Shown here piece after piece: positions 1-64,000 of a stretch of DNA of 64,000 bases. How positions within the stretch are numbered: the first letter of the stretch is position 1; each line of letters opens with the position of its first letter. Where the stretch lies: the IMG/VR virus record IMGVR_UViG_3300010048_000002, positions 5,617 to 69,616 of that record, one strand, 5' to 3'. Under the pieces are notes generated by a model, which did not search any database, was not told the origin of the DNA, and saw nothing but the letters and a program-made list of their open reading frames with translations. Origin of the DNA: a virus (Duplodnaviria; Caudoviricetes). The translations under genes and the position numbers were made by a program.

Positions 1-633
1 GGAGCGGCTCGATTGCCGCGTCCCGGGTCGCCCTGCGACGGCCCGGACCGCGACCGGCGAACCTCACTTCGTGCCACACGCCTTGCAGCTCGCCTCCCTC
101 AGTCCGACGGATCACTGGGCCACTTCAGTTTGCAGGCAACGAAGTCGCGGATGTGTGCCGCGACTGCCTGCGCGTTGGCCTCGTCGGCTGGGGCGTCATC
201 CAGCTCGCCGAACTCGGCGGGCGGCGGCGTTCCGGGCATGAACAGGTAGCACGCCTCATTGTAGGTCAGATCGAAGGCGTGCATCGCCGCGTGCATGGAG
301 ACGCGGAAGTCGATTACGGTGTTGCTGTTGCTGTCGTCGCCGCCGGGCAGTTCGTCGTATGGGTATGGCGGTAAGTCCAGCCCTTCGCAGCGGATGCGCC
401 CCGGCATGGTGGTCCCCGGCTCGAGGTATAGCCCCAGCCCCTCGATTCTAGTGGCGTGCCCCAGCGCGCATGCCGGGGCGCCGCACGCCAGGTGCGCGTC
501 GCCGAGCCGCCAGTCGGCGCTGACGAATACCTGGTAGTCGAACGCGTCTTCGTCGACAGTGTCGAGCAGCGCGGCGAGCTTGAGCAACTTGTCGGAATTC
601 ATGATTGTGTCTCCTTCTTGTCTGTCGAGGCCT

Positions 634-1155
634 TCACTTGCGAAAGTCTCCTTTCAGCGCGTCATCGTATTGGGCAGCGGCATCGTGTGAGTAGCGGGCT
701 TGCCCCGCCCTACGCTTACACTCGGGCCCCATGCCCGTTTCGATGCTCTCCGGCGTCGTGAGTTTCCTTCCGCATCGCCCGCACGTGCCTTCGTGCCACA
801 CTTCTAGCTCCTCAGGCAGATCGCCGTGCTTGAGACGGAACCAGCTCCACGAGAATGCTTTGACACTTGTCGCGTCGCCGGCAATGCGGCTCTTCACCCT
901 GCCGTGGTTGTAGCGCCATTCGCCGCTAGGCGAAAGGCTCAAGTACCCAAGGTACTCGTAGTCGGCTTCATTCGACGGGCCCGTGAGCAGGCTCACGAAA
1001 CGAATACGTTTCGCGCTAACATCGTCGCGAGGCGATGCGACGCGATACGTGAAGCGCGCGCCGGTCTGACGACTGACGAGCGTGACGATGGCGCGCCCCG
1101 AGAGGATGTAGGCGACGGCGTCAGAGGCGGAAGTGAAGCGCGCGCCGGTGCTCAT
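634..1155 (-). CDS. DUF6011-family phage protein with C-terminal Zn ribbon
   Basis: Motif WHEGTCGRCGRKLTTPESIETGMGPEC. Start moved to the in-frame ATG (MSTGARF). Confidence 0.7.
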   Translation of the reverse strand: MSTGARFTSASDAVAYILSGRAIVTLVSRQTGARFTYRVASPRDDVSAKRIRFVSLLTGPSNEADYEYLGYLSLSPSGEWRYNHGRVKSRIAGDATSVKAFSWSWFRLKHGDLPEELEVWHEGTCGRCGRKLTTPESIETGMGPECKRRAGQARYSHDAAAQYDDALKGDFRK

Positions 1156-2654
1156 AACTTGCGACGCTTGGGCGGATAGGCCTTGAACAGCAGCAGATCC
1201 GCGTCGTCGATCGCATTGCGCGCGGTGCGCATACGCGCGGCGAACACCTTGCACTCGAAGTCGAGCGCCCACCCGATGCCGCTCTCCAGCCGATCAAGTA
1301 GCTCGAGAACGCTATCGAGCGCACGACGCGTGCGCGCCACATTCGGCGTACGCATGATGATGGGGCACCTAACGACGGTGCTGCGACGTTTGCGCTTCAT
1401 GACGGTTTACCTCCGCGGTTTTCGTTTGGGCATGCCCCAAGACACCATCTTGTGGGCCACCTCGTCTTCGGTCAGGCCTGGTATCGTGAGCAGCCGTCGC
1501 CAATACACGAGCCGCTCCTCAGCTTGTGCTTCCGAAAGGCCCCACCCCCACGGTCCGCAGACGTGCGCCCCCTCAGGGGGCGACGGCTTCATAAGCCGCT
1601 CTTTGACGCGTTGGCGTAGCGCTTCGTCTACGCGGCGCATTGCGCCCCTCCGTCGGCAGTGCGAGTGGCGCGGGCCGGCGCGACGTCGAGCCTCGCTTGC
1701 TTCGCCTCCGCGTCGATGACGTCGAGCGCTTCCGCCAGCAATTCGGCGGAAACGACGCGCACATACGGATCGCGCCAGCCATTCAAGCCGATGCCCCCAA
1801 GGCTCGCGAGGTACGTGGCGCCTCGTTTCGGGGCGGGCATGCAGCCCCATTCTTGGTGAGCGTCTTCCGCTCGCACGACGCCAGCCCACATCCAGATGGG
1901 GGGCGGGGGGCCGTCGCCGTCCCACGGAATATCCTCGCCATTCCACACAACCACGAGGCCTTCATCGTCGGCGCGCGCCTCGGCGCGCGCCAGCGCCAGC
2001 GCGCACGCCGCGCGCCCCGGCGGCGTGCAGTAGCCAGCGTGCTCGAGAAAGAACCTGTAGCGCCCCATCATGTCTTCGCTAAGCGGTACCATGGCTGTTT
2101 GCCTCCGACGCGAGTATTCGTCTCGCCTTGTCAACGCAGGCGTGCGCGTCCTGCTCCTGGCACTTGTGCCAATAGTAGAGCGCCCGCACGAAGTAGAACG
2201 TGATGCCGGCGCGCGCTGCTTTGCTAAGCATTGCAGGCTGCGCTTTCGGCGTCGTCGCCGTCGCCAGAATCGTCTTCCGGCGCGTCGCGCGTCTCGCACG
2301 CGAACGCGTCGCCGTCTTCCCACGAGAGAAACACGCCGTCCCCTTCGGTGCCGCGCGGCGTCTCTCTGATTCCCTCGTCGGCCGCTTCTTGCCATAGTTC
2401 GTCGAGGTATGCCTCGCGCGAGCCGCACCCACCGCACGCCGTGCACTGCGCGCCGGGCAGGAATCCGCGCATGCGATAGCGCTTAGGTTGCCGATCGATG
2501 AACGCGAAGGCCGCGCGCTTGTTCGTGGGGCGCCATTGCCGGCCCAACGACGGCGTGCCGCCATCGTCGCCATACAGCGCATCGAAGCGCCGCATGACGC
2601 TGGCGTGCCGTGCGCAATGCTTCTTCTGCACGCGGCGCTTGTAGCGGCGCGGCG

Positions 2655-3275
2655 TCACGCGGCTCGAGCCCTTGCACGTGGGGCAAGGGTCCAGCGGAGT
2701 GACTCCGCGATGACTTTCGGGCTCGCGTCCTGCCCCGGGTGCCAGCCGCTTTCCAGCGAGTCTTCCACGAGCACATAGCCGAAGGCTGCCGGATCCAACG
2801 TGTCGATTGTGTTGGCGCTGTTTTCGTCGCCTTCCAGCCTTGCGAAGTGTTCCGCGCCGTCGGCTTCGACGCACTCGATGCAGGCTAGCTCGCCATCGTC
2901 GCACGTGTAGCTAGGCTGCCACGAGTAGCTATCGGCACTCGTGCGCACAAGCTTGCCGCAAGCGTTGCAGGATGCCCATTCGTCTTCCCATTGGATATCG
3001 ACGCCAGCGCGCTCCAACGCATCGCCGAGTCTCTTCATGACGTCGTCCGTGTCGACGTGACGTTGAGCATCCTTGTCCCAGTGCCCCACGGTGTTCCAGT
3101 TGCCGAGCGCGACAACCGCTTCGTCGCGGTAGCCGGGCTCCGCGAAGCCTTCCGTGTGGAGCTGGATATTTTCGACGCGATTGCGCCCCTCACGCGTCGC
3201 AAGGCGCGCAGCCGCTTCGATGAGCCGCGTTGCGCGGTGCATGATGCGATTGATGTCAGCGAGATTCGCAGGCAT
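2655..3275 (-). CDS. Hypothetical phage protein with CxxC motifs
   Basis: Protein-like composition (WEDEWASCNACGK, CIEC); lies in the leftward early operon. Confidence 0.5.
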   Translation of the reverse strand: MPANLADINRIMHRATRLIEAAARLATREGRNRVENIQLHTEGFAEPGYRDEAVVALGNWNTVGHWDKDAQRHVDTDDVMKRLGDALERAGVDIQWEDEWASCNACGKLVRTSADSYSWQPSYTCDDGELACIECVEADGAEHFARLEGDENSANTIDTLDPAAFGYVLVEDSLESGWHPGQDASPKVIAESLRWTLAPRARARAA

Positions 3276-3278
3276 GTG

Positions 3279-3689
3279 TTAGTCTCCCTTGTTGTCGTCG
3301 CACTGCTCGTGCGCCAGTATGACGAGCGCGAAGTTTTCGAGATTCACGCGCTTGTGCGGATACGGCAAGTAGTCGTCTTCCCACGACACTCCCGCACCCA
3401 TCGCCTCCCACGCAAGGCAATCACCGAACCGTTCCGCGGCATCGTCTGTCACGGTAGGATCTGCGGCTTTCGCTCTTGCGAAGAGCTGCTCAACGGTGCA
3501 GCCGTTGGCGGATTCGAGCCGCGTTACCAGCTCGCGCGCCATCGCGAAGGCCTTATCGGGAATCGTCGGCATGATGTGCGTAATCTCTTGCCCCGCAAGA
3601 GAGCAGCAATCGTGCTCTTCCACGTGTGTCGCCCACGCATCGCCCCAGAGAATGGTGGCGATGCTGTAGAGAATCGTGTCGCGCAGCAT
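3279..3689 (-). CDS. Hypothetical phage protein
   Basis: Ends 3 nt before the next ORF; GGAG-type SD upstream. Confidence 0.5.
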   Translation of the reverse strand: MLRDTILYSIATILWGDAWATHVEEHDCCSLAGQEITHIMPTIPDKAFAMARELVTRLESANGCTVEQLFARAKAADPTVTDDAAERFGDCLAWEAMGAGVSWEDDYLPYPHKRVNLENFALVILAHEQCDDNKGD

Positions 3690-3980
3690 CGGTTAGGTCT
3701 CCTCTTTGATCTGCGGGCATCCCTGTACTTCGCCCGTGTTAGCCTCGCATGTACCGGTTGAAGAACCGGAAGTCTTTGCGCGAGTGTCCAGCGAACACGT
3801 ACGCAACGTGCGCGTCGAAGGGCGATTCGTCGAAGGCCTCGAAACGCGCGAGAAAGTAACCGAAAGTGTAACCCATTGCCGTGTCTCCTTTATAGGATGC
3901 GTATCGGTCGACACTCGACGTAGGGGGCGTTACGTGACCTCCCTGTACAACGAATGTCGACCGATACACCGGAAAGCGCG

Positions 3981-4001
3981 CGATTGATTGTGAGTCAATC
4001 G
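3981..4001. promoter_or_regulatory. Palindrome (7-bp arms), possible operator or hairpin
   Basis: cgattga-ttgtgag-tcaatcg at the edge of the non-coding region. Confidence 0.35.
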
Positions 4002-4444
4002 GGGCGAGTGACGTTCGTTACGCGCCGTCTCGCCGTTCCCTTACGCGCTTGCGCGCGCTTTCCGTGTCCTCGGGCTTTGCAGCATGGCCTACGCGGCGTG
4101 TGCCGTCGCGTAGCCTATCCTTGGGTAGCTCGGTTCTGCCGAGCCTTTCGCGCTTTCATTCTTGTTGCGCTTCGCTTCCGGGCCTTTGGACGCGCGAGCG
4201 GGTCACGATCCCAGTGACTCGCTTGTCCCTTCGGGCCAGCGACACCCTTTCGCGCGTTTCTGCCGCGCGACGCGGGATTGAGGCTGCTATGGCCGTCGCG
4301 CGAGGCAATCGCGTTGCCTCCGATGCCGCGGCATACCGTGCACTGTCGGCCACACGCGCTTTCCGCGTGTCGAAACCCGACGCAAAGCCGGCCCCACGTC
4401 GCGCGTGGGATTCAGGGCTGGTTACCCTGCCGCGGCGCCTACTG

Positions 4445-4581
4445 CGCGCCGTCAAAAGTGGTAGTTGCACCCCCCGTGCCACCCGTAACCAGGCGAAACC
4501 ACTAGCGCCCCCAAACCGTAGGCGCGAAGACTTCGCACCCATGCCGCGTAACTGCGTACGCCCCTTCGCGCCGTCAAAAGT
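4445..4581 (+). repeat. 15-bp direct repeat in a long non-coding region upstream of the recombinase
   Basis: cgcgccgtcaaaagt at 4445-4459 and 4567-4581. Confidence 0.6.
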
Positions 4582-4898
4582 CGTGCCAATCTTCGTGCGG
4601 GTTTTCAGGTGACTAGGTAGGATACTGTCGCACCTCAGCCGTAGGCGCTAGGCGCTCCCAGGAAACCCGCACGGGCCCCCAAAGCCACCTCCCCTCGCGC
4701 CACCCCGCGGGGCCCGTGGCGAGCCTATGCGCCCCCCTCGCGGGCCAGAAACCCGCGCGAGCGCCCCCAACCCCCCTGGCCAGGTAGCCGGCTAGTGGGC
4801 CTTTATCCCACACGAAACCGCGCCAAAACCCGTGCCAAACGGCCCTCGCGCGTGTATCCTACGTGTGGGCCTAATGGCAACTAGGCCCTGAGGAAAAC

Positions 4899-5999
4899 AT
4901 GCAAAACGACGAAAAACTCAATGATATCAATGCTTTAGAGGTACTTTCAGGCGATGTGCCCGCGGCGCCGTCTACTGCGATCGCGCGCGTGAAGGCTGTA
5001 GGGGGGCGCCTAGTGCGCGAGGCGCCGCGCGCGCTGCCCGCGGAGGCTGCTTTCGACTCGCTTTATTCAGTGCGCAGCCAAGAGACGTACCGCGAGGGCC
5101 TCAAAAGGGCCCTTTCGTGCCTCAATCCCGACGCTGCTAAAGCGCCCGAGGGGTGGCGACAGTACCCTTGGCACCAATTGGAGTACACGGACATCGCCTT
5201 TATCGCTGGCGAGCTCGCGAAACGGTACCGCCGCGCCACCGTAGCGGTGACGCTTTCAGCTCTAAGGTCGGTATGGAAGCACGCTTGGAAGCTCGGCTAC
5301 GTCGATTGGGACACCTGCGAGCGCATGCGTAGTGTCAAAACACCCCGGGGGAGCTCCCTGGCGGCTGGCAGAATGCTTGCGGGGGATGAAGTAGCAGCAC
5401 TTCGGCGCTGGGCCGGTGGGCTCGAGGGACCCCAAGGGGCGCTCGTGAGGGCCTGTTTCGCCTTGATGATAGGTGCCGGACTGCGCGCGGAGGAGATCTG
5501 CACGGCGCCGGTAGAGGCGTGGGGGTTGGATGATGCCGCCGGAGGCGTCGCGGGGGGTGCCGGCGCTGCTGGCGACGTCGCCGGAGGCGTTGCTGGGGCC
5601 GTCCGGGTGGTCGGCAAGGGCCGGAAGGAGCGCGAGGTGCCGGTGGGCGCCAGCGAAACAGCCTGCCTTGCAGCTTGGCTGAAGGCGCGCGCAGAGCTGG
5701 CGGCTGACGCACGTCGCAGGCCATGGCTGTTCCTCCGTCTCGAGGGGAAGAAGAGGTACGAACCGCTCAACTCGCAGTGGCTAGGGCGCCTCTGCGCCGA
5801 CGCCGCGAAGGGCGCGGGGCTGAAACCGTTCACGCCGCACGACTGTCGGCGTACGTTCGCCTCGGCGTGCCTCGACGTCATGGATCTCGCGACGGTGCAG
5901 CGCTTGATGGGGCACGAAAGCCCCCGTACGACAGCGCGGTACGATAGGCGTCAGGCGTCGGCAGACGCGGTGGCGCGCCGCAAGGTCACTCTTTGGTAA
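4899..5999 (+). CDS. Tyrosine recombinase (Xer/Cre-like resolvase or integrase)
   Basis: Catalytic set GLRAEE, VVGKG, HDCRR, MGHES, ARY; GAGGA SD; no obvious arm-binding N-terminal domain. Confidence 0.9.
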   Translation: MQNDEKLNDINALEVLSGDVPAAPSTAIARVKAVGGRLVREAPRALPAEAAFDSLYSVRSQETYREGLKRALSCLNPDAAKAPEGWRQYPWHQLEYTDIAFIAGELAKRYRRATVAVTLSALRSVWKHAWKLGYVDWDTCERMRSVKTPRGSSLAAGRMLAGDEVAALRRWAGGLEGPQGALVRACFALMIGAGLRAEEICTAPVEAWGLDDAAGGVAGGAGAAGDVAGGVAGAVRVVGKGRKEREVPVGASETACLAAWLKARAELAADARRRPWLFLRLEGKKRYEPLNSQWLGRLCADAAKGAGLKPFTPHDCRRTFASACLDVMDLATVQRLMGHESPRTTARYDRRQASADAVARRKVTLW

Positions 6000-6513
6000 T
6001 GCCGTCGTGTGAGGGATGCTTCACGTAGAACAGACGAGTGCATCTGTAGCACCCTCCGAGAGGGGCGCAGATCACAATCCACGTATCAGAGAAAGCTGCG
6101 TCTTCCTCTTGTACTATTCGGTACTGCACGTTGCTGAATACGATGTGAGCGCCCGGTTCAACATGCGCGTCGAAGTCGATGTCGTCGGTGTCGTCGTTGT
6201 CGGCGTCGAAGTGAATAGCTTCGTTGGGCTGCAACACCCTCAAGGCCAGCGTACTGTCGCCTACGCCGATGACTTCGTAGACATCCAGGTCAGAACAGGA
6301 CGAGTGCAGCATGTCGCCAGGGTGGAGGTGTCGAGAGCGGGGAGACTCTACTAGCCGCTTCGGATACGGCACCGCCACAGCGCGCCCCCAACAAGCTTCG
6401 CAGAGCCCACTGGGGTGCGAGAGTTCCTCCTTCGTGAGTGAAACGCGGCACGTCGAACAGATGCTCATGTTCCAACAGCCTCATCATGCGGTACACGACG
6501 GCGTCGTCGGGCG

Positions 6514-7545
6514 TCATTGGGTAGGTGTAGCGCGTCGGCACCAATCCAACCAGCTCTCCGCTTGCCCAGCGGTGAGCTCGACGTCATGTGCTTCGACGCG
6601 CGCGATGTAACTAGGGGGTACCGACATCAGCTCCGCGAGCTGCTCTTGGCTCAAGCCAGCCTTATCGCGCAACGCTCGGAACTTGATGCCAGGATGCTTC
6701 GCGTTGCGAACGGCGTCGGGGTGCACGGCGGTATTCAGCACGCCAGGCTTAGCACTGGCGAAGTTGGTGAAGGTGTAGCCTTGCTCTTGGAGATGCCTGT
6801 CGAGTGCACTCCTGTAGCCGAAGTTGCCCCAGTGCACGAGCCGCGACGAGACGTCGAGCCAGCTCTGCCCCCCGATCGCCTTGAAGCGCTTACCGATGAC
6901 GATGTCGTCTGATTGACAGATACCGTTGGCGTCGATGGCGTTGTCGAAGAGCATCATGCCGGGGTAGGCGCTCAAGAGTGCTTCGATGGCGCGGCGGCTC
7001 ATTGCGAAGAAGCCGCCCCCCACCCAATCAGAGGTGACGAACTGATGCTCCCTGTAGACGAAGCCGTCGATGTGCTTATCGGCGTATGCGTAGAGAGGCA
7101 GGTGACTGCAGTACGCCGAGGCGCCATCTTCGAGACATTCCTCCCAACTTTTGCTGTCGTCTTTGCAGGCGGCGCGCAAAGCGCGGGGATTGATCTCGCG
7201 ATGGGCGTAGGAGCCCCCGCTGAAGTCGGATACGCCTTCCAGCACGGTGCCGACGACGGCTTGCGCGTCCTCCAAGCGGAATTCGGTGTCGTCGTCGAAA
7301 CTGAAGTAGACGTCGTTGTCGGAGCCGCCGCCGCAACGCGCATGGGACCACCTGAGAAAGTCGTCAGCCATCAAGCTGCGCGCCATGTAGAGAGGGCACT
7401 TACTGCTTCTGGTGAGCAACGGCGCGTCGACACCGGTAGCTATAAGCCAATCACGGAAACCGTAGGCGGCCTTCTCGATTCTGTCGGACAAGCCCCGGAG
7501 GCTGGGGCAGCACATGAAGACGGAGGGGCGGGGGGCGTTACTCAT
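6514..7545 (-). CDS. Glycosyltransferase-like (GT-A) domain fused to a C-terminal XRE helix-turn-helix
   Basis: YFSFDDD, GGGFFAMSRRAIEAL, SDDIVIGKRFKAIGGQSWLD..LVHWG; HTH FRALRDKAGLSQEQLAELMSVPPSYIARVEA. Confidence 0.6.
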   Translation of the reverse strand: MSNAPRPSVFMCCPSLRGLSDRIEKAAYGFRDWLIATGVDAPLLTRSSKCPLYMARSLMADDFLRWSHARCGGGSDNDVYFSFDDDTEFRLEDAQAVVGTVLEGVSDFSGGSYAHREINPRALRAACKDDSKSWEECLEDGASAYCSHLPLYAYADKHIDGFVYREHQFVTSDWVGGGFFAMSRRAIEALLSAYPGMMLFDNAIDANGICQSDDIVIGKRFKAIGGQSWLDVSSRLVHWGNFGYRSALDRHLQEQGYTFTNFASAKPGVLNTAVHPDAVRNAKHPGIKFRALRDKAGLSQEQLAELMSVPPSYIARVEAHDVELTAGQAESWLDWCRRATPTQ

Positions 7546-7583
7546 TGACGGCAGGCTCGGCGTTACTCATTGACGGCAGGCTC
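7534..7583. repeat. Perfect 25-bp tandem duplication across a stop/start junction
   Basis: ggcgttactcattgacggcaggctc at 7534-7558 and 7559-7583. Confidence 0.9.
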
Positions 7584-7961
7584 CTTGATGCGTTCGAAGA
7601 TGATGGTGATACCGGAGGGGACGGCGCCGCCGCAGTCCGGCGTTTCGACGTAGAACACCGGGCGCCACCCTTCAGCGGCCTTATCAGTCAGCTCTTTGAG
7701 TACGAAGACGGCCCAATCCTCGTGATCCATGGACTGTGCGTACACAGTGTACTCCAGCCCGGTGTGGCGACTCGGGGGCGTCGGCGTGCGATACGGACCC
7801 GAGCCGTCGCGTAGTCGATTCAACTCACTCATCTTGCTTGCATCTATCGCAGTACCATCGCCCCAAGAACTCCCATCCATCAGGTTTCGCACCCCGGAAA
7901 CTGGCACCGCAACGGCAATCACACGGCGCACATTCCCTCGGGCTCAATACTAGAGGGCTCT

Positions 7962-8288
7962 TCATCGACGGTCCTTGATGGGGTTTTCGGGGTCAGTTGT
8001 CGGGTCGTGCACGCCGTTCTCGCGGCACCACTTGACGAAGTCGGGGTCCGGCGTCTGCAATATGTAGGTGCTGCCAGATGCAGTTTTTACACGGCGTCCT
8101 CTCACGTCAACGACCAAGCTGGTGAGAATCTTCCTGTCGACACCTGCGGGGTCGGGCTCAGGGTCTCTGTAGCCGGTGAGGCATAACCCCGTCTCGGGAG
8201 CCGCGTATGGATCCTTGTAGGTAGCCCACTTGTGGAGATTGTAGACGCGCGCCGCCGTCTGACGCAAAGGCGCAACTTCAACCGACAT
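7962..8288 (-). CDS. Hypothetical phage protein
   Basis: ILTSLVVDVRGRRVKTASGSTYIL resembles a common small phage family; chained in the operon. Confidence 0.45.
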   Translation of the reverse strand: MSVEVAPLRQTAARVYNLHKWATYKDPYAAPETGLCLTGYRDPEPDPAGVDRKILTSLVVDVRGRRVKTASGSTYILQTPDPDFVKWCRENGVHDPTTDPENPIKDRR

Positions 8289-9372
8289 CGTCGAACTTCT
8301 CCCATGTCGTCACGACACACAGACCGGTGACGCTCGTTGTCTCACGACTCACCCACCCACTAGAGGACGGGCCCATGTCGAAAGACTCCGCTTCGCTGTT
8401 GCTGTCGTCAGAGTCACTATCGGTATCGACAGCGGCAATCCATGCCGGGGCGTAGTCGGTGTCCATTGCCGCGACAGCTAACTCAATCGCCGACATCGAT
8501 ACCGTCGACGGTAGCTCCTGCGCAGGCGCCTCTTCGACAATCGGCTGTTTCTTCTTACGGACCATCGGGGAGCTAGCCTCCTCTCAAGCCTCCGATGCTA
8601 CGCTAAGGCTGTGCGTTGCGCCACCGGCAGTTACGGCGTCTCGGTCTCTCCGCCGTCAGGCGCCGGTACCTCCGTCTCGATGTCGCCGTCGACGTCGTCG
8701 GAGCCTTCGAGCTCCGCGGCACCCTCAGCACCGATAAACAAGTCTCCGCCCTCCATGTAGGCGAAGATCTCCTGGCAGTCCTCTTCGTAGGCATCCTCGA
8801 CGATGGTGTGGGCTGTGGTGTGCGCCACTCGTACCCACATACCTACGCCGTTGCCGTAGGGCACCCACAGGTGGCAGTCGTTGGCACGCCGGATCATACC
8901 CGCTAGCTCGCGCGGGCTTACGATGTCATCGTCGTTATAGTCGGTGTCAGGCACGTTAGTGATCCTCCGAATCGGCTGTGCTGTCGTCGTTGTCGTCGAT
9001 GTGTCTCGACGCGTCGGCGCGCGCCTCGATGTCCTTCAGCTTGCCCCGTGCGCGCTTGGCGCGGCTCGAGACCTCTTTGGCGCCTGCGTCGACGTCCTCG
9101 AAGACGGCATCGATGGCTCGCGCGACAGCCTTGACGCCGGTGCCGTAGGCTCCACGCAGCAAGTCTTTGACGAGGGGGTGCATGAGAAAAAGTTTAGCAG
9201 CCGAACAGCCACTTGGCAGCGGCGGTAATGAAGTGCGGAAACCCCCACACCGCGCCTGCTGTGTAGGCGGCGGTCATCAAGCCGCCTACGAATACCAGCA
9301 CAGTCGTACACCCGCCGGGGCTATTGGAGGCGTCAGCTTCGTAGTCGCTTCTCATGGGGTACCTCCAGCGCA

Positions 9373-10092
9373 CTAGCCCCGCCATCCACGCCTGAAGGCG
9401 CGCGACGAGTGATGCTTCTTGTGCGCCATCGCTCGGCCTTTGAGGTTGCCGGTAAGGGTCACACGACATGCCTTGGCTCCGTCTACTTGTGGACCCTGCT
9501 GTCTCAGTATGACGTAGCCGCCGGGCGTGACGGCGGTGCCGGTCACCAGTACCCCTTGCTTGTCGAAGGGGCCGGACGCGCCGGGGTCAAACGCCGCCGG
9601 GAGCAGGAAGTTCGGCACCGCTACGCTGTCGAAGGTGTAGTCAGTGGCCTGGACCCTGTCGCAGACCTCGAAGGCCTCCTCGCTGCCGTCGACTCTGTCG
9701 GCCCAACGATTGGCGCCGGGGTCGCACTTGGTTTCCGCTAGCTCGTGGCCGATGCCCGACGACACCGGCTCGGTGCCGGATAGCCAACCGTCGAACTCGT
9801 CGAGCATGACGTAGATGACGGGGATACCGTTGGGTTGTCTGTAGTGGTAGGCAGCGGCGTCCGGCACCTGCGCATCGCTGTCGACGATGTAACAAGGTAC
9901 CTCGCCGTTGTTGACGACACCGTCGGCGGCATAGCGCACGATGTCGGCTCCGCCCCACGCTGACGAAACGTCGGTGTTGAGCCAATCGGTGAGCGCACTA
10001 GCCATCTGCTCCCACACCGGGGCGCTCGAGGCGCCGTACCCCGGATCCTTGGTGGACTGGTCCACGATCGCGAAACAGAAGCCGACAGCCAT
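9373..10092 (-). CDS. Putative zinc metallopeptidase-like protein (HELAE motif)
   Basis: AAAYH, GHELAETKCDP, FEVCDRV; 1-nt overlap with the upstream ORF. Confidence 0.5.
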   Translation of the reverse strand: MAVGFCFAIVDQSTKDPGYGASSAPVWEQMASALTDWLNTDVSSAWGGADIVRYAADGVVNNGEVPCYIVDSDAQVPDAAAYHYRQPNGIPVIYVMLDEFDGWLSGTEPVSSGIGHELAETKCDPGANRWADRVDGSEEAFEVCDRVQATDYTFDSVAVPNFLLPAAFDPGASGPFDKQGVLVTGTAVTPGGYVILRQQGPQVDGAKACRVTLTGNLKGRAMAHKKHHSSRAFRRGWRG

Positions 10093-10547
10093 CAGTTGGA
10101 CCCCTTCCTGAGTTTATCGCGCGCCTTGCGCGCCATACGCGCGAACTCGACGGCGTCAGGGGCCTTGTCGAACTCGTCGCAGTAGGGAACAGTGTGAATG
10201 ACGCAGGCGATACTCTCTACTACGCCCGGAGCTGTCTCGACAGGCATCGCGGTCTCTATGCTGTAGGCACCGCCGCAGAATGGGCACTCGGCCTTGAATG
10301 TCGCTGGCGCTAGAATCTTGCGCTGCCACCTCGAGTCATTCGGCATCGTCTAGCAGCGCAGCGTATTCGACCGCTAGCGCCATCGCCTTTCTCTTAGCTG
10401 TCAGGTAAGCCTTGTCGAAGCCGGTACCAGGCTGTTGCCACAACATCTGCATGTCCGTCAACAGATCACGTAACTCCTGCCTGACTTCTGCTAGTCCCCG
10501 CGGCGCCGTAGGCACACTGAGAGCTTACGGCGCCTCGAGACTAGGCG

Positions 10548-10874
10548 CTAGTGGCTCTCGTTGAGCTGATCGAGAGTCGTGCCGCCGTCCAGCACCCGCT
10601 TGATAGCGAACGTCGGGGCCGACTGCGCCTTCAAGAGGGTGTCCACGATGTCGGTGACGACCGCGATCTCGGCCCCGCCGCACTTCGCCGCGATGTCGAC
10701 GATGTTGGTGTTACCGGCGATGAGCTGCGTTTCGACGCAGGCGACTAGGTTGCCGGTGTCTGTCGGAGTGGAGGCTGGAGGGGCGCTCTTACAGGCCACG
10801 TCGATGCCGACGAGGCACATGATGAGCGTGACGGCGGCGATGAGGAGCTTGTCGTTCTGATGTGCGATATTCAT
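10548..10874 (-). CDS. Small lipoprotein-like membrane protein
   Basis: Hydrophobic N-terminus followed by ..DVAC; TAATG coupling to groES. Confidence 0.45.
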   Translation of the reverse strand: MNIAHQNDKLLIAAVTLIMCLVGIDVACKSAPPASTPTDTGNLVACVETQLIAGNTNIVDIAAKCGGAEIAVVTDIVDTLLKAQSAPTFAIKRVLDGGTTLDQLNESH

Positions 10875-11263
10875 TACTGTTCCTTTCGCATGCGTTGGCG
10901 CACAGGAGTGTCTTCGTCGATGGCTACGCACGCCCAGTGCCACGTTGCGTAGATGTCTTCCCCGTCAGGCCCCTTGTAGAGCTCCTTCGGAGCCACGTCG
11001 TTGACTAGTACTCTGTCGCCTGCGACGACTTCGGGTTCGTAGAAGCGTCCCCTCACGTCGTAGTCGCCGGGGCCGACAGCGATGACGGTACCCCAACTCG
11101 CCTTTCTACGCTCCCCCTTCTCCTTGGTGCGCATCGAGGCCCTGACTGTTTCGGGGATGGCGATGAGGCCAGACGCCGTGGTAGCCGGGGGCTCGTCGGG
11201 GCGGATGATGACGCGCGCCTTGATGGGACGGAGCGCGTTGAGGTTGGTGAGAACGGCGGTCAT
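10874..11263 (-). CDS. groES: GroES/Cpn10-like co-chaperonin
   Basis: LRPIKARVIIRP, mobile loop TTASGLIAIP, GTVIAVGPG, EVVAGDRVLV. Confidence 0.85.
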   Translation of the reverse strand: MTAVLTNLNALRPIKARVIIRPDEPPATTASGLIAIPETVRASMRTKEKGERRKASWGTVIAVGPGDYDVRGRFYEPEVVAGDRVLVNDVAPKELYKGPDGEDIYATWHWACVAIDEDTPVRQRMRKEQ

Positions 11264-11558
11264 GACTTGAAGCGGCCTTCTGCGGGAGAGTCGTCTCTCG
11301 AACACTCGTCGAACTTGGCCCCTTCACGCTCGCGCCACGTCTTCAGCACGTAGTCGATGGCATCTTTGAACTCTTGCCATGACGTTGCGTCGAACCGTAG
11401 CATGAAGCGGTTGTCGCGGGTGACTACGAGGTCAGCTCGTGCATCGCTGATGCCTAGGGCATCGGCGAACCCGTACGTCTCAGTGATGGTCACCTCGATG
11501 CCGCCGGGCAGCGATGCCTTGAGGACGTGAGCGGTGCCGATAGTTTCCTTGATGTCCA

Positions 11559-11810
11559 TCAGCCGGCGCCGCCGTCGCCGCTGCGGCGGCGATTGTGGGT
11601 CGCCCTGCCGCCCTTGCGGCCAGCCTCGCGGGCTTCTTCGTGGGTGAACTCGTGAGCCGTGCCTGCGGCGTGCGCCGCTTTGCCGCCCTTACGGGCGATC
11701 TCAGACACGAGGGCGCGGTCCATGGCGGCAAAGCCACGGCGCTTCTTCGTGGGTTGGGGGGAACTGACGGGGGCGCCCTGGGCGTCACCGGTGGAGTTGG
11801 TGTTTTGCAT
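11559..11810 (-). CDS. KGG-repeat general stress protein
   Basis: RGFAAMD..IARKGGKAAH..AHEFTHEEAREAGRKGG. Confidence 0.85.
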   Translation of the reverse strand: MQNTNSTGDAQGAPVSSPQPTKKRRGFAAMDRALVSEIARKGGKAAHAAGTAHEFTHEEAREAGRKGGRATHNRRRSGDGGAG

Positions 11811-11867
11811 GAGCAGGAGCGTAAGCCCCGCCCATCAGAAGCGCAAGTGTCGCTTAGTCGACAGCGC

Positions 11868-12137
11868 TTACTTTTTCTTGGCGGCGAGCGCCGTCACCTT
11901 CGCCGCCGCAGGGGCCGCAGGCGGTGCAGCCGGCGCCAGTGCGGCAGTCTTCGCTGCGCTGCCGGGGTTCTTCAGAACCGCGAAGCTACCGACGAGCACG
12001 GGGATGAGGATCATGAGGATCGTCATCAAGTCCAGCTTTTGCCCACTGCCCATCGCGGACTGGAAGCCTTTCAAGACTCCCGGCACGAAGAACAAAAGCC
12101 ACGCGATGATGTCCTGCCAATCGAGTTTCGCCAACAT
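11868..12137 (-). CDS. Small two-TM membrane protein (holin-like)
   Basis: Two hydrophobic stretches and a basic C-terminus (AAKKK). Confidence 0.4.
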   Translation of the reverse strand: MLAKLDWQDIIAWLLFFVPGVLKGFQSAMGSGQKLDLMTILMILIPVLVGSFAVLKNPGSAAKTAALAPAAPPAAPAAAKVTALAAKKK

Positions 12138-12149
12138 GACTTGTGTCCT

Positions 12150-12491
12150 TTACGGGTGGCGGGTCAAAAGCGCGTCGACCTTGTCTTCGATACGCGCTAC
12201 CCGCTCGTCGATGGTTTTTGTAAGCCGTTCAACCGCTTCAGCGATACCTCTGTGTTCCGCTCGCGCGACATGTACTTCCCCCTCAAGCCCCTTGACGGCC
12301 AGTTGCGCCTGTTGGACGTCTGTACTTGCCGTGGAGCACGTACCTTCGCACACCTTGATGCGCGCTATGAGCGCTTCACGCTCTCCCGTAGCCGCCTTCT
12401 CACGGATGTGAGTGACGTACTGGAATGCCGCTAGCACCAACGTGCAGAACAGCGCGATGAGCGCGATGACGGCTTCGGCGGTCCACTGCAT
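12150..12491 (-). CDS. TM plus coiled-coil protein (lysis-associated type)
   Basis: N-terminal TM followed by heptads AVERLTKTIDERVARIEDKVDALL. Confidence 0.4.
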   Translation of the reverse strand: MQWTAEAVIALIALFCTLVLAAFQYVTHIREKAATGEREALIARIKVCEGTCSTASTDVQQAQLAVKGLEGEVHVARAEHRGIAEAVERLTKTIDERVARIEDKVDALLTRHP

Positions 12492-12500
12492 AACGGCGCC

Positions 12501-13426
<926 letters not shown>

Positions 13427-13430
<4 letters not shown>

Positions 13431-13729
13431 TCTCGAGACGCTCCCTTCAGAACCCATCCTAGCACGCCACCTACAAGTAGGCTTCCGATCGCGATGCCGA
13501 TGACGGCGCCACCGGAGACGTAGACGCCGGGTGTCGTCGTTGGTGACGAGGGCGCCGCTGTCGCCGTTGGCGCGGCCGGGGCCGGCGCGCCGATGGGCGC
13601 CTTCTGAGGGGGCGCTTGCGGCGGCGCTTGCGGTGCGGCCTGTAGCGGCTGCGAGTGAGGCGCAGGCGGTTGCAGGAACCCCGCGCCCGCGCCGGCAGTC
13701 AGCAGCTTAGCCTCGATGACTTCAGCCAC
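13427..13729 (-). CDS. Pro/Ala-rich protein with C-terminal TM anchor
   Basis: GGAVIGIAIGSLLVGGVLGWVLK. Confidence 0.5.
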
Positions 13730-14651
13730 AGGGCCCCTCCTTCATCCCCACGCCGTCAGTGCTGTCGCACTCATCCGTATCGTATTCGACGATGAGGCTT
13801 CCGCCGACAGCGCCGATGTACGCGGTGGGGAAGTTCAGCAAGAACTGCTCTTCGTCGCTGAGCCCTTGGCTGAAGATGGTGCTCGGGGTGAATCCCGTCA
13901 GCGCTAGGCGCGTGGAGGCGTTCGTCTGCTTCACGGAGCAGTAGAGCGCGTATGTCCCCGGCGCGCTGCACGGGATGTCGAGAGAATCCCACGCGTGGCT
14001 CGTCGAGTAGGGCGTCGTCACGCCGTAGAAGGTGCCGAGGTTGCCGATGGGCTCTCCCCAAGGGATTCCGCGGTTAGGGGGCGTGTAGTCGACGAGGTCG
14101 ACGTAGGACAGATCGTTGGGCGCCATCTGGAGCGCCTCGTACAGCAGCACGCTGGTGTCGGCCCAACGGAAGGAGACGCCGTCAACGTTGACATCGATGG
14201 TAGTACCATCGCCGTTGACAGCCGTCGGAGGTACGTTCTGGCTCGCACCGCCGCGAATAGCCTCCAAGGCTGTCGCGGGGATGTATCTGAGGTGCCAGCT
14301 CCAATTCGCATCCGACAGGGTGAAGGCCGGATCCAGAACGGTTTGCCTCACGTAGCGGGTGCCCGCCCCTTCTGAGGTCTGCTTCGCCCAGAGCTCCACT
14401 TGCAGCCTGTAGCCCCTGATGCGCGCGCACCCCCCGGACTGCCCTACCTGAAACGAGGCCAGTTTGAAGAGGTACCGGCTGTTGGTGCCGAGGCTCGGGG
14501 GCGTGCAGCTCGGCAAGCTTGTCGTCGCGAGCGTTGGCACTTGGCAGGTGAAAGTCGCACTGCCGCCGTACGGATCGGTGACGACGAACTGGCTCGAGGG
14601 GTCGAACCCGATGCTGCGAATCTCGACTCTACTTTTCGGGGGCTGCGCCAC
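13722..14651 (-). CDS. Putative virion structural protein (beta-rich)
   Basis: 309 aa, Thr/Ser/Pro/aromatic-rich, downstream of the capsid candidate. Confidence 0.45.
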   Translation of the reverse strand: MAQPPKSRVEIRSIGFDPSSQFVVTDPYGGSATFTCQVPTLATTSLPSCTPPSLGTNSRYLFKLASFQVGQSGGCARIRGYRLQVELWAKQTSEGAGTRYVRQTVLDPAFTLSDANWSWHLRYIPATALEAIRGGASQNVPPTAVNGDGTTIDVNVDGVSFRWADTSVLLYEALQMAPNDLSYVDLVDYTPPNRGIPWGEPIGNLGTFYGVTTPYSTSHAWDSLDIPCSAPGTYALYCSVKQTNASTRLALTGFTPSTIFSQGLSDEEQFLLNFPTAYIGAVGGSLIVEYDTDECDSTDGVGMKEGPCG

Positions 14652-14661
14652 CGCGCACCTC

Positions 14662-15276
14662 CTAGCAGTAGATCTCTTCGTAGACGCCCGTGTCGCAACC
14701 GAGCTGCTTCAAGGCGCTGAGGGCCTGGCCCTGCGTCATCTCGATGAGCTTCGCCCAGTGCGTCGTGCGCCCCTCGAAGACGAATGTGACCTTCACCGGT
14801 GCGAACGGGAGCTGGGTGTTCGCCTGGAAGTCCATCCTGAGACCCTGCGTGTTCGTCAACACCCATCCGCAGGTGGGGCGCCGAATCTGGGCGATGGGGG
14901 TGAAGTTGGGGTAGACGTCGTAGCGTGGGGCCCCGGTGACCTTCAACGTCGCTTCGATGTTGCTCTGAAGCGCGTAGAAGTAGTCGTTGAGGTAATCGAA
15001 GTCGCCACTGCCGACGTTCTGGTTATCGACCTGGTAGCGGATGTCGTCGATGATGACGTCCTGTACCAGTTTCACGTCCTGGCCCGCGTCGAGGACGCTG
15101 GGGGTACTGACGGTGCCGAAGACGGCCGCGATGCGGATGGCCCAAGGCGCCATCGGCACACCGAGAGCCTTCGCCAGCGCGAGGCGAGGGGAGCCGAGGG
15201 CCAACATGCCCTTGATGTCCTCCATCGAGCAGCAACAAGCGCCCGCGCCCGCTTTCAGTACGTCTTGAAGCGACAT
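14662..15276 (-). CDS. Putative minor capsid or jelly-roll-like protein
   Basis: Alternating beta patterns (IIDDIRYQV, LRMDFQA, VKVTFVFEG); AGGA-like SD; adjacent to the capsid candidate. Confidence 0.4.
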   Translation of the reverse strand: MSLQDVLKAGAGACCCSMEDIKGMLALGSPRLALAKALGVPMAPWAIRIAAVFGTVSTPSVLDAGQDVKLVQDVIIDDIRYQVDNQNVGSGDFDYLNDYFYALQSNIEATLKVTGAPRYDVYPNFTPIAQIRRPTCGWVLTNTQGLRMDFQANTQLPFAPVKVTFVFEGRTTHWAKLIEMTQGQALSALKQLGCDTGVYEEIYC

Positions 15277-15303
15277 CTATCTTTGCCTTCTGCCGGCTTT
15301 CGC

Positions 15304-15338
15304 CGTCGACAGCAGCACTGAGGGCGCTGCTGTCGACG
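15304..15338 (-). terminator. 13-bp-stem hairpin after the capsid candidate (attenuator or mRNA stabiliser)
   Basis: cgtcgacagcagc-9 nt-gctgctgtcgacg; no U-tract. Confidence 0.6.
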
Positions 15339-15378
15339 ACGGGCGACTCGATGTCGCCCGCCGCCTAGCTGATGCTGA

Positions 15379-16674
15379 TTACGAGGCCCAGCCGACCGCG
15401 CAGCCGCACTCAGAGCAGATCTGCGCCTGGAGGTGCGGATCCGCCTTGATCTGGTCTGCGAGGGGCTCGGTGATCTCGTACCCCTTGACCTCGACGCTCA
15501 TGAGGCCCGTTCCGCCCTTGAACACGTAGTGCTCGGCGTTCTGGGTCTGAAGCACGTCGACGCCGTCCGTCGAAAGCTCGTCGAAGGTCGCGCCCGCGCC
15601 CGCAGAGATGAGGCTCTGGCTCGGCGTGAGGGAGTAGGGCGGGGTGCCGCCGAAGCCTCCGGTCGCGTCGAACTGGTTGCGGAAAAGGATCGCTTCCTGG
15701 TTGTTGCCGTTGGCCTCGAAGATGAGCCCCGGCGGAACGCCCGGCTTGAGGATGTACGGCTGCTCGAGGGTCCGGAACTCGGAGTTGCCCTTGAGCATGC
15801 TCCGGAGGTCCATGCCGCCGAACGTCGCATCGGCGATGACGTCGTCGAAGGGGCGGAACTTGCCCTGGGTCTCCGTCGAGGTCGTCTGCGCACCGAGGGT
15901 GCCGACGCGCACGAGGTTCTGCCAGAGGAAGATCTTGTTGCCGCCGATCTTCGTCGGGTCCGTGTACCGCAGGTTGGTGCGGTTCACGAAGTCGACGATA
16001 GACACTTGGCTGGACGAGGCGCTGCCTTCCTGAGCCGCGGGCGGCGTGTACGCCGTGTCACGGAGCTGCTCGTCCATGATGTTGATGAGGCTTCCGTAGG
16101 TCCAGCGGAGATTGTAGCCGCGGACCATGTGCCAGAAGCCGTAGTTGACCCACCAGCCCCACTGGAGGACGGCGCGCCGCATGTTCGCCTGAACCTGCGG
16201 GGCCGTCTGGGTACCGCCACCGTAAACGAGGTTCGTCTGGTCGAGGACGGTGTAGTTGTCGGGGCTGTTCGGCATCGCGACCGACGAAGCAGGCGTCGGA
16301 ATCGCGTTGCCCTGCGCGGTGAAGCACAGAGGCTCGGGCTCGAGGTGCACGCCGATGGCGCAAGCCAGGACGTACGTCTGGAACTCGCCGTTGATGAGGC
16401 CATCGGTCGAGTAGACGTTGTCGACGCCCGCGGGGTTGGCACCGGAACCCAGGATGCTGATCTGGTTTCCGAGCACCTGGCCGACGGCGCTGTTCGTGAT
16501 GGGGCCCTCGAACTCCCACTGCACCTTGGCCACCGTGGGCAGGGCGTAGATGGGGCACGAGGTCGCGCTCTTCATGAGCGAGACGATGTCCGCCGAGGCG
16601 GCGTTCTGCCCGAGCCCAGCACCGAGGGTCAGCCTCGGGTTCTTCTGGGAGGGCCTACGAATCATGGTAGCCAT
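15379..16674 (-). CDS. Putative major capsid protein
   Basis: 431 aa, beta-rich, strongly GC3-biased codons, followed by a strong hairpin, central in the virion block. Fold not verified. Confidence 0.45.
   Translation of the reverse strand: MATMIRRPSQKNPRLTLGAGLGQNAASADIVSLMKSATSCPIYALPTVAKVQWEFEGPITNSAVGQVLGNQISILGSGANPAGVDNVYSTDGLINGEFQTYVLACAIGVHLEPEPLCFTAQGNAIPTPASSVAMPNSPDNYTVLDQTNLVYGGGTQTAPQVQANMRRAVLQWGWWVNYGFWHMVRGYNLRWTYGSLINIMDEQLRDTAYTPPAAQEGSASSSQVSIVDFVNRTNLRYTDPTKIGGNKIFLWQNLVRVGTLGAQTTSTETQGKFRPFDDVIADATFGGMDLRSMLKGNSEFRTLEQPYILKPGVPPGLIFEANGNNQEAILFRNQFDATGGFGGTPPYSLTPSQSLISAGAGATFDELSTDGVDVLQTQNAEHYVFKGGTGLMSVEVKGYEITEPLADQIKADPHLQAQICSECGCAVGWAS
15389..15423 (+). other. 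Protospacer: perfect match to array spacer 57914-57948
   Basis: cagccgaccgcgcagccgcactcagagcagatctg is the exact reverse complement of the spacer (35/35). Confidence 0.97.
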
Positions 16675-16714
16675 GGTGCTTTTGCCTTTGCTTCAGAGCG
16701 CCTTCGCGCCGCTC

Positions 16715-18388
16715 CTACGCGTCGCCGACCACTCGGCGGATGTTGGGGTTATAAAGCGGCTGGACGAACCCGGACTTGCCGGCGCCCGCGCCAAGAGGGG
16801 CCCCGCGGAGGGAGCCCGGAGAAGGATTCGTCGGCTGACCGTCAGAGTTGGTCGCCGGGGGAGGCGGCTGCTGCGTCGTCAACGGAGGGTTGGCGATCGT
16901 CGAGGGGATGCCGGGGTTCGGGGCGGGGCTCGTCTGCGGCGCGCCAGCGGCACGCTGAGCCGTTCCCTGCTGAACCTGTGCGAGGGTCACGCCTGCGCAA
17001 CAGGAACCGATTCCCGTCTTGCAGTTCGTGCACTGGCACCCGGACATGAGGCCGACCGAGACGCCACCAGCGGCGGGGGCCGCAAGCTGCGCGGGGGCGG
17101 ACGACGGGTTGAGCACCGTCTGTGCGCTGATCTCCGCCATGAAGAGGCGCTGCCCGAACGGCGCGTTGCTTCGCGTAAGGTACGCGATGCCGTCGGAGAG
17201 GGCCTTTCCACCGGTGCGCATGAGCGCACCGAAGCCAAAGAACTGAACGCAGGAGCGGAGAGACGAGCTCTTGATCATCCCGCCGGCAGCGAGAGGCACG
17301 ACGCCGAGGCCGAGGCCTGCGGCGAGGCGCATCCACTGTCCTGTGCCCCACATCGGCCCGATGACGTACGTCGGGTTGGTGTGACCGGCAGCGTCGCCCG
17401 GATCGACGTAGATCTCGTTGCCAGAGCTATCCTTGGCGCCCGTGTCCTTGAGGGCATGGGTCGCAAGAAGCCGATCCACGACTTCGGCAGCGCCGAAACC
17501 GACGAGACCGCACACGCCGCCGAGAACGCCGTCCATCAGGCTGATGGGGTTCGCCATCGCGCCATGGCGCCGCCCATGCGAGCGGCGGTGCCGACGATGA
17601 GCTTCGTGGCTCCGGTGACCGCGCACGTAGACGCGGCGAGAGCTGCCACGCTTCGCGCGACGGTAGTAACCGCGCACCGTGTGCTTGTGATGGCCGGGGC
17701 GCTTGCGCTTGTAGCTGCGGCGCTTGCGACGCCGCGGGGCCTCGGCGGCGTGAGCCGTGTGCCTGCGCCGCTTGGCGCTGCGCCGCCTGCGCTTCTTGCC
17801 CTCGAAGGCGTAATACTTGCCGCTGAACGGATCCAAGCGGACCCGCGTGTGCTTGCCGCTGCGGCGCTTGCGAGTGCGAGCGGCCTTCCTGCCGGCGGCC
17901 ACGCGCCGGGGATTCTTCCGGTGGTAGCTACGCCGAGCGCCCGCCGGCTTCTTGCAGCGCTTCCGGCCGCGGGGGCTCTTCAGCTTTCCGTATTTGCAGC
18001 TACGCTTACGCTTTCGCGCCATTGTCGAGGACTCCCGTGAGGTGTGGCGCTTCTTGCGCCGTCCCCTGGTACCCCGCGAAGGCTTCTCCCCTGCACGGTG
18101 AGAAGTGTGCACCGTCTTACGCGCTCGTGTCAAGCGACGCGTACGCTTTTTCTCGCCAGCGGCGTTTCTGCGGCGCTTACGCTCACCGGCGCGCTTCTTC
18201 GCTGCATTGCAGACAGCCCACGGATTCGCCTTACTGCGACGGCGTTTGTTGGAGCGTTTCACGCCCCGTACGCACTTCTCGAACTTCTTGCGACTCCAAG
18301 GCTTTTTGCCGCTGGAGCGCTTGCGCTTACGGCTAGCTGCGGACACTTCGTCCCCCTCGCGCTGCATCACGTCTATGTAGTCGGACAT
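16715..18388 (-). CDS. Arg/Lys-rich core-like protein with hydrophobic C-terminal half
   Basis: About 270 aa of R/K/H runs with NP motifs, then Gly-rich hydrophobic helices and CxCxxC. Confidence 0.6.
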   Translation of the reverse strand: MSDYIDVMQREGDEVSAASRKRKRSSGKKPWSRKKFEKCVRGVKRSNKRRRSKANPWAVCNAAKKRAGERKRRRNAAGEKKRTRRLTRARKTVHTSHRAGEKPSRGTRGRRKKRHTSRESSTMARKRKRSCKYGKLKSPRGRKRCKKPAGARRSYHRKNPRRVAAGRKAARTRKRRSGKHTRVRLDPFSGKYYAFEGKKRRRRSAKRRRHTAHAAEAPRRRKRRSYKRKRPGHHKHTVRGYYRRAKRGSSRRVYVRGHRSHEAHRRHRRSHGRRHGAMANPISLMDGVLGGVCGLVGFGAAEVVDRLLATHALKDTGAKDSSGNEIYVDPGDAAGHTNPTYVIGPMWGTGQWMRLAAGLGLGVVPLAAGGMIKSSSLRSCVQFFGFGALMRTGGKALSDGIAYLTRSNAPFGQRLFMAEISAQTVLNPSSAPAQLAAPAAGGVSVGLMSGCQCTNCKTGIGSCCAGVTLAQVQQGTAQRAAGAPQTSPAPNPGIPSTIANPPLTTQQPPPPATNSDGQPTNPSPGSLRGAPLGAGAGKSGFVQPLYNPNIRRVVGDA

Positions 18389-18451
18389 GAGCTTATCCGT
18401 AGGCGCATGTACGCCTTACAGAGGACAGCGTAGCGCGTTACGCGTCAGACG

Positions 18452-18940
18452 CTAGGGTGCGACGATGCCGCGGTCATCGAGATGGCACCACGAGGGCATA
18501 TCGAGGCGATAGACGGCAGCGGCGCCAGTGCCGCGTCGGTACAGCGTTGCGGCGCCGGAGCGAAAGAGGCTCGCAAGACTTCTGTTGCCGAACGTGTGCT
18601 CGTAGACGCCGACCTTGTACTTCGCGCCCTCACGCCAGTAGAAGATGCGTTTCACGGAGCCGACTAGATGCCACTGGCACAAGTCAGCGGGGGGCACGTC
18701 TGTCAACATGCCTTCGCGCAGCTCGTAGTCGGCGCCGAAGTAGTCACGTGCCGGGGCATCCTTGTGAAGCCACGCCTTGTCGCCTAGCGACTCGAATCTG
18801 GCTACCAGCAAACTGCACGCCGGCCACACGACGCCTTCGGGATCATGAAGCAAAGCCGCGTCTCGATGAGGCTCCACATCGCTACTTTCGTGCATCTCGA
18901 AGAGCACATCGAAGCCTTTGGCGATGAGCCGCGAAGCCAT
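18452..18940 (-). CDS. Hypothetical protein in the virion block
   Basis: Protein-like ORF ending 2 nt after the upstream gene. Confidence 0.45.
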   Translation of the reverse strand: MASRLIAKGFDVLFEMHESSDVEPHRDAALLHDPEGVVWPACSLLVARFESLGDKAWLHKDAPARDYFGADYELREGMLTDVPPADLCQWHLVGSVKRIFYWREGAKYKVGVYEHTFGNRSLASLFRSGAATLYRRGTGAAAVYRLDMPSWCHLDDRGIVAP

Positions 18941-18942
18941 CG

Positions 18943-20766
18943 CTACTTCTTGCTAGCCGGCTTGCGTTTGCTCGTGATGCCTTCGACGGCATTGCGGAGC
19001 CCGGGGGCTATGATCGACAAGCCGTATATGGCGGCGGCTGAGACAGCCACGACGGCGACACCTTTGACGATGGATGACACGGTGTCCGCAGTAGTCGGAG
19101 GCGGAACGTAATCGGGGTTACGCTGATCGTCGTTGCGAAGGGGCGGCAAGTCGGGGGCCTGGTTACCCCCTGTCGCCTTGCAGTGCGCATCCACGAGCGC
19201 ACGCCACTTCTTGTAGATTCTCTCGAAGTCGTAGCCGCGCTGAATCTCCGCGTCGGCATCGCAGAGAGGCATGTCCGCGTTGTACCAGTTCATGAACGCG
19301 ACGTGGTCGGCGATGTAGTCGTACTTCTGTGTGAGCGTGAAGCCGTCGGGGGCACCGTTGGGGAAGGCGGGGGTGGCGGCGCAGACGCTCTTGTCCTCTT
19401 TGCACAGAGGACAGTTGTCGACATCGTCGGTGAGTTGGTCCCATCCGACCAAAAGGCGAGTCTTCTGCCCCACCAGAACGTCGATGTTGCAGTTGATGCC
19501 GGGGATGTGCACCTCGCCCACGCCCGTGGCACCGACACCGGCAGGCAAGGAGCAAGCGAGGTTCACCTTGAGATCCCAGAGCTGCCTGGCACGGGCGTAA
19601 TCCTTGAGCCGTGAGTAGTCGCTGGGCCCCAACTGTTGGCTACTGAAGGCTTGCCAGTCGGCGTAGGCGCTCTGCAAGCCGGCGGCATCGCTGGCAGCGA
19701 GAGTGGCGCAGCCTTGCGCTGTCGACACCGTCGTCTGCCACTGGGTAGTGAGTGAGGCCTTGAGCCCGTCAACAGCCGCCTGGTCCGGCGCACCTTGGCC
19801 GATGCCGCTCGGGAGCCATCCGAGACCCGTGTTGTACTCGATGCCGTGAGCTCCGGAGCGGAGCCACAAGCCGCCGCGATAGATCGTGGCGCCGGGCGCA
19901 GGACGGCCGACGGTGATGCCCCCGGGCACGTCGGGGGCGGGCCGATTGGAAGTACCGGTGTCGTCGCCGGGCGCCGGTCTGTTGGAGACGCTGATGGGTG
20001 TGCCTTCAGGTGCGGCGCCGCCGGCAAAGACACCGCCGCCGCTGGCGAAGACACTGCCGTCGCTCGCGTGCCTCTGTTGTGATGCGCCCATAGTGATTAG
20101 TTGTGCCCCCGAAACGCCCACGGGGCCAACCGGTGCGGCCTTCAGGGGATCGTAGAAGCTCTGCCCGGGAACATTCGGGGGGGCGCCTGCGGACCCCAAG
20201 GGGCCCACGGAGTAGGTGTTGTTGGCCCCGTCGACGCCGAGCTTCGTGCCGTTTTCGTCGAAGGCGACGAGCAAGACGTGCGCCTGCTCGGGGAAGGGCT
20301 GTACGCAGATCATCACGGGGATGGCTAAAGACAGAATCATCGCGCCTAAAGCGGCTGTCGCATCGTCGCAATCGCCTCGCCTGAGACACAGCCCCGCTTT
20401 GCCCCTGAGGCACATCGTCGCGCTCGGGGATTGCACCTGCTCCGTCTTCCCGGGGTCCGAGGCGTAGAGCACAAGCGAGCGGTACTCGTCGAGGCAGGCT
20501 TGGCAGATCTGCCTCACACTAGGCTTCTTGCCCCGCCCGTCGAAGCCAGCCTTTCTAACCGCCTCGGCGGCGATGCCCTGCACGTCTGGGTCGTTCTGGC
20601 CCTCTCGAATCTTCTGAGCGATGGCGTCGACGCTCTGGCCGGCGCCTACGGGGCCATCGACGTAGGCCTGCACGTCGATGCGCGCGCCCTCCGCTTGTGC
20701 CCGAGGGATGCCGGGCGTGAAGCTCTGGCTGAGCCCTAAGCCGAAACTACGCACGCCATTACGCAT
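18943..20766 (-). CDS. Transglutaminase-like cysteine protease domain protein with C-terminal TM anchor
   Basis: GDCDD (20362-20376), AHVLL and VDGAN form a candidate Cys-His-Asp triad; C-terminal TM plus basic tail. Confidence 0.7.
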   Translation of the reverse strand: MRNGVRSFGLGLSQSFTPGIPRAQAEGARIDVQAYVDGPVGAGQSVDAIAQKIREGQNDPDVQGIAAEAVRKAGFDGRGKKPSVRQICQACLDEYRSLVLYASDPGKTEQVQSPSATMCLRGKAGLCLRRGDCDDATAALGAMILSLAIPVMICVQPFPEQAHVLLVAFDENGTKLGVDGANNTYSVGPLGSAGAPPNVPGQSFYDPLKAAPVGPVGVSGAQLITMGASQQRHASDGSVFASGGGVFAGGAAPEGTPISVSNRPAPGDDTGTSNRPAPDVPGGITVGRPAPGATIYRGGLWLRSGAHGIEYNTGLGWLPSGIGQGAPDQAAVDGLKASLTTQWQTTVSTAQGCATLAASDAAGLQSAYADWQAFSSQQLGPSDYSRLKDYARARQLWDLKVNLACSLPAGVGATGVGEVHIPGINCNIDVLVGQKTRLLVGWDQLTDDVDNCPLCKEDKSVCAATPAFPNGAPDGFTLTQKYDYIADHVAFMNWYNADMPLCDADAEIQRGYDFERIYKKWRALVDAHCKATGGNQAPDLPPLRNDDQRNPDYVPPPTTADTVSSIVKGVAVVAVSAAAIYGLSIIAPGLRNAVEGITSKRKPASKK

Positions 20767-20781
20767 GCGCCTAGTGTAGCA
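20767..20781 (-). promoter_or_regulatory. Extended -10 promoter, leaderless
   Basis: TGc-TACACT-6 nt-ATG. Confidence 0.55.
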
Positions 20782-21264
20782 GGCGCACGGGCGTCAAGCC
20801 GTTTTCTAGCGCTTGCCGCGCAGTCTACTCTCCAACACGGCGCGCTGCTGAGCCTGCACCGCCGCTTGGCGGGGGTCTAGCCCGCCAGCCGCGTCGAGCC
20901 CCGCTCCTGGCACACGGGGCAAGGCGCGCGCCATTCCTACTTCGTCGAGATCCCAGCCGGCTTGACGAAGATGCCCGACGTCGACGGCCGCGAGCACCAC
21001 TTGACCATTGGGGGCTTGCACCGGCCAGGCGAGAAGCGCTTGCCCCGAGTGCCAGTAGAAGCACACGACTTCCTGCGCAAGGAACTTGGCCTCGACGTCG
21101 GCAGGCACATCCTGCTGTACAATCGGCTCCACTACGCCTTCGGGCTTCACCTTGAAGCCGGCCACATCGTAGCCGCGTACGCGCTTACGCAGATCCGTAA
21201 CCGCGACGGTAATCCACATAGCCGGTATGTAAAGCGCAGCGCGCTAAACGTCAATGCGGCGGGG

Positions 21265-21798
21265 CTAAACGCCTGCGGTGAAAGCGGCTCGTGTAACACC
21301 TAGCGTCGCCGTGGCGACAGCGGCTACGAGCATCTTCGTTGTCGCAGGTACCGTAATAGCCGTCGCGACGACGGCGGCGTCTTGAAAGAGCTTCGTCGCA
21401 TCGGCATCGAGCTGCGTCAACGCGGCGAGGCTAGCGGGCGGCTTCGTAGGCGTACCGTCAGGCCTCGTAAGCATATTCAGTGCATCGTTGGCGACGGCGT
21501 TGCTGTCCGGATCCCAAATGGGCCACACGAGGGGATGGTTGACGAAGGCATCAGCTCGCAAGTTGTTGGCGGCGAGTTGCAAGAGCTGAATCTGTGTCTT
21601 CAGGTCGCCCCACGGGTCCACGGAGGGTTTCACGTTGTTGCCGCCGCCGCCGGGTGTCGGCGTCGGCGTCGGCGCAGGCGGCGCGCCGCCCTGCGGTGTA
21701 GACTTGCTCGTCGCGTGCGCAATAAGCGCGATGCCGCCTACGGCGAGTATCGCGAGCCCTCCGACAGCCAGCAGCGTATCACGCGTCTCGGCGCGCAC
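21265..21798 (-). CDS. N-terminal TM-anchored virion protein
   Basis: LLAVGGLAILAVGGIALIAH followed by a PTPTP linker. Confidence 0.5.
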   Translation of the reverse strand: MRAETRDTLLAVGGLAILAVGGIALIAHATSKSTPQGGAPPAPTPTPTPGGGGNNVKPSVDPWGDLKTQIQLLQLAANNLRADAFVNHPLVWPIWDPDSNAVANDALNMLTRPDGTPTKPPASLAALTQLDADATKLFQDAAVVATAITVPATTKMLVAAVATATLGVTRAAFTAGV

Positions 21799-21804
21799 GT
21801 GTCT

Positions 21805-22263
21805 TTACCCGACGTGGCGGCGCATCGCCTTGTGCACCGGCGACTTCTTGTGGAAGAGCAGCCATCCGAGACCGCCGACAGCGACGACGCCACCGCCAAC
21901 GACTGCCGCTTTGCCGGCCGTCGACATATTGCCCCACCAATCGGCCAGGGTGCCTTTGGCGAGCGTCATCCCGTTGGGGCAATTGCCGTTACCGTCTGAC
22001 GGCGCGATGTCGGGCACACCCGGCACGGTGCCGTTGCTGACGCAGGCCAAGACGCACTTACCGGTGGCGTCAGAAATCGAATTGGGGCCGGCGCATATCT
22101 GCGACGAGTCGCCTACGCCTCGTCTGATGCCGGCGCCCGACAGCCCGGCTAGCACCGCGCTCGCTGCGCCTCTAGGCGTGCCGGCGGAGCCGGTCAGAGC
22201 GATTGCCTTCGGAGCATCGCCTTCACACGGAAGACCCTTGTCACAACTGGAGCAGCAACCCAT
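21805..22263 (-). CDS. Cys-rich protein with C-terminal TM anchor
   Basis: MGCCSSC; tail VVGGGVVAVGGLGWLLFHKK; TATTCT 7 nt before the ATG at 22263. Confidence 0.5.
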   Translation of the reverse strand: MGCCSSCDKGLPCEGDAPKAIALTGSAGTPRGAASAVLAGLSGAGIRRGVGDSSQICAGPNSISDATGKCVLACVSNGTVPGVPDIAPSDGNGNCPNGMTLAKGTLADWWGNMSTAGKAAVVGGGVVAVGGLGWLLFHKKSPVHKAMRRHVG

Positions 22264-22743
22264 GTAGGTGAGAATACGCCTACGCACTAGAAGGCGCAAA
22301 CGAATCACCGTCGACGGCGATGCTTCAGCCTACTTACGACGATGTCTGTCAGTGACGCCAGAAGCAGCAACCCGCCAACGGCGCAGAGCACAAGAAGGCT
22401 GTTCAGCTCCATAGGGATGTTGTCTAAAACATCCGACATTACGTAAGTTTACATCAAGACGCGTAGCGTGTCATCCCAGGCCTTGGACACGAGCTTCTTG
22501 TGTTCCTCGCCGACGGTGAAGCCGATGATGTGCCCCCCGAACCACGGCCCCGCCATCGGAAACGGCCTCCAGACGAAAAACGGCACTCCGTAGGCCGCCG
22601 CCGCGTCGTATGCAGTGCGGATGCTCGTGGTGTCGGTGCAGTCGAAGAAGAACAGTTGCCGCCCGCCGAGCGTCTTGAAGTAGTTGTTGGTGCGATTGCG
22701 CTTACGGCTAGCGCCGCCGTTGAGACTTTTGAGGTGCATGCCT

Positions 22744-23952
22744 CTATCGATGCAGCTTGCGCGCTTCGCGTTTCACGACGCCGACGACTTTGCCCCCCGT
22801 ATTCTTCCACACCCATTCGGCGGCCTGGCCGTATGCCCATCCCTTGACGAGGGCGATGGCGCCGATGGTAAGTGCAGTCGCCCCCACAAGCCCTGCCCCC
22901 GCAACAGCCACCTTCGTGCTTGTGGATGTAGTGGTGGTACTCACAAGCGGTTTTGCCTTGATACCACGGGCGATTACGGTCGGGTCGATGTTGAAGGCCA
23001 GCGGGCCGTTATTCACGGTGATGGGCGGACGGCTTCGGAGTTGGCCCGTCGAGTCACCCGCCCCCGACAGAATCCAAGAGACGAGACTCGGCTGCCACGA
23101 CCCGTCGGGTGCTTGCGCGGCGCCGGGCCCGCCCGCATTCCCTTCATAAGGCGCGAACGATAGAGACTGCGACGCAGAGTGCGCGGCGTGCCACACATTC
23201 GCAGCGGCGGCGAGCAGGTCTTGCGGCGGCACCGTCGGCCAGCAATTGACCCAGTACTGAAGATTCTTGAGCATGAGTACGCGTACGTACTCCTCGAAAC
23301 GTGTCGGCGCAGCGTACTGCGTACCCGGTACGTTGCGCACACAATAGAGGAGCATCTGCAAGGCGGAGTCTTGCCATACGTTCCCTAGCGTCGAGGCGTT
23401 CGGGGAATACGGAGGACGTCCCCCGGGCATGACGCTCCCACCTTCTGACCGCCCGAAGACGATATCGTCGTAGTCGGCCAAAGAATCGATCTCGATCCAG
23501 TTGGCTGTGTCGGTCTGTCCGTACGGAATCTGATCCATGCCTATGCGTTGCAGACCGCAGTAGTTGTACGTGGGTGACGGCGTGGAGTAGAGCCCGAGGG
23601 CTGTGAAGAGCCCCTGAAGGGCTGTCGATAGCGCTAGTACGCCGGTGCCGATGGCCGTCATGGCGGCACCGGCCACGGGGCCAGCCGTCAGCGTCGCGAT
23701 TCCCCCGATGCCGGCGATGAGCGCCGCGTCCGACGGAATGTTCCCGATGTCAATCGACGTCGCGAGGCTCACTGCCGTACTCGCGTCCTGAGCGGCTGGC
23801 GGTACCGTCTGCATCATCGCGCACCTCACGTCGTTCGGGAGTGCGTTGAACGAGTCTGCTCCTGGAAAGCTACCGCCCAGCGTACAGGTGGCATCGCCCA
23901 GCCCTACCTGCGTGCTGAGGTGGGGCATAAGCACGAGCTCGCGCGGGTGCAT
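22744..23952 (-). CDS. Virion protein with C-terminal TM anchor
   Basis: TATGCT-6 nt-ATG start at 23952; tail VAVAGAGLVGATALTIGAIALVK. Confidence 0.55.
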   Translation of the reverse strand: MHPRELVLMPHLSTQVGLGDATCTLGGSFPGADSFNALPNDVRCAMMQTVPPAAQDASTAVSLATSIDIGNIPSDAALIAGIGGIATLTAGPVAGAAMTAIGTGVLALSTALQGLFTALGLYSTPSPTYNYCGLQRIGMDQIPYGQTDTANWIEIDSLADYDDIVFGRSEGGSVMPGGRPPYSPNASTLGNVWQDSALQMLLYCVRNVPGTQYAAPTRFEEYVRVLMLKNLQYWVNCWPTVPPQDLLAAAANVWHAAHSASQSLSFAPYEGNAGGPGAAQAPDGSWQPSLVSWILSGAGDSTGQLRSRPPITVNNGPLAFNIDPTVIARGIKAKPLVSTTTTSTSTKVAVAGAGLVGATALTIGAIALVKGWAYGQAAEWVWKNTGGKVVGVVKREARKLHR

Positions 23953-23996
23953 GCCTGTAGCATACGTCACCGACAAGGGGTAAGCTAACCAACGAC
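23953..23996. promoter_or_regulatory. Divergent -10 pair
   Basis: TATGCT (minus, 23959-23964) and TAAGCT (plus, 23981-23986), each just upstream of an ATG. Confidence 0.45.
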
Positions 23997-25019
23997 ATGG
24001 ACACTTCAGAAAAGGTTCTGGTAGGCGTCGGCGCGGTGGCGCTTTTACTGCTCGGCGCCGTGGCACTCAGCGGCAACAAGCCTAGCGCCTCTGGCGGCGG
24101 CGCCTCCGGCGGCGGCGGCGGCGCACCTGCCGCAACGCTTCCGGCCAACATCCCCCTCGTCGTCGGCAAGAGCATCAGGCTGACGCTCCCCGACTTGCCC
24201 GCTAGCGGTCAGGTTTGGACCATGATGACGTCGGCGCCCAGCATCGTGCGAGTGATGGACGTCGGATACGCGCCCGGGGTCCCGGGGCTTCACGGCTTCA
24301 CGCTGACGGGCGTCGCCGTCGGAGGGGCATCCGTCACAGCCACTCTGATGAACGCGACGACGGGGCAACCGGTCACTGGTGTTGCGCCGCTGAGCGCGAC
24401 TGTCAGCGTCGTCGCCGGCATTGGCGTCGGTACGCCACCGCAACAGAGTGGGGGCGGGCACGTCTTCTTCCCTCCTGGTGGGGGTGTCAAGTTTACGCCG
24501 CCCAGCACCACTAAAGGGGGCACTTCGTCGTCATCGTCTCCTGGCGGCGGCTTCAAGGTCAGCACGGGGCCGACTACGGCTTCCGGTAATCCCAGTACCA
24601 TCGCCGCCCCTCCTCCGCCGCCTCCACCTCCGCCGCCTCCTCCACCGCCACCGCCTAAGGTTGTCGCGCTCACCTGGCCTCAGGCAATCGACCACACAAT
24701 TTCCAACGGCCAGCAGCTCGATAGCGATACCGTCTTCCTGAACGAGGGCGATACGCTCGTCGTGGACATCACTGCTGATACGACGTCGCTACCGGCGTGT
24801 CAACAGTGGGCCGGCTGCGGAGTGTGGGGAGTGACATCGACGCCCCCGACGCTCGTGTGGGTGCCCACAGGGCTCGCAACGTCGTCGGCCTACGCGCTCG
24901 TCTACATTGGGGCCGCGAGTTTCAGCGCGGTGCAGTCGGGGCAGGGCACGCTGGTGCTCACGAAGACGTTCCAGAACGGGGCCGTCATCACGTGGAGCAT
25001 CCCCGTCGTTGTCGCCTAG
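23997..25019 (+). CDS. Membrane-anchored protein with two Ig/chagasin(I42)-like domains and a poly-Pro linker
   Basis: N-terminal TM; LVVGKSIRLTLPDLPASGQVW..GYAPGVPG..FTLTGVAVG; the only plus-strand gene in the virion block. Confidence 0.55.
   Translation: MDTSEKVLVGVGAVALLLLGAVALSGNKPSASGGGASGGGGGAPAATLPANIPLVVGKSIRLTLPDLPASGQVWTMMTSAPSIVRVMDVGYAPGVPGLHGFTLTGVAVGGASVTATLMNATTGQPVTGVAPLSATVSVVAGIGVGTPPQQSGGGHVFFPPGGGVKFTPPSTTKGGTSSSSSPGGGFKVSTGPTTASGNPSTIAAPPPPPPPPPPPPPPPPKVVALTWPQAIDHTISNGQQLDSDTVFLNEGDTLVVDITADTTSLPACQQWAGCGVWGVTSTPPTLVWVPTGLATSSAYALVYIGAASFSAVQSGQGTLVLTKTFQNGAVITWSIPVVVA
24451..24485 (+). other. Protospacer: perfect match to array spacer 57843-57877
   Basis: ggggcgggcacgtcttcttccctcctggtgggggt is identical in both places (35/35). 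Confidence 0.97.
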
Positions 25020-25311
25020 CGCTTAGCAGCGGCAGCCTTCTTCACGTCTGCGTTAGCTGCGGCGAACCCCATAGCCATTGCGTCGGTAAACGGCGCATCG
25101 CTCTTGGCCGCCTCGATCAGTCCATCCAGCTTGTCGGCGAGGTCGCGGAGCTTTGCCGGAATCTCCAGGGGGGCTACTTGCGGCAATGCGCCGTGATACG
25201 AAGCGCTAAACGACTCGCAGTGCGCGGTGTGGAGCTTGACGTCGATGTCGATGTAGACGGGGTGCGCAGGCACCCTTCCACGAGCAATCCTCTTCGTAGT
25301 CTTCTTAGCCA

Positions 25312-26814
25312 TTACAGACCTCCGTTGCCTTCGGCGCCTTCCGGCGGCGTGTTGTTTGCGGCGACGCTTGCATCGACGGCGCCTTTGGGAATCTCGCGCA
25401 CGACTTGCGCAGGCTGCTGTTGCTGTTGCGGCGCACCCGCCATGCCTGCCTTGTTGGTCAGGTTGCCGAGCGCCTCCATGAACTTGCCACCAAGTTCCAG
25501 GGCCTTCTCTGCCAACCCGGGGTTCGCCATCAAGAAGCCTTCGCGACTGAAGCTACCTGTCTCCTTGTCGATAGCGTACTTGGCGGGGTGTCCGAGGAAG
25601 CTCGTTTCGGGGATGGGCACCACCTCGAAGGGCAGGCTATCTTCGGGCTTCGGGGGCTGTACTACCGGCTCCGCGACGAGAGGCGGCTCCGGCGTCTCGC
25701 CGTTTGGCATGTCCGGCTCGCCGTAGACCTCATTCAAGTCGCGTGCGAGCTGGCGCAGCTCCCGCCCCAAACCCACCACCGTCTTGAAAGCTGACACCCC
25801 CGCCTGAAGCTCGGAGGCGACACCCGTCGCCTTGGCTGCCTGCGGCACTTGCGGCATCGCGCCAACGCCGGCCTGAGGCTGTTGCTGGGGCACGACACCG
25901 CCGACGACGCCGAGGCGACGTAGCAAGCCGACCATGCGCTCCTCCCAGTTGTCGGGTGGCGCAGCGCCGAATCCTTGCGGCGCCGGGGGCACCGGCGCCG
26001 CAGACGGCGGCACCAAGCCTGCGGCGATGAGCTGCTGAAGCTGGCCTGACAGATACCCGACTTGCTGTCTCAGGTACCCTACCTCACCATCGGCGCCGAA
26101 GCCGGCAGCCGGTGCCGGGGGCGCAGCCGGATACACAGGCGCGGGCGCGGCGCCGACGCCGACAGGCTGGCGCCGAGGAGGCGGCGCCATCGGCGTCTCT
26201 TCTGCGCCGTATTCGTCGTAGGGGCTTTCGACAGGCATCGAGACGCCGCCATACGGCCTCCGAGTCCGCATGTTGGCTTGCGCACGGCGCAGCCCGATGA
26301 TCTCCTCGCTGCTCGGCATCGACAAGCGCCCCCTGCCGATGATTCTGCCGCTCGTCTTCCAGACGAAGCGCAGCTCGTAGTCCTCGGGGCCCCTTCCGGC
26401 GGGGATGTGATAGTAGTCTTCGACAGCGAGGCGCAGCGCATCGCCGGGGGACATCCCCTTCCCTCCGGCGACAAGAGAGCCGTCGATCTTGCCGGGCAGT
26501 ACGACGGCGCCGGGGCTGAACCTGACCACGTTGACGTCGATGTCGTACGGCGTCTTCGGGGGCACCATCTTGGGGATGCGCTGAAGAATCTCCGGCCAGA
26601 GGAGCTCCGCCTCACGGCTGTTCCAGCCCTCGCCGGGAGGACGGTGAGTGCCGCCCTTGTCATTGCGCTGTTTGCGCTGCTTCGCCTTTGCGGCCTTCGG
26701 CGCAGCGGCAGTCTCTTGAGGGGTCTCCTGAGTCGAAGTCTCGTCGTCTTCGTCGACTTCCTCTTCCAGAGGCTCTTCGTCGAAGTTCTCCAGTGACTCG
26801 TCGGTAGTAGCCAC
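25312..26814 (-). CDS. Pro-rich virion or scaffolding-like protein with acidic N-terminus
   Basis: 500 aa with repeated GFGA/GVGA linkers. Confidence 0.5.
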   Translation of the reverse strand: MATTDESLENFDEEPLEEEVDEDDETSTQETPQETAAAPKAAKAKQRKQRNDKGGTHRPPGEGWNSREAELLWPEILQRIPKMVPPKTPYDIDVNVVRFSPGAVVLPGKIDGSLVAGGKGMSPGDALRLAVEDYYHIPAGRGPEDYELRFVWKTSGRIIGRGRLSMPSSEEIIGLRRAQANMRTRRPYGGVSMPVESPYDEYGAEETPMAPPPRRQPVGVGAAPAPVYPAAPPAPAAGFGADGEVGYLRQQVGYLSGQLQQLIAAGLVPPSAAPVPPAPQGFGAAPPDNWEERMVGLLRRLGVVGGVVPQQQPQAGVGAMPQVPQAAKATGVASELQAGVSAFKTVVGLGRELRQLARDLNEVYGEPDMPNGETPEPPLVAEPVVQPPKPEDSLPFEVVPIPETSFLGHPAKYAIDKETGSFSREGFLMANPGLAEKALELGGKFMEALGNLTNKAGMAGAPQQQQQPAQVVREIPKGAVDASVAANNTPPEGAEGNGGL

Positions 26815-26835
26815 GTGTCTTGCCTCTCTCCGCCT

Positions 26836-27627
26836 TTAGGCGAATGTCGGTGCTTGCGCGAAGATCTTCGAGCCGAGCTGCGTCTGGAAGTAGTTGGTGA
26901 GCAACCCGACCAGCGAACCCTGCGTATTCACAGGGAAGCGGTACTGATAGCCGGGCGTCGCCACCACGGCGGGGGCGTTGACGTACCCCACACCGCCGTC
27001 GAGCAGTTGCAGCGCGTTGATCTCCATGCTGGGGATGATGATAGCCCCGGAGCCTCCGGTGGAGCCGGCGATGACGATGATGGGCATCCCGACGTATCCA
27101 GAGCCGCCACTCGTCACGCCGACGCTGTTGATGTGCCCGCCGGCTTGTGTGGCTGTCAGGACTGCCGCGACACCGCCAGGGCCCAGCCCGCCAACCGGCG
27201 TCGCCGTGATGGTGCCGCTGTAGTTGGCGCCGGAATCCACGATGGCCAACGCGTGCACGTCGAGAGTGCAGCGAGCCATCGCGGGCCTCGTCGGCGCGGG
27301 GTCTCCGGGATTCGTGACGAAGCTCAAAATGGGCGGCTCCGCGAGCAACGTACCGGCGGTGAGCAGCGTCAGCGCTGACACCGGGGCACCTTCGCTACCA
27401 GTGAGTATTGCCGCGGTGATAGCGGGGTTGACGCCCACGTATTGGAACACCAAGGTGCGGATGATGGGCGCCGTGCCGGCGGTCGTGTCGGTCGTAAGCA
27501 CCAGCCCCAGCTTGTTGAACAAATCAACCGGTAGCGGCACCGCGGCAAAGGCGGCTGCCATGGCCGCAGTTGTCGCGGAGCCAACCGGCAGTAAGTCGTA
27601 TCGCAGGGTAGCCGTCGTGAAACTCAC
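26836..27627 (-). CDS. Gly-rich structural protein with GSGY-type repeats
   Basis: INSVGVTSGGSGYVGMPIIVIAG, LLDGGVGYVNAP, IVDSGANY. Confidence 0.55.
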   Translation of the reverse strand: MSFTTATLRYDLLPVGSATTAAMAAAFAAVPLPVDLFNKLGLVLTTDTTAGTAPIIRTLVFQYVGVNPAITAAILTGSEGAPVSALTLLTAGTLLAEPPILSFVTNPGDPAPTRPAMARCTLDVHALAIVDSGANYSGTITATPVGGLGPGGVAAVLTATQAGGHINSVGVTSGGSGYVGMPIIVIAGSTGGSGAIIIPSMEINALQLLDGGVGYVNAPAVVATPGYQYRFPVNTQGSLVGLLTNYFQTQLGSKIFAQAPTFA

Positions 27628-27630
27628 CGC

Positions 27631-28227
27631 TTATGCCTCCTCGTCGGCATCGTCACCGACGTCAACGCCGTCTTCGAGCGCCTTGGCGATATCCTCGAGC
27701 GTCATCGCCTTACCGGAGGCGTCGACGCCGCCCTTGGCGGACAGCTCGCGTAGAAACTCCACGGCTTCCTGCCTACCCTCCAGGCGCCCCACGTCGCGCA
27801 CCTCGAGTTCCGCCTCCAGGCTCTCGAGCTCGTCGATGACGGCATTACGGAACGTCTCGAGGCTCATCGACTCGACGCCGTAGGAGGGGTATGCCTTGCG
27901 CACGACGTAGCAAAGGAACGGGCCCCCCTCGAGAGGGGCGGCGTAGGCGCGCACCTCGTCGCCGGCATCGAACATCGCCATGACCAGGTACTTCGAGTTG
28001 ACGGGGACGGGCTTACCCCACACCCACATGAGGACGACACCGTCGATGCCAACCCAGTTGAAGCTCATGAGCTTCCTTAGGTCCTTCATGTCGACGCCGG
28101 CAGCTTCCTTGATCTGCGCGGCGAGCTGTGAGGGAGTGAGCGCCACGGGCGCCGTCGGGGGCACCTGCGGGGCAGATGTTTCCTGTGCGGCGCTCGAAGG
28201 CGCCGTGTCTACCACCGGCTGCGTCAT
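27631..28227 (-). CDS. Hypothetical protein
   Basis: TACGCT-7 nt-ATG; acidic C-terminus. Confidence 0.5.
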   Translation of the reverse strand: MTQPVVDTAPSSAAQETSAPQVPPTAPVALTPSQLAAQIKEAAGVDMKDLRKLMSFNWVGIDGVVLMWVWGKPVPVNSKYLVMAMFDAGDEVRAYAAPLEGGPFLCYVVRKAYPSYGVESMSLETFRNAVIDELESLEAELEVRDVGRLEGRQEAVEFLRELSAKGGVDASGKAMTLEDIAKALEDGVDVGDDADEEA

Positions 28228-28292
28228 GGGAGAGAGCGTAATCGCCTACGCCCTTTACGTCAATAGGCTGGGCACTTTATTACGCGCAAAAA

Positions 28293-29525
28293 CTACGCGC
28301 GCTTAGCGCGAAAGACCTTACGCAGTCGGATACTAGCGAACTGATCGAGTCCGATGACGACGTGGTCCACCAGTTTGAGATTGTTGCCGAAAGGCTTACG
28401 CGCCTTCTCGATAGCGCGGGTGAGATCCTTGTCGGCTTGACTGGGCGTCGCCTTGCCAGAGGGATGGCAATGAACCACTGCGAACCCCTTTGCCTGGCGC
28501 GCCAGTGCCGCGGCAAGACTTGCGCGCATGATGTCGTCGATGCCGACGTTGACGCGATCAATCTGCCCGCGCGCCACCTCATCGATGCCCCTCAGGTGGC
28601 CGTGCAGGTCGAGAGACACCACGAGGAAGACCTCCTGGGGCTGCTCGTTGCAGTAGCCCTTCAGGAGCTTGTAGATGGCCTGGGGGGTCGTGATGGGCCC
28701 GATGGTATCCGCGAGCTGGGCACAGGCGCGGAACTTCTCGGCGTCGACGCGCACGGCCGTGAAGGGAGCGCACAGAGGTGCCGCTGGCGCCGCCGGAGGC
28801 GCTACCGACGTTTCCGGCGTCGGCGCCAGACTGCTAGGCAGCGAAGCACCTGCCTTGTTGTGCTTCTCGGCACCGCGCTTCGCCTGCGCCACGTGGTCGT
28901 AAGACTTCAGCTCGGCGCCGTCTAGCGTAAGCACCCACGGCAGTTTGCCTTCGCGCCTCGAAACACGTTCCTTGCGCTCGTGAATGCGGTAGACAGCGAC
29001 TCCGTTAGCGGCCCGGGCGAATAGCCCGCTCTTGTCGCGGTGCCACTTGAGGGGCCTCACGGCGCCCCGGCGCGCGTCAGCGGCGACGACAGTCTGCGTC
29101 ACGGCAACAGCGCCGGTAGCACCACAGTCTTTCGCCGCCGGTTGTGCACCACGGATGGCTTCCGCCTCCAGCGGCAAGTTCAAGTTGTGGGCGAAGTCGG
29201 CGTCCTTCGAGATGTGCCACTTGCCGCCCGCGTGGAACATCGTGTGGCGGTGCCACTCGGCGCCGGCCTGCCTGTAGATGTAGAAGTAGCTCTGCGTCTT
29301 AGGGTAGCGGTGCACGTAGACGGCGTGCGAGAAGCCTTCGGCTAAAGCGTGGTCGAAGGCGTCGTCGACGCTGGGGAAGTCGGCGGCAGTGTCGCGCGCG
29401 CAGGCTTCACCGGCCGGGCAGGGGCCCATGGGAACCTCCGGGGGATGCGTGTGGGGACACTGGGGACCGGCGGGACACTCACCCGCCTTGCGGTGCTCGT
29501 ACACTACAGCTACGCCTTGCGCCAT
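28293..29525 (-). CDS. Protein with C-terminal JAB/RadC-like domain and long N-terminal extension
   Basis: EVFLVVSLD, VVHCHPSGKATPSQADKDLT, LVDHVVIG. Confidence 0.85.
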   Translation of the reverse strand: MAQGVAVVYEHRKAGECPAGPQCPHTHPPEVPMGPCPAGEACARDTAADFPSVDDAFDHALAEGFSHAVYVHRYPKTQSYFYIYRQAGAEWHRHTMFHAGGKWHISKDADFAHNLNLPLEAEAIRGAQPAAKDCGATGAVAVTQTVVAADARRGAVRPLKWHRDKSGLFARAANGVAVYRIHERKERVSRREGKLPWVLTLDGAELKSYDHVAQAKRGAEKHNKAGASLPSSLAPTPETSVAPPAAPAAPLCAPFTAVRVDAEKFRACAQLADTIGPITTPQAIYKLLKGYCNEQPQEVFLVVSLDLHGHLRGIDEVARGQIDRVNVGIDDIMRASLAAALARQAKGFAVVHCHPSGKATPSQADKDLTRAIEKARKPFGNNLKLVDHVVIGLDQFASIRLRKVFRAKRA

Positions 29526-29561
29526 GATGGCGTAAGCCTAGCACGCCGAGCGCCTGTACCG

Positions 29562-30260
29562 CTAGCGCTTACGGGCCACGATGACGTGCTGGAAGGCCAA
29601 TAACTCCGGCCAGAGGGCGACGACACGCTCCTCGACGGGTCTCACAACCCGCTTGTAGCGCTTGTAGAGCCGCGCGTCGGCATCCACGAGGCCGCACGAT
29701 TGGCAGAAGGCGCGAGACGCTCCGAGCAAGTCTCTGAAGATGCCGGGGGTCGAGTCGACGTACTCGACAGTCAAGCCGGCATCCAGCACCAACCGCAAAG
29801 CTGTCTTGCGGGTGAAGAAACGCAGGTGCGTTGAGTCGAGGATGCCCTTCGACGAATAGTCGAAGTTACCTGCTAGCAACCGTAAGCGCATGCCCCACTG
29901 GGCGACGTTAGGAAGACTCACGACGACGGCGCCGTTCTGTTGGAGCATCGGCAAGAACCTGCGCAAGACAGCACTACTGTCGCGCACGTGCTCGAGAACA
30001 TCGCCGAAGACGAGACAATCCACACGGCTTTGCCCGAAGTAGTTGTGCAGTCGCGATTCTATGTCGACGGCGTACACCTCGTCGAGGCACGTGCCCGCCC
30101 CCTCCTCGATGTCGAAGCCAATGACGTAGGCGCCCCACCTATCCTTTGCTACGACTGTGTTCTGCCCCGCCCCGCAGCCGACGTCTAGAATCGTCTTGGG
30201 CCTGAGGTACCGTAGTGCCCTGATGATGGCGGGGTTGACCTCTTGCCCGTATCGGCTCAC
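29562..30260 (-). CDS. Class I SAM-dependent methyltransferase
   Basis: ILDVGCGAG, FGDVLEHV, SLPNVA, GILDSTHLRFFT. Confidence 0.85.
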   Translation of the reverse strand: MSRYGQEVNPAIIRALRYLRPKTILDVGCGAGQNTVVAKDRWGAYVIGFDIEEGAGTCLDEVYAVDIESRLHNYFGQSRVDCLVFGDVLEHVRDSSAVLRRFLPMLQQNGAVVVSLPNVAQWGMRLRLLAGNFDYSSKGILDSTHLRFFTRKTALRLVLDAGLTVEYVDSTPGIFRDLLGASRAFCQSCGLVDADARLYKRYKRVVRPVEERVVALWPELLAFQHVIVARKR

Positions 30261-30583
30261 TGCGGAGAGTCCTCGCGCTTGAGGAGGGTACGAATCAACT
30301 GCGCCACGGTTAGGTTGTAGTGCCTGGCTACCCGCTCCAGACGCTCCGCCTCTTCGCCGCGTAACGTGATCTGCTGGTAAGGCCCCTTAGGCCCTTCTGC
30401 TTCGTGCACCAGCTCGATGAGGCGGTGCAGCGCTACGACTGTTGCCGCACGTTGCTGCGGCGTCATCGCCATCACCACCTGGACGAAGCTTGCCCCTCCG
30501 ATGCTTGCCATGACGACGGCGTCATCGCTGACGGAGATATCGCCGGGCGCAGCCATCGCCTTCGACTTACTTGCCTTCGACAT
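30257..30583 (-). CDS. Small protein with ribbon-helix-helix-like C-terminus
   Basis: QITLRGEEAERLERVARHYNLTVAQLIRTLL. Confidence 0.5.
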   Translation of the reverse strand: MSKASKSKAMAAPGDISVSDDAVVMASIGGASFVQVVMAMTPQQRAATVVALHRLIELVHEAEGPKGPYQQITLRGEEAERLERVARHYNLTVAQLIRTLLKREDSPQ

Positions 30584-31088
30584 CTGCTATCAGCTCCTTG
30601 CCGCAGTTCGCCAGTGGGTGCTCTTCGCGCCCGAACTTCGAGTCGTAGAGGAACGCCATCATGGCGTTGTAGGCGATGGCGGCGAGGTGCCACCGCGTGT
30701 CCCCGAATTTGTCGTGGGGCTCGCCTTCGACGTACTGCCGAAGGTGCTCGTAGATGTGATTCACGCACGACTTCTCACCAATGAGCCGCGCGTTGGCGTA
30801 CTGCTCCCAGGAGCCGTACTTCTCGGCGGCGTAGTGCCCGATCTTGGCGAGCATCTTGATGAAGGTGGGGTTGAGGCAGTCGTAACGGAAGTTGACCGGC
30901 ACGCGCTTCACCTTCGGCGACGTCGCCGTAGACATCTCTGACAGTCGCAGGCGCGCCCATGCGTATAGCGGCTCGCCAGTCACCCTATCGTCGACGTATG
31001 CCTCATGAGATGAGGCGTGCCCCGGAGGGAGGCTGCACGAGTAGCCCCCATTCTTGTCTCCACAGACGTCGCCCATGACGATCACCAT
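30567..31088 (-). CDS. dATP/dGTP diphosphohydrolase domain protein (DUF5664-like)
   Basis: KRVPVNFRYD, HYAAEKYG, HIYEHL, HLAAIAYNAMM. Confidence 0.7.
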   Translation of the reverse strand: MVIVMGDVCGDKNGGYSCSLPPGHASSHEAYVDDRVTGEPLYAWARLRLSEMSTATSPKVKRVPVNFRYDCLNPTFIKMLAKIGHYAAEKYGSWEQYANARLIGEKSCVNHIYEHLRQYVEGEPHDKFGDTRWHLAAIAYNAMMAFLYDSKFGREEHPLANCGKELIADVEGK

Positions 31089-31567
31089 CCCTGCTTCTCG
31101 AGACAGCCCGCGATATCTGGCGGCGTCCAGCCTTCAGGCTTGATTGTCTTGCCCGCCGCGTCCTTCAACGGCTTACCATCGACGCCTAGCTTAGCCATAT
31201 TAGCCTTGTGCACTTCATCGGCGATATCGTCGCCATCGATGCCGAAAGCGAGGCGGCTGCCCTCGACGACGTAATCGATGTCGGCGCAGGCGTCTGCGAC
31301 TTCGACGATGTCGACTTCCAGCTCCATCTTATCAACGACGTAGAAGATGCGCTGCTTCAGGTACTTCATGGCCCACCATGCGGCGCTATCTTTGTGGACC
31401 ATCGCCTGGACGAACTCCAAGGCCTCCTCGATGACAAGCCGGCAGCGCCGCCTCACTTCATCTGCTGAGGGAATCGTAGGCTTGTCGTTGCTAGTGTACC
31501 CGAACATGGCGTGAAACGCGGCCACCTGCTCACGAAGCCTCGTCATGTCTTCCGCGCTTTCTTCCAC
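31082..31567 (-). CDS. MazG-like nucleoside triphosphate pyrophosphohydrolase
   Basis: EEALEF, EVADACADIDYV, EVHKANMAK, GKTIKPEGWTPP. Confidence 0.85.
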   Translation of the reverse strand: MEESAEDMTRLREQVAAFHAMFGYTSNDKPTIPSADEVRRRCRLVIEEALEFVQAMVHKDSAAWWAMKYLKQRIFYVVDKMELEVDIVEVADACADIDYVVEGSRLAFGIDGDDIADEVHKANMAKLGVDGKPLKDAAGKTIKPEGWTPPDIAGCLEKQGW

Positions 31568-32379
31568 GCTTTGAATTCAGCGCGCTCCTGCCTCTCGAGC
31601 TCGAAGAGGTCCCACGTACGGGGAAACGCCTCGGCGATAAAAACACCTACAGCATCGGCAAATTGCCGTATTTCCCACTGAGCGTGTTCATGTGTACGCA
31701 ACGTCAAGAAGGATAGCCATCCACGCAAGTTGCCCGTCGCACGCATTCTCGAGTAGCGGCTCACACTGAGATGCGTACGCGCCAGCTCTTTGGGGAACCC
31801 AGCCTTGAGCTTGCGTCGATAGAGGTCCTCAACGGCCTTGTTCAGTTCTGCCTCCTCGTAAAGGAGGCGTTCGGCGACCGAAGCTTGAAGCTCGTCGGCA
31901 TCCTTGACAGCGCCGGCTTGCTTCGTGAGGTGGCCGCCGCCCATCATGACCCGGTCAAGAGTCGGTAGGTAGTTCAGGTCAGGTAGCGGTGCGTATCTGG
32001 CGCTCATCTCGTTGTACCCGAAAGGCACTCTGTGACGGTGCCATTCTCGGAACACGAAGATAGGCGCCTGGACTTCGAACGTCGCGCCCGCCATTTCGAA
32101 GGGCGTCGCGTGCTGATTCTCGTAGAGATACTTGAGAAGCTTCTCGTCGCCCTGGTACGGACGCCAGTCATGCTCAGAGCCCGGAACGCCCTGACAGCGA
32201 CCTCCGCGACGAGTCACGTCGCGCTCGCCGCAACGTTCGCACTTTCCGTCCGAGCCCCAGCCCTCGAAGCCCTTCTGCGTCGACATGCGCGCCGCCTCGA
32301 TGATGCGCGCGTCGGAGCCCCACGATTCGACGCCTTTCACGTAGCCGTGATCCAACACAAAGATGCATGAGGTCGTCAT
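31543..32379 (-). CDS. thyX: FAD-dependent thymidylate synthase
   Basis: HATPFE, APIFVFREWHRHR, NEMSARY, HAQWEIR. Confidence 0.95.
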   Translation of the reverse strand: MTTSCIFVLDHGYVKGVESWGSDARIIEAARMSTQKGFEGWGSDGKCERCGERDVTRRGGRCQGVPGSEHDWRPYQGDEKLLKYLYENQHATPFEMAGATFEVQAPIFVFREWHRHRVPFGYNEMSARYAPLPDLNYLPTLDRVMMGGGHLTKQAGAVKDADELQASVAERLLYEEAELNKAVEDLYRRKLKAGFPKELARTHLSVSRYSRMRATGNLRGWLSFLTLRTHEHAQWEIRQFADAVGVFIAEAFPRTWDLFELERQERAEFKAWKKARKT

Positions 32380-32741
32380 TTCAGGGGCAGCCTTCCGTGC
32401 ACCACCGTCGGCGGCGGACAGTGATGCTCACCATCTACTGTAGTGATGCAGACGCCACTCATCGTGCCGAGCTTCGGGGGCGCGATGTCAGGCCCGGGGC
32501 CGACGTAACAACACGTAGCGGCGGGGCACGTATTCGTCGGGTCATCGACGGTATCGTGGCCACAGATCTCCTGCTCGTCGCAACAGCCGCCGCCAGACTG
32601 CAAGGAGCAGAGATGCGCCCGGTAGGCGTTGCACGGATAATCGACGCGTGGCGGCGTCAGTACCAGTGGCGTGGCGCACGCACCGACGCACGCAACCACG
32701 ACGAACAGCATGAAGGCGGCGGCTACCGGCTTGCTGTTCAT
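32376..32741 (-). CDS. Cys-rich lipoprotein-like protein
   Basis: Signal ..VGAC followed by several Cys pairs. Confidence 0.45.
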   Translation of the reverse strand: MNSKPVAAAFMLFVVVACVGACATPLVLTPPRVDYPCNAYRAHLCSLQSGGGCCDEQEICGHDTVDDPTNTCPAATCCYVGPGPDIAPPKLGTMSGVCITTVDGEHHCPPPTVVHGRLPLK

Positions 32742-33891
32742 GACGACTTCGCCTCCTGTGCCTTCATGAAGGCGACCCCCTGCGCGTCAGGCTGCTCGAA
32801 GTCGATGTGCGTCGCTAGGCCGCAGTTCGTGCACTCGAGTTGCAACGCGTCCATGTGCGTGAAGTACACGACGATGTACTTGTTGTTGCCGCACTGTGAG
32901 CACGCTAACCGCAGCGTGTGCTGATCGTTGTTCTCGTTGCCGCACCGGCACGAACGCCCTTCCGTACGTAGCTCGTTGAGTGTCATCATCTTGCTCATGC
33001 CGCCTTCTCCCCACGGCTAGAGGGGGGCAACGCCTCCAGCATGTCACGCCCCACGGACACCTTGCTGTACTCTCCGGCACTGACGACAAAACGCTCCACG
33101 TCGCCGGTGTCGCGCCAGCGAACCTCCAGCACGAAGCCGGGCAGTTTTTGCAACACGTCGGCCTTACGCATCTTCTGACACACGTTTACTTACCTTTGCC
33201 TTTCCGGCCGCTGAGCAGCCACTTGACGGAATCCCATGCGGCCAGCGCCCAGGGAATCTTCTCGACACGCCAGTCACCGGTAGCTCTCACGACCGGCATC
33301 TCCAACGCCGCAGCCTCGCGCGTGGGCCACCGCCGCAGGCCTCCAGAAGACGCGCGGAGCCAGATGCGCGTCGCAACGCCGCTATCAGCGTGAAGCCGCA
33401 AGCCCCAACGGCACTTGTGCCGGGGCCTCTGCGGCACCAGCGCGGCACCTGCCTCCTTCTGCGCAATCACGACGTCGTTATTAGTGGCGCCTCCGGTGAG
33501 ACTGTTGCTACCGGCCTTGTCGATGCGAATGTGAATGCCGCTACCGCCGGTGCCGTTCACTTGCCTCTCCTGTTGGCTTGATGGTGAGCGTCGAGTAGGG
33601 GCTTCACAACGCGTAGCCATCCCGCACGCGCGACGCCCCCTTCCTGGAAGTCGGAGGAGCCCCCGCACCACTCAAGCGCTTCGACGAGCGCCCCGACGTC
33701 GCTTTCGTATTGGCGCATGTGCCGCACTTCGCTGACGGCGCGCGTGAGCAGCATAGCGAGGTTGAGCGCCTCGTGCGGCTCGAGGGTGTGACTGTTGGCA
33801 ACGATAGTCGATTCGACTTCGATGCCTCCGAGGCTTGCATCGACACTGATGCCACCCTTTCGCGGCAGCTCCAGTACCCCGATACGTACAC

Positions 33892-34395
33892 TCATCGCCA
33901 CACCCACCTTTCCATCGTACGTGCACCCGCGTTGAACACGCTGAGCATCAAGTCCTTCGGATACGGATCGACACCGTCGAAGGATAGACGGGGGTGTATC
34001 GGCAGCACCAGCGCGTGCGGCCAGACGTACTGCCAGAACCAGTTGGCACCGACGCTCGCGGGGGTGAGGAAGAAGATGCGGTTAGTGGCACCCCTGTAGC
34101 TGCTACCGGCGCACTTAGCGGCCCACGGCGCAATCTGCGCAAACGGCGGATTGAGCCACAGGTTGCCTTCCAGCCTACGCCAGTTCTGCTCCAAGCTGTC
34201 GCGAAAGACACCACTTTCCTGCATTCCGTAGAAGTCGGTGGTGACGGCGTTGCGCCAAGTGGCGGCGAGGTCCCAATCCAACTTGCCGAAGCGCTTCTCG
34301 ACAGCGGCGATGAATTCTCGAGGCGTGGCATAGTCTTGCTTTGACTTGCCGGGCTTCTGCCGAGGCATTTTGCGATGCGTATCCGCTGCTGTCAT
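33892..34395 (-). CDS. Phage DNA N6-adenine methyltransferase (Dam-like)
   Basis: YATP, WDLAA, WLNPPF motif IV; start by ATGA coupling at 34395. Confidence 0.8.
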   Translation of the reverse strand: MTAADTHRKMPRQKPGKSKQDYATPREFIAAVEKRFGKLDWDLAATWRNAVTTDFYGMQESGVFRDSLEQNWRRLEGNLWLNPPFAQIAPWAAKCAGSSYRGATNRIFFLTPASVGANWFWQYVWPHALVLPIHPRLSFDGVDPYPKDLMLSVFNAGARTMERWVWR

Positions 34396-34772
34396 TCCTT
34401 CACCCATCCCGCCGTACTCAATCGACACCCCTGCTTCACGCCCACTCTGCTCATCCACCCTGCCGGCGCCTCTACGACCCACCTGGAGGGCTCGTCGATG
34501 CCCCACAGCACCAACGGGGGGCCGGGGGGCACCCACTCGAGGGCGCCCAGTAACGTAGCGCCGGGGCCGAAGAACAGCAAGTCCAGTTGGAAAGTCACGC
34601 CTTTCATCCAGAAGCGCTGGATCTTGACTTCCGGCATGATGAAGAGCATGCCCTCGTTGGGGCCGAGGCCCTTACGACCACCCAGCCCCTTGGCGATCTG
34701 CTCGGGGGTCTCTGCGATATCGCAGACGAGGCGAGCGCCGGGCGGAGTGAAGCCGAGAATGCAGCGCCTCAC
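34392..34772 (-). CDS. DUF192-family protein
   Basis: KGLGGRK..GMLF..FWMKGV.F.LDLLF..VVEAPAG. Confidence 0.85.
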   Translation of the reverse strand: MRRCILGFTPPGARLVCDIAETPEQIAKGLGGRKGLGPNEGMLFIMPEVKIQRFWMKGVTFQLDLLFFGPGATLLGALEWVPPGPPLVLWGIDEPSRWVVEAPAGWMSRVGVKQGCRLSTAGWVKE

Positions 34773-34808
34773 TTGTGAAGCGCCTCCGCCGCTTGCGCCA
34801 ACACACCG

Positions 34809-35411
34809 CTACACACCGTCGGCATGCCCGCTCCAGTCCATCTTGTAGTGCCCCTCGACGATGCCGCTCTCAGCGCTGCCCAGCACCCGCGCCGGCTTGT
34901 CGTCGAAGTTACCTCGGTGCACAACAGTTACCGCTAAGCCCTCGACGCGAGTCGTGTGCCAGTCGCGCCGAGCGATGCGGTACGTGGAGCCGGCGGCATG
35001 CCGCATAACAGGCATCTCCTTGGACCAGGCCTCGCCAATAAGCGTCGTGTCTGAGACGTCGGCTCGGTGCGCCTTCGCATGCACGATGCTGTAGGCCTGC
35101 GTCAAGACGAAGCCGTTGCCGGCTGACTGTGTGTGCCAGAAAGGCTGTGTGCCGACCAGCACCACATACGGCACGTCGATGATGCTGCCGTATACAACGG
35201 CGCTGTCGATATCGAAGCGGTGGTCATGCACAGCGCGAAGGCCCTTCACGCGGCGCAACTCTGGGTGCCACACGTGAATCCTGATGGCTTCATCGAGCTC
35301 CGCCTGGAGCATCCCGAGACCGTGCCATCGCCAGAAGAGGTGGCGGAAGCTCACCACCCTACAAAGCCGAGCGGCTAGCGCGGCAAACACACTGTTATGG
35401 GTGTCTGTCAT
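34809..35411 (-). CDS. Cupin-like protein
   Basis: IRIHVWHP, VHDHRFDIDSAVVYG. Confidence 0.5.
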   Translation of the reverse strand: MTDTHNSVFAALAARLCRVVSFRHLFWRWHGLGMLQAELDEAIRIHVWHPELRRVKGLRAVHDHRFDIDSAVVYGSIIDVPYVVLVGTQPFWHTQSAGNGFVLTQAYSIVHAKAHRADVSDTTLIGEAWSKEMPVMRHAAGSTYRIARRDWHTTRVEGLAVTVVHRGNFDDKPARVLGSAESGIVEGHYKMDWSGHADGV

Positions 35412-35805
35412 CGCCAGAACATCCCCATGAAGCCCCAAAAGCCGGAGCGACGAGTCAACGCCGACGGCAACGGCGGCCAGCGCATGTAGCACCCCTTGGC
35501 GTAGTAGTCGACAACGCGCTCTAGGCGACGAATCTCACCGAGACACGCGCATGTGTACACGAAGTACACCACCACAGACACCAACAACCACCCGACCAGC
35601 CACCATGCGCTAATCATCCAACGCCTCGCTCTTCACCACTTCGCACGTCTTTGGGCCGCCGTGAGTGGGGCACCACCTGGAGTAGTTGCACCCACACTCC
35701 GGGCAGAAGTAGATGCCGTACGTCTCGTGCCACGCCTTGTCGATCTCTTTTGCCGTTACCGGCTGTCGCTTCTTCTTACGATGCACTGCCAGGCCTTCCG
35801 TTGCG

Positions 35806-38800
35806 TCAGAAGTCGCTGAGTCTATCCCCCACCTTCAAGTCGATGGGCATCACGAAGTCACGCCCGCTAGTCGGAACGTGTACCGGTACCTTCCAGGTAT
35901 CAGTAATCAGCTCCTTGACGTCGTCAACCAGCCCCAGAGGCGTCTCGATGACGCCGCTGTCGTGTACCTGCGCGACGGTGCGGCACCCGCGGGGCAGCTT
36001 CGCGTCGATCGCAAGAAGCCTGTCGTTCATCAGAGCGGCGATGAACGCCTGGACACTGTTGCCCGTCACGAACACTTTGCCTTCCCTACGCGCTACGAAA
36101 TACGAGTTGGCGACTACCGGACACCACACACGTGAGTGCTTCACGAATCGCCTCTTGACTTGATCGATACGCTTCTTGTGTCGCCCGTAGCGTTTTTTGT
36201 GCACCAGCACCTGCGCAAACTGTCTGCGCAACACTGTAACTAGCCACCCGCCGTGGCCCTTAGGCTTATTGGGCATAGACCTGTAAAGTTTTTTCACTGT
36301 ACGCCCTGGTACGCGCGTCACCGTAACGGCCTTGCCGCACATAACACACAGTGCGGCGAACGCGTCGGCGCGCTCTTCGTCTCGGCAGAAAAACGATGTG
36401 CCGCCGGTTCTGCATCCGTCCCCATCGATCATGGTCTCTAACAATCTGTTCAACTGCGCCGAGGTCAACGCATCCATGAAGCCATACGTCAACACGCGCC
36501 CAGGAAACATTCTTCGAAGCGTGTGTGTGACGGATAGCACATTGCTGAGCACCCATGTGACGATGCCCCTTCTCTCGTATCTAGATCGACAGCCCATACG
36601 CTTCATCAGCGCGTCGATACGAGCTACTTTGCGCTCATTGGCGCGAGCGATTTGATAGACCCTTACGCCCTTATCGTCGATGTTTCCGTCAGTGAGCACC
36701 CAGCCCACTAGCTCCACGTAATCGTCGGTGTATACAGCCGCCGAGGCTCCAGGATACGTACCTGTTCGATGGATACTGTAATCGCCGCGCCCGTCGGCGA
36801 GTTCCTCTGTGGTAACGCACAGGTCCTCCATACGTCTGCGATCCCGCACCATCCATCGGTGATTGGGAGTCGTGACGGCGCTGAATGACTGAGACTTGAA
36901 CTCCACCAACTCGCCCGTGTAGTCGTTGACGTGATTCATTCGCGCGACGGGCTTCCACTCCAATAGCCCTGTATCGATATTTTTGGTGAGAATGACATCG
37001 CCTGCTTTCAGGTCAAAGCCTTTCACCCACCCGTTGCGTGTCAACGCCTCTGTCTTATCGTCTAGACAGAAGTTGTAGATCTCGGTCGGCTTCGGGTAGA
37101 ACCCAAACCACCGAATCCTCCCGCTGAGCGCCTCACGCAGGTGCCCGTGCTTGCGACAAAAGTCTAGATTCTCCTCACAGAACTCGTAGTACCGCGCATA
37201 AGCGCTGCGAATCTCGGCAAACATCGCTTCGACATCGGCAAGCGCTACGTCGAACCCCTTCGACTGCAAGAAGCTGTAGATTGTCGCTACCGTCGCATCG
37301 TAGAGAATGCCGAAGCCGGCGTTCTTGGTGACGTCGCGGAACGGCTTACCGGCCCCCTTGGGATCTGCCAGCTCGGCAAGTGCGTCAGGAAACAAGATTA
37401 TAGCGTTAGCGGTGTGCACATCGCCCGACTCACAACTCGATATGAAGCGCGAGTCGCCGGATAGGTATGCCGCCGCGCGCATCTCGCTCTGCCCCAAGTC
37501 GAAGTAGACGAAAGCCTTGCCAGGCGACGCGATGTATATCTCTCTAACGCGTGACTCGAGCTCGTAGGCCTCGTCCCCGAGCTCCTTGATGCGCGCCTTG
37601 GCGGCAGCGACCTTCAGGGGGTTGCTACTGGCGCTCATCTTGATGAGAGCCTCTAGCAACACACGCCTCACGAGATTCTGAAGATTGGGGTCTCGGCAGG
37701 ACAGTCTTTGCGTCACCGTGCCGAAGGCGCGCCAGCTCGCGTGTACTCTCCCGTCACCGGCGATGTTGATGCCTTCGAGAAACGTCGACACAGTCTTCTC
37801 ACAGGCGCGATACCTGATAACTAAGTCGCTCAAGATGCCAGCCTTGGATTCTGTCTTCTGCAAAGCCTCCAAGGTGCCGCTGGCTGTTGACGGGACCCCC
37901 GTGGGTGTCAGCGCCAAGAGAGGGGACTTGAACTTCTGGAAGAGCGCCCAACGCAAGTCTGCCGTCTTCCGTGGGTTGAATGTCGGCCTACCGACCAGCT
38001 TGCGCATCTCGCCCTTGATGCCGGCGGCACGGGAACGAAGTTTGCGTGCTAGGTAATCCCTGCGCGCGATGTCGACGCGCAAGCCTGCGCGCTGCATGCC
38101 GGTGCAGAACTCGGCGAGACGTTTAGCGCCTTCGTAGACGCTTCGCTCTTTGGCTAAGTCAGGCTGCATGCGAATCCACGCCAAGCCAGTGAGTCCGCAG
38201 TCCGAACTGTTATAACGCGCCAGCTCCTTGACGGCGAACCCCAAGCCTTTCTCGTCGGCGCCCCGAGACTTGTGAATATGTTTCCAAGGTTGCGCGTCGC
38301 AGTACACACTGGCTACGTGATCGAGCCCCTGACGCACGTGTGAGGCGAAGCTGTGATGCGCCAAGAGAGTGTCTTCCTTGCCGCCCGCGAAGTGAATGCC
38401 GTACCTTCGACACACCGTCTCGTCGAAGCTTATGAGGTTGTGGCCCACGACGACGCGTGTCTTGAGCGCCTTGTTGAGCAGCACACCAAAAGCGCGGCGC
38501 CAAGGCTTCATGACAAGCGCCGGGCCCCGCAGCACACCAGCTTCCACGTCGACGCCGATGACGCCGATGCAATCCAGCTTCGCGTGTAGCGGATCCGGCC
38601 CATCTGTCTCGACGTCAAGCGACACGACACGTGGCAGTCTCGCCAGATGGCGCCTCACGACAGCTACGTCGGCTGTCTCTACGAAAGCCACGTCATCCTC
38701 CAGCTTGAGAGGATGCCTCGCATAGCGTACCGCCCTGTTGACGTCGACGCGCAGCAAGGGCGCCCAGGCGTCGGCACCACGCAACAGAAACGCGGGGTGC

Positions 38801-39420
38801 AGCGACGGAATCACGACGAGACCCCGTAGCAGGTTGCGCGCCTGAAGGAGCCACAAGCTGCTTTCAGCTTTGGCGAGGCGCTCCTGGTTGACAGCAGTGG
38901 GGCGAGTAGCGCGCCGTTTGCTGACGGTCCGTTGCGCTGCCTTCAGCGCGGCTGGTTTGACGGCGTCAATCTTCCAGATGAAGCCACGGGCCTTCAAGAT
39001 GCCGCCCTTGCCGATAGTCGCCTTGGCGGCGCTAGCACCCAGCGCCAACACCGGCGCCTGCGATGGCAGCGCCGCCAGTTCCTCGGCTAGACGCATGCTG
39101 CAACACGCCGTGGCGCGGGGCAGGGTCTTCTCGTCGTCGAGCCGACACAAGACGGCGTTGGTGACTAACGCGTCTCGTCTATCGAATCCGACTTCGTCGA
39201 GAATCTTGTCGAGCAGCTTACCGGAGGGGCCCATGAAGGGACCGCCGAGCTTCACCTCAATCTTACCCGGCGCCTCGCCCACAATAGCGAGACGCGTCTT
39301 GCCGAATGACGGCGTAGGGGGCACAACCGGTTGCCCATTCAACGGGCAACTATCGCACCTCGCTCCGTGCGCCCGGGGGTCATACGCAGCGGTGGTACTG
39401 TCTTCCCCGGGCGACATCAC
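35806..39420 (-). CDS. polA: Family A DNA polymerase with N-terminal family-4 UDG domain and 3'-5' exonuclease, interrupted by an intein
   Basis: UDG: VGEAPG, GPFMGPSG, HPAFLLR. Exo: SLDVET. Pol: RLSCRDPNLQN, DLGQSEMR, KNAGFGILY, QVHDS. Confidence 0.93.
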   Translation of the reverse strand: MMSPGEDSTTAAYDPRAHGARCDSCPLNGQPVVPPTPSFGKTRLAIVGEAPGKIEVKLGGPFMGPSGKLLDKILDEVGFDRRDALVTNAVLCRLDDEKTLPRATACCSMRLAEELAALPSQAPVLALGASAAKATIGKGGILKARGFIWKIDAVKPAALKAAQRTVSKRRATRPTAVNQERLAKAESSLWLLQARNLLRGLVVIPSLHPAFLLRGADAWAPLLRVDVNRAVRYARHPLKLEDDVAFVETADVAVVRRHLARLPRVVSLDVETDGPDPLHAKLDCIGVIGVDVEAGVLRGPALVMKPWRRAFGVLLNKALKTRVVVGHNLISFDETVCRRYGIHFAGGKEDTLLAHHSFASHVRQGLDHVASVYCDAQPWKHIHKSRGADEKGLGFAVKELARYNSSDCGLTGLAWIRMQPDLAKERSVYEGAKRLAEFCTGMQRAGLRVDIARRDYLARKLRSRAAGIKGEMRKLVGRPTFNPRKTADLRWALFQKFKSPLLALTPTGVPSTASGTLEALQKTESKAGILSDLVIRYRACEKTVSTFLEGINIAGDGRVHASWRAFGTVTQRLSCRDPNLQNLVRRVLLEALIKMSASSNPLKVAAAKARIKELGDEAYELESRVREIYIASPGKAFVYFDLGQSEMRAAAYLSGDSRFISSCESGDVHTANAIILFPDALAELADPKGAGKPFRDVTKNAGFGILYDATVATIYSFLQSKGFDVALADVEAMFAEIRSAYARYYEFCEENLDFCRKHGHLREALSGRIRWFGFYPKPTEIYNFCLDDKTEALTRNGWVKGFDLKAGDVILTKNIDTGLLEWKPVARMNHVNDYTGELVEFKSQSFSAVTTPNHRWMVRDRRRMEDLCVTTEELADGRGDYSIHRTGTYPGASAAVYTDDYVELVGWVLTDGNIDDKGVRVYQIARANERKVARIDALMKRMGCRSRYERRGIVTWVLSNVLSVTHTLRRMFPGRVLTYGFMDALTSAQLNRLLETMIDGDGCRTGGTSFFCRDEERADAFAALCVMCGKAVTVTRVPGRTVKKLYRSMPNKPKGHGGWLVTVLRRQFAQVLVHKKRYGRHKKRIDQVKRRFVKHSRVWCPVVANSYFVARREGKVFVTGNSVQAFIAALMNDRLLAIDAKLPRGCRTVAQVHDSGVIETPLGLVDDVKELITDTWKVPVHVPTSGRDFVMPIDLKVGDRLSDF
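36058..37068 (-). mobile_element. Intein (337 aa) with LAGLIDADG homing endonuclease
   Basis: Starts CLDDKTE, ends VFVTGN before Ser+1; blocks LVGWVLTDG and MIDGDG; inserted at YNF/SVQ. Confidence 0.92.
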
Positions 39421-39978
39421 GCCGCCTCCTTCGACGCTCTCAGCTCTGCTCGCTTGGCGCGGCGGGCAGCATTGATGGCGTCTTTGTGCCGCGCCCAGTA
39501 AGTCTTCTTGATAGCTCTGCGTGTAGCCTTGCCCTTGGCTGTTGCCTCGTAGCGCTTGCGGCCCAGGCGCTTAGATTCTAGGGCGCGCTCAGGATTCGCG
39601 GCTTCCCACTCACGCAACTTATCGAGAGTGTTGCCGCGCTTCCGCCATGTCAACCCCACGGCGAAGGCTACCCACGGAGCCGCGCGTTGCGCCTCGGCGA
39701 ACTCCTCGAGCACTTCAAGAGAGACCATTAGCCCCAGCCGCAACGGTCGTTGAGCCGAACGAATCCGAGGGCGTGAAGTGCCGTATGGAGATCGATGCCG
39801 CTCAACATCACCGCCGGTTCGCCGTCGACCTCCAGCGCTAGTTTACCGTCGATAGCGGCCATGCGCGCAAAGGACTTGCGCCCGTTATGCACGACGGGCA
39901 TAGTGATTACGAGCGAGCTCTCTACGGGCCTGGCGTGATAGCGCATGTGGCGTCTACGTCGTCGTTTGACCTTAGCCA

Positions 39979-40392
39979 TTACCTCCTCACTTCCTCGAGC
40001 CACGCCAATGCTTCCTCGTGAGTCTCGAAGCGCTTGTCTACGAGATGGAGGAATATGGAAGCATTCACGTCGCCGCTAACTATGATCTGGCATCGCGGGC
40101 TAGCCAGGGCTAGCCCCAGCTCCACCCACGCGCCCCTCCCTTTGTCGTCGGGTGGAATCATGAGCCACACGACGTCGGAGGCCTGCACCGCGTTGACGTC
40201 TTCATCGGCGTAGCGCTTAGCGGCATAGGCGTCGAGCTGTCTGTCAGTCACGCCAGACTTCTCGTGCTCCTCGATGCTAAGGGTCCAATCTAGCGTGAGG
40301 TGGTAGCCTAAAGCCTCGGCGGCACGCATCATGGCGCGTACGCGCTTCCACTCGACGGCGGCCCCGGCGATGTAGAGACGACGGCGCATCAC
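39979..40392 (-). CDS. Nucleoside 2-deoxyribosyltransferase-like or nucleotide hydrolase
   Basis: LYIAG, DVNAVQASDVV, RGAWVELGLALA. Confidence 0.75.
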   Translation of the reverse strand: MMRRRLYIAGAAVEWKRVRAMMRAAEALGYHLTLDWTLSIEEHEKSGVTDRQLDAYAAKRYADEDVNAVQASDVVWLMIPPDDKGRGAWVELGLALASPRCQIIVSGDVNASIFLHLVDKRFETHEEALAWLEEVRR

Positions 40393-40838
40393 ATGCCCTC
40401 CCAGTTCTTCGTCAAGTGGTACCCTGATGTCTTCAGGATGGCGTTCACCGTCTCGCAGATGGGGGGCGACATGCCCCTATGCCCATTCAATGCGGCGTCG
40501 ATGGCGTCGCGCAAGACGTATGCGGCCTCTCTCAAGTCGACGGCCAGCTTGCCGACGGCGTTGGCGTCACTCATCCCGTCACTCATACCCAGCCTCTCCT
40601 CTCAGCGAACCAGTAGACCACCACCAAGTCGCCGTCGGTACCCTCGGTGTAGACCTCGCTGTCGTCGTGAACGACAGACTTCGGTACCCACACCTCGCCG
40701 CCAGTGCCGTCGACGTCATCGAAGAACGGGGCTTGTACGAGAATAGCGATGCCTGTCTCGCTAATGCAAACGGCATCTGTGACAGTGAAAGTTTCGTCTT
40801 TAGACATGGCGTGTTGTAGAAGGCGCCTTTAGCGCCAG

Positions 40839-40950
40839 TGGGGGTTGGAAGGAATCGAACCTTAGAAGTGCCGGCCCCAGTCAGTGGGCGCCCGTGGGGG
40901 CCGGCTAACACGGGTAGGAGGTAGCGATGAGTCTACCGCCCACCAACTCC
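40839..40950 (-). ncRNA. tRNA-like RNA with non-canonical middle
   Basis: T-arm AAGG-TTCGATT-CCTT; acceptor GGAGTTGG/CCAACCCC; 6-bp D-like stem; fills the intergenic gap; no canonical anticodon arm. Confidence 0.55.
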
Positions 40951-40951
40951 T

Positions 40952-41545
40952 TCAGCGCCGAGCCGACTTGCCCTTCGCGCCCGCCTTTCCTGACGGCTTG
41001 CGCGTGTTGTGGCGCTCCTCCTGCTCCTCCTCGCCTTCCGGCATAGCCGCCATCGCGCTGCGAGGCGCGGTGTAGTTGACGTTGGTGCGCACCTCGCCGG
41101 AGGACTTATCTTCGCGCTGAGAGACCCACACCGTCGCCGACTGGCCCTTCACTTCCTTGATGAAGTCGAGGAAGTCGGCCTTGCTCTCGATGCGCGCGGG
41201 GATGGTGTCGGGGTCGACGCTGAGCAGCTCGCAGAGCTGAGCGTACTTGATCTTCCCCATCCTTCCGCGCCGGTCACCCGACGGGAAGAAGGTGAGGAAG
41301 TCGGTGACGGTTGCACCGACGCTCTTCTCCTGGTCATCGCCACCGTCGACGGCCTCGGTGAGCTGCCATTCGAGGATGAGCATGGGGTACTCATCCTTCG
41401 ACGTCTTGGAGATGCGCACATCGTCCAAGGTCGCCGTGTACTGCCCGACTGCCGCATCGGGCTCGATGTTCTTGTCGAAGTCGATGGGCTTGAAGTCGTA
41501 AGCCCCCTTCCCGTTGGAAGAACTGTGCTGCTGCGTCTGTGCCAT
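40952..41545 (-). CDS. DUF669-like ssDNA-binding protein
   Basis: GQYTATLDDV..SKTSK..PML.LEW; acidic/basic tail; next to the AAA ATPase. Confidence 0.6.
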   Translation of the reverse strand: MAQTQQHSSSNGKGAYDFKPIDFDKNIEPDAAVGQYTATLDDVRISKTSKDEYPMLILEWQLTEAVDGGDDQEKSVGATVTDFLTFFPSGDRRGRMGKIKYAQLCELLSVDPDTIPARIESKADFLDFIKEVKGQSATVWVSQREDKSSGEVRTNVNYTAPRSAMAAMPEGEEEQEERHNTRKPSGKAGAKGKSARR

Positions 41546-41563
41546 GGCTTGTGTGTACCTTTC

Positions 41564-42427
41564 TTACCTGTTGACGATTCGTCGCACCGGCGCCGGTGCG
41601 CCGACTCTGGGCGAAGTGCCGCTGCCGCCGTTAGTGGAAGCGTTGGCAGCTTCGCCAGGAGCTCTGAGATCCTTGCCTCTGTTCTTCAGGGCCTTGAGGA
41701 ACTCGTTGATGTCGGCGGGGAGAACTTTCGTGCCGTCGATGTTGCGGCAGCCGGGGCCCCACTTTCCCATCGGACCCGTGACGATGACGCGCTCGCCTTT
41801 GACGAAGTCCATCCACACTACGTCGTTGAACTTCGCGGCTACGAGAGCCCGGGCTTTGCCTGGCAGCAAAGGCACGATGCCTTCCCCAGTCTTCGCCGTC
41901 TGCCCGTCGATCTCGCCGCCCGTCTCTATGTAGTGCGTGATGACGATAACGTGGCACGGAAGCATGAAGAGCTTCTCGAGCACGTGGCGGATGCGTTTGT
42001 TGAACTCGGGGTACGCGCGGCGCCCATCGGGGCCGTTTCCGGTATCCGTCAAAGCGAGGCATTCCTCCTCGAGATGCGCGCCGAAGTCGCTGAGGGGATC
42101 CACGACGACGGTCTTCACCTTACCGGCTTCCGCCATCTTCTTGGCGTCGAGTAGAGCTTGCGTCATAGAATTCCACCCCTTGATGCGGTCGAACTCGAAG
42201 CTGTTGTAACGTTCCTTGGCGTACGTGAGGGCGTCGTCGGCCTCGCAGTTGAGAACGTAGACGGGGCGCGGCGAGGTCGTCACCGCAGCCGCGGTTTTGC
42301 CCACTTTCGGCACACCCATCACCAACAGCCTCAAGAAACCGCTCTTGTCCAGCGCACTAGCCGGAATCGGCATCTTCTCTACCTTTTCTGCACAATCGAT
42401 GTGCGGCGGCTTTGCCAGCGGCGGCAA
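41564..42427 (-). CDS. AAA_24/Sak4-like recombination ATPase
   Basis: Walker A GVPKVGKT, Walker B VVVDP, VIVITH. Confidence 0.8.
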   Translation of the reverse strand: MPPLAKPPHIDCAEKVEKMPIPASALDKSGFLRLLVMGVPKVGKTAAAVTTSPRPVYVLNCEADDALTYAKERYNSFEFDRIKGWNSMTQALLDAKKMAEAGKVKTVVVDPLSDFGAHLEEECLALTDTGNGPDGRRAYPEFNKRIRHVLEKLFMLPCHVIVITHYIETGGEIDGQTAKTGEGIVPLLPGKARALVAAKFNDVVWMDFVKGERVIVTGPMGKWGPGCRNIDGTKVLPADINEFLKALKNRGKDLRAPGEAANASTNGGSGTSPRVGAPAPVRRIVNR

Positions 42428-42520
42428 CTTCGTCCGGCGTTTCTCTCGCCGGTCCAGATTACGTAAGCGGAGTACCTACGAAACGCAAGTCATGCGTAAG
42501 CATAAAAACTCTCTACCGCT

Positions 42521-42558
42521 ATAAAAACTACGGCCCCCGGGGGTGAAGGCCGGGGGCC
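42521..42558 (-). terminator. Rho-independent terminator
   Basis: Stem ggcccccgg/ccgggggcc with a T-rich tail on the minus strand, after the hydrolase gene. Confidence 0.75.
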
Positions 42559-42654
42559 GGAGCCTTGTGCAGCAGGTGAGGCCTGTCGGGGTGGACAGGG
42601 CTTACGTGTAGGCAGTCTAGCAGCCATCACAGATGCCGCAAGCTTTGCGCCCGT

Positions 42655-43299
42655 TTACGTTGCGCAGACCCATCGGGGCAGGCCCCCCAGGAAGTCTTCC
42701 TGCACCACGTTGTAGTCGCACGCCACGCCGGCAATCGTTTCCGACGGGAGTAGCTGGTACATGCAGTACCCTCGGCGCTGGACTTGCGGCACGTCGGATT
42801 GGCTCTTCCAGTAACGGCTAACGTTGAGTTTGGTGAAAAGTGTGGCGCCGTCCAGGCCGCAAGCGGCGCCGACGTACAATCCGGTGTCGTAACCGGCGGC
42901 CCTTACGCTCGTGTTCCAGTTGTTAGCGTAGGCGATAACGACGTCTGTCGGTGCCGCGCTGGACACCCCTTCGAGATCCATCCACACGGTGACACCCGCG
43001 GGGATGCCGGCGGCGACGGCGTGAGCAGCCGCTACCGAGCCGTCTGCGGTGCCTTGCGACGCCGACGGGAGCCATCCGGGCACTCTCACGTGCTGCACTG
43101 GCATGAGCGCGAGGCCGGCGCTCAGCACAGCTTGTGTCTCATCTTGCGTCAAGTCGCCGAGGGATTCAGCTTCGCCAAGACTCAGATATCTGATTGCGAA
43201 CTTGAGGCCTTGCGCGGCCAGCGCAGCGGCGCTCGTGGCATTGAGTTTCGTATCGGTGTCGACGCCCAAAGCGCCGACGAAGGCCTGTTGGACAATCAT
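42655..43299 (-). CDS. DUF1906 glycoside hydrolase (GH25-like muramidase; endolysin candidate)
   Basis: GVDT, FAIRYLS, WMDLEG, GYDTGLY; leaderless start at 43299. Confidence 0.8.
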   Translation of the reverse strand: MIVQQAFVGALGVDTDTKLNATSAAALAAQGLKFAIRYLSLGEAESLGDLTQDETQAVLSAGLALMPVQHVRVPGWLPSASQGTADGSVAAAHAVAAGIPAGVTVWMDLEGVSSAAPTDVVIAYANNWNTSVRAAGYDTGLYVGAACGLDGATLFTKLNVSRYWKSQSDVPQVQRRGYCMYQLLPSETIAGVACDYNVVQEDFLGGLPRWVCAT

Positions 43300-43339
43300 G
43301 CGGATAGGGTACCACACTCCGTCTGCTATGCTTATGGGG
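43300..43339. promoter_or_regulatory. Back-to-back extended -10 leaderless promoters
   Basis: Minus: TGg-TACCCT-6 nt-ATG(43299). Plus: TGc-TATGCT-7 nt-GTG(43340). Confidence 0.55.
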
Positions 43340-43801
43340 GTGAAGCTAGATATAGCTCAGCTACAAGCACTGGCCCTCAGCGTCGGGTTCCCGGCGGCTA
43401 GTGTGCCGACCGCGGCGGCCGTCGCGATGGCGGAGAGCGGGGGCAACCCTCAAGCCGTAGGCGACTTGAACATCACCCCCGGCGGCAGCGAGGGTCTCTG
43501 GCAGATCAACCTCAAGGCGCACCCGTCGTATGACGCCGCTCGCTTGTTTGATCCTGCATACAACGCGCAAGCGGCGCTGGCCATCAGCTCCGGGGGCACC
43601 AACTGGAATCCGTGGAGCACCTTCAAGTCGGGCGCCTACCAGAAGTATCTCGGGCCGTTTGCACCGGGCGCGCTGCCGGCATCTCCGGCTAAGACGTCAG
43701 CGCTACTCGTCGCTGGCTTGCTGGTCGGCGGCGCCGCTGCAACAGCGTGGCTAATCCACAACCCACGCGTCGTGAGGCGCTTCGTCAGGCGCTTCGCCTA
43801 A
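43340..43801 (+). CDS. Lytic transglycosylase with C-terminal TM anchor
   Basis: AVAMAESGGNPQA, GLWQIN, LFDPAYNA, WNPW; TM plus RRFVRR tail. Confidence 0.85.
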   Translation: MKLDIAQLQALALSVGFPAASVPTAAAVAMAESGGNPQAVGDLNITPGGSEGLWQINLKAHPSYDAARLFDPAYNAQAALAISSGGTNWNPWSTFKSGAYQKYLGPFAPGALPASPAKTSALLVAGLLVGGAAATAWLIHNPRVVRRFVRRFA

Positions 43802-44247
43802 GCTGCGCGCTGAGCCTTCAGACTAGAGCCCAAGAACAACGTCGTCGTCTGTCCGCTCGTCTTGCTCGCGACCTCAATCGTCACGACGCCCGCCGTGGAA
43901 CCGTTGGTGATGGTGAAGCGAATCATGTCCGGAGCCGGTGTCGTAGCCACCGTGTGCAGAGCCGTCGACGTCAACGTGTTGATGGCTGTGAGGCGCTGGT
44001 AGCTCAACGTCGTAATCGCTGACGTAGATGACTTCACCCAACCTTCGATGGTGGCACCGGTGGGAGCGGCAACGGCGTAGGCGATGCCGCCCGTCGATGA
44101 GCACTGCGCGGTGATCTGGCAATCGACGATCCATACTTCGTTGGCGCCGATGCTGAACGACAGCGCTGTAGGCTGCGCGCTGGTCGACGTCGTCGTGAAG
44201 TTCGACGTGAGTCGTAGCGCTAAGAGTTGCCGTAGAAGCTGCCTCAT
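43798..44247 (-). CDS. Beta-rich structural protein
   Basis: Thr-rich beta patterns; coupled to 44247-45059. Confidence 0.45.
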   Translation of the reverse strand: MRQLLRQLLALRLTSNFTTTSTSAQPTALSFSIGANEVWIVDCQITAQCSSTGGIAYAVAAPTGATIEGWVKSSTSAITTLSYQRLTAINTLTSTALHTVATTPAPDMIRFTITNGSTAGVVTIEVASKTSGQTTTLFLGSSLKAQRAA

Positions 44248-45059
44248 TATGCGTCAGGCACGGTGTAGCGCACGATGCACTGCCCCGCACCAGCGGCGGG
44301 GGTGCCCGCCACTGTCACCAGCACCGCGAGGGCGCTCGAACCCCACGCCGTATCCTGGTCGACGGCATACAGCCCAGCGACAGTCGCCAGGTTGTCGCCG
44401 GTGCCCATCAGCAACGCCGCGCTGCCTGTCTGACCGACGGTTATGGTCGCACCGGCCGAATACGGTGTCGTGATGTCGAGCTCCGCCGAGACAGCGATGG
44501 CGTTGGCCGGAATCTGCGTCGCTGATGACTGGCTCGCCGCATTCGTGATGGCGAAGCGAATCTCGCGCACAGCGCCGGTGACCTGCGTACCGGCGGCGTT
44601 CTGCCACGCGGAGCCGTCCCAGATGTAGATTCTGTCGGCCGAGAAGGTAACGGTGCCGCCGGAGAAGGCAGCAGCGCAGACGATGAAGCGCCCGGTGGCG
44701 GCAGCAAGAACCGTCACCGTGCCGCTGTTGGAGCCGTCATCCCAAAGGAGCTGCCCTATGGTAGCGTTAGCCCCTGAAGTCGTGACGACGTAGAACTGCT
44801 CCGTGGAGCTGTTGGACGGCAAGGCGCTGCCGCCGTTGAACTGCTGGGCGACGTAGTACCTGGCGGCTAGCTGGTCGCAATATGTTTTCGTGACTAGGTC
44901 GTTATCGCCAACGGGGGCGGCCCCGCGCACGACGACGAAGCCGGTATCGCCGGAGTTACGCGCCTCGATGACGCTGGAGTTGTTCTTCAGTTGGGGCCCG
45001 CCGAGACCAATCTGGAAGAAGGTCTCGATGGTGCCTTTGATCTTGCGCCAGACGCTCAT
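44247..45059 (-). CDS. Virion structural protein (beta-rich)
   Basis: Composition typical of fibre or vertex proteins. Confidence 0.5.
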   Translation of the reverse strand: MSVWRKIKGTIETFFQIGLGGPQLKNNSSVIEARNSGDTGFVVVRGAAPVGDNDLVTKTYCDQLAARYYVAQQFNGGSALPSNSSTEQFYVVTTSGANATIGQLLWDDGSNSGTVTVLAAATGRFIVCAAAFSGGTVTFSADRIYIWDGSAWQNAAGTQVTGAVREIRFAITNAASQSSATQIPANAIAVSAELDITTPYSAGATITVGQTGSAALLMGTGDNLATVAGLYAVDQDTAWGSSALAVLVTVAGTPAAGAGQCIVRYTVPDA

Positions 45060-45858
45060 GCGTACACCTTGTGAGGCTCGTCAGCCTACTGTGTACAGCA
45101 GTATGCCAGATCCTATAGATGACGCACCCAACGATAGAGTCATCAGGAGTGTGTCCGACACCGACGCAACAATTGCGCTATCGCCACAGAACTGCCCGGC
45201 TTCTGTCAGCGGCACTTGGAAGGCCGAGGGGGCTGCGCTGACGCCGAAGGCAGCCGTCGCCGCCAGATCGTCGAACGGTGTAACAACGATGATGGCGTAG
45301 CTTGTGACGACTTTGCCGGCGTAGAGAGTGCCTAGAACCGTCAAGGGGGCGGAACCGACGCCGAAGTTCACGATGGAGGTAATGTCCCCGCTACCAACCG
45401 GCGCGGGCGGCTTTACGATGCCGTACAGCGCATAGCTTATGAGATGCTCGATGCGAGCGAGCTTCCGGCCGCCCGCTGTCTTGTCGCCGGGCTTCACGAC
45501 GGCTTCGTGAGGGCTTCCTCGCGCTCTCTTTTGATGAAGTCCTTCGCGCGACGTATCGCGGCGTCTAGTTGCGCCTTGTGGCAATCCTCATCGGCGACGA
45601 CGCAACAAAAACGACACCCTTCAGCGGCTAAGAGAGCCGCTAGGAGTTGCTTCAGAACGTCGCTAGCCCGTTCAGCCATTGCTGTCGGCACCAGTGTCGC
45701 CGTCGTACAAGGAGGCTGCGCGCAACGATACGTCGGCCAGCGCCCGCATGGCGGCGGCGACAGCTTTGTCATCCTTGGCGCTCTCTAGCGCCATTATACT
45801 TGCCTTCAGCTCACGTGTGAGCCGGCGTATGGCCTCGATGTGTAGTCGCGTATCCAAT

Positions 45859-46392
45859 TCAGCACCCTAGCACTTTGCACGCCGGTTTCAGGTCCACGTC
45901 CTTCACGTCGCCGTCCGGCATGACGACGTTGCCGATGTCCTCACGCATGAAGCTCTCGGGGTCCTCGTTGTGCTCGAGGCCCCACATATGCCCCAGTTCG
46001 TGAATCACGATAGCGCGCGTAAGCGCCCCCGGCACTACGTCGATGACGCCTGTGTCCTGATGGCACAGTCCCACAATCACGCTCCCCTTGGACGTCAATC
46101 CCAATTCGCCGCGCTGCCACTTGTGGAAGTGAAAGAGGCTCCATCTAACACTCTCCTCCTCCATCACCAGGTGCCCTTTGGAGGCTTTCTCCCACGCTGC
46201 TACCGCACTTCGGATGTCGTGGGCCTCCTCGTCAGTGAAGCGCGCGTCGATACTGTAGCCGGCGACGTGAGTCACGCGATAGCCGATGGCCCCGTGGGGA
46301 TGGAAGCACGAGACACAAAACAGCATGACGCTCGCAGCTAGCAGCATGGCTGTCAAACCCGATATCTGTGCGATTCTCTCGAGGGATGGCAT
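45859..46392 (-). CDS. Metzincin (matrixin-like) metallopeptidase with signal/TM
   Basis: HELGHMWGLEH plus Met-turn SFM; promoter TGc-TAAGCT-7 nt-ATG. Confidence 0.8.
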   Translation of the reverse strand: MPSLERIAQISGLTAMLLAASVMLFCVSCFHPHGAIGYRVTHVAGYSIDARFTDEEAHDIRSAVAAWEKASKGHLVMEEESVRWSLFHFHKWQRGELGLTSKGSVIVGLCHQDTGVIDVVPGALTRAIVIHELGHMWGLEHNEDPESFMREDIGNVVMPDGDVKDVDLKPACKVLGC

Positions 46393-46409
46393 ACCCGTAA
46401 GCTTAGCAG

Positions 46410-47507
46410 TTACGGCCCCACCGCCAACGTGCAGTACCCTCCCCAAGGGCCGGTGATGGAGTTACGCCAGTTCTGCTGGATAAGCCACGGTTCGCCCCCC
46501 AACGTCATATTGGCGAAGGCGCCCCCCGGCACCCAGAAGGCAGGGTCGAACCGCCAGGCGCACTTGTCCGCGCTCTCCATTCCGTTGAGCAAGTCCCCCC
46601 AGGCCGGAGTGATGGCGGGGTCCGGGTCGTCGATGGATTCAGCGAGCTCGTGGGCGAGACCGTTGGCCATTCCATCCGTCGGCCAATCCCCATGGGGGCT
46701 ATCACCGGCATCGTACTGCGAGCTGTACGAGATGATGGTGCATCCGTACTCGCAGGTGTAATCGACAATGCCGCCATCGACAGGTACTTCTGGCGCGTAG
46801 TCGGGCAGGTAGATGTAGCGCAGCGTCTCTTGGCCGGCGTCGACAGTTTGCGAAAAGCTACTATGGTACGCGCAGAAGCCGGTGCACGAGTTGAAGCCGC
46901 TGTAGGTGACATCTGGGCTCGATGAAACCACGTAAACCCCTTGGGGGTCGTACGGGACAGCTCCCGAGGCCAGCGCGCCGATAACTACGGCCTGCACACC
47001 GGTGTCGCCGCCGATATCGGGGCCGTCCGGATACCCCAGAGACACCAGCCCCGCCACCTGTAACTGCGTCGCCGGCACGGCGACACCGCCATCCAACAGC
47101 GCGACCTCCAGGTTGTCTTCGATGGCGATCCACTTGGAGCCCGAGAGCTCGCTGACGAACCGCGCCAACGTCGCTTGCTTGACGGCGTCACCGGCGGCTT
47201 TCCAGTCGCCGTACCAGAGGAAGTAGACGCGCACGGGGTTCGTCAGTACGGCACCCCCCTGGTACTGCATCGGGCCCCACGTCTCTGGCGCTAGGTCCAG
47301 ACTCGGCGCTACGCCGTAGGCATCGACATCCCCAAAAGGCACAGGGGCGTCTAAGCTCGACGAAGCATCCGTAGCGCTGTCGCCGCCGTTGTCGGGCCCC
47401 CACCCGTGCGGCGACGACGCCGCACACGCGAAGGGCGCGAAGGCGCACATAAACGCCGCCAGAATCCAGAGCACCATTCTCATCACCGGCTTCATCACCA
47501 GCTTCAT
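46410..47507 (-). CDS. Phi-1/EXORDIUM-like lipoprotein
   Basis: GGAVLTNPVRVYFLWYGDW, GVYVV, FCAYHS, LAHELAESIDDP, ESADKCAW. Confidence 0.7.
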   Translation of the reverse strand: MKLVMKPVMRMVLWILAAFMCAFAPFACAASSPHGWGPDNGGDSATDASSSLDAPVPFGDVDAYGVAPSLDLAPETWGPMQYQGGAVLTNPVRVYFLWYGDWKAAGDAVKQATLARFVSELSGSKWIAIEDNLEVALLDGGVAVPATQLQVAGLVSLGYPDGPDIGGDTGVQAVVIGALASGAVPYDPQGVYVVSSSPDVTYSGFNSCTGFCAYHSSFSQTVDAGQETLRYIYLPDYAPEVPVDGGIVDYTCEYGCTIISYSSQYDAGDSPHGDWPTDGMANGLAHELAESIDDPDPAITPAWGDLLNGMESADKCAWRFDPAFWVPGGAFANMTLGGEPWLIQQNWRNSITGPWGGYCTLAVGP

Positions 47508-48634
47508 TACTTCCCCCTGTCGTTCTCGGCGCGCAGTTCTTGGCGCTCTGTCGTGACTAAGCACCCCTTCTTGCGAAGCTGCGCCAAGACTTTCTCGCCT
47601 TCGACGACGCCCAGCGCCTTCGTGACGCTGCTCTTACTGAGCGTCTCGTACTCACGAGAGACGAAGTCTAACACTTTGCCGTCGGGCCTCGTGACGGGGC
47701 CGTTGGCGGAAACGTACCCACGAATCTCCTCGCCAAGCCTTTCAGCGAGCTCCTTGTATTGCTGCAACGCGAGGTGAATCGCGCCGACACGCTCCGGCGT
47801 CAACGCCAGCCTGCCCGCTCCGCCGCGTTTCAGTTCCACCAGCATCGAGGATTGCGTGGGGCAGCTCGTCAAAGCGGGGCAGTAGCGACACACCTCGCCG
47901 GGGCTCATCGACGTACCGCGCCGTTGCCACGCATCGGCAAGGGCTTCTGCATGTGCGTCGAGGCGCTTCTTACTCACGGTGTCGGCGTAGATGGTGGCGA
48001 GGCCCTCACCGCGCCGGGGGGCGTGGGCCAGTGCCAGAATGACTTCCTTGGCGGGGTAGAGATGCAACAAAGCCGTCGCAAGACTAAGGAGCTGCCCCGA
48101 CTCTCCTGGCTCCGGTACGTCGTCGCCCGTCTTGTAATCCAGCACGCATAGGTACTCGTTGCGACGCCAGAAGATGACGTCGGCGGTACCCGGCAACTCC
48201 GTCTCGTAGTCGCAGTCGGGATACTCGTGGGTGGCTTCGTTGGGGGATTCGCACTCCCTTGCCGTGTAGCTCTCCACCTCGTAGGCGACGCTGAACTCGT
48301 ACTTGGCGAAGCCTTTGCTGTAGAAGTCTTTCTTGAAGGGGTTGCCCCCCTTCATCCACTTGAGGAAGACTGGCCAACTCTGACTTGTCAGCGCCTCTAC
48401 TTCCTTCGAGTCGACTTTGAAGGCGTCACCGGCATCGACGCACGCCTTTCGCAGCGGTGCTCCCATAAGGGTGTTTTCAGCCCCCAGGCGCGCGAATACG
48501 TCGTGGCACGCGGTACCGAACCGCGAGGCGTCGCTGCCGGTATCGCGGGGCGCCTTACGCCCCCACGGCCAGGCACACGCTAACAAAGCGTCCGTCTTAC
48601 TCATCGTGGGGCGGATGATGACTTCGTCGCTCAC
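47507..48634 (-). CDS. PD-(D/E)XK (Cas4/RecB-like) exonuclease
   Basis: FGTACH, GTADVI, LDYKTG, GQL, C-terminal CRYCPALTSCP. Confidence 0.8.
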   Translation of the reverse strand: MSDEVIIRPTMSKTDALLACAWPWGRKAPRDTGSDASRFGTACHDVFARLGAENTLMGAPLRKACVDAGDAFKVDSKEVEALTSQSWPVFLKWMKGGNPFKKDFYSKGFAKYEFSVAYEVESYTARECESPNEATHEYPDCDYETELPGTADVIFWRRNEYLCVLDYKTGDDVPEPGESGQLLSLATALLHLYPAKEVILALAHAPRRGEGLATIYADTVSKKRLDAHAEALADAWQRRGTSMSPGEVCRYCPALTSCPTQSSMLVELKRGGAGRLALTPERVGAIHLALQQYKELAERLGEEIRGYVSANGPVTRPDGKVLDFVSREYETLSKSSVTKALGVVEGEKVLAQLRKKGCLVTTERQELRAENDRGK

Positions 48635-49512
48635 TTGCGCCTCAATGCTTGCTTGTCGCGCCTCTCGAAGAACCAAGCAACGATGACCAGTACGAGAAGC
48701 GCCACGACAGCCGGCGCTAGCACGAACATGATGAGGCCCCGCCACATCTCTGCTAGGAACCTAGCCACTGCGCATCACCTCATCGCACCGGAGGCGGTAC
48801 TTGTTGCTCCAAGCGACGAAGACATCGGCGAGGCGGCCGGCGCCGACACCGACCTTCAGATAGCGTGTCGGATACCGTCGGGGCTTCCAGTAAAGCTTGT
48901 CGCCTCGTTTCAATGAGGCATCGGCTAGACGAAGCCACAAGCCGGCGACGATGAGCGCGACGTCGGCCAGCGACAGTAACCAGAGGATGTGGAGGATGCG
49001 CATGGCTTGCTTTTTCTATGCCCTAGCTTTCCGCTCGACGAGATTCTGCTCACCCCACCTACGCGCGATGGCGTTACGGATGCGGAGACGTTCGCCGTAG
49101 CCTGCCTTGACGGTGATTGTAGACGCGCTTGGCGGCAGGCGTGTTCAACGGAGCGCCTTCGAGCTCGTCGATGCGCACGGTAACGGTAGCTTGCTTCATC
49201 GGCGCACCTGCTTAGCGCGCCGCGCCTCCTCGCGCCTCGTGCTCCACGGCGCCGCGACGCGAATCTTTCGCCCCCGCATGTCGACGCCCACGACTACGTA
49301 AGGCATCCCCGAGCGCCACGTCGTCGGCGCAACCGGTTCGTCGGAAGCCTCAGTCAACCCAGAGTCACCAGCCATTGTCTTCACCCTTTCACACCCCGCA
49401 CCCTGCTGCGTCCTCCAAGCATCGGAGCCTTGTGAGGAGCTCTCATAAGTCGTATACAACCTATCCGCGCTCGACGCAAGGTATGCGCGCCGGCAGCCAA
49501 GGGTGAAGACGG

Positions 49513-50967
49513 ATGTCTGATAAGAAGCGTAAGCCTTCCGGCAACGATGTAAGTAAGCGTAAGCCAGTCACAGACAAGTGGCAGAACCTACTCGTAGTAG
49601 TTACGACGAAGAACGGCTCCTACGTGAAGCCGTGCGGCGCCAACGTCTCTATTATCCTGTGTCACCATGAGGCGTGGCGGGGTGTGCTCGCCTACGACGA
49701 ATTCGCGGGGACAATTGTCTTCCGCCGTGAGGCCCCGTGGCACGCTGAGGATCGCATCGGGAAGCAGACCGGCACCCCGTGGCAGGACGACGACGCCGTC
49801 AGGCTAACGCACTGGCTGTCGCGCAGCACCTACGAGATCACCGTCGCCACCTCTATGGCGCAGGAGATTGTCAACGTCGTCGCCAAGAAGAACGCCTTTC
49901 ATCCCGTGAAGGAATGGCTGGAGGCGCTTCGCTGGGATGGCACTCGAAGGCTTGACGACTGGCTGACGCGCCTCGCCGGTGCCGACGACACGAAGGTGAA
50001 TCGCGCCATCGCCGCCAAGTTTTTGCTGGCCGCTGTCGCTCGCGTCTACGAGCCGGGATGCAAAGTCGATACGGTGCCCATTCTCGAGGGTGACCAGGGT
50101 ATCGGGAAGAGCACGTTGATTCGCGCGCTGTGCCCCTATCCCGAGTGGTTTCTCGAGACAGCCATCGAGCTGGGTAACCTGGACTCCTTCCAGGCGTTGC
50201 GGGGCAAGTGGATCGTCGAGCTAGCGGAGCTCGACTCGCTGAATCGCAGCGAGCTGTCACGCGTGAAGGCGTACATCACGAGTCAGCAAGACACGTTCCG
50301 CAAAAGCTACGGGCGCATCGCGCAGACGTTCCCGCGAAGGTGCGTCTTCTCAGGCACCACCAACGCCGACGAGTATCTGAAGGACGACACCGGGGGGCGC
50401 CGGTTCTGGCCCGTGAAGGTATCCCGCGTCGACGTCGAGGGGCTGAAGAAGGAGCGTAACCAGCTCTGGGCCGAAGCTGTCGTTCGCTACAAGAAGAAGG
50501 AGCGGTGGCACCTCACCGACAAGGCGCTGCTCGGCGAATTCGAGAAAGTGCAAGAGACGAGGCGCCAGGTGCACCCCTGGGAGCCCATCATCGCCAGGTA
50601 CCTTCAGCTTGGCTACTACACCGAGAACAAGTACGACAACACGCGCGAGTTCCACGCGCCCCCCGGGAAGGCGGTGACGATGGAGACCATCCTCACGGGG
50701 CCCTTGGGACTGGATGTCTCTCGCGTCGGCCGCGGGGAGCACATGATCGTGGGCGCGATCCTCCGCAAACTGGGGTGGCGCCGGAGGCAAACGTACATCG
50801 GCAGCGAGTACAGCGGCTACGAGTACGCGCGACCCGCTAAGGCTGAGGCGAAGCAGGCTCAAGTAATAAACCTGCGGGAAAGACGCGGAGCCGACCAACA
50901 CCCACCGACTAGAATAGAGGAACAAAAACCCCGTGGGATGGGGAAGACTCCTTCAGAGGGGGGGTAG
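49513..50967 (+). CDS. VapE (virulence-associated E) helicase/NTPase
   Basis: FHPVKEWL, WDGTRRLD, Walker A GDQGIGKS, ELAELD, GTTN, DDTGGRRFWPV. Confidence 0.9.
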   Translation: MSDKKRKPSGNDVSKRKPVTDKWQNLLVVVTTKNGSYVKPCGANVSIILCHHEAWRGVLAYDEFAGTIVFRREAPWHAEDRIGKQTGTPWQDDDAVRLTHWLSRSTYEITVATSMAQEIVNVVAKKNAFHPVKEWLEALRWDGTRRLDDWLTRLAGADDTKVNRAIAAKFLLAAVARVYEPGCKVDTVPILEGDQGIGKSTLIRALCPYPEWFLETAIELGNLDSFQALRGKWIVELAELDSLNRSELSRVKAYITSQQDTFRKSYGRIAQTFPRRCVFSGTTNADEYLKDDTGGRRFWPVKVSRVDVEGLKKERNQLWAEAVVRYKKKERWHLTDKALLGEFEKVQETRRQVHPWEPIIARYLQLGYYTENKYDNTREFHAPPGKAVTMETILTGPLGLDVSRVGRGEHMIVGAILRKLGWRRRQTYIGSEYSGYEYARPAKAEAKQAQVINLRERRGADQHPPTRIEEQKPRGMGKTPSEGG

Positions 50968-51020
50968 TTTTCCTCTATAAAGTGTTGTTTGTCTATTCTA
51001 GTTGGTTGGTTGGTTAGTAT

Positions 51021-51461
51021 ATGGGAAAAGAGGCTGTAATGAAGAGGGGTATAGTAGGCAGAGCTTCGAGCAGAGCAGTAGACGATACTGTGCCTGTTGG
51101 CCTAGTGTACCTTGCACAGGTTTTCGACGAAGACGGTCCGGGGGTCGTGAAGGTGGGGTACTCGACTAACCCGCAGGAGCGGGTTGCGCGCATTGCGGCT
51201 CAGATGGGCGCCGATGGCACAAGGGTATCTCTGCGTCTTTTGGCTGTTTTTCGTGGTAGTGCCCGAGATGAGTACGACCTACACTACAGCTTGCGTAAGA
51301 CTCATGCGTCGTACAACACTCACCTGCCCGCCGGCACGAAGGGCTCGGCGAGCGGCTGGTACGACGACGATGAGCGCCTGCGGTACGTCTTCAAGAAGAT
51401 GGCTAGGCTGCGCGGAGGCATGGTGTATGAGTGGCCGTCGCCAGACGAAACGGCGCGCTGA
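51021..51461 (+). CDS. GIY-YIG/T5orf172-like protein
   Basis: LVYLAQ..VVKVGYSTNPQERV. Confidence 0.7.
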   Translation: MGKEAVMKRGIVGRASSRAVDDTVPVGLVYLAQVFDEDGPGVVKVGYSTNPQERVARIAAQMGADGTRVSLRLLAVFRGSARDEYDLHYSLRKTHASYNTHLPAGTKGSASGWYDDDERLRYVFKKMARLRGGMVYEWPSPDETAR

Positions 51462-52086
51462 GCTGCGGCATCGTAGCCCCCAGTAGGTATAGAGGATGCC
51501 TAACGTGCCCATCACCGACGAAGACCGTGAGTGTCTCCGTATCGTCGACGACATACTACGGCAGGTTCACGATCTCGTGAATCAGCAGCGCATACCGCCG
51601 AATACGGTCGTACAGGCTTTGCTGACAGTGCTGGCGCGCATCATCGGGCAACAGCCGGAACCCCTCAAGCCTCTCGTCATCTGTGTACGCGCCCTCATTG
51701 CGGCGACGATGGCTGAGGCGCGCAGTCGTGGATGTAATGTCTCCCCCGAAGCCGCCACGAAGGCCATCATGGAGGCCGCCACCGTCGACATCGCTGTCAT
51801 GCACGTCGACACAGTGACCGGCAAAACACATGAGGAACTCGTCTCGCGTGGCACTGACGCTGTCGACGACACAGACAAGAAGAAGGTGAACTGACAGATG
51901 TAACTATGCCGAAAGACGCAGACAAGGCCGCATTGATGGCGTTATTCAAAGCCCCCACGCCGTCTACTCATTCTCGGTCAAGGAGCTGTCGCGAGAATAG
52001 GAGGCGCGGCTGGACGCATCGGCGCTCAACAGCCGTAAGGGGCGTGACGTGTAGCCGCCACGTCTGCGTGTGTTACACTGTTGCAC

Positions 52087-53025
52087 ATGCGCAGGCGCCG
52101 TAACTACTCCCCGCCTTACCAGGCTACCGGCAACGAGCGTAGACACCGCACCGTCAGGCGCCAGGTGGTGCAGGCACTCATCCCCCCTACCAAGATTGCC
52201 GGCATCAAGACAACCGCCTACGCCAAGAGCGACGTCGTCAGCGAGGCGATAGCCTACTTGATATCCACCGGGTCTTTCACCCCACCTCTACCGGCGGTGG
52301 GCAGCTCCCCGATACTCGATTGGAACCCCGCCAGCGGCGCCACCATTAGTAACGGCAACGTCATCTCTCTGGCCGACAAGTCTGGCCACGGTAACACCGG
52401 GGCCCCCATCCCCAACGCCCTAGGGCGAATCAACGCTGCCTACACCGCCAAGGATGCCGCCTTCAACAACCGCCCCAGCATCAGCATCAGTCGTGGCTTT
52501 GGCGCCAACACTTTTTCTGGCTACGCCAGCGGCGGCTTCACTGTCTTCATGGCCTGGGTTGACCTGGCGACAGTGGGGGCCGACCCCGGAGGCTTTCTGT
52601 ATTGCGGCCGGGGCATACCCACCGGACACCTCACCCAACAGGATTGGGACCAGCTCTCCACCGCCACCGCGGCCGGCAACACTGACGCCCTAGTGGAAGA
52701 CTCGGCGACGTCGTCATTCAACATCGCCTCCGATTGGGGGTTGACTGGAGCCGGCGCTCTGTACGTGCACCAGGACGCCGGCACCAACGCTACGCACATC
52801 GTGCGGCTGAACGGCACCACGAAGGCGCGGGGCTCTACGCTAAGCGCTAGCGACCCGGGGGCCGGGCCCGCGGGGGCACAATCCTGGGCTATCGGCGCGG
52901 AGCCAGGCACCGGCGCCAGCGCCAGAAACGGCAGGTTTGCGAGAGTCTTGATCTACCCCAGCGCGTTGAGTCTCGGTGATATCACGACGCTGGAGAGCTA
53001 CTTCACCAGCACCTACGGCGTCTAG
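52087..53025 (+). CDS. LamG/concanavalin-like domain virion protein
   Basis: ADKSGHGN; GRFARVLIYPSALSLGDITTLESYFTSTYGV; TGt-TACACT-7 nt-ATG. Confidence 0.65.
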   Translation: MRRRRNYSPPYQATGNERRHRTVRRQVVQALIPPTKIAGIKTTAYAKSDVVSEAIAYLISTGSFTPPLPAVGSSPILDWNPASGATISNGNVISLADKSGHGNTGAPIPNALGRINAAYTAKDAAFNNRPSISISRGFGANTFSGYASGGFTVFMAWVDLATVGADPGGFLYCGRGIPTGHLTQQDWDQLSTATAAGNTDALVEDSATSSFNIASDWGLTGAGALYVHQDAGTNATHIVRLNGTTKARGSTLSASDPGAGPAGAQSWAIGAEPGTGASARNGRFARVLIYPSALSLGDITTLESYFTSTYGV

Positions 53026-53037
53026 CTAGGCTAGAGG

Positions 53038-53595
53038 CTAGAGGCGCACGCGCCAGCTCGTCGCCACGGGCTCTACGCGGTTCTCCCCGAAGACGTCGAT
53101 GACAGCGCGCTTCAAGTGCGGCTGGTCGTAGTCGTGCCCCGCCATCACGCTTCCCGGCTTCATCTTCGGCAGCCACGTCAAGACATCGCGTCTCACCGGG
53201 TCGTACCAATGATCCCCGTCGATGAAGACGAAGTCGATCGACGCGTCGTCGAAAACGCGGCTAGCAGCAACGCTGTCGAGGCGCAGTATGCGCACCTGCT
53301 GGAGTAAGTGGCGCGCATGTTTGACAGCCCCCTCTAGGAAGGTGCCGAAGAAGTCTGAGGCAAAGGGGGCCCATTGCTTGGCCGGCACCACGTCCCACAA
53401 GTCGACGGCGTAGAAGGTAATGTCCTTCTTCGACTTCTGAATCATCTCCGCCATCATGAAGGCGCTGCGCCCCAGAGCGACGCCCATCTCGACAAAGACG
53501 GCGCCTTTCTGCGGCGCCGCATTGACGGCATCCTGATACAGTTGGCGGAAGTTACTCCAGCCCTCGAGCGGTGCGTAGCCTTCTTCCCAGCCCAT
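53038..53595 (-). CDS. Class I SAM methyltransferase (Methyltransf_24-like)
   Basis: VEMGVALGRS, DFVFIDGDHWY, LPKMKPGSVMAGHDY. Confidence 0.85.
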   Translation of the reverse strand: MGWEEGYAPLEGWSNFRQLYQDAVNAAPQKGAVFVEMGVALGRSAFMMAEMIQKSKKDITFYAVDLWDVVPAKQWAPFASDFFGTFLEGAVKHARHLLQQVRILRLDSVAASRVFDDASIDFVFIDGDHWYDPVRRDVLTWLPKMKPGSVMAGHDYDQPHLKRAVIDVFGENRVEPVATSWRVRL

Positions 53596-53956
53596 CTAGT
53601 AGTTCCTCGCTGTCGACCAGCGCGTGCCGTCCCACACATACAAGACTGCGTATGTCAACGGCACTTGTGCGGCTAGGTCGTCCAAAAAACTTTGAGGCAG
53701 CGCATCGGCTGTCCATCCGTCAACGATGACGCGCCACCCGTTCTGCCAGACGTAGAGCCGTTGGTAGATCATCACTTAGTCGCTGGAGCCGACGTGGCGA
53801 CGCCGATAGCGGTCCCCGGCTACGGCCCCCGCCACCATCCCCGCAGCCATTCGATGGTTGCGGCGCTTGCCGCGAGCACCGGGAAGGAACCAAGCGGTAA
53901 GCCCCCCGATGACGGTGCCGAACAGGAAGCCGTTGAAGACAGACACTTGTACCTTT

Positions 53957-54469
53957 TTAGCCGAGCGGGCAGTTGGCGCCCGGCGCGCAGCCGTTGTCGA
54001 CGACGGTGATGCCCTGACTCGCGTCGAAGGTGATGCCCTGGAGCTGCCCCGTGTAGTCGATAGGGATAGCGACAGGCTGGCCGTTGACGGAGTTGTACAC
54101 CAGCACGACAGTCGTTACTGTAGCGCCGACGTTGACGGAGAAGACAGACACAGCGCCGACCCCCAAGACGGCGTCGATGGCCGCCTCCATGATGGTGGGA
54201 GTCACCAGTTGTCCCCCGGTGACAGGAGCCAACGTGTTGCTGGGCCCCGTGAGGGTGTACTGGTGCCCCGGAAGCATTTGCTGAGGCGGCCCTGCGGGGG
54301 GCGGAGGGGGAGGCGGGGGCGGTGGGGGAGGAGTCGGCGTGGGTCCGGGCGTGGGGCCGGGAGTAGGCGTCGGCGAGCTTTTGGCCGGTGCCTTCGTCGC
54401 CAGCAAGACGACCCCCGCCGTCAAGAGGGCGGCGCCGCCTACGAAGAGAGCTGTTTCAACCGGTTTCAC
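53957..54469 (-). CDS. N-terminal TM, poly-Pro virion protein
   Basis: ALFVGGAALLTAGVVLLAT, TPGP repeats, Pro run. Confidence 0.5.
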   Translation of the reverse strand: MKPVETALFVGGAALLTAGVVLLATKAPAKSSPTPTPGPTPGPTPTPPPPPPPPPPPPAGPPQQMLPGHQYTLTGPSNTLAPVTGGQLVTPTIMEAAIDAVLGVGAVSVFSVNVGATVTTVVLVYNSVNGQPVAIPIDYTGQLQGITFDASQGITVVDNGCAPGANCPLG

Positions 54470-54693
54470 TTCAACTTCTCCTTGGCGTAGGCGATACCGC
54501 CGAGGATGGCGATACCGCCAAGCGCGAACATCATGAGGGGCACGGCTGTACCCCCGGCGAGACCCATAGGGGGCTGAGTAGAAGGCGCTGCCGACTGGCC
54601 GACGCCATTCTTGAATCCGCAGGCGCCGACGGCAGACGCCACACCGGCCACACCTCGCATGTACTTCTGAGCAACCGCTTGATGAGGTGTCAA
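54466..54693 (-). CDS. Small protein with C-terminal TM
   Basis: GVGQ motif; FALGGIAILGGIAYAKEKLK. Confidence 0.5.
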   Translation of the reverse strand: MTPHQAVAQKYMRGVAGVASAVGACGFKNGVGQSAAPSTQPPMGLAGGTAVPLMMFALGGIAILGGIAYAKEKLK

Positions 54694-54706
54694 ACTGACC
54701 CCCTTA

Positions 54707-55198
54707 CTAGATGCGTTTCAACGCCGCTTCAACATCCTGAATCACTTTCGATAGAAACGAGACGATGGAGCCATCAGACGCAACGCATGCGCCCCCGGCT
54801 CCAGTGGCGCTATCGGCGGCGTCGGCGCCGCCTGGCGCTTCGTCTGACGACGTAGGCGGCGATGGCGATGCTCCCCCCGACGAGCCCGAGGGCGATGGCG
54901 CTGGCGGCGAAGGTGGTGCCGAGGCTGGAGCTAAAGGGGCAGGCTGCGTGCCACCCCCGGGGCAGTAGTAGACCGTCACCCCCGTATGCCTCACGGGGTT
55001 CTGGAAGTCCGGCGGGTGCCACTCGTAGCGGTAGTCGAGCGCCAGATTAGAGGTCGTCTCCTGGCTGTCGGTGCTGCCGACGGGGAAGTTGCCGCTGCGC
55101 CACTGCTGAAGCAGCGCAACAGCGCGCGAAGAGATGGCCGGCGTCACCTTGCTGTCGGGCAGCAGGACGTAGCCGGCGGGGCAAAGCGACGTCGACAT
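54707..55198 (-). CDS. Hypothetical protein with Pro/Ser linker
   Basis: YRYEWHPPDF..HTGVTVY domain. Confidence 0.45.
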   Translation of the reverse strand: MSTSLCPAGYVLLPDSKVTPAISSRAVALLQQWRSGNFPVGSTDSQETTSNLALDYRYEWHPPDFQNPVRHTGVTVYYCPGGGTQPAPLAPASAPPSPPAPSPSGSSGGASPSPPTSSDEAPGGADAADSATGAGGACVASDGSIVSFLSKVIQDVEAALKRI

Positions 55199-55910
55199 TC
55201 AACCGGCTCCCCAAAGGCACATGCCCATCGTCAGACCCGTCGCTAGAGCGATGCACCCCCACCACGGCAGCTCGACGAGCGGTACGGTACAGAGGGCTGT
55301 GACGAGATGACGCAGCATCGTCTAGGCACGGGGCTTAGCGTAGAACTGGCCGTGCATCGCGACGACGCCACACTCCAGAGTGATGAGCGGCGTGCGCAAT
55401 CCTTCGCCGATCCAGCCACCGCCGAGGGCGGCAGCGCTAACCGCCACAAGGCGCGCACGATCGAAACGCGCTTTGTTGTAGCGATACTTACGCTTGTGCC
55501 CCTGCGTAAAGGCGACACCGTTGAGTTGAAACTGTCGGAGGGGGAATGCCATGACGGACAGCGTAGCAGCTTGTGTGCCGAGCGGCTAGCGCTTGCGCCC
55601 CCGGCGGTAGTCCGGATAGCGGGGCTTCAGGCGCTTCCAGGCCGGCTTCTTGGGGGTGTTGCGGGCCCACAGAGCCGCCACTGCGGCTAACGCTACAGCT
55701 ATAGAGGCGCCGATCTTCACGGCGGGGGATCTATCGCGGCTGTCAGGCAGGAAGTTGCACCATCGACGGGTATCTTACGTCAACGCGCGGCTGTCTGCCA
55801 CGAGGTTAGGTACAGGCGTCCATCAGCGCTGCCGCTAGGGCGAAACCGGCACCGAACCCCAACAATGCCCAACAGATGCGCTCCCGCCAGAGACTCAACA
55901 CGGATCTCTA

Positions 55911-57545
55911 TTACCTGACCAGCGCCAGTCCCGTCGCACTTGCGCCGATCGCCGCTTGCACCGTGCCGCTTGCCGGAGACGCCGACGTCGTAATGAACTT
56001 CCCCGCTGACAAGGCCGATGGCTTGAAGAGGCCATTTGCGGCAATCCCTCCCACGGTCGCGTCCGCGGAGATGGTCACGACTTGCCCCGGCTCGGAGACC
56101 GGGCCCGAACCCGCCGCCCCGATCGCTTGCTGAACGATGCCCACCAAGGCCGCCGGATCGCTCGACGTCGGAAGGACCTTCACCTGACCGCCTGCGTCCC
56201 AGCCCACGGCAAGGTTCGCGGCAACAGCCAACGTGCTCGTGTAGTAGCGGGACGAGACGTTACCGAAACGCTCACGCACGAGACCCGTCGCGTTGTTCGT
56301 GACAGGGACGCGCACGCCCGCCGTGTCCGTCGTGCACTCCTCTATCATCACCTCGCCCGTCGTCCCGGTGAAGTCAAAGGAGAATGTCTGACCCAATTGA
56401 TCCATGCGATGGTGAATGATCTTGATGGGACACGTGAGGTTCTTGAATTGCCAAGAACCTCCCACGCCGTTCAAGTGCGTCTCTCCACCCTCGATCCAGA
56501 TGCCACCACGAATGGTACCGTTCGTGCCATCGAAGAGAACAGCGGGAACTCCGCCCGCGCCCGCACCGCACACGTTCCCTCCCGGCCCCACGTTGATCAA
56601 GGTTTGCGGACCTACGAAACCCGACGACGTCGGAGCGATCACGAGAAGCGCCGCCAAGGGGTCGCCCCCTTGAATGTTCTTCCAAACGTCGCCCATCGCC
56701 ATCACGTTGCCCGTAAAGTCCCGGTAGATCCCGATACTCGTCGCCGTTGCCTTGTCGGCAGGAACGGGGACGTTCGGAGGCGGAGAGACGGCGTTGAACT
56801 CGATGTCCTCCACCTGCACGCCGAATTCGTTCCCGTTGATGTACATGAGCGAATTCGTCGCGCCCGCGCTCGTGCCACAGTTGGAGTAGTGGAGCCCTCG
56901 CGCGTGAAACTGCGTCACACCCGTAATATCGAACACCCGGGACGCTCCCAAGTAACCCAGGATCCGGCAATCCCAAAGCCACGCGTCGAACACCGACGCG
57001 AGATTCAGGAACTCGAAAGCATCGGCGGTACCCGCGGACAAGGTCGGGTCGCCCATCAGCCAAAGTCCCGACACGAAGACCGCGCCGTGATTGTTCGGCG
57101 CGCCCGACGATATCACCAAACTTCTGGTCCCCGGACTCGTCCCCTTCGACTGAACGATCCCCGCGCTCCCCGGAAACCTCACCCAAAGAGCACACTCGGA
57201 GGGGATGCCAAGGATCTGGGGGTTCGTGGCCGAGTACTTGTATCCGGTGAACGCTCCCAGTCCCGGGTTCTTCTGGACAAAGTCGAGGCTGTCGACTTGG
57301 TAACACGTCACGTTGCCGGCGGTGAACGTCGACTTGGCGGCGAACCTCGAGATCAGGACGTCGAGGGGTATAAGGTTGTCGCCCGAGTTATCGGTAGGTA
57401 CCAAGTCGGCTGTCGAATGGTAAGGATCCGACACTCCGGCCAGGAGCTTGATGGTGGTGTTGTTGGTGCCCCGGTTGAGCGCCAACCGCTCCAAGTACGC
57501 GAGATAGCTGTTATCCGGCTTGGAAGAGGTCCGTACTGCGCCCAT
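55911..57545 (-). CDS. Spike or receptor-binding protein, beta-helix (pectin-lyase-like) candidate
   Basis: 544 aa, Gly/Asn-rich repeating beta patterns; TATACT-7 nt-ATG. Confidence 0.55.
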   Translation of the reverse strand: MGAVRTSSKPDNSYLAYLERLALNRGTNNTTIKLLAGVSDPYHSTADLVPTDNSGDNLIPLDVLISRFAAKSTFTAGNVTCYQVDSLDFVQKNPGLGAFTGYKYSATNPQILGIPSECALWVRFPGSAGIVQSKGTSPGTRSLVISSGAPNNHGAVFVSGLWLMGDPTLSAGTADAFEFLNLASVFDAWLWDCRILGYLGASRVFDITGVTQFHARGLHYSNCGTSAGATNSLMYINGNEFGVQVEDIEFNAVSPPPNVPVPADKATATSIGIYRDFTGNVMAMGDVWKNIQGGDPLAALLVIAPTSSGFVGPQTLINVGPGGNVCGAGAGGVPAVLFDGTNGTIRGGIWIEGGETHLNGVGGSWQFKNLTCPIKIIHHRMDQLGQTFSFDFTGTTGEVMIEECTTDTAGVRVPVTNNATGLVRERFGNVSSRYYTSTLAVAANLAVGWDAGGQVKVLPTSSDPAALVGIVQQAIGAAGSGPVSEPGQVVTISADATVGGIAANGLFKPSALSAGKFITTSASPASGTVQAAIGASATGLALVR

Positions 57546-57663
57546 GCGAAGCAGTATACTCTGGGGGTGCGTAGGAGGCTACACAAGTAGAGGGAGGGGG
57601 CGCCGAAGGGGGGCGGTAAAGGCCGAGCTTTGCGTTCGGAAGGCTTGGTTTGGTGAGATCGAG

Positions 57664-58052
57664 GTTGCAGGCTTCAAGGCGCCGCGCTGCCTTTTACGAG
57701 ATGGCAGCGGCGCACACTAGCCGCAGCGTAGCGTCGCAGTCTCAAAGGCGCTGCGCTTGCCATTACCACGTGCCGTATTGCGGCACTATCCACAGTCTCG
57801 TGTACGTCGCAATCTCAAAGGCGCTGCGCTGCCATTACCCACGGGGCGGGCACGTCTTCTTCCCTCCTGGTGGGGGTGTCGCAGTCTCAAAGGCGCTGCG
57901 CTGCCATTACCACCAGATCTGCTCTGAGTGCGGCTGCGCGGTCGGCTGGTCGCAGTCTCAAAGGCGCTGCGCTGCCATTACCACCTGGCCGGCGGTGTTC
58001 GTCACGTGAAGCCCGCGTCGCAGTCTCAAAGGCGCTGCGCTGCCATTACCAC
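57664..58052 (-). CRISPR. CRISPR mini-array: 5 conserved repeats, 1 degenerate trailer repeat, 5 spacers (32-36 nt)
   Basis: Minus-strand repeat GTGGTAATGGCAGCGCAGCGCCTTTGAGACTGCGAC starting (plus coordinates) at 57733, 57806, 57878, 57949, 58017; degenerate copy at 57664 (26/36). The CGCAG/CTGCG stem near the 3' end orients the array. Confidence 0.95.
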
Positions 58053-58071
58053 AGGTCTCTCAGCTCCCCAA

Positions 58072-59868
58072 TCATTCCGCCGTATTGCCGACGTCTTTGC
58101 GAGCACCGTCTTTCCCAGCAGCCCGCTCGCGGGCGCGTGCCTTGCGTTTAGCCCACGCGCTACCGCCTACGTCTGCGACGGCGTTGTCTTTTTCCGCTGC
58201 GCAAGCGCCCCCCGTGTTTTCCTCGTTACGCCACTGCTCGCTGACGACTTCGAGCCACGTATCGTCGGAATCTTCAGGTACCCCGTGAGGGCCTTTCCAC
58301 ACCGCCTTTACGGCATCCTCTCCGAAAGCGTTGAGGAGCATGTCGCGTAGCTTCTGCGGTGACACCGTCGTGCGCCTGTCGCTATCGTCGCCGAAGCGAG
58401 CCTCGAGCGATAAGTCTCTATCGGGCACGATGACCGCCTTGTAGCGTCTGGCTAGCCCCGCAGCCCAATTGCTGTAGTAGTGGTTCCTCCATCCGATACC
58501 ATTGCGGCGACTACCGGCTTCGTAGTCGAGGAGGTGAGCGTCGCGTAACTCCCACTCTTGTAGGAGCTCGTAAGCATCACGCGCGGCATCAACCTTGTCT
58601 TTGCGCCAGCGTAGCGCCAGCTCGTAGAACCTGTCCTGCGACTTCCAGAGGTGCAGCACATTGCCTACCTCGCGTAACCACGTGGGCAGCTTGTCGGCGC
58701 TGTGCTGAATCTTTTCCGCCAGCGCCGGGCGTAGGGCGTTGAGGAGCGTATCCCTCACCGAGCGGATGCCGTCAGCTTTGCGGATGGCGCCCACCATTCT
58801 AGAAGACATCAGCAGCTCGCCGGTGGCGCCAAACGAGTCGCGCCACGAGGCGACACGCATGGAGCCGTCGTCAAGCGGAGTCCACAGGAGCTCCACGGCG
58901 ACGGCACCGCTGACGTCGGGGCGGGGTTGAATCTTCTGCGGGTCGTTGAGGGTAATCTCCACGGTCCAGACTTCGCGTCTGGCGAGTCGGCGGCACGATA
59001 CACGTACCCACTGCCACTTGGCGGCGTTGGGGATTGCGCGATGAAGCTTGATGGGCCACGAAGCCCAAACAGCGCATCTAGTGTCGTTGGCGACGCGCAG
59101 CTTCAGCACACCGTACTGGGAGTATTGCTGTTTGCCCCCGTTGGTGCCGCCATGCAGCCTCGCGGGCTCCAATTCGAGTCTTACCCAGGCGTCTTTGCCT
59201 GCTAAGACGTCGGCGGTAGTGACAGTGCGCCCTTGGATGTGCATCGACACTTGCTGGTCACCGAGCCACCAGCAGCTCTTAGGATTCGATACGGGAAATG
59301 CCTGCCCTGCGCGGGGCCCCTTGACGAATCGCGGGTCCGACGGAGTGACGGCGTCGCGCTCGTAGAGGGGCATAGCGCGTACTTGCGTCGCCGCCGCCTC
59401 GATGGTTTGATAGTTCGCCCAGGCGCCGGGCGACAACGGCGACAACGCGCGCGCGTCACGTCGGATACTCTCGTCGAGAAGCGTGATTCGCGCAACAGCA
59501 TCGCCGGCAGCGGCGCGCGCCTCGAGATTGACACGACGTAGACGGCTACGCTCGGCGTCAGAAGCGTCTTCCGGCACAGACGCTTCAGCGACGCCGGGGC
59601 AATGTGATGCTGCCTTTTCGGCGGCGCGACGCGCCTTATAGAGCTTTCCGATTGCCTCACGTAGAGGCTTGCCCTTGGAGGCTTTGACGAGGGCTACCGC
59701 GTCGGCGACTTCTTGCGTGTCGTGCAGCGCACGCAAGGCGGCACGCCGCCCCCTTTCGATTGCCACGAGCTCGTTGCGGTACTCGTGGCACTGGCGCATG
59801 AGGACTCTCACGCGCGCTTCGCCGTCGATAGGCGGAAGTAGGCCGAACTGGTAGACGCGGATAGGCAT
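58072..59868 (-). CDS. cas12m: Type V-M (Cas12m/V-U1-like) effector with degenerate RuvC
   Basis: 598 aa; N-terminus RVYQFGLLPP; PIKLHR, LHLWKS, RNHYY, terminal AWAKRK. RuvC-I reads AVAVELLW and RuvC-II AVIVPDRD. Abuts the array. Confidence 0.8.
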   Translation of the reverse strand: MPIRVYQFGLLPPIDGEARVRVLMRQCHEYRNELVAIERGRRAALRALHDTQEVADAVALVKASKGKPLREAIGKLYKARRAAEKAASHCPGVAEASVPEDASDAERSRLRRVNLEARAAAGDAVARITLLDESIRRDARALSPLSPGAWANYQTIEAAATQVRAMPLYERDAVTPSDPRFVKGPRAGQAFPVSNPKSCWWLGDQQVSMHIQGRTVTTADVLAGKDAWVRLELEPARLHGGTNGGKQQYSQYGVLKLRVANDTRCAVWASWPIKLHRAIPNAAKWQWVRVSCRRLARREVWTVEITLNDPQKIQPRPDVSGAVAVELLWTPLDDGSMRVASWRDSFGATGELLMSSRMVGAIRKADGIRSVRDTLLNALRPALAEKIQHSADKLPTWLREVGNVLHLWKSQDRFYELALRWRKDKVDAARDAYELLQEWELRDAHLLDYEAGSRRNGIGWRNHYYSNWAAGLARRYKAVIVPDRDLSLEARFGDDSDRRTTVSPQKLRDMLLNAFGEDAVKAVWKGPHGVPEDSDDTWLEVVSEQWRNEENTGGACAAEKDNAVADVGGSAWAKRKARARERAAGKDGARKDVGNTAE

Positions 59869-59875
59869 GACGGTT

Positions 59876-60206
59876 TTATCTTTCTTCGGGCCTGCGCCCG
59901 TAGAACTGGTCGTGCAGCATCGTGTTTTCGGTGATGTCTTCGCCGTCGTCTGGGTAGTAGCACTCGTCGCCCTCTTCCTCGGCTACGGCTTTGGCGGCTG
60001 GGATGCGGCTGCGGAATCAGTGCGTACGACGGACCGCCAGCGGTTTGGCCATCGAGTTGGACGAGGATACTGAAGGCGAGACCGGCCAGCGCATCGTCTG
60101 GGGTGCGCGTACCGTCACTCACGGCTTCGCGCCAGCAGTCGACAGAGTTCCAGATCTCGTCGAGGAACAGCTCGCGCATCTCTTTCTTGGTATACGGTCG
60201 ACTCAT
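59876..60206 (-). pseudogene. Phage hypothetical gene with an apparent +1 frameshift near 59999-60002
   Basis: Removing one G from the ggg run joins ..LIPQPHP to AAKAVAEE..ENTMLHDQFYGRRPEER*, which stops 7 nt before cas12m; may be a sequencing indel. Confidence 0.55.
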
Positions 60207-60316
60207 CGCTATAGAACGTCCCCTTCGCCGCCTCCAGCTTCGCGCGGAGGGCGGCATTCACAACATCCGCAACACCCGCACTCGTGTGTGCAGTCAGCCT
60301 TGTCGGGCCTTCGTAG

Positions 60317-60562
60317 TCATTCCGCCGCCTCCTCGTCGGAGCGCTTACGCATGTTCTCCACGCGCTTCGCAGCCCCCTTCTTGCCGATGGTGCTCATGTG
60401 CTCTCTGTCAGAGGAGACTTTCGTACCGCCCGCTCGCCCGGCCTCTCGCGCATCGCTAGACGTGAAGCGATGTGCGCGTCCCAATTCGTGAGAGCGCTTG
60501 CCGCCCTTGGCGGAGATCTCCTGACGGCGCTCCTTGGACATTCCTGCGAATCCGCGTGCCAT
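60317..60562 (-). CDS. KGG-repeat general stress protein (second copy)
   Basis: RGFAGMS..ISAKGGKRSH..AHRFTSSDAREAGRAGG..IGKKG. Confidence 0.85.
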   Translation of the reverse strand: MARGFAGMSKERRQEISAKGGKRSHELGRAHRFTSSDAREAGRAGGTKVSSDREHMSTIGKKGAAKRVENMRKRSDEEAAE

Positions 60563-61852
60563 ATGTGTGCCTTTCCTTTCAGTTGTCGGTGTTCTTCAGT
60601 TTTGCTTCGGTGAGACAGACGTCGAACATGCGCCTGACGTCCTCGTCGGTGAAGTCTTGCGGTAGATGGCGTAATACGTCGACGACCTCGCGGCACACTA
60701 ACGACGCTTCGTCGAAGGCGTCGATGAAGTCATCTCGGCTCCTGGCTGTTTCCAGCAAGACGTCGGAGGCCCATAGGCGTACGCAGAGCCGGCGGATGCG
60801 TTCTTGCAGCTCGGGGGGCAATGAGGAGAGTGTCATTAGCGGCGGCTCCTGTCGACAGCAGCCTCGAGATTCTTGACGGCGTCGAGTGTCTCGACGCCAA
60901 ACTTCTCTGCGCGACTGTTTCTAACAGCTACGGTAACGGCGAGCACATCGCTTATTGCTTGCCTATCGAGTCTATAGTTATGCCCCGGGTCTTCGTAGGG
61001 AGGCGGGCGCCAGTCGAGACTCGCGGAGGGCGTAAGCTTGGCGATAGCTTCGTGGAAGGACATGAGGAACGAGCCCCGCATAGACACGGACGCTGTTACT
61101 ATACGCCATCGACTGGGCGATGTTGTACGCCATTGAGATCTGGTGTATGACGTGAGATACGCCGCTGAGGCGTGCGCCTTCTCCTCGTGTTCCTTCAACA
61201 CGATGACTTTTCTGTCTAGTGGCCAGCGCTCGCAGTGAGCCGCGAAGGCCTCGTCGGCCATCGCCCTAGCGGCCGGCACACCCGCCCCCCTCGATGGCGG
61301 CCTTGAAGTAGCCCTGCCACACGGCCTCGCTCGGGTCTTCGTACGCCATCAGACCAGCCCTCGCAGCGCTGCGCGCGCCAACGCCTCGCGTCGGCGCTTC
61401 TCGTGGGCCTCGGCGGCTGCGCTGTCACCGTCATCGCCAGCCTGGCGGAGATGTCTAGTCGCCGCTTCGACACCCAGTCTGTCGAGCCTCAACGTCGGCG
61501 GCACGCGCCAGACGGCCGTGACACCGGAAAACTTCCCGCGCTTACCCTCCGGCGTAGCGTCGTAGACGCGCTTGCGCATGCTCTCGTCTTTCTGCAAGAA
61601 GCGCTGCGGCGTCGGGTCGTCGGGCTGTTGACGGCGCTGCGCCTTAGGCACGATGGCCCCGATGGCGATGAGGCATCGCCTGATGATGCTGACGTCTTCG
61701 TAGTCGGCGAAGGCCTCGACGAGGGTGTAGCCGGCGCGCAGGCGCGCCATGTAGCGGTCGATGGGGGCTCGAGGGACAGTGTTGGTGGTTTTGGCTGTGT
61801 CGATAGCCATGTGGTGTCTCCTATGATGCAGACGGTACCGTAAACGTTGCGG

Positions 61853-63709
61853 CTAGTCTGATTGTTGTTTCTTCAGCCTGTCGTATAGACTTTTGAGCTG
61901 CGCCTTCGCAGTTTTTTCGCGTGTTGCGGCGAAGGTGTCGTCTAGGCGCTCGTCGACGGCACCGATGACTGTCTCAAAAGTGGCCAGTTTCGACAGAAGC
62001 GTCTTCGCTAGCAGCTCGTCGACGGAGCCTCTAGCCAGGGGAAAGATGAATTGCGTGGGGGCCTCTTGCCCCGGCCTGTGCATACGCGCCATCGTCTGGA
62101 GAATCTCATGGGGCTCCCACGTCAGCTCGGCGTAGACGCCGACACTTGCCCGGGTAAGCGAGATGCCTCCCGCTGTCACGTCGATGTTGGCACACAAGAC
62201 GCGCCAGTTGGCGGCGATGCGCCGTTGGCGCTCCTTGAGGCTAACGGCACCGTGGATGAAAGTGGTAGGGCCGGCGGCGGCGGCAGCAAGCGCCTCAGCG
62301 AGGTACTCACAGACACTTCGCCGCCAGCAGAATACGACCACACGACTGCCGGAGTCGACATGCGTCTTCACCAACTCGACGATGTGCGGCAGCTTGCCGT
62401 CGGCCGCTAAGTCCAGCGCACGCCGTAGTGCTTTCTCCGACACTTGCTTGTCGCCGAGAATGCTCTTGGGGGGTGCGATGAACCCCCGTTTGACGTTCAC
62501 CATGAAGGCCTGCATGGTGCGCGGGGGCAGCTCCAGGCCAACGTCTTTCTTCGTACGGCGCAGCATGAAGTATGAGAGGCGCTTGTTCAACTCCTCGAGA
62601 TTGCTGGCGCCGTCGAAGCGCCACACTGTCTTAGGCAACTTGCTGCCCCTCTGTGGTACCTCCTCCTGCTTGCCGTCGGCGTAGCGCACACCGAAGCTGA
62701 AGAACTTACCAAACCTCCCTAGGCTAATGGTGTCGACGAGACTCCACAAGTCACGGGGGCGATTGGTGAGGGGGGTACCTGTGAGGGCGATTCTGTACTT
62801 ACAGCCTGCGGCTATGCTAGCCATCGCCTTGGTGCGCTCTGACTTGCTGTTGGAGATGTAGTGGGCTTCGTCGGCGATGAGCGTCTTGACGGCGCCGGTG
62901 AGGTGGGGGGCCCAGGCGTGGAGGATGGAGTAGTTACACACAGTAAGCGGCACAGACGGCAGCGCCGCCGGGAGGTACTCGAGGCCGAGACGTTTGCGCT
63001 CCTCGACAGACCACTTAGTCTCTGCGAAGATCTCGGCGTCGTCCATCGTCCGGAACAAGTCGGCATGGTACCATGCCGTGGTCCACCCGTCAGGGCGCCA
63101 ATACCACTGTCTTTCCTTGCCATCGTTTTTGGCTATGACCCACGGCCCCGCCTTAGTGCCCTCCAGCACTCGCGGGGGCCACGCGTCGCACCACCACTTG
63201 CGCGTCTCGGAAGACTCGTCGTCGCCCCAGATGCCGGTGACGAAGGCGGGGCACACGACAAGCGTCGGTTCCTTGAACGCCCTAGCGGCGCGCAATGCGA
63301 CGAGACTTTTTCCGAGCCCCATGTCATCCGCCAAGAGGGCGCCTTCGTCGGCGTGCGTGACGAGGAAGTCTATGGCTACGCGCTGGTAGTCACGTGCGCT
63401 GTCATAGCTTGCGACGAAGCGAGTAACGGCGTCGTTGGGGATGTGCGGGGGCGTCTCGCCAATCAGTCTGATGCCTTTGGCAGTCAGCGCTGCGGCACAA
63501 GTCGCCACAGCGTCGCGCATCCCCTCCCACCGGCGCTCGTCGGCATTCCACGTAAGGCCGGGGGTCTCACGGGCGGCGATGTACAGCGCTTTGCTGTAGG
63601 CATCGCTCTTGAGCGCGAATAGCCCCTCCGGCTCTTTGAGGATGCGGATGCTCACGTGCGTGAGGCGTGTCGCAACGCCCTCTCGGTCAGATCGCGCACC
63701 AATCGCCAC
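61853..63709 (-). CDS. SNF2-family helicase
   Basis: LLADDMGLGKS, IADEAH, ALTGTP, RRTK, ARMHRPGQ. Confidence 0.9.
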   Translation of the reverse strand: MAIGARSDREGVATRLTHVSIRILKEPEGLFALKSDAYSKALYIAARETPGLTWNADERRWEGMRDAVATCAAALTAKGIRLIGETPPHIPNDAVTRFVASYDSARDYQRVAIDFLVTHADEGALLADDMGLGKSLVALRAARAFKEPTLVVCPAFVTGIWGDDESSETRKWWCDAWPPRVLEGTKAGPWVIAKNDGKERQWYWRPDGWTTAWYHADLFRTMDDAEIFAETKWSVEERKRLGLEYLPAALPSVPLTVCNYSILHAWAPHLTGAVKTLIADEAHYISNSKSERTKAMASIAAGCKYRIALTGTPLTNRPRDLWSLVDTISLGRFGKFFSFGVRYADGKQEEVPQRGSKLPKTVWRFDGASNLEELNKRLSYFMLRRTKKDVGLELPPRTMQAFMVNVKRGFIAPPKSILGDKQVSEKALRRALDLAADGKLPHIVELVKTHVDSGSRVVVFCWRRSVCEYLAEALAAAAAGPTTFIHGAVSLKERQRRIAANWRVLCANIDVTAGGISLTRASVGVYAELTWEPHEILQTMARMHRPGQEAPTQFIFPLARGSVDELLAKTLLSKLATFETVIGAVDERLDDTFAATREKTAKAQLKSLYDRLKKQQSD

Positions 63710-64000
63710 GGCTCGAACATATTCGCATTCTCCGATGCGCTGCGCACTTCGGCAATCTTGCCGATGGCCTCGAGCGTGTCGCAGAGATCCGCCGAGGCTT
63801 CGATGGCGGCGTGCCGAAGCCTCTCACACTCCCCCATGCGCTCACGTAGATCACGGTTCTCGAGCTGAAGTCTTTCGAGGCGGAGGCGCATCGGTTCCGC
63901 CTTCGGCATGCGTGGCGTACGTGACTTCATCGTGGCGCCTCCGGCGGCGTCGGCGGCGGCTGCGTATACTCCTCCGGCAGTCGCTCTCCCTTCTGGTCGA

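Follow-up and report, generated by a model that had tools for sequence, protein, structure and literature searches.

A virus-encoded Cas12m-family effector and CRISPR mini-array with three spacers that match the virus's own genome

We find that a temperate virus carries a genuine type V-M-like module, a Cas12m-family effector gene followed directly by a CRISPR array, and that 3 of the array's 5 spacers match the carrier's own genome, each at 35/35 positions. We tentatively prefer to read it as a real binding-only module, with spacers of self or kin origin that would persist through being unbound, or only weakly bound, at the sites they match. The original prediction, made from a 64,000-nucleotide window of this genome (the whole stretch of DNA analysed here, to which coordinates refer unless stated), was of a programmable repressor of the virus's own genes. 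Part of that proposal stands, namely the Cas12m family assignment, the stand-alone locus, the exact self-matches and the temperate carrier, while the absence of the family PAM, the distance of the sites from promoters and the lack of the module in kin speak against it. The module consists of the following features.

58072-59868, minus strand: Cas12m-family effector P0001, 598 aa, assigned by profile and fold
57664-58053, minus strand: CRISPR array of six 36-nt repeats and five spacers, minus-strand repeat GTGGTAATGG...CTGCGAC
57985-58017, minus strand: spacer 1, newest of the five and adjacent to the effector end, target not found
57914-57948, minus strand: spacer 2, exact copy of self-site T1 (35/35)
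57843-57877, minus strand: spacer 3, exact copy of self-site T2 (35/35)
57770-57805, minus strand: spacer 4, matching self-site T3 (35/35; guide position 1 is mismatched)
57698-57732, minus strand: spacer 5, the oldest, target not found

The 598-aa protein is a member of the Cas12m family by both sequence profile and fold. Searched as a single sequence it matches 23vw_A at E=6e-21, and a profile built from 42 homologs matches PDB 23vw_A, a Cas12m, at E=1e-75 and 8pm4, 8hhl and 8hio at about 1e-34, with the match to Cas12m structures spanning profile positions 2-474 of 545. The AF2 model of the effector (pLDDT 89, pTM 0.81) agrees with the Cas12m fold, which is characterised by WED, sickle-like REC and RuvC domains. 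Foldseek aligned this model with Cas12m2 8hhl at E=4e-19 (TM 0.64/0.65) and with 8pm4 at TM 0.63, while any other Cas12 type scored a TM of at most 0.35. Profile and structure searches thus agree on the Cas12m-like identity first proposed from the sequence; Pfam, PHROGs and NCBIfam gave no match for the effector or for the gene that contains T1.

The RuvC and TNB regions of the effector are more eroded than those of characterised Cas12m members. The RuvC-I residue is Glu326 and the RuvC-II region reads P482-D483-R-D485; across the 42 members, Glu occupies the RuvC-I position in 36 and RuvC-II has the form [S/P]-D-[R/Q]-D. The TNB zinc finger (HCCC, inserted in RuvC) is absent: the AF2 model leaves just ~14 residues between the last RuvC strand and the next helix, and the last 130 aa contain 1 Cys and 1 His, with at most 3 Cys in this stretch in every member but P0073, which has 6. 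On sequence grounds these proteins form a Cas12m subfamily marked by Glu at RuvC-I and the lack of a TNB domain. The RuvC-I Glu, the missing zinc-finger TNB and the canonical Cas12m repeat pseudoknot described below make it plausible that the effector does not cut, and Cas12m proteins of the DED type do not cut either. A further change lies in the PAM helix, which reads W150-A-N-Y-Q154; WANYQ and an accompanying 3-aa insertion are confined to the effector and P0002, the remaining members having WG[ST]YL, and with its PAM-reading helix altered the effector may not follow the TTN rule.

The array begins 18 nt past the effector stop codon, a gap that is 18-23 nt in six relatives checked, so the predicted arrangement of a stand-alone 598-aa effector with a six-repeat mini-array is borne out. 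Three repeat copies are intact (at 58018, 57949 and 57878), those at 57806 and 57733 are lightly mutated, and the terminal copy at 57664, furthest from the effector, is degenerate. The repeat folds as a pseudoknot whose two helices join columns 9-11 to 20-22 and columns 14-18 to 30-34. Over 11 repeats of the family, pairing holds in 93% of cells, with 17 double-sided changes, values reached by 0 of 500 shuffles. The same two helices occupy the same positions in the crRNA-only Cas12m guide (-28..-26/-15..-17; -23..-20/-3..-6), and PmCas12m has been described with the same repeat scaffold. Spacers 2 and 3 stand behind foldable repeat copies, in line with the earlier observation that the self-matching guides follow intact repeats, and the repeat before spacer 4 has a C-to-T change that retains pairing as G-U. 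Rfam, promoter and terminator scans around the effector and array locus gave nothing informative. The reported lack of cas1 and cas2 near the locus extends to the whole complete viral genome, in which neither Cas1 nor Cas2 was found.

We compared the module with the type V-M proteins MmCas12m2 (8hhl), GoCas12m (8pm4), PmCas12m and 23vw (PMC10442227, PMC11013384, bioRxiv 10.64898/2026.03.26.714355). It resembles them in effector size (~600 aa), overall fold (TM 0.64) and non-canonical RuvC, in a locus plan of one effector and a 36-nt repeat that forms the same pseudoknot, with neither tracrRNA nor adaptation genes, and in being carried on a mobile element, here a virus with an integrase. It differs in the RuvC-I Glu, which falls outside all four described triad classes, in belonging to a subfamily without the zinc-finger TNB, in the changed PAM helix, and in matching sites in its own genome that have no T-rich PAM. 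Also close is the Cas12m of Myxophage MV-1 (bioRxiv 10.64898/2026.09.14.751636), which is likewise phage-encoded, ~610 aa long and located beside an array without cas1, cas2 or cas4; for MV-1, however, a DED triad is reported and protospacers were not found, whereas here there are three self targets. Two of these lie in the following genes, and the third is outside the window.

15389-15423, plus strand: self-site T1, covering the final 15 codons of the minus-strand gene 15379-16674, flank GCC
15379-16674, minus strand: T1 gene, 431 aa, GC3 0.91, encoding a hallmark protein of the viral clade
24451-24485, minus strand: self-site T2, spanning nt 455-489 of the plus-strand gene 23997-25019, flank GAC
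23997-25019, plus strand: T2 gene, 340 aa, the sole opposite-strand gene of its block

Both self-matches originally reported are real. Spacer 57914-57948 matches 15389-15423 at 35/35 on the opposite strand, spacer 57843-57877 matches 24451-24485 at 35/35 with the identity continuing 3 nt into the repeat, and a shuffle control for these two in-window matches produced 0 matches in 100 shuffles. To these we add T3, at genome positions 4366-4400 (whole-record numbering), 1.2 kb ahead of the window start. Spacers 1 and 5 have no match elsewhere in the genome; the newest spacer has no exact match in IMG/VR and none in JGI metagenomes (searched with 32 nt and with a 22-nt seed), and an exact search of IMG/VR with the oldest spacer was without match. 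We considered whether the module might stem from a host array acquired through recombination at a protospacer, and rejected this because the module sits between viral genes, far from all three sites.

The matched genes are not uniformly virion genes, as had been proposed, since T3 lies inside a Dda-like replication helicase gene. The T1 protein has more than 200 homologs and is a conserved hallmark of a viral clade with genomes of 60-90 kb; its AF2 model (pLDDT 80) finds its best fold matches among jelly-roll capsid proteins, and these matches are weak (Foldseek E>=0.01, VIA Z 5-6, at most 6.1), making the product a candidate jelly-roll (major) capsid protein. Two conserved hairpins lie 3' of the T1 gene stop codon. 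The opposite-strand position of the T2 gene is kept in a relative, and its protein gives a weak, sub-threshold chagasin/Ig-like signal; the Protein Atlas held no usable match for the T1 or T2 protein. Each of the three sites falls either in the middle of its gene or at the gene's 3' end, and none is promoter-proximal. The T1 window is at the 97th percentile for conservation and the T3 window is average.

Each of the three guides is antisense to the mRNA of the gene it matches, which upholds the predicted polarity for the two sites first reported and holds equally for the third. Counting also three PAM-bearing targets of relatives, guide polarity is antisense in 6/6 cases by our ORF calls, an outcome of about 1 in 32 by chance.

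The flanks of the self-sites differ from every PAM described for the family. Characterised Cas12m PAMs are TTN, YTN, TTV or YTTS, all with T at -2, and the characterised proteins lose activity when even one of the 12 nt nearest the PAM is mismatched. On the guide-sense strand the 5' flanks are GCC for T1, GAC for T2 and GCG for T3; none is 5'-TTN or YTN, none has T at -2 or -3, and all three have G at -3, counted from the spacer boundary. The T2 flank is moreover identical to the invariant end of the repeat, so GAC should be a non-PAM, as otherwise the array itself would be bound. Traced non-self targets within the subfamily have 5'-TTN in 3/3 cases (TTG for a G002 spacer against G009, and TTC twice for a Labilithrix element against host genes), where three TT pairs would arise by chance at ~4e-5 (T ~0.18); the PAM helix of the present effector, however, differs from that of all relatives except P0002. 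Self-sites of other carriers have a flank of CTG with a mismatch at guide position 1 (G001) and a flank of TCG with mismatches at positions 3 and 5 (L077, in the effector's own start region), both with polarity opposite to the three sites of this virus; self-matches of L077 and L079 were looked for in the 10 kb flanking the effector gene on each side. A PAM mutated in self and kept in kin was also considered and was rejected for T1, where the kin flank is GCC as well.

The closest kin of the virus, whose capsid-like proteins are 89% and 76% identical, are without the effector module, which argues that it is not part of a conserved regulatory circuit, and ten whole IMG/VR carrier records share almost nothing with the virus except the module. 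In sampled kin without the module T1 is matched at 33/35 and 34/35, the differences being confined to positions 15 and 24 of the guide, and the T2 site has no match in sampled kin.

Virus- and plasmid-borne Cas12m proteins are binding-only silencers of rival elements. By analogy with the characterised Cas12m proteins, the effector gene and array would be read as one transcript, the pre-crRNA would be processed into guides, each with a pseudoknotted repeat handle ahead of ~17-20 nt of spacer, and the resulting complex would bind PAM-flanked double-stranded DNA without cutting it, thereby blocking rival mobile elements from being transcribed or replicated. Of the five spacers, three would have been taken from the virus's own lineage, either from its own DNA or from near-identical kin in an infected cell, and would persist because the effector cannot cut and the resident sites offer no usable PAM. 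Self-spacers beside a working PAM in essential genes would be lost, so that those surviving would be tolerated passengers and not a hard-wired self-repressor. The mismatch of T3 at guide position 1 and the non-TTN flanks count against binding at the self-sites, the self-sites of G001 and L077, which are also non-TTN and seed-mismatched, fit the same passenger reading, and T2, unconserved in kin, and T3, averagely conserved, count against a conserved circuit. Several observations count against passengers: 3/5 is a large fraction of exact self-copies if the spacers are neutral, the PAM-reading helix is altered in this effector and P0002 alone, the antisense polarity is shared 6/6 with PAM-bearing targets, and a T1 match of 33-34/35 in module-less kin is as expected of a kin-exclusion guide.

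Work by Medvedeva and colleagues in 2019 reportedly described virus-borne mini-CRISPR arrays of SPV1 and SPV2 that take part in interviral conflict. The present array is like these in being short and viral, in lacking adaptation genes and in having spacers that derive from the carrier's own lineage. It is unlike them in that SPV1 and SPV2 use host Cas proteins whereas here the virus encodes the effector, and in that their carrier protospacer is altered or missing whereas here it is intact at 35/35 (the SPV1/SPV2 case is summarised in PMC11656645). A kin-exclusion pattern has the carrier site altered and the kin matched; here it is the sampled kin that carry the mismatches.

A second reading, possible yet in our view doubtful, comes closer to the original prediction: a Cas12m without a zinc finger, recognising a new PAM that is not T-rich, would bind T1, T2 and possibly T3 as an RNA-guided immunity repressor. 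A lysogen would in this way silence the capsid-like operon, the helicase and the opposite-strand (membrane-protein) gene, both in the resident virus and in incoming kin, and the module would act in the manner of CI, locking lysogeny and giving homoimmunity as a programmable counterpart of CI-type homoimmunity. The virus is temperate, having the following genes.

4899-5999, plus strand: tyrosine integrase (Pfam Phage_integrase, E=8e-21)
6514-7545, minus strand: 343-aa protein with a C-terminal HTH_3/XRE domain, adjoining the integrase and kept in kin

A temperate lifestyle means that self-silencing would be survivable. The exact seeds of T1 and T2, scaffolds that are intact or mutated with pairing kept, the altered PAM helix (WANYQ, also in P0002), the shared G at -3, a guide polarity like that of relatives' PAM-bearing targets, and the near-identity of T1 in module-less kin all favour a repressor, as does the reported ability of Cas12m to block transcription from inside coding regions. 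Same-cell targets occur elsewhere in the subfamily, in L077 and in a Labilithrix MAG relative, an integrated element with two perfect, PAM-flanked (TTC) spacers against host chromosomal genes, which offers a predicted precedent for same-cell silencing. Natural nuclease-free RNA-guided repressors are known in TldR (PMC10705468) and, as far as the account in PMC11656645 of Guo et al. 2022 goes, in the self-targeting type IV-A system of Pseudomonas oleovorans. A binding-only effector with guides matching genes of the same cell would liken the virus to these systems, and the Labilithrix relative, with its proper PAMs, fits their pattern; their PAM- or TAM-flanked sites, however, are often promoter-near and conserved, and neither is the case in this virus. 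Against a repressor also stand the absence of T at -2 or -3 from every site when known Cas12m PAMs all have T at -2, the fact that a PAM accepting GAC would also bind the array, the T3 mismatch, and closest kin without the module. The protein at 6514-7545 is a candidate conventional repressor, and its presence both weighs against the need for another and corrects the earlier statement that no canonical CI-like repressor was recognised, as a CI-like HTH_3 protein exists beside the integrase.

It is improbable that the guides act on single strands independently of a PAM, pairing with mRNA or with the displaced coding strand at transcription bubbles or replication forks and so damping expression. 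All three guides are complementary to the target mRNA and coding strand, and such action would require no PAM-like motif, but the G001 and L077 self-sites have the opposite polarity, and three guides would share one polarity by chance in 1 of 4 cases. Least probable of all is an assembly artefact, in which two sibling strains were co-assembled, one contributing the array and the other the intact protospacers that the array truly targets: the contig is metagenome-derived, and among public sequencing runs it is listed for a single DNA run, available as contigs only, which could hide rare variants, and for no RNA run, but the 69.6-kb genome is complete with direct terminal repeats (CheckV 100% complete), the contig is circular with a terminal overlap of 123 bp, depth is even at 9-12x across 20 kb with no alternative letters in T1 or T2, Logan contigs end exactly at these two sites, which is what coexistence of spacer and protospacer at similar depth would produce, and an assembly overlap of 123 nt is too long for repeats of 35-38 nt to cause a misjoin, making this explanation very unlikely.

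To our knowledge, no natural case of a Cas12m regulating its own carrier has been shown. The complete genome of this virus places guides and targets on one molecule and so provides a clean natural test case for whether a non-cutting CRISPR effector can be co-opted as a viral repressor. It also poses the question of how viral arrays without Cas1-Cas2 acquire spacers and how self-copies survive. If the self-sites are inert, the case would document a filter by which only PAM-less self-spacers survive on the virus.

What we regard as established is that a complete and, by its gene content, temperate virus carries an intact Cas12m-family module, and that three of the five spacers are exact copies of the virus's own sequence. 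The features concerned, in window coordinates unless stated, are:

4899-5999, tyrosine integrase
6514-7545, 343-aa protein with an HTH_3 domain, adjoining the integrase
15379-16674, gene holding self-site T1 within its last 15 codons
15389-15423, self-site T1, matching spacer 57914-57948 on the opposite strand, 35/35
24451-24485, self-site T2, matching spacer 57843-57877, 35/35
4366-4400 of the whole contig, 1.2 kb upstream of the window start, self-site T3, matching spacer 57770-57805, 35/35
58072-59868, minus strand, effector ORF, 598 aa

The effector gave no hits in Pfam, PHROGs or NCBIfam. As a single sequence it matched the solved Cas12m 23vw_A (E=6e-21); a profile of 42 of 75 metagenomic homologs matched the same structure at E=1e-75, with E values of about 1e-34 for GoCas12m and MmCas12m2. 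An AlphaFold2 model (pLDDT 89) superposed over its full length on Cas12m2 and GoCas12m (TM 0.63-0.65), and all other Cas12, TnpB and Fanzor proteins reached TM 0.35 at most. Profile and modeled fold thus both place the effector in the Cas12m family. Together with the array position and the repeat pseudoknot described below, this bears out the label of a stand-alone Cas12m-like effector with a mini-array given in the original prediction, which had noted no cas1 or cas2 nearby; neither Cas1 nor Cas2 is encoded anywhere in the complete viral genome.

Judged from alignment and model, the effector and its homologs are a distinct Cas12m variant. Glu occupies the RuvC-I position in 36 of the 42 profiled members, where the described classes carry H, D or N (PMC10442227); the sequence at RuvC-II is [S/P]-D-[R/Q]-D, and the zinc-finger TNB insertion is missing, with about 14 residues in its stead and hardly any Cys. 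From its sequence, the effector would be expected to bind DNA without cutting. An alignment of eleven family repeats needs no gaps and shows GAC as their invariant end; the repeats form two crossing helices (columns 9-11 with 20-22 and 14-18 with 30-34) in which 93% of cells are paired, with 17 double-sided changes; none of 500 shuffles matched this pairing and covariation, and slid controls paired at only 36-47%. The crRNA scaffold of PmCas12m is reported to have exactly the same pairings. Guide production and processing presumably follow the pattern of other Cas12m systems. The 36-nt repeat is present here in six copies, the first starting 18 nt past the effector stop codon (18-23 nt in the six relatives checked) and the last reaching 57664. 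Decay increases with distance from the gene: the closest three copies do not differ, the fourth and fifth have 1-2 changes each, and the sixth is degenerate. With the family comparison, this pattern shows that the array is transcribed in the same direction as the effector gene.

The 69,616-bp contig repeats its first 123 bp at its end, is classed in IMG/VR as having direct terminal repeats and is 100% complete by CheckV. Its GC content is 63% and almost every gene lies on the minus strand. The genes include those for a UDG-fused family-A DNA polymerase, a VapE-type primase-helicase, a PD-(D/E)XK exonuclease, RadC and an SNF2 helicase. The integrase and the adjoining HTH_3 protein indicate a temperate virus with a conventional repressor candidate, in contrast to the earlier remark that no canonical stand-alone CI-like repressor was recognised in the window.

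Family members occur at 17 IMG/VR loci, 12 of which have an array directly after the gene. Ten records compared in full, together 1.1 Mb, have almost no genes in common with this virus besides the module, which is therefore a mobile cassette. In one 153-kb IMG/VR virus (G003, L037-L044) there are two family members, of which one contains an interrupting TGA, and dozens of repeat copies dispersed over many intergenic sites far beyond the gene-adjacent array (for example at 37.1-37.8, 39.4-40.1, 72.7, 85.5, 91.5, 96.0-96.2, 100.5, 103.8-104.5 and 105.9-107.2 kb). On a 233-kb ENA contig the array by the family member (L079:11979-12672) has a duplicated block of at least 3 spacers in the same order, with TnpB (OrfB_IS605) encoded 2 kb downstream.

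The two predicted self-matches, T1 and T2, were confirmed, and a whole-contig search added T3. No matches like T1 or T2 arose in 100 shuffles. The newest and oldest spacers have no match in their own genome and no exact-string match in IMG/VR, and the newest also has none in JGI metagenomes. Ahead of the window start, two minus-strand ORFs have short GC-rich tandem repeats at and just beyond their 3' ends (genome 521-746 and 2866-2926, L076); these repeats have 16-17 nt in common with the T1 spacer, with one mismatch, most likely a low-complexity coincidence. That array and targets come from two co-assembled strains is very unlikely: the contig is circular, Logan contigs from the one soil run with the locus, placed on 9001-29000, have an even depth of 9-12x barring one low-complexity stretch and no alternative letters within T1 or T2, and they break exactly inside T1 (15394/15417) and T2 (24459/24480), as a k=31 graph would when the same 35-38-mer also occurs in the array at comparable depth.

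The original prediction had the array targeting virion genes. The T1 gene is no more than a reasonable capsid candidate: its protein model (pLDDT 80) has only a weak likeness to jelly-roll capsid proteins of membrane-containing viruses (Z 5-6). Its GC3 (0.91) is the highest of the genome, and the protein has more than 200 homologs, mostly on contigs of 60-90 kb; it is a marker of a large, unannotated clade of soil viruses, 60-90 kb in size, whose genes include a GroES-like one and those for an integrase and an HTH protein. Two hairpins directly after the stop (15250-15378), kept with sequence changes in kin 70-81% identical in nucleotides, are probably a terminator or attenuator behind a highly expressed gene. 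Five large ORFs scanned in 15379-26814 matched no virion family in Pfam or PHROGs, and gene tables of five kin loci (L080-L084) list no virion Pfam family. T2 lies mid-gene in the sole opposite-strand gene of the T1 block, a position also occupied by an opposite-strand gene in one relative. T3 does not fit the virion description: it is located 300 nt inside a replication gene, that for a Dda-like SF1 helicase. The guides for T1 and T2 are antisense to the mRNA, as originally noted, and so is that for T3.

Exact spacer matches are few across the compared IMG/VR records: three self in this virus, one self among nine spacers in virus G001, and one from virus G002 against virus G009. Both latter viruses carry Cas12m, and the G002 spacer (L001:11906-11942) matches a small G009 gene (G009:32474-32509, L025) 36/36 with a 5'-TTG flank, direct evidence that members of the subfamily target other viruses. 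Outside IMG/VR, a Labilithrix (Myxococcota) MAG has a family member and 11-repeat array (L086:1243-6654) beside a tyrosine integrase, followed by host genes (histidine kinase, NtrC-like regulator, DnaK). The two oldest spacers of this array match two chromosomal genes on another contig of the same MAG, 36/36 and 37/37, each with a 5'-TTC flank: L087:1423-1458, in a VWA-domain gene beside Glx-tRNA synthetase, and L088:9381-9417, in a Hydrolase_4 gene that closely follows an ECF sigma factor gene. This module is a candidate integrated element silencing host genes, which presupposes correct MAG binning.

All three traceable non-self targets are thus flanked by TT (TTG, TTC and TTC) on the guide-sense strand (about 4e-5 by chance, given T of about 0.18), and characterized Cas12m PAMs are TTN, YTN, TTV or YTTS. 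In contrast, none of the three self-sites of this virus has a T-rich flank: they read GCC (T1), GAC (T2) and, counted from the spacer boundary, GCG (T3). GAC is the invariant repeat end, so that as a PAM it would have the array DNA itself bound. T3 is mismatched at guide position 1, and PmCas12m loses activity with a single mismatch up to 12 nt from the PAM. Self-sites elsewhere are of the same kind, without TTN and with early-guide mismatches: that of G001 has flank CTG and a mismatch at position 1, and on a 90-kb JGI contig (L077) spacer 12526-12560, one of at least 14, matches 9978-10012 (33/35) with flank TCG and mismatches at positions 3 and 5. The latter site, at the thyX/effector gene junction, spans the effector's own RBS and GTG start, and could be autoregulation or another tolerated self-copy. 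Loss of a PAM from T1 with retention in kin was rejected, as kin share the GCC flank.

The reading we favor, at a little under even confidence, is that spacers derived from self or kin are tolerated, unbound or weakly bound, and persist as such, and that the module's working targets would be other elements. Rather unlikely, yet a serious alternative, is the RNA-guided repressor of self or kin originally proposed, acting through a novel PAM. It is compatible with lysogeny; the family PAM is missing from the sites. MmCas12m2 reads T(-3) by W152 and Q197 and T(-2) by Y141 and N156 (PMC10442227). W and Q are conserved in the effector (W150, Q212), but the helix after W is WANYQ with a 3-aa insertion only in the effector and one homolog (P0002), and WG[ST]YL in about 38 other members, including those with TTN targets, so a PAM changed from TTN is possible. 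Guide polarity, by our own ORF calls, is alike for the three self guides and the three PAM-bearing targets of relatives (6/6), and opposite at the weaker self-sites of G001 and L077; published Cas12m work reports silencing from promoters and coding regions, on either strand depending on phage. T1 lies in a 97th-percentile conserved window; its identity is 34/35 in a virus whose homologous protein is 76% identical, and 33/35 in one with 89% protein identity. These viruses have no effector-family member in the protein database, and T1 would therefore be a good kin-exclusion guide, PAM permitting. Kin have nothing that corresponds to T2, and conservation around T3 is average. Setting the PAM evidence against the altered helix, we keep tolerated self-spacers as the preferred reading. 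PAM-independent action on RNA or single strands, which would need no such flank, is very improbable. A small part of the probability is assigned to none of these readings.

Phage-borne Cas12m has already been reported and reviewed, and there are precedents both for viral mini-arrays directed at kin and for natural repressors that only bind. New here are the extent of self-matching, with three exact self-copies on one closed genome; a Cas12m subfamily with Glu at RuvC-I and without the TNB domain; and PAM-flanked targets in non-self and host sequences as against self-sites that have no PAM.
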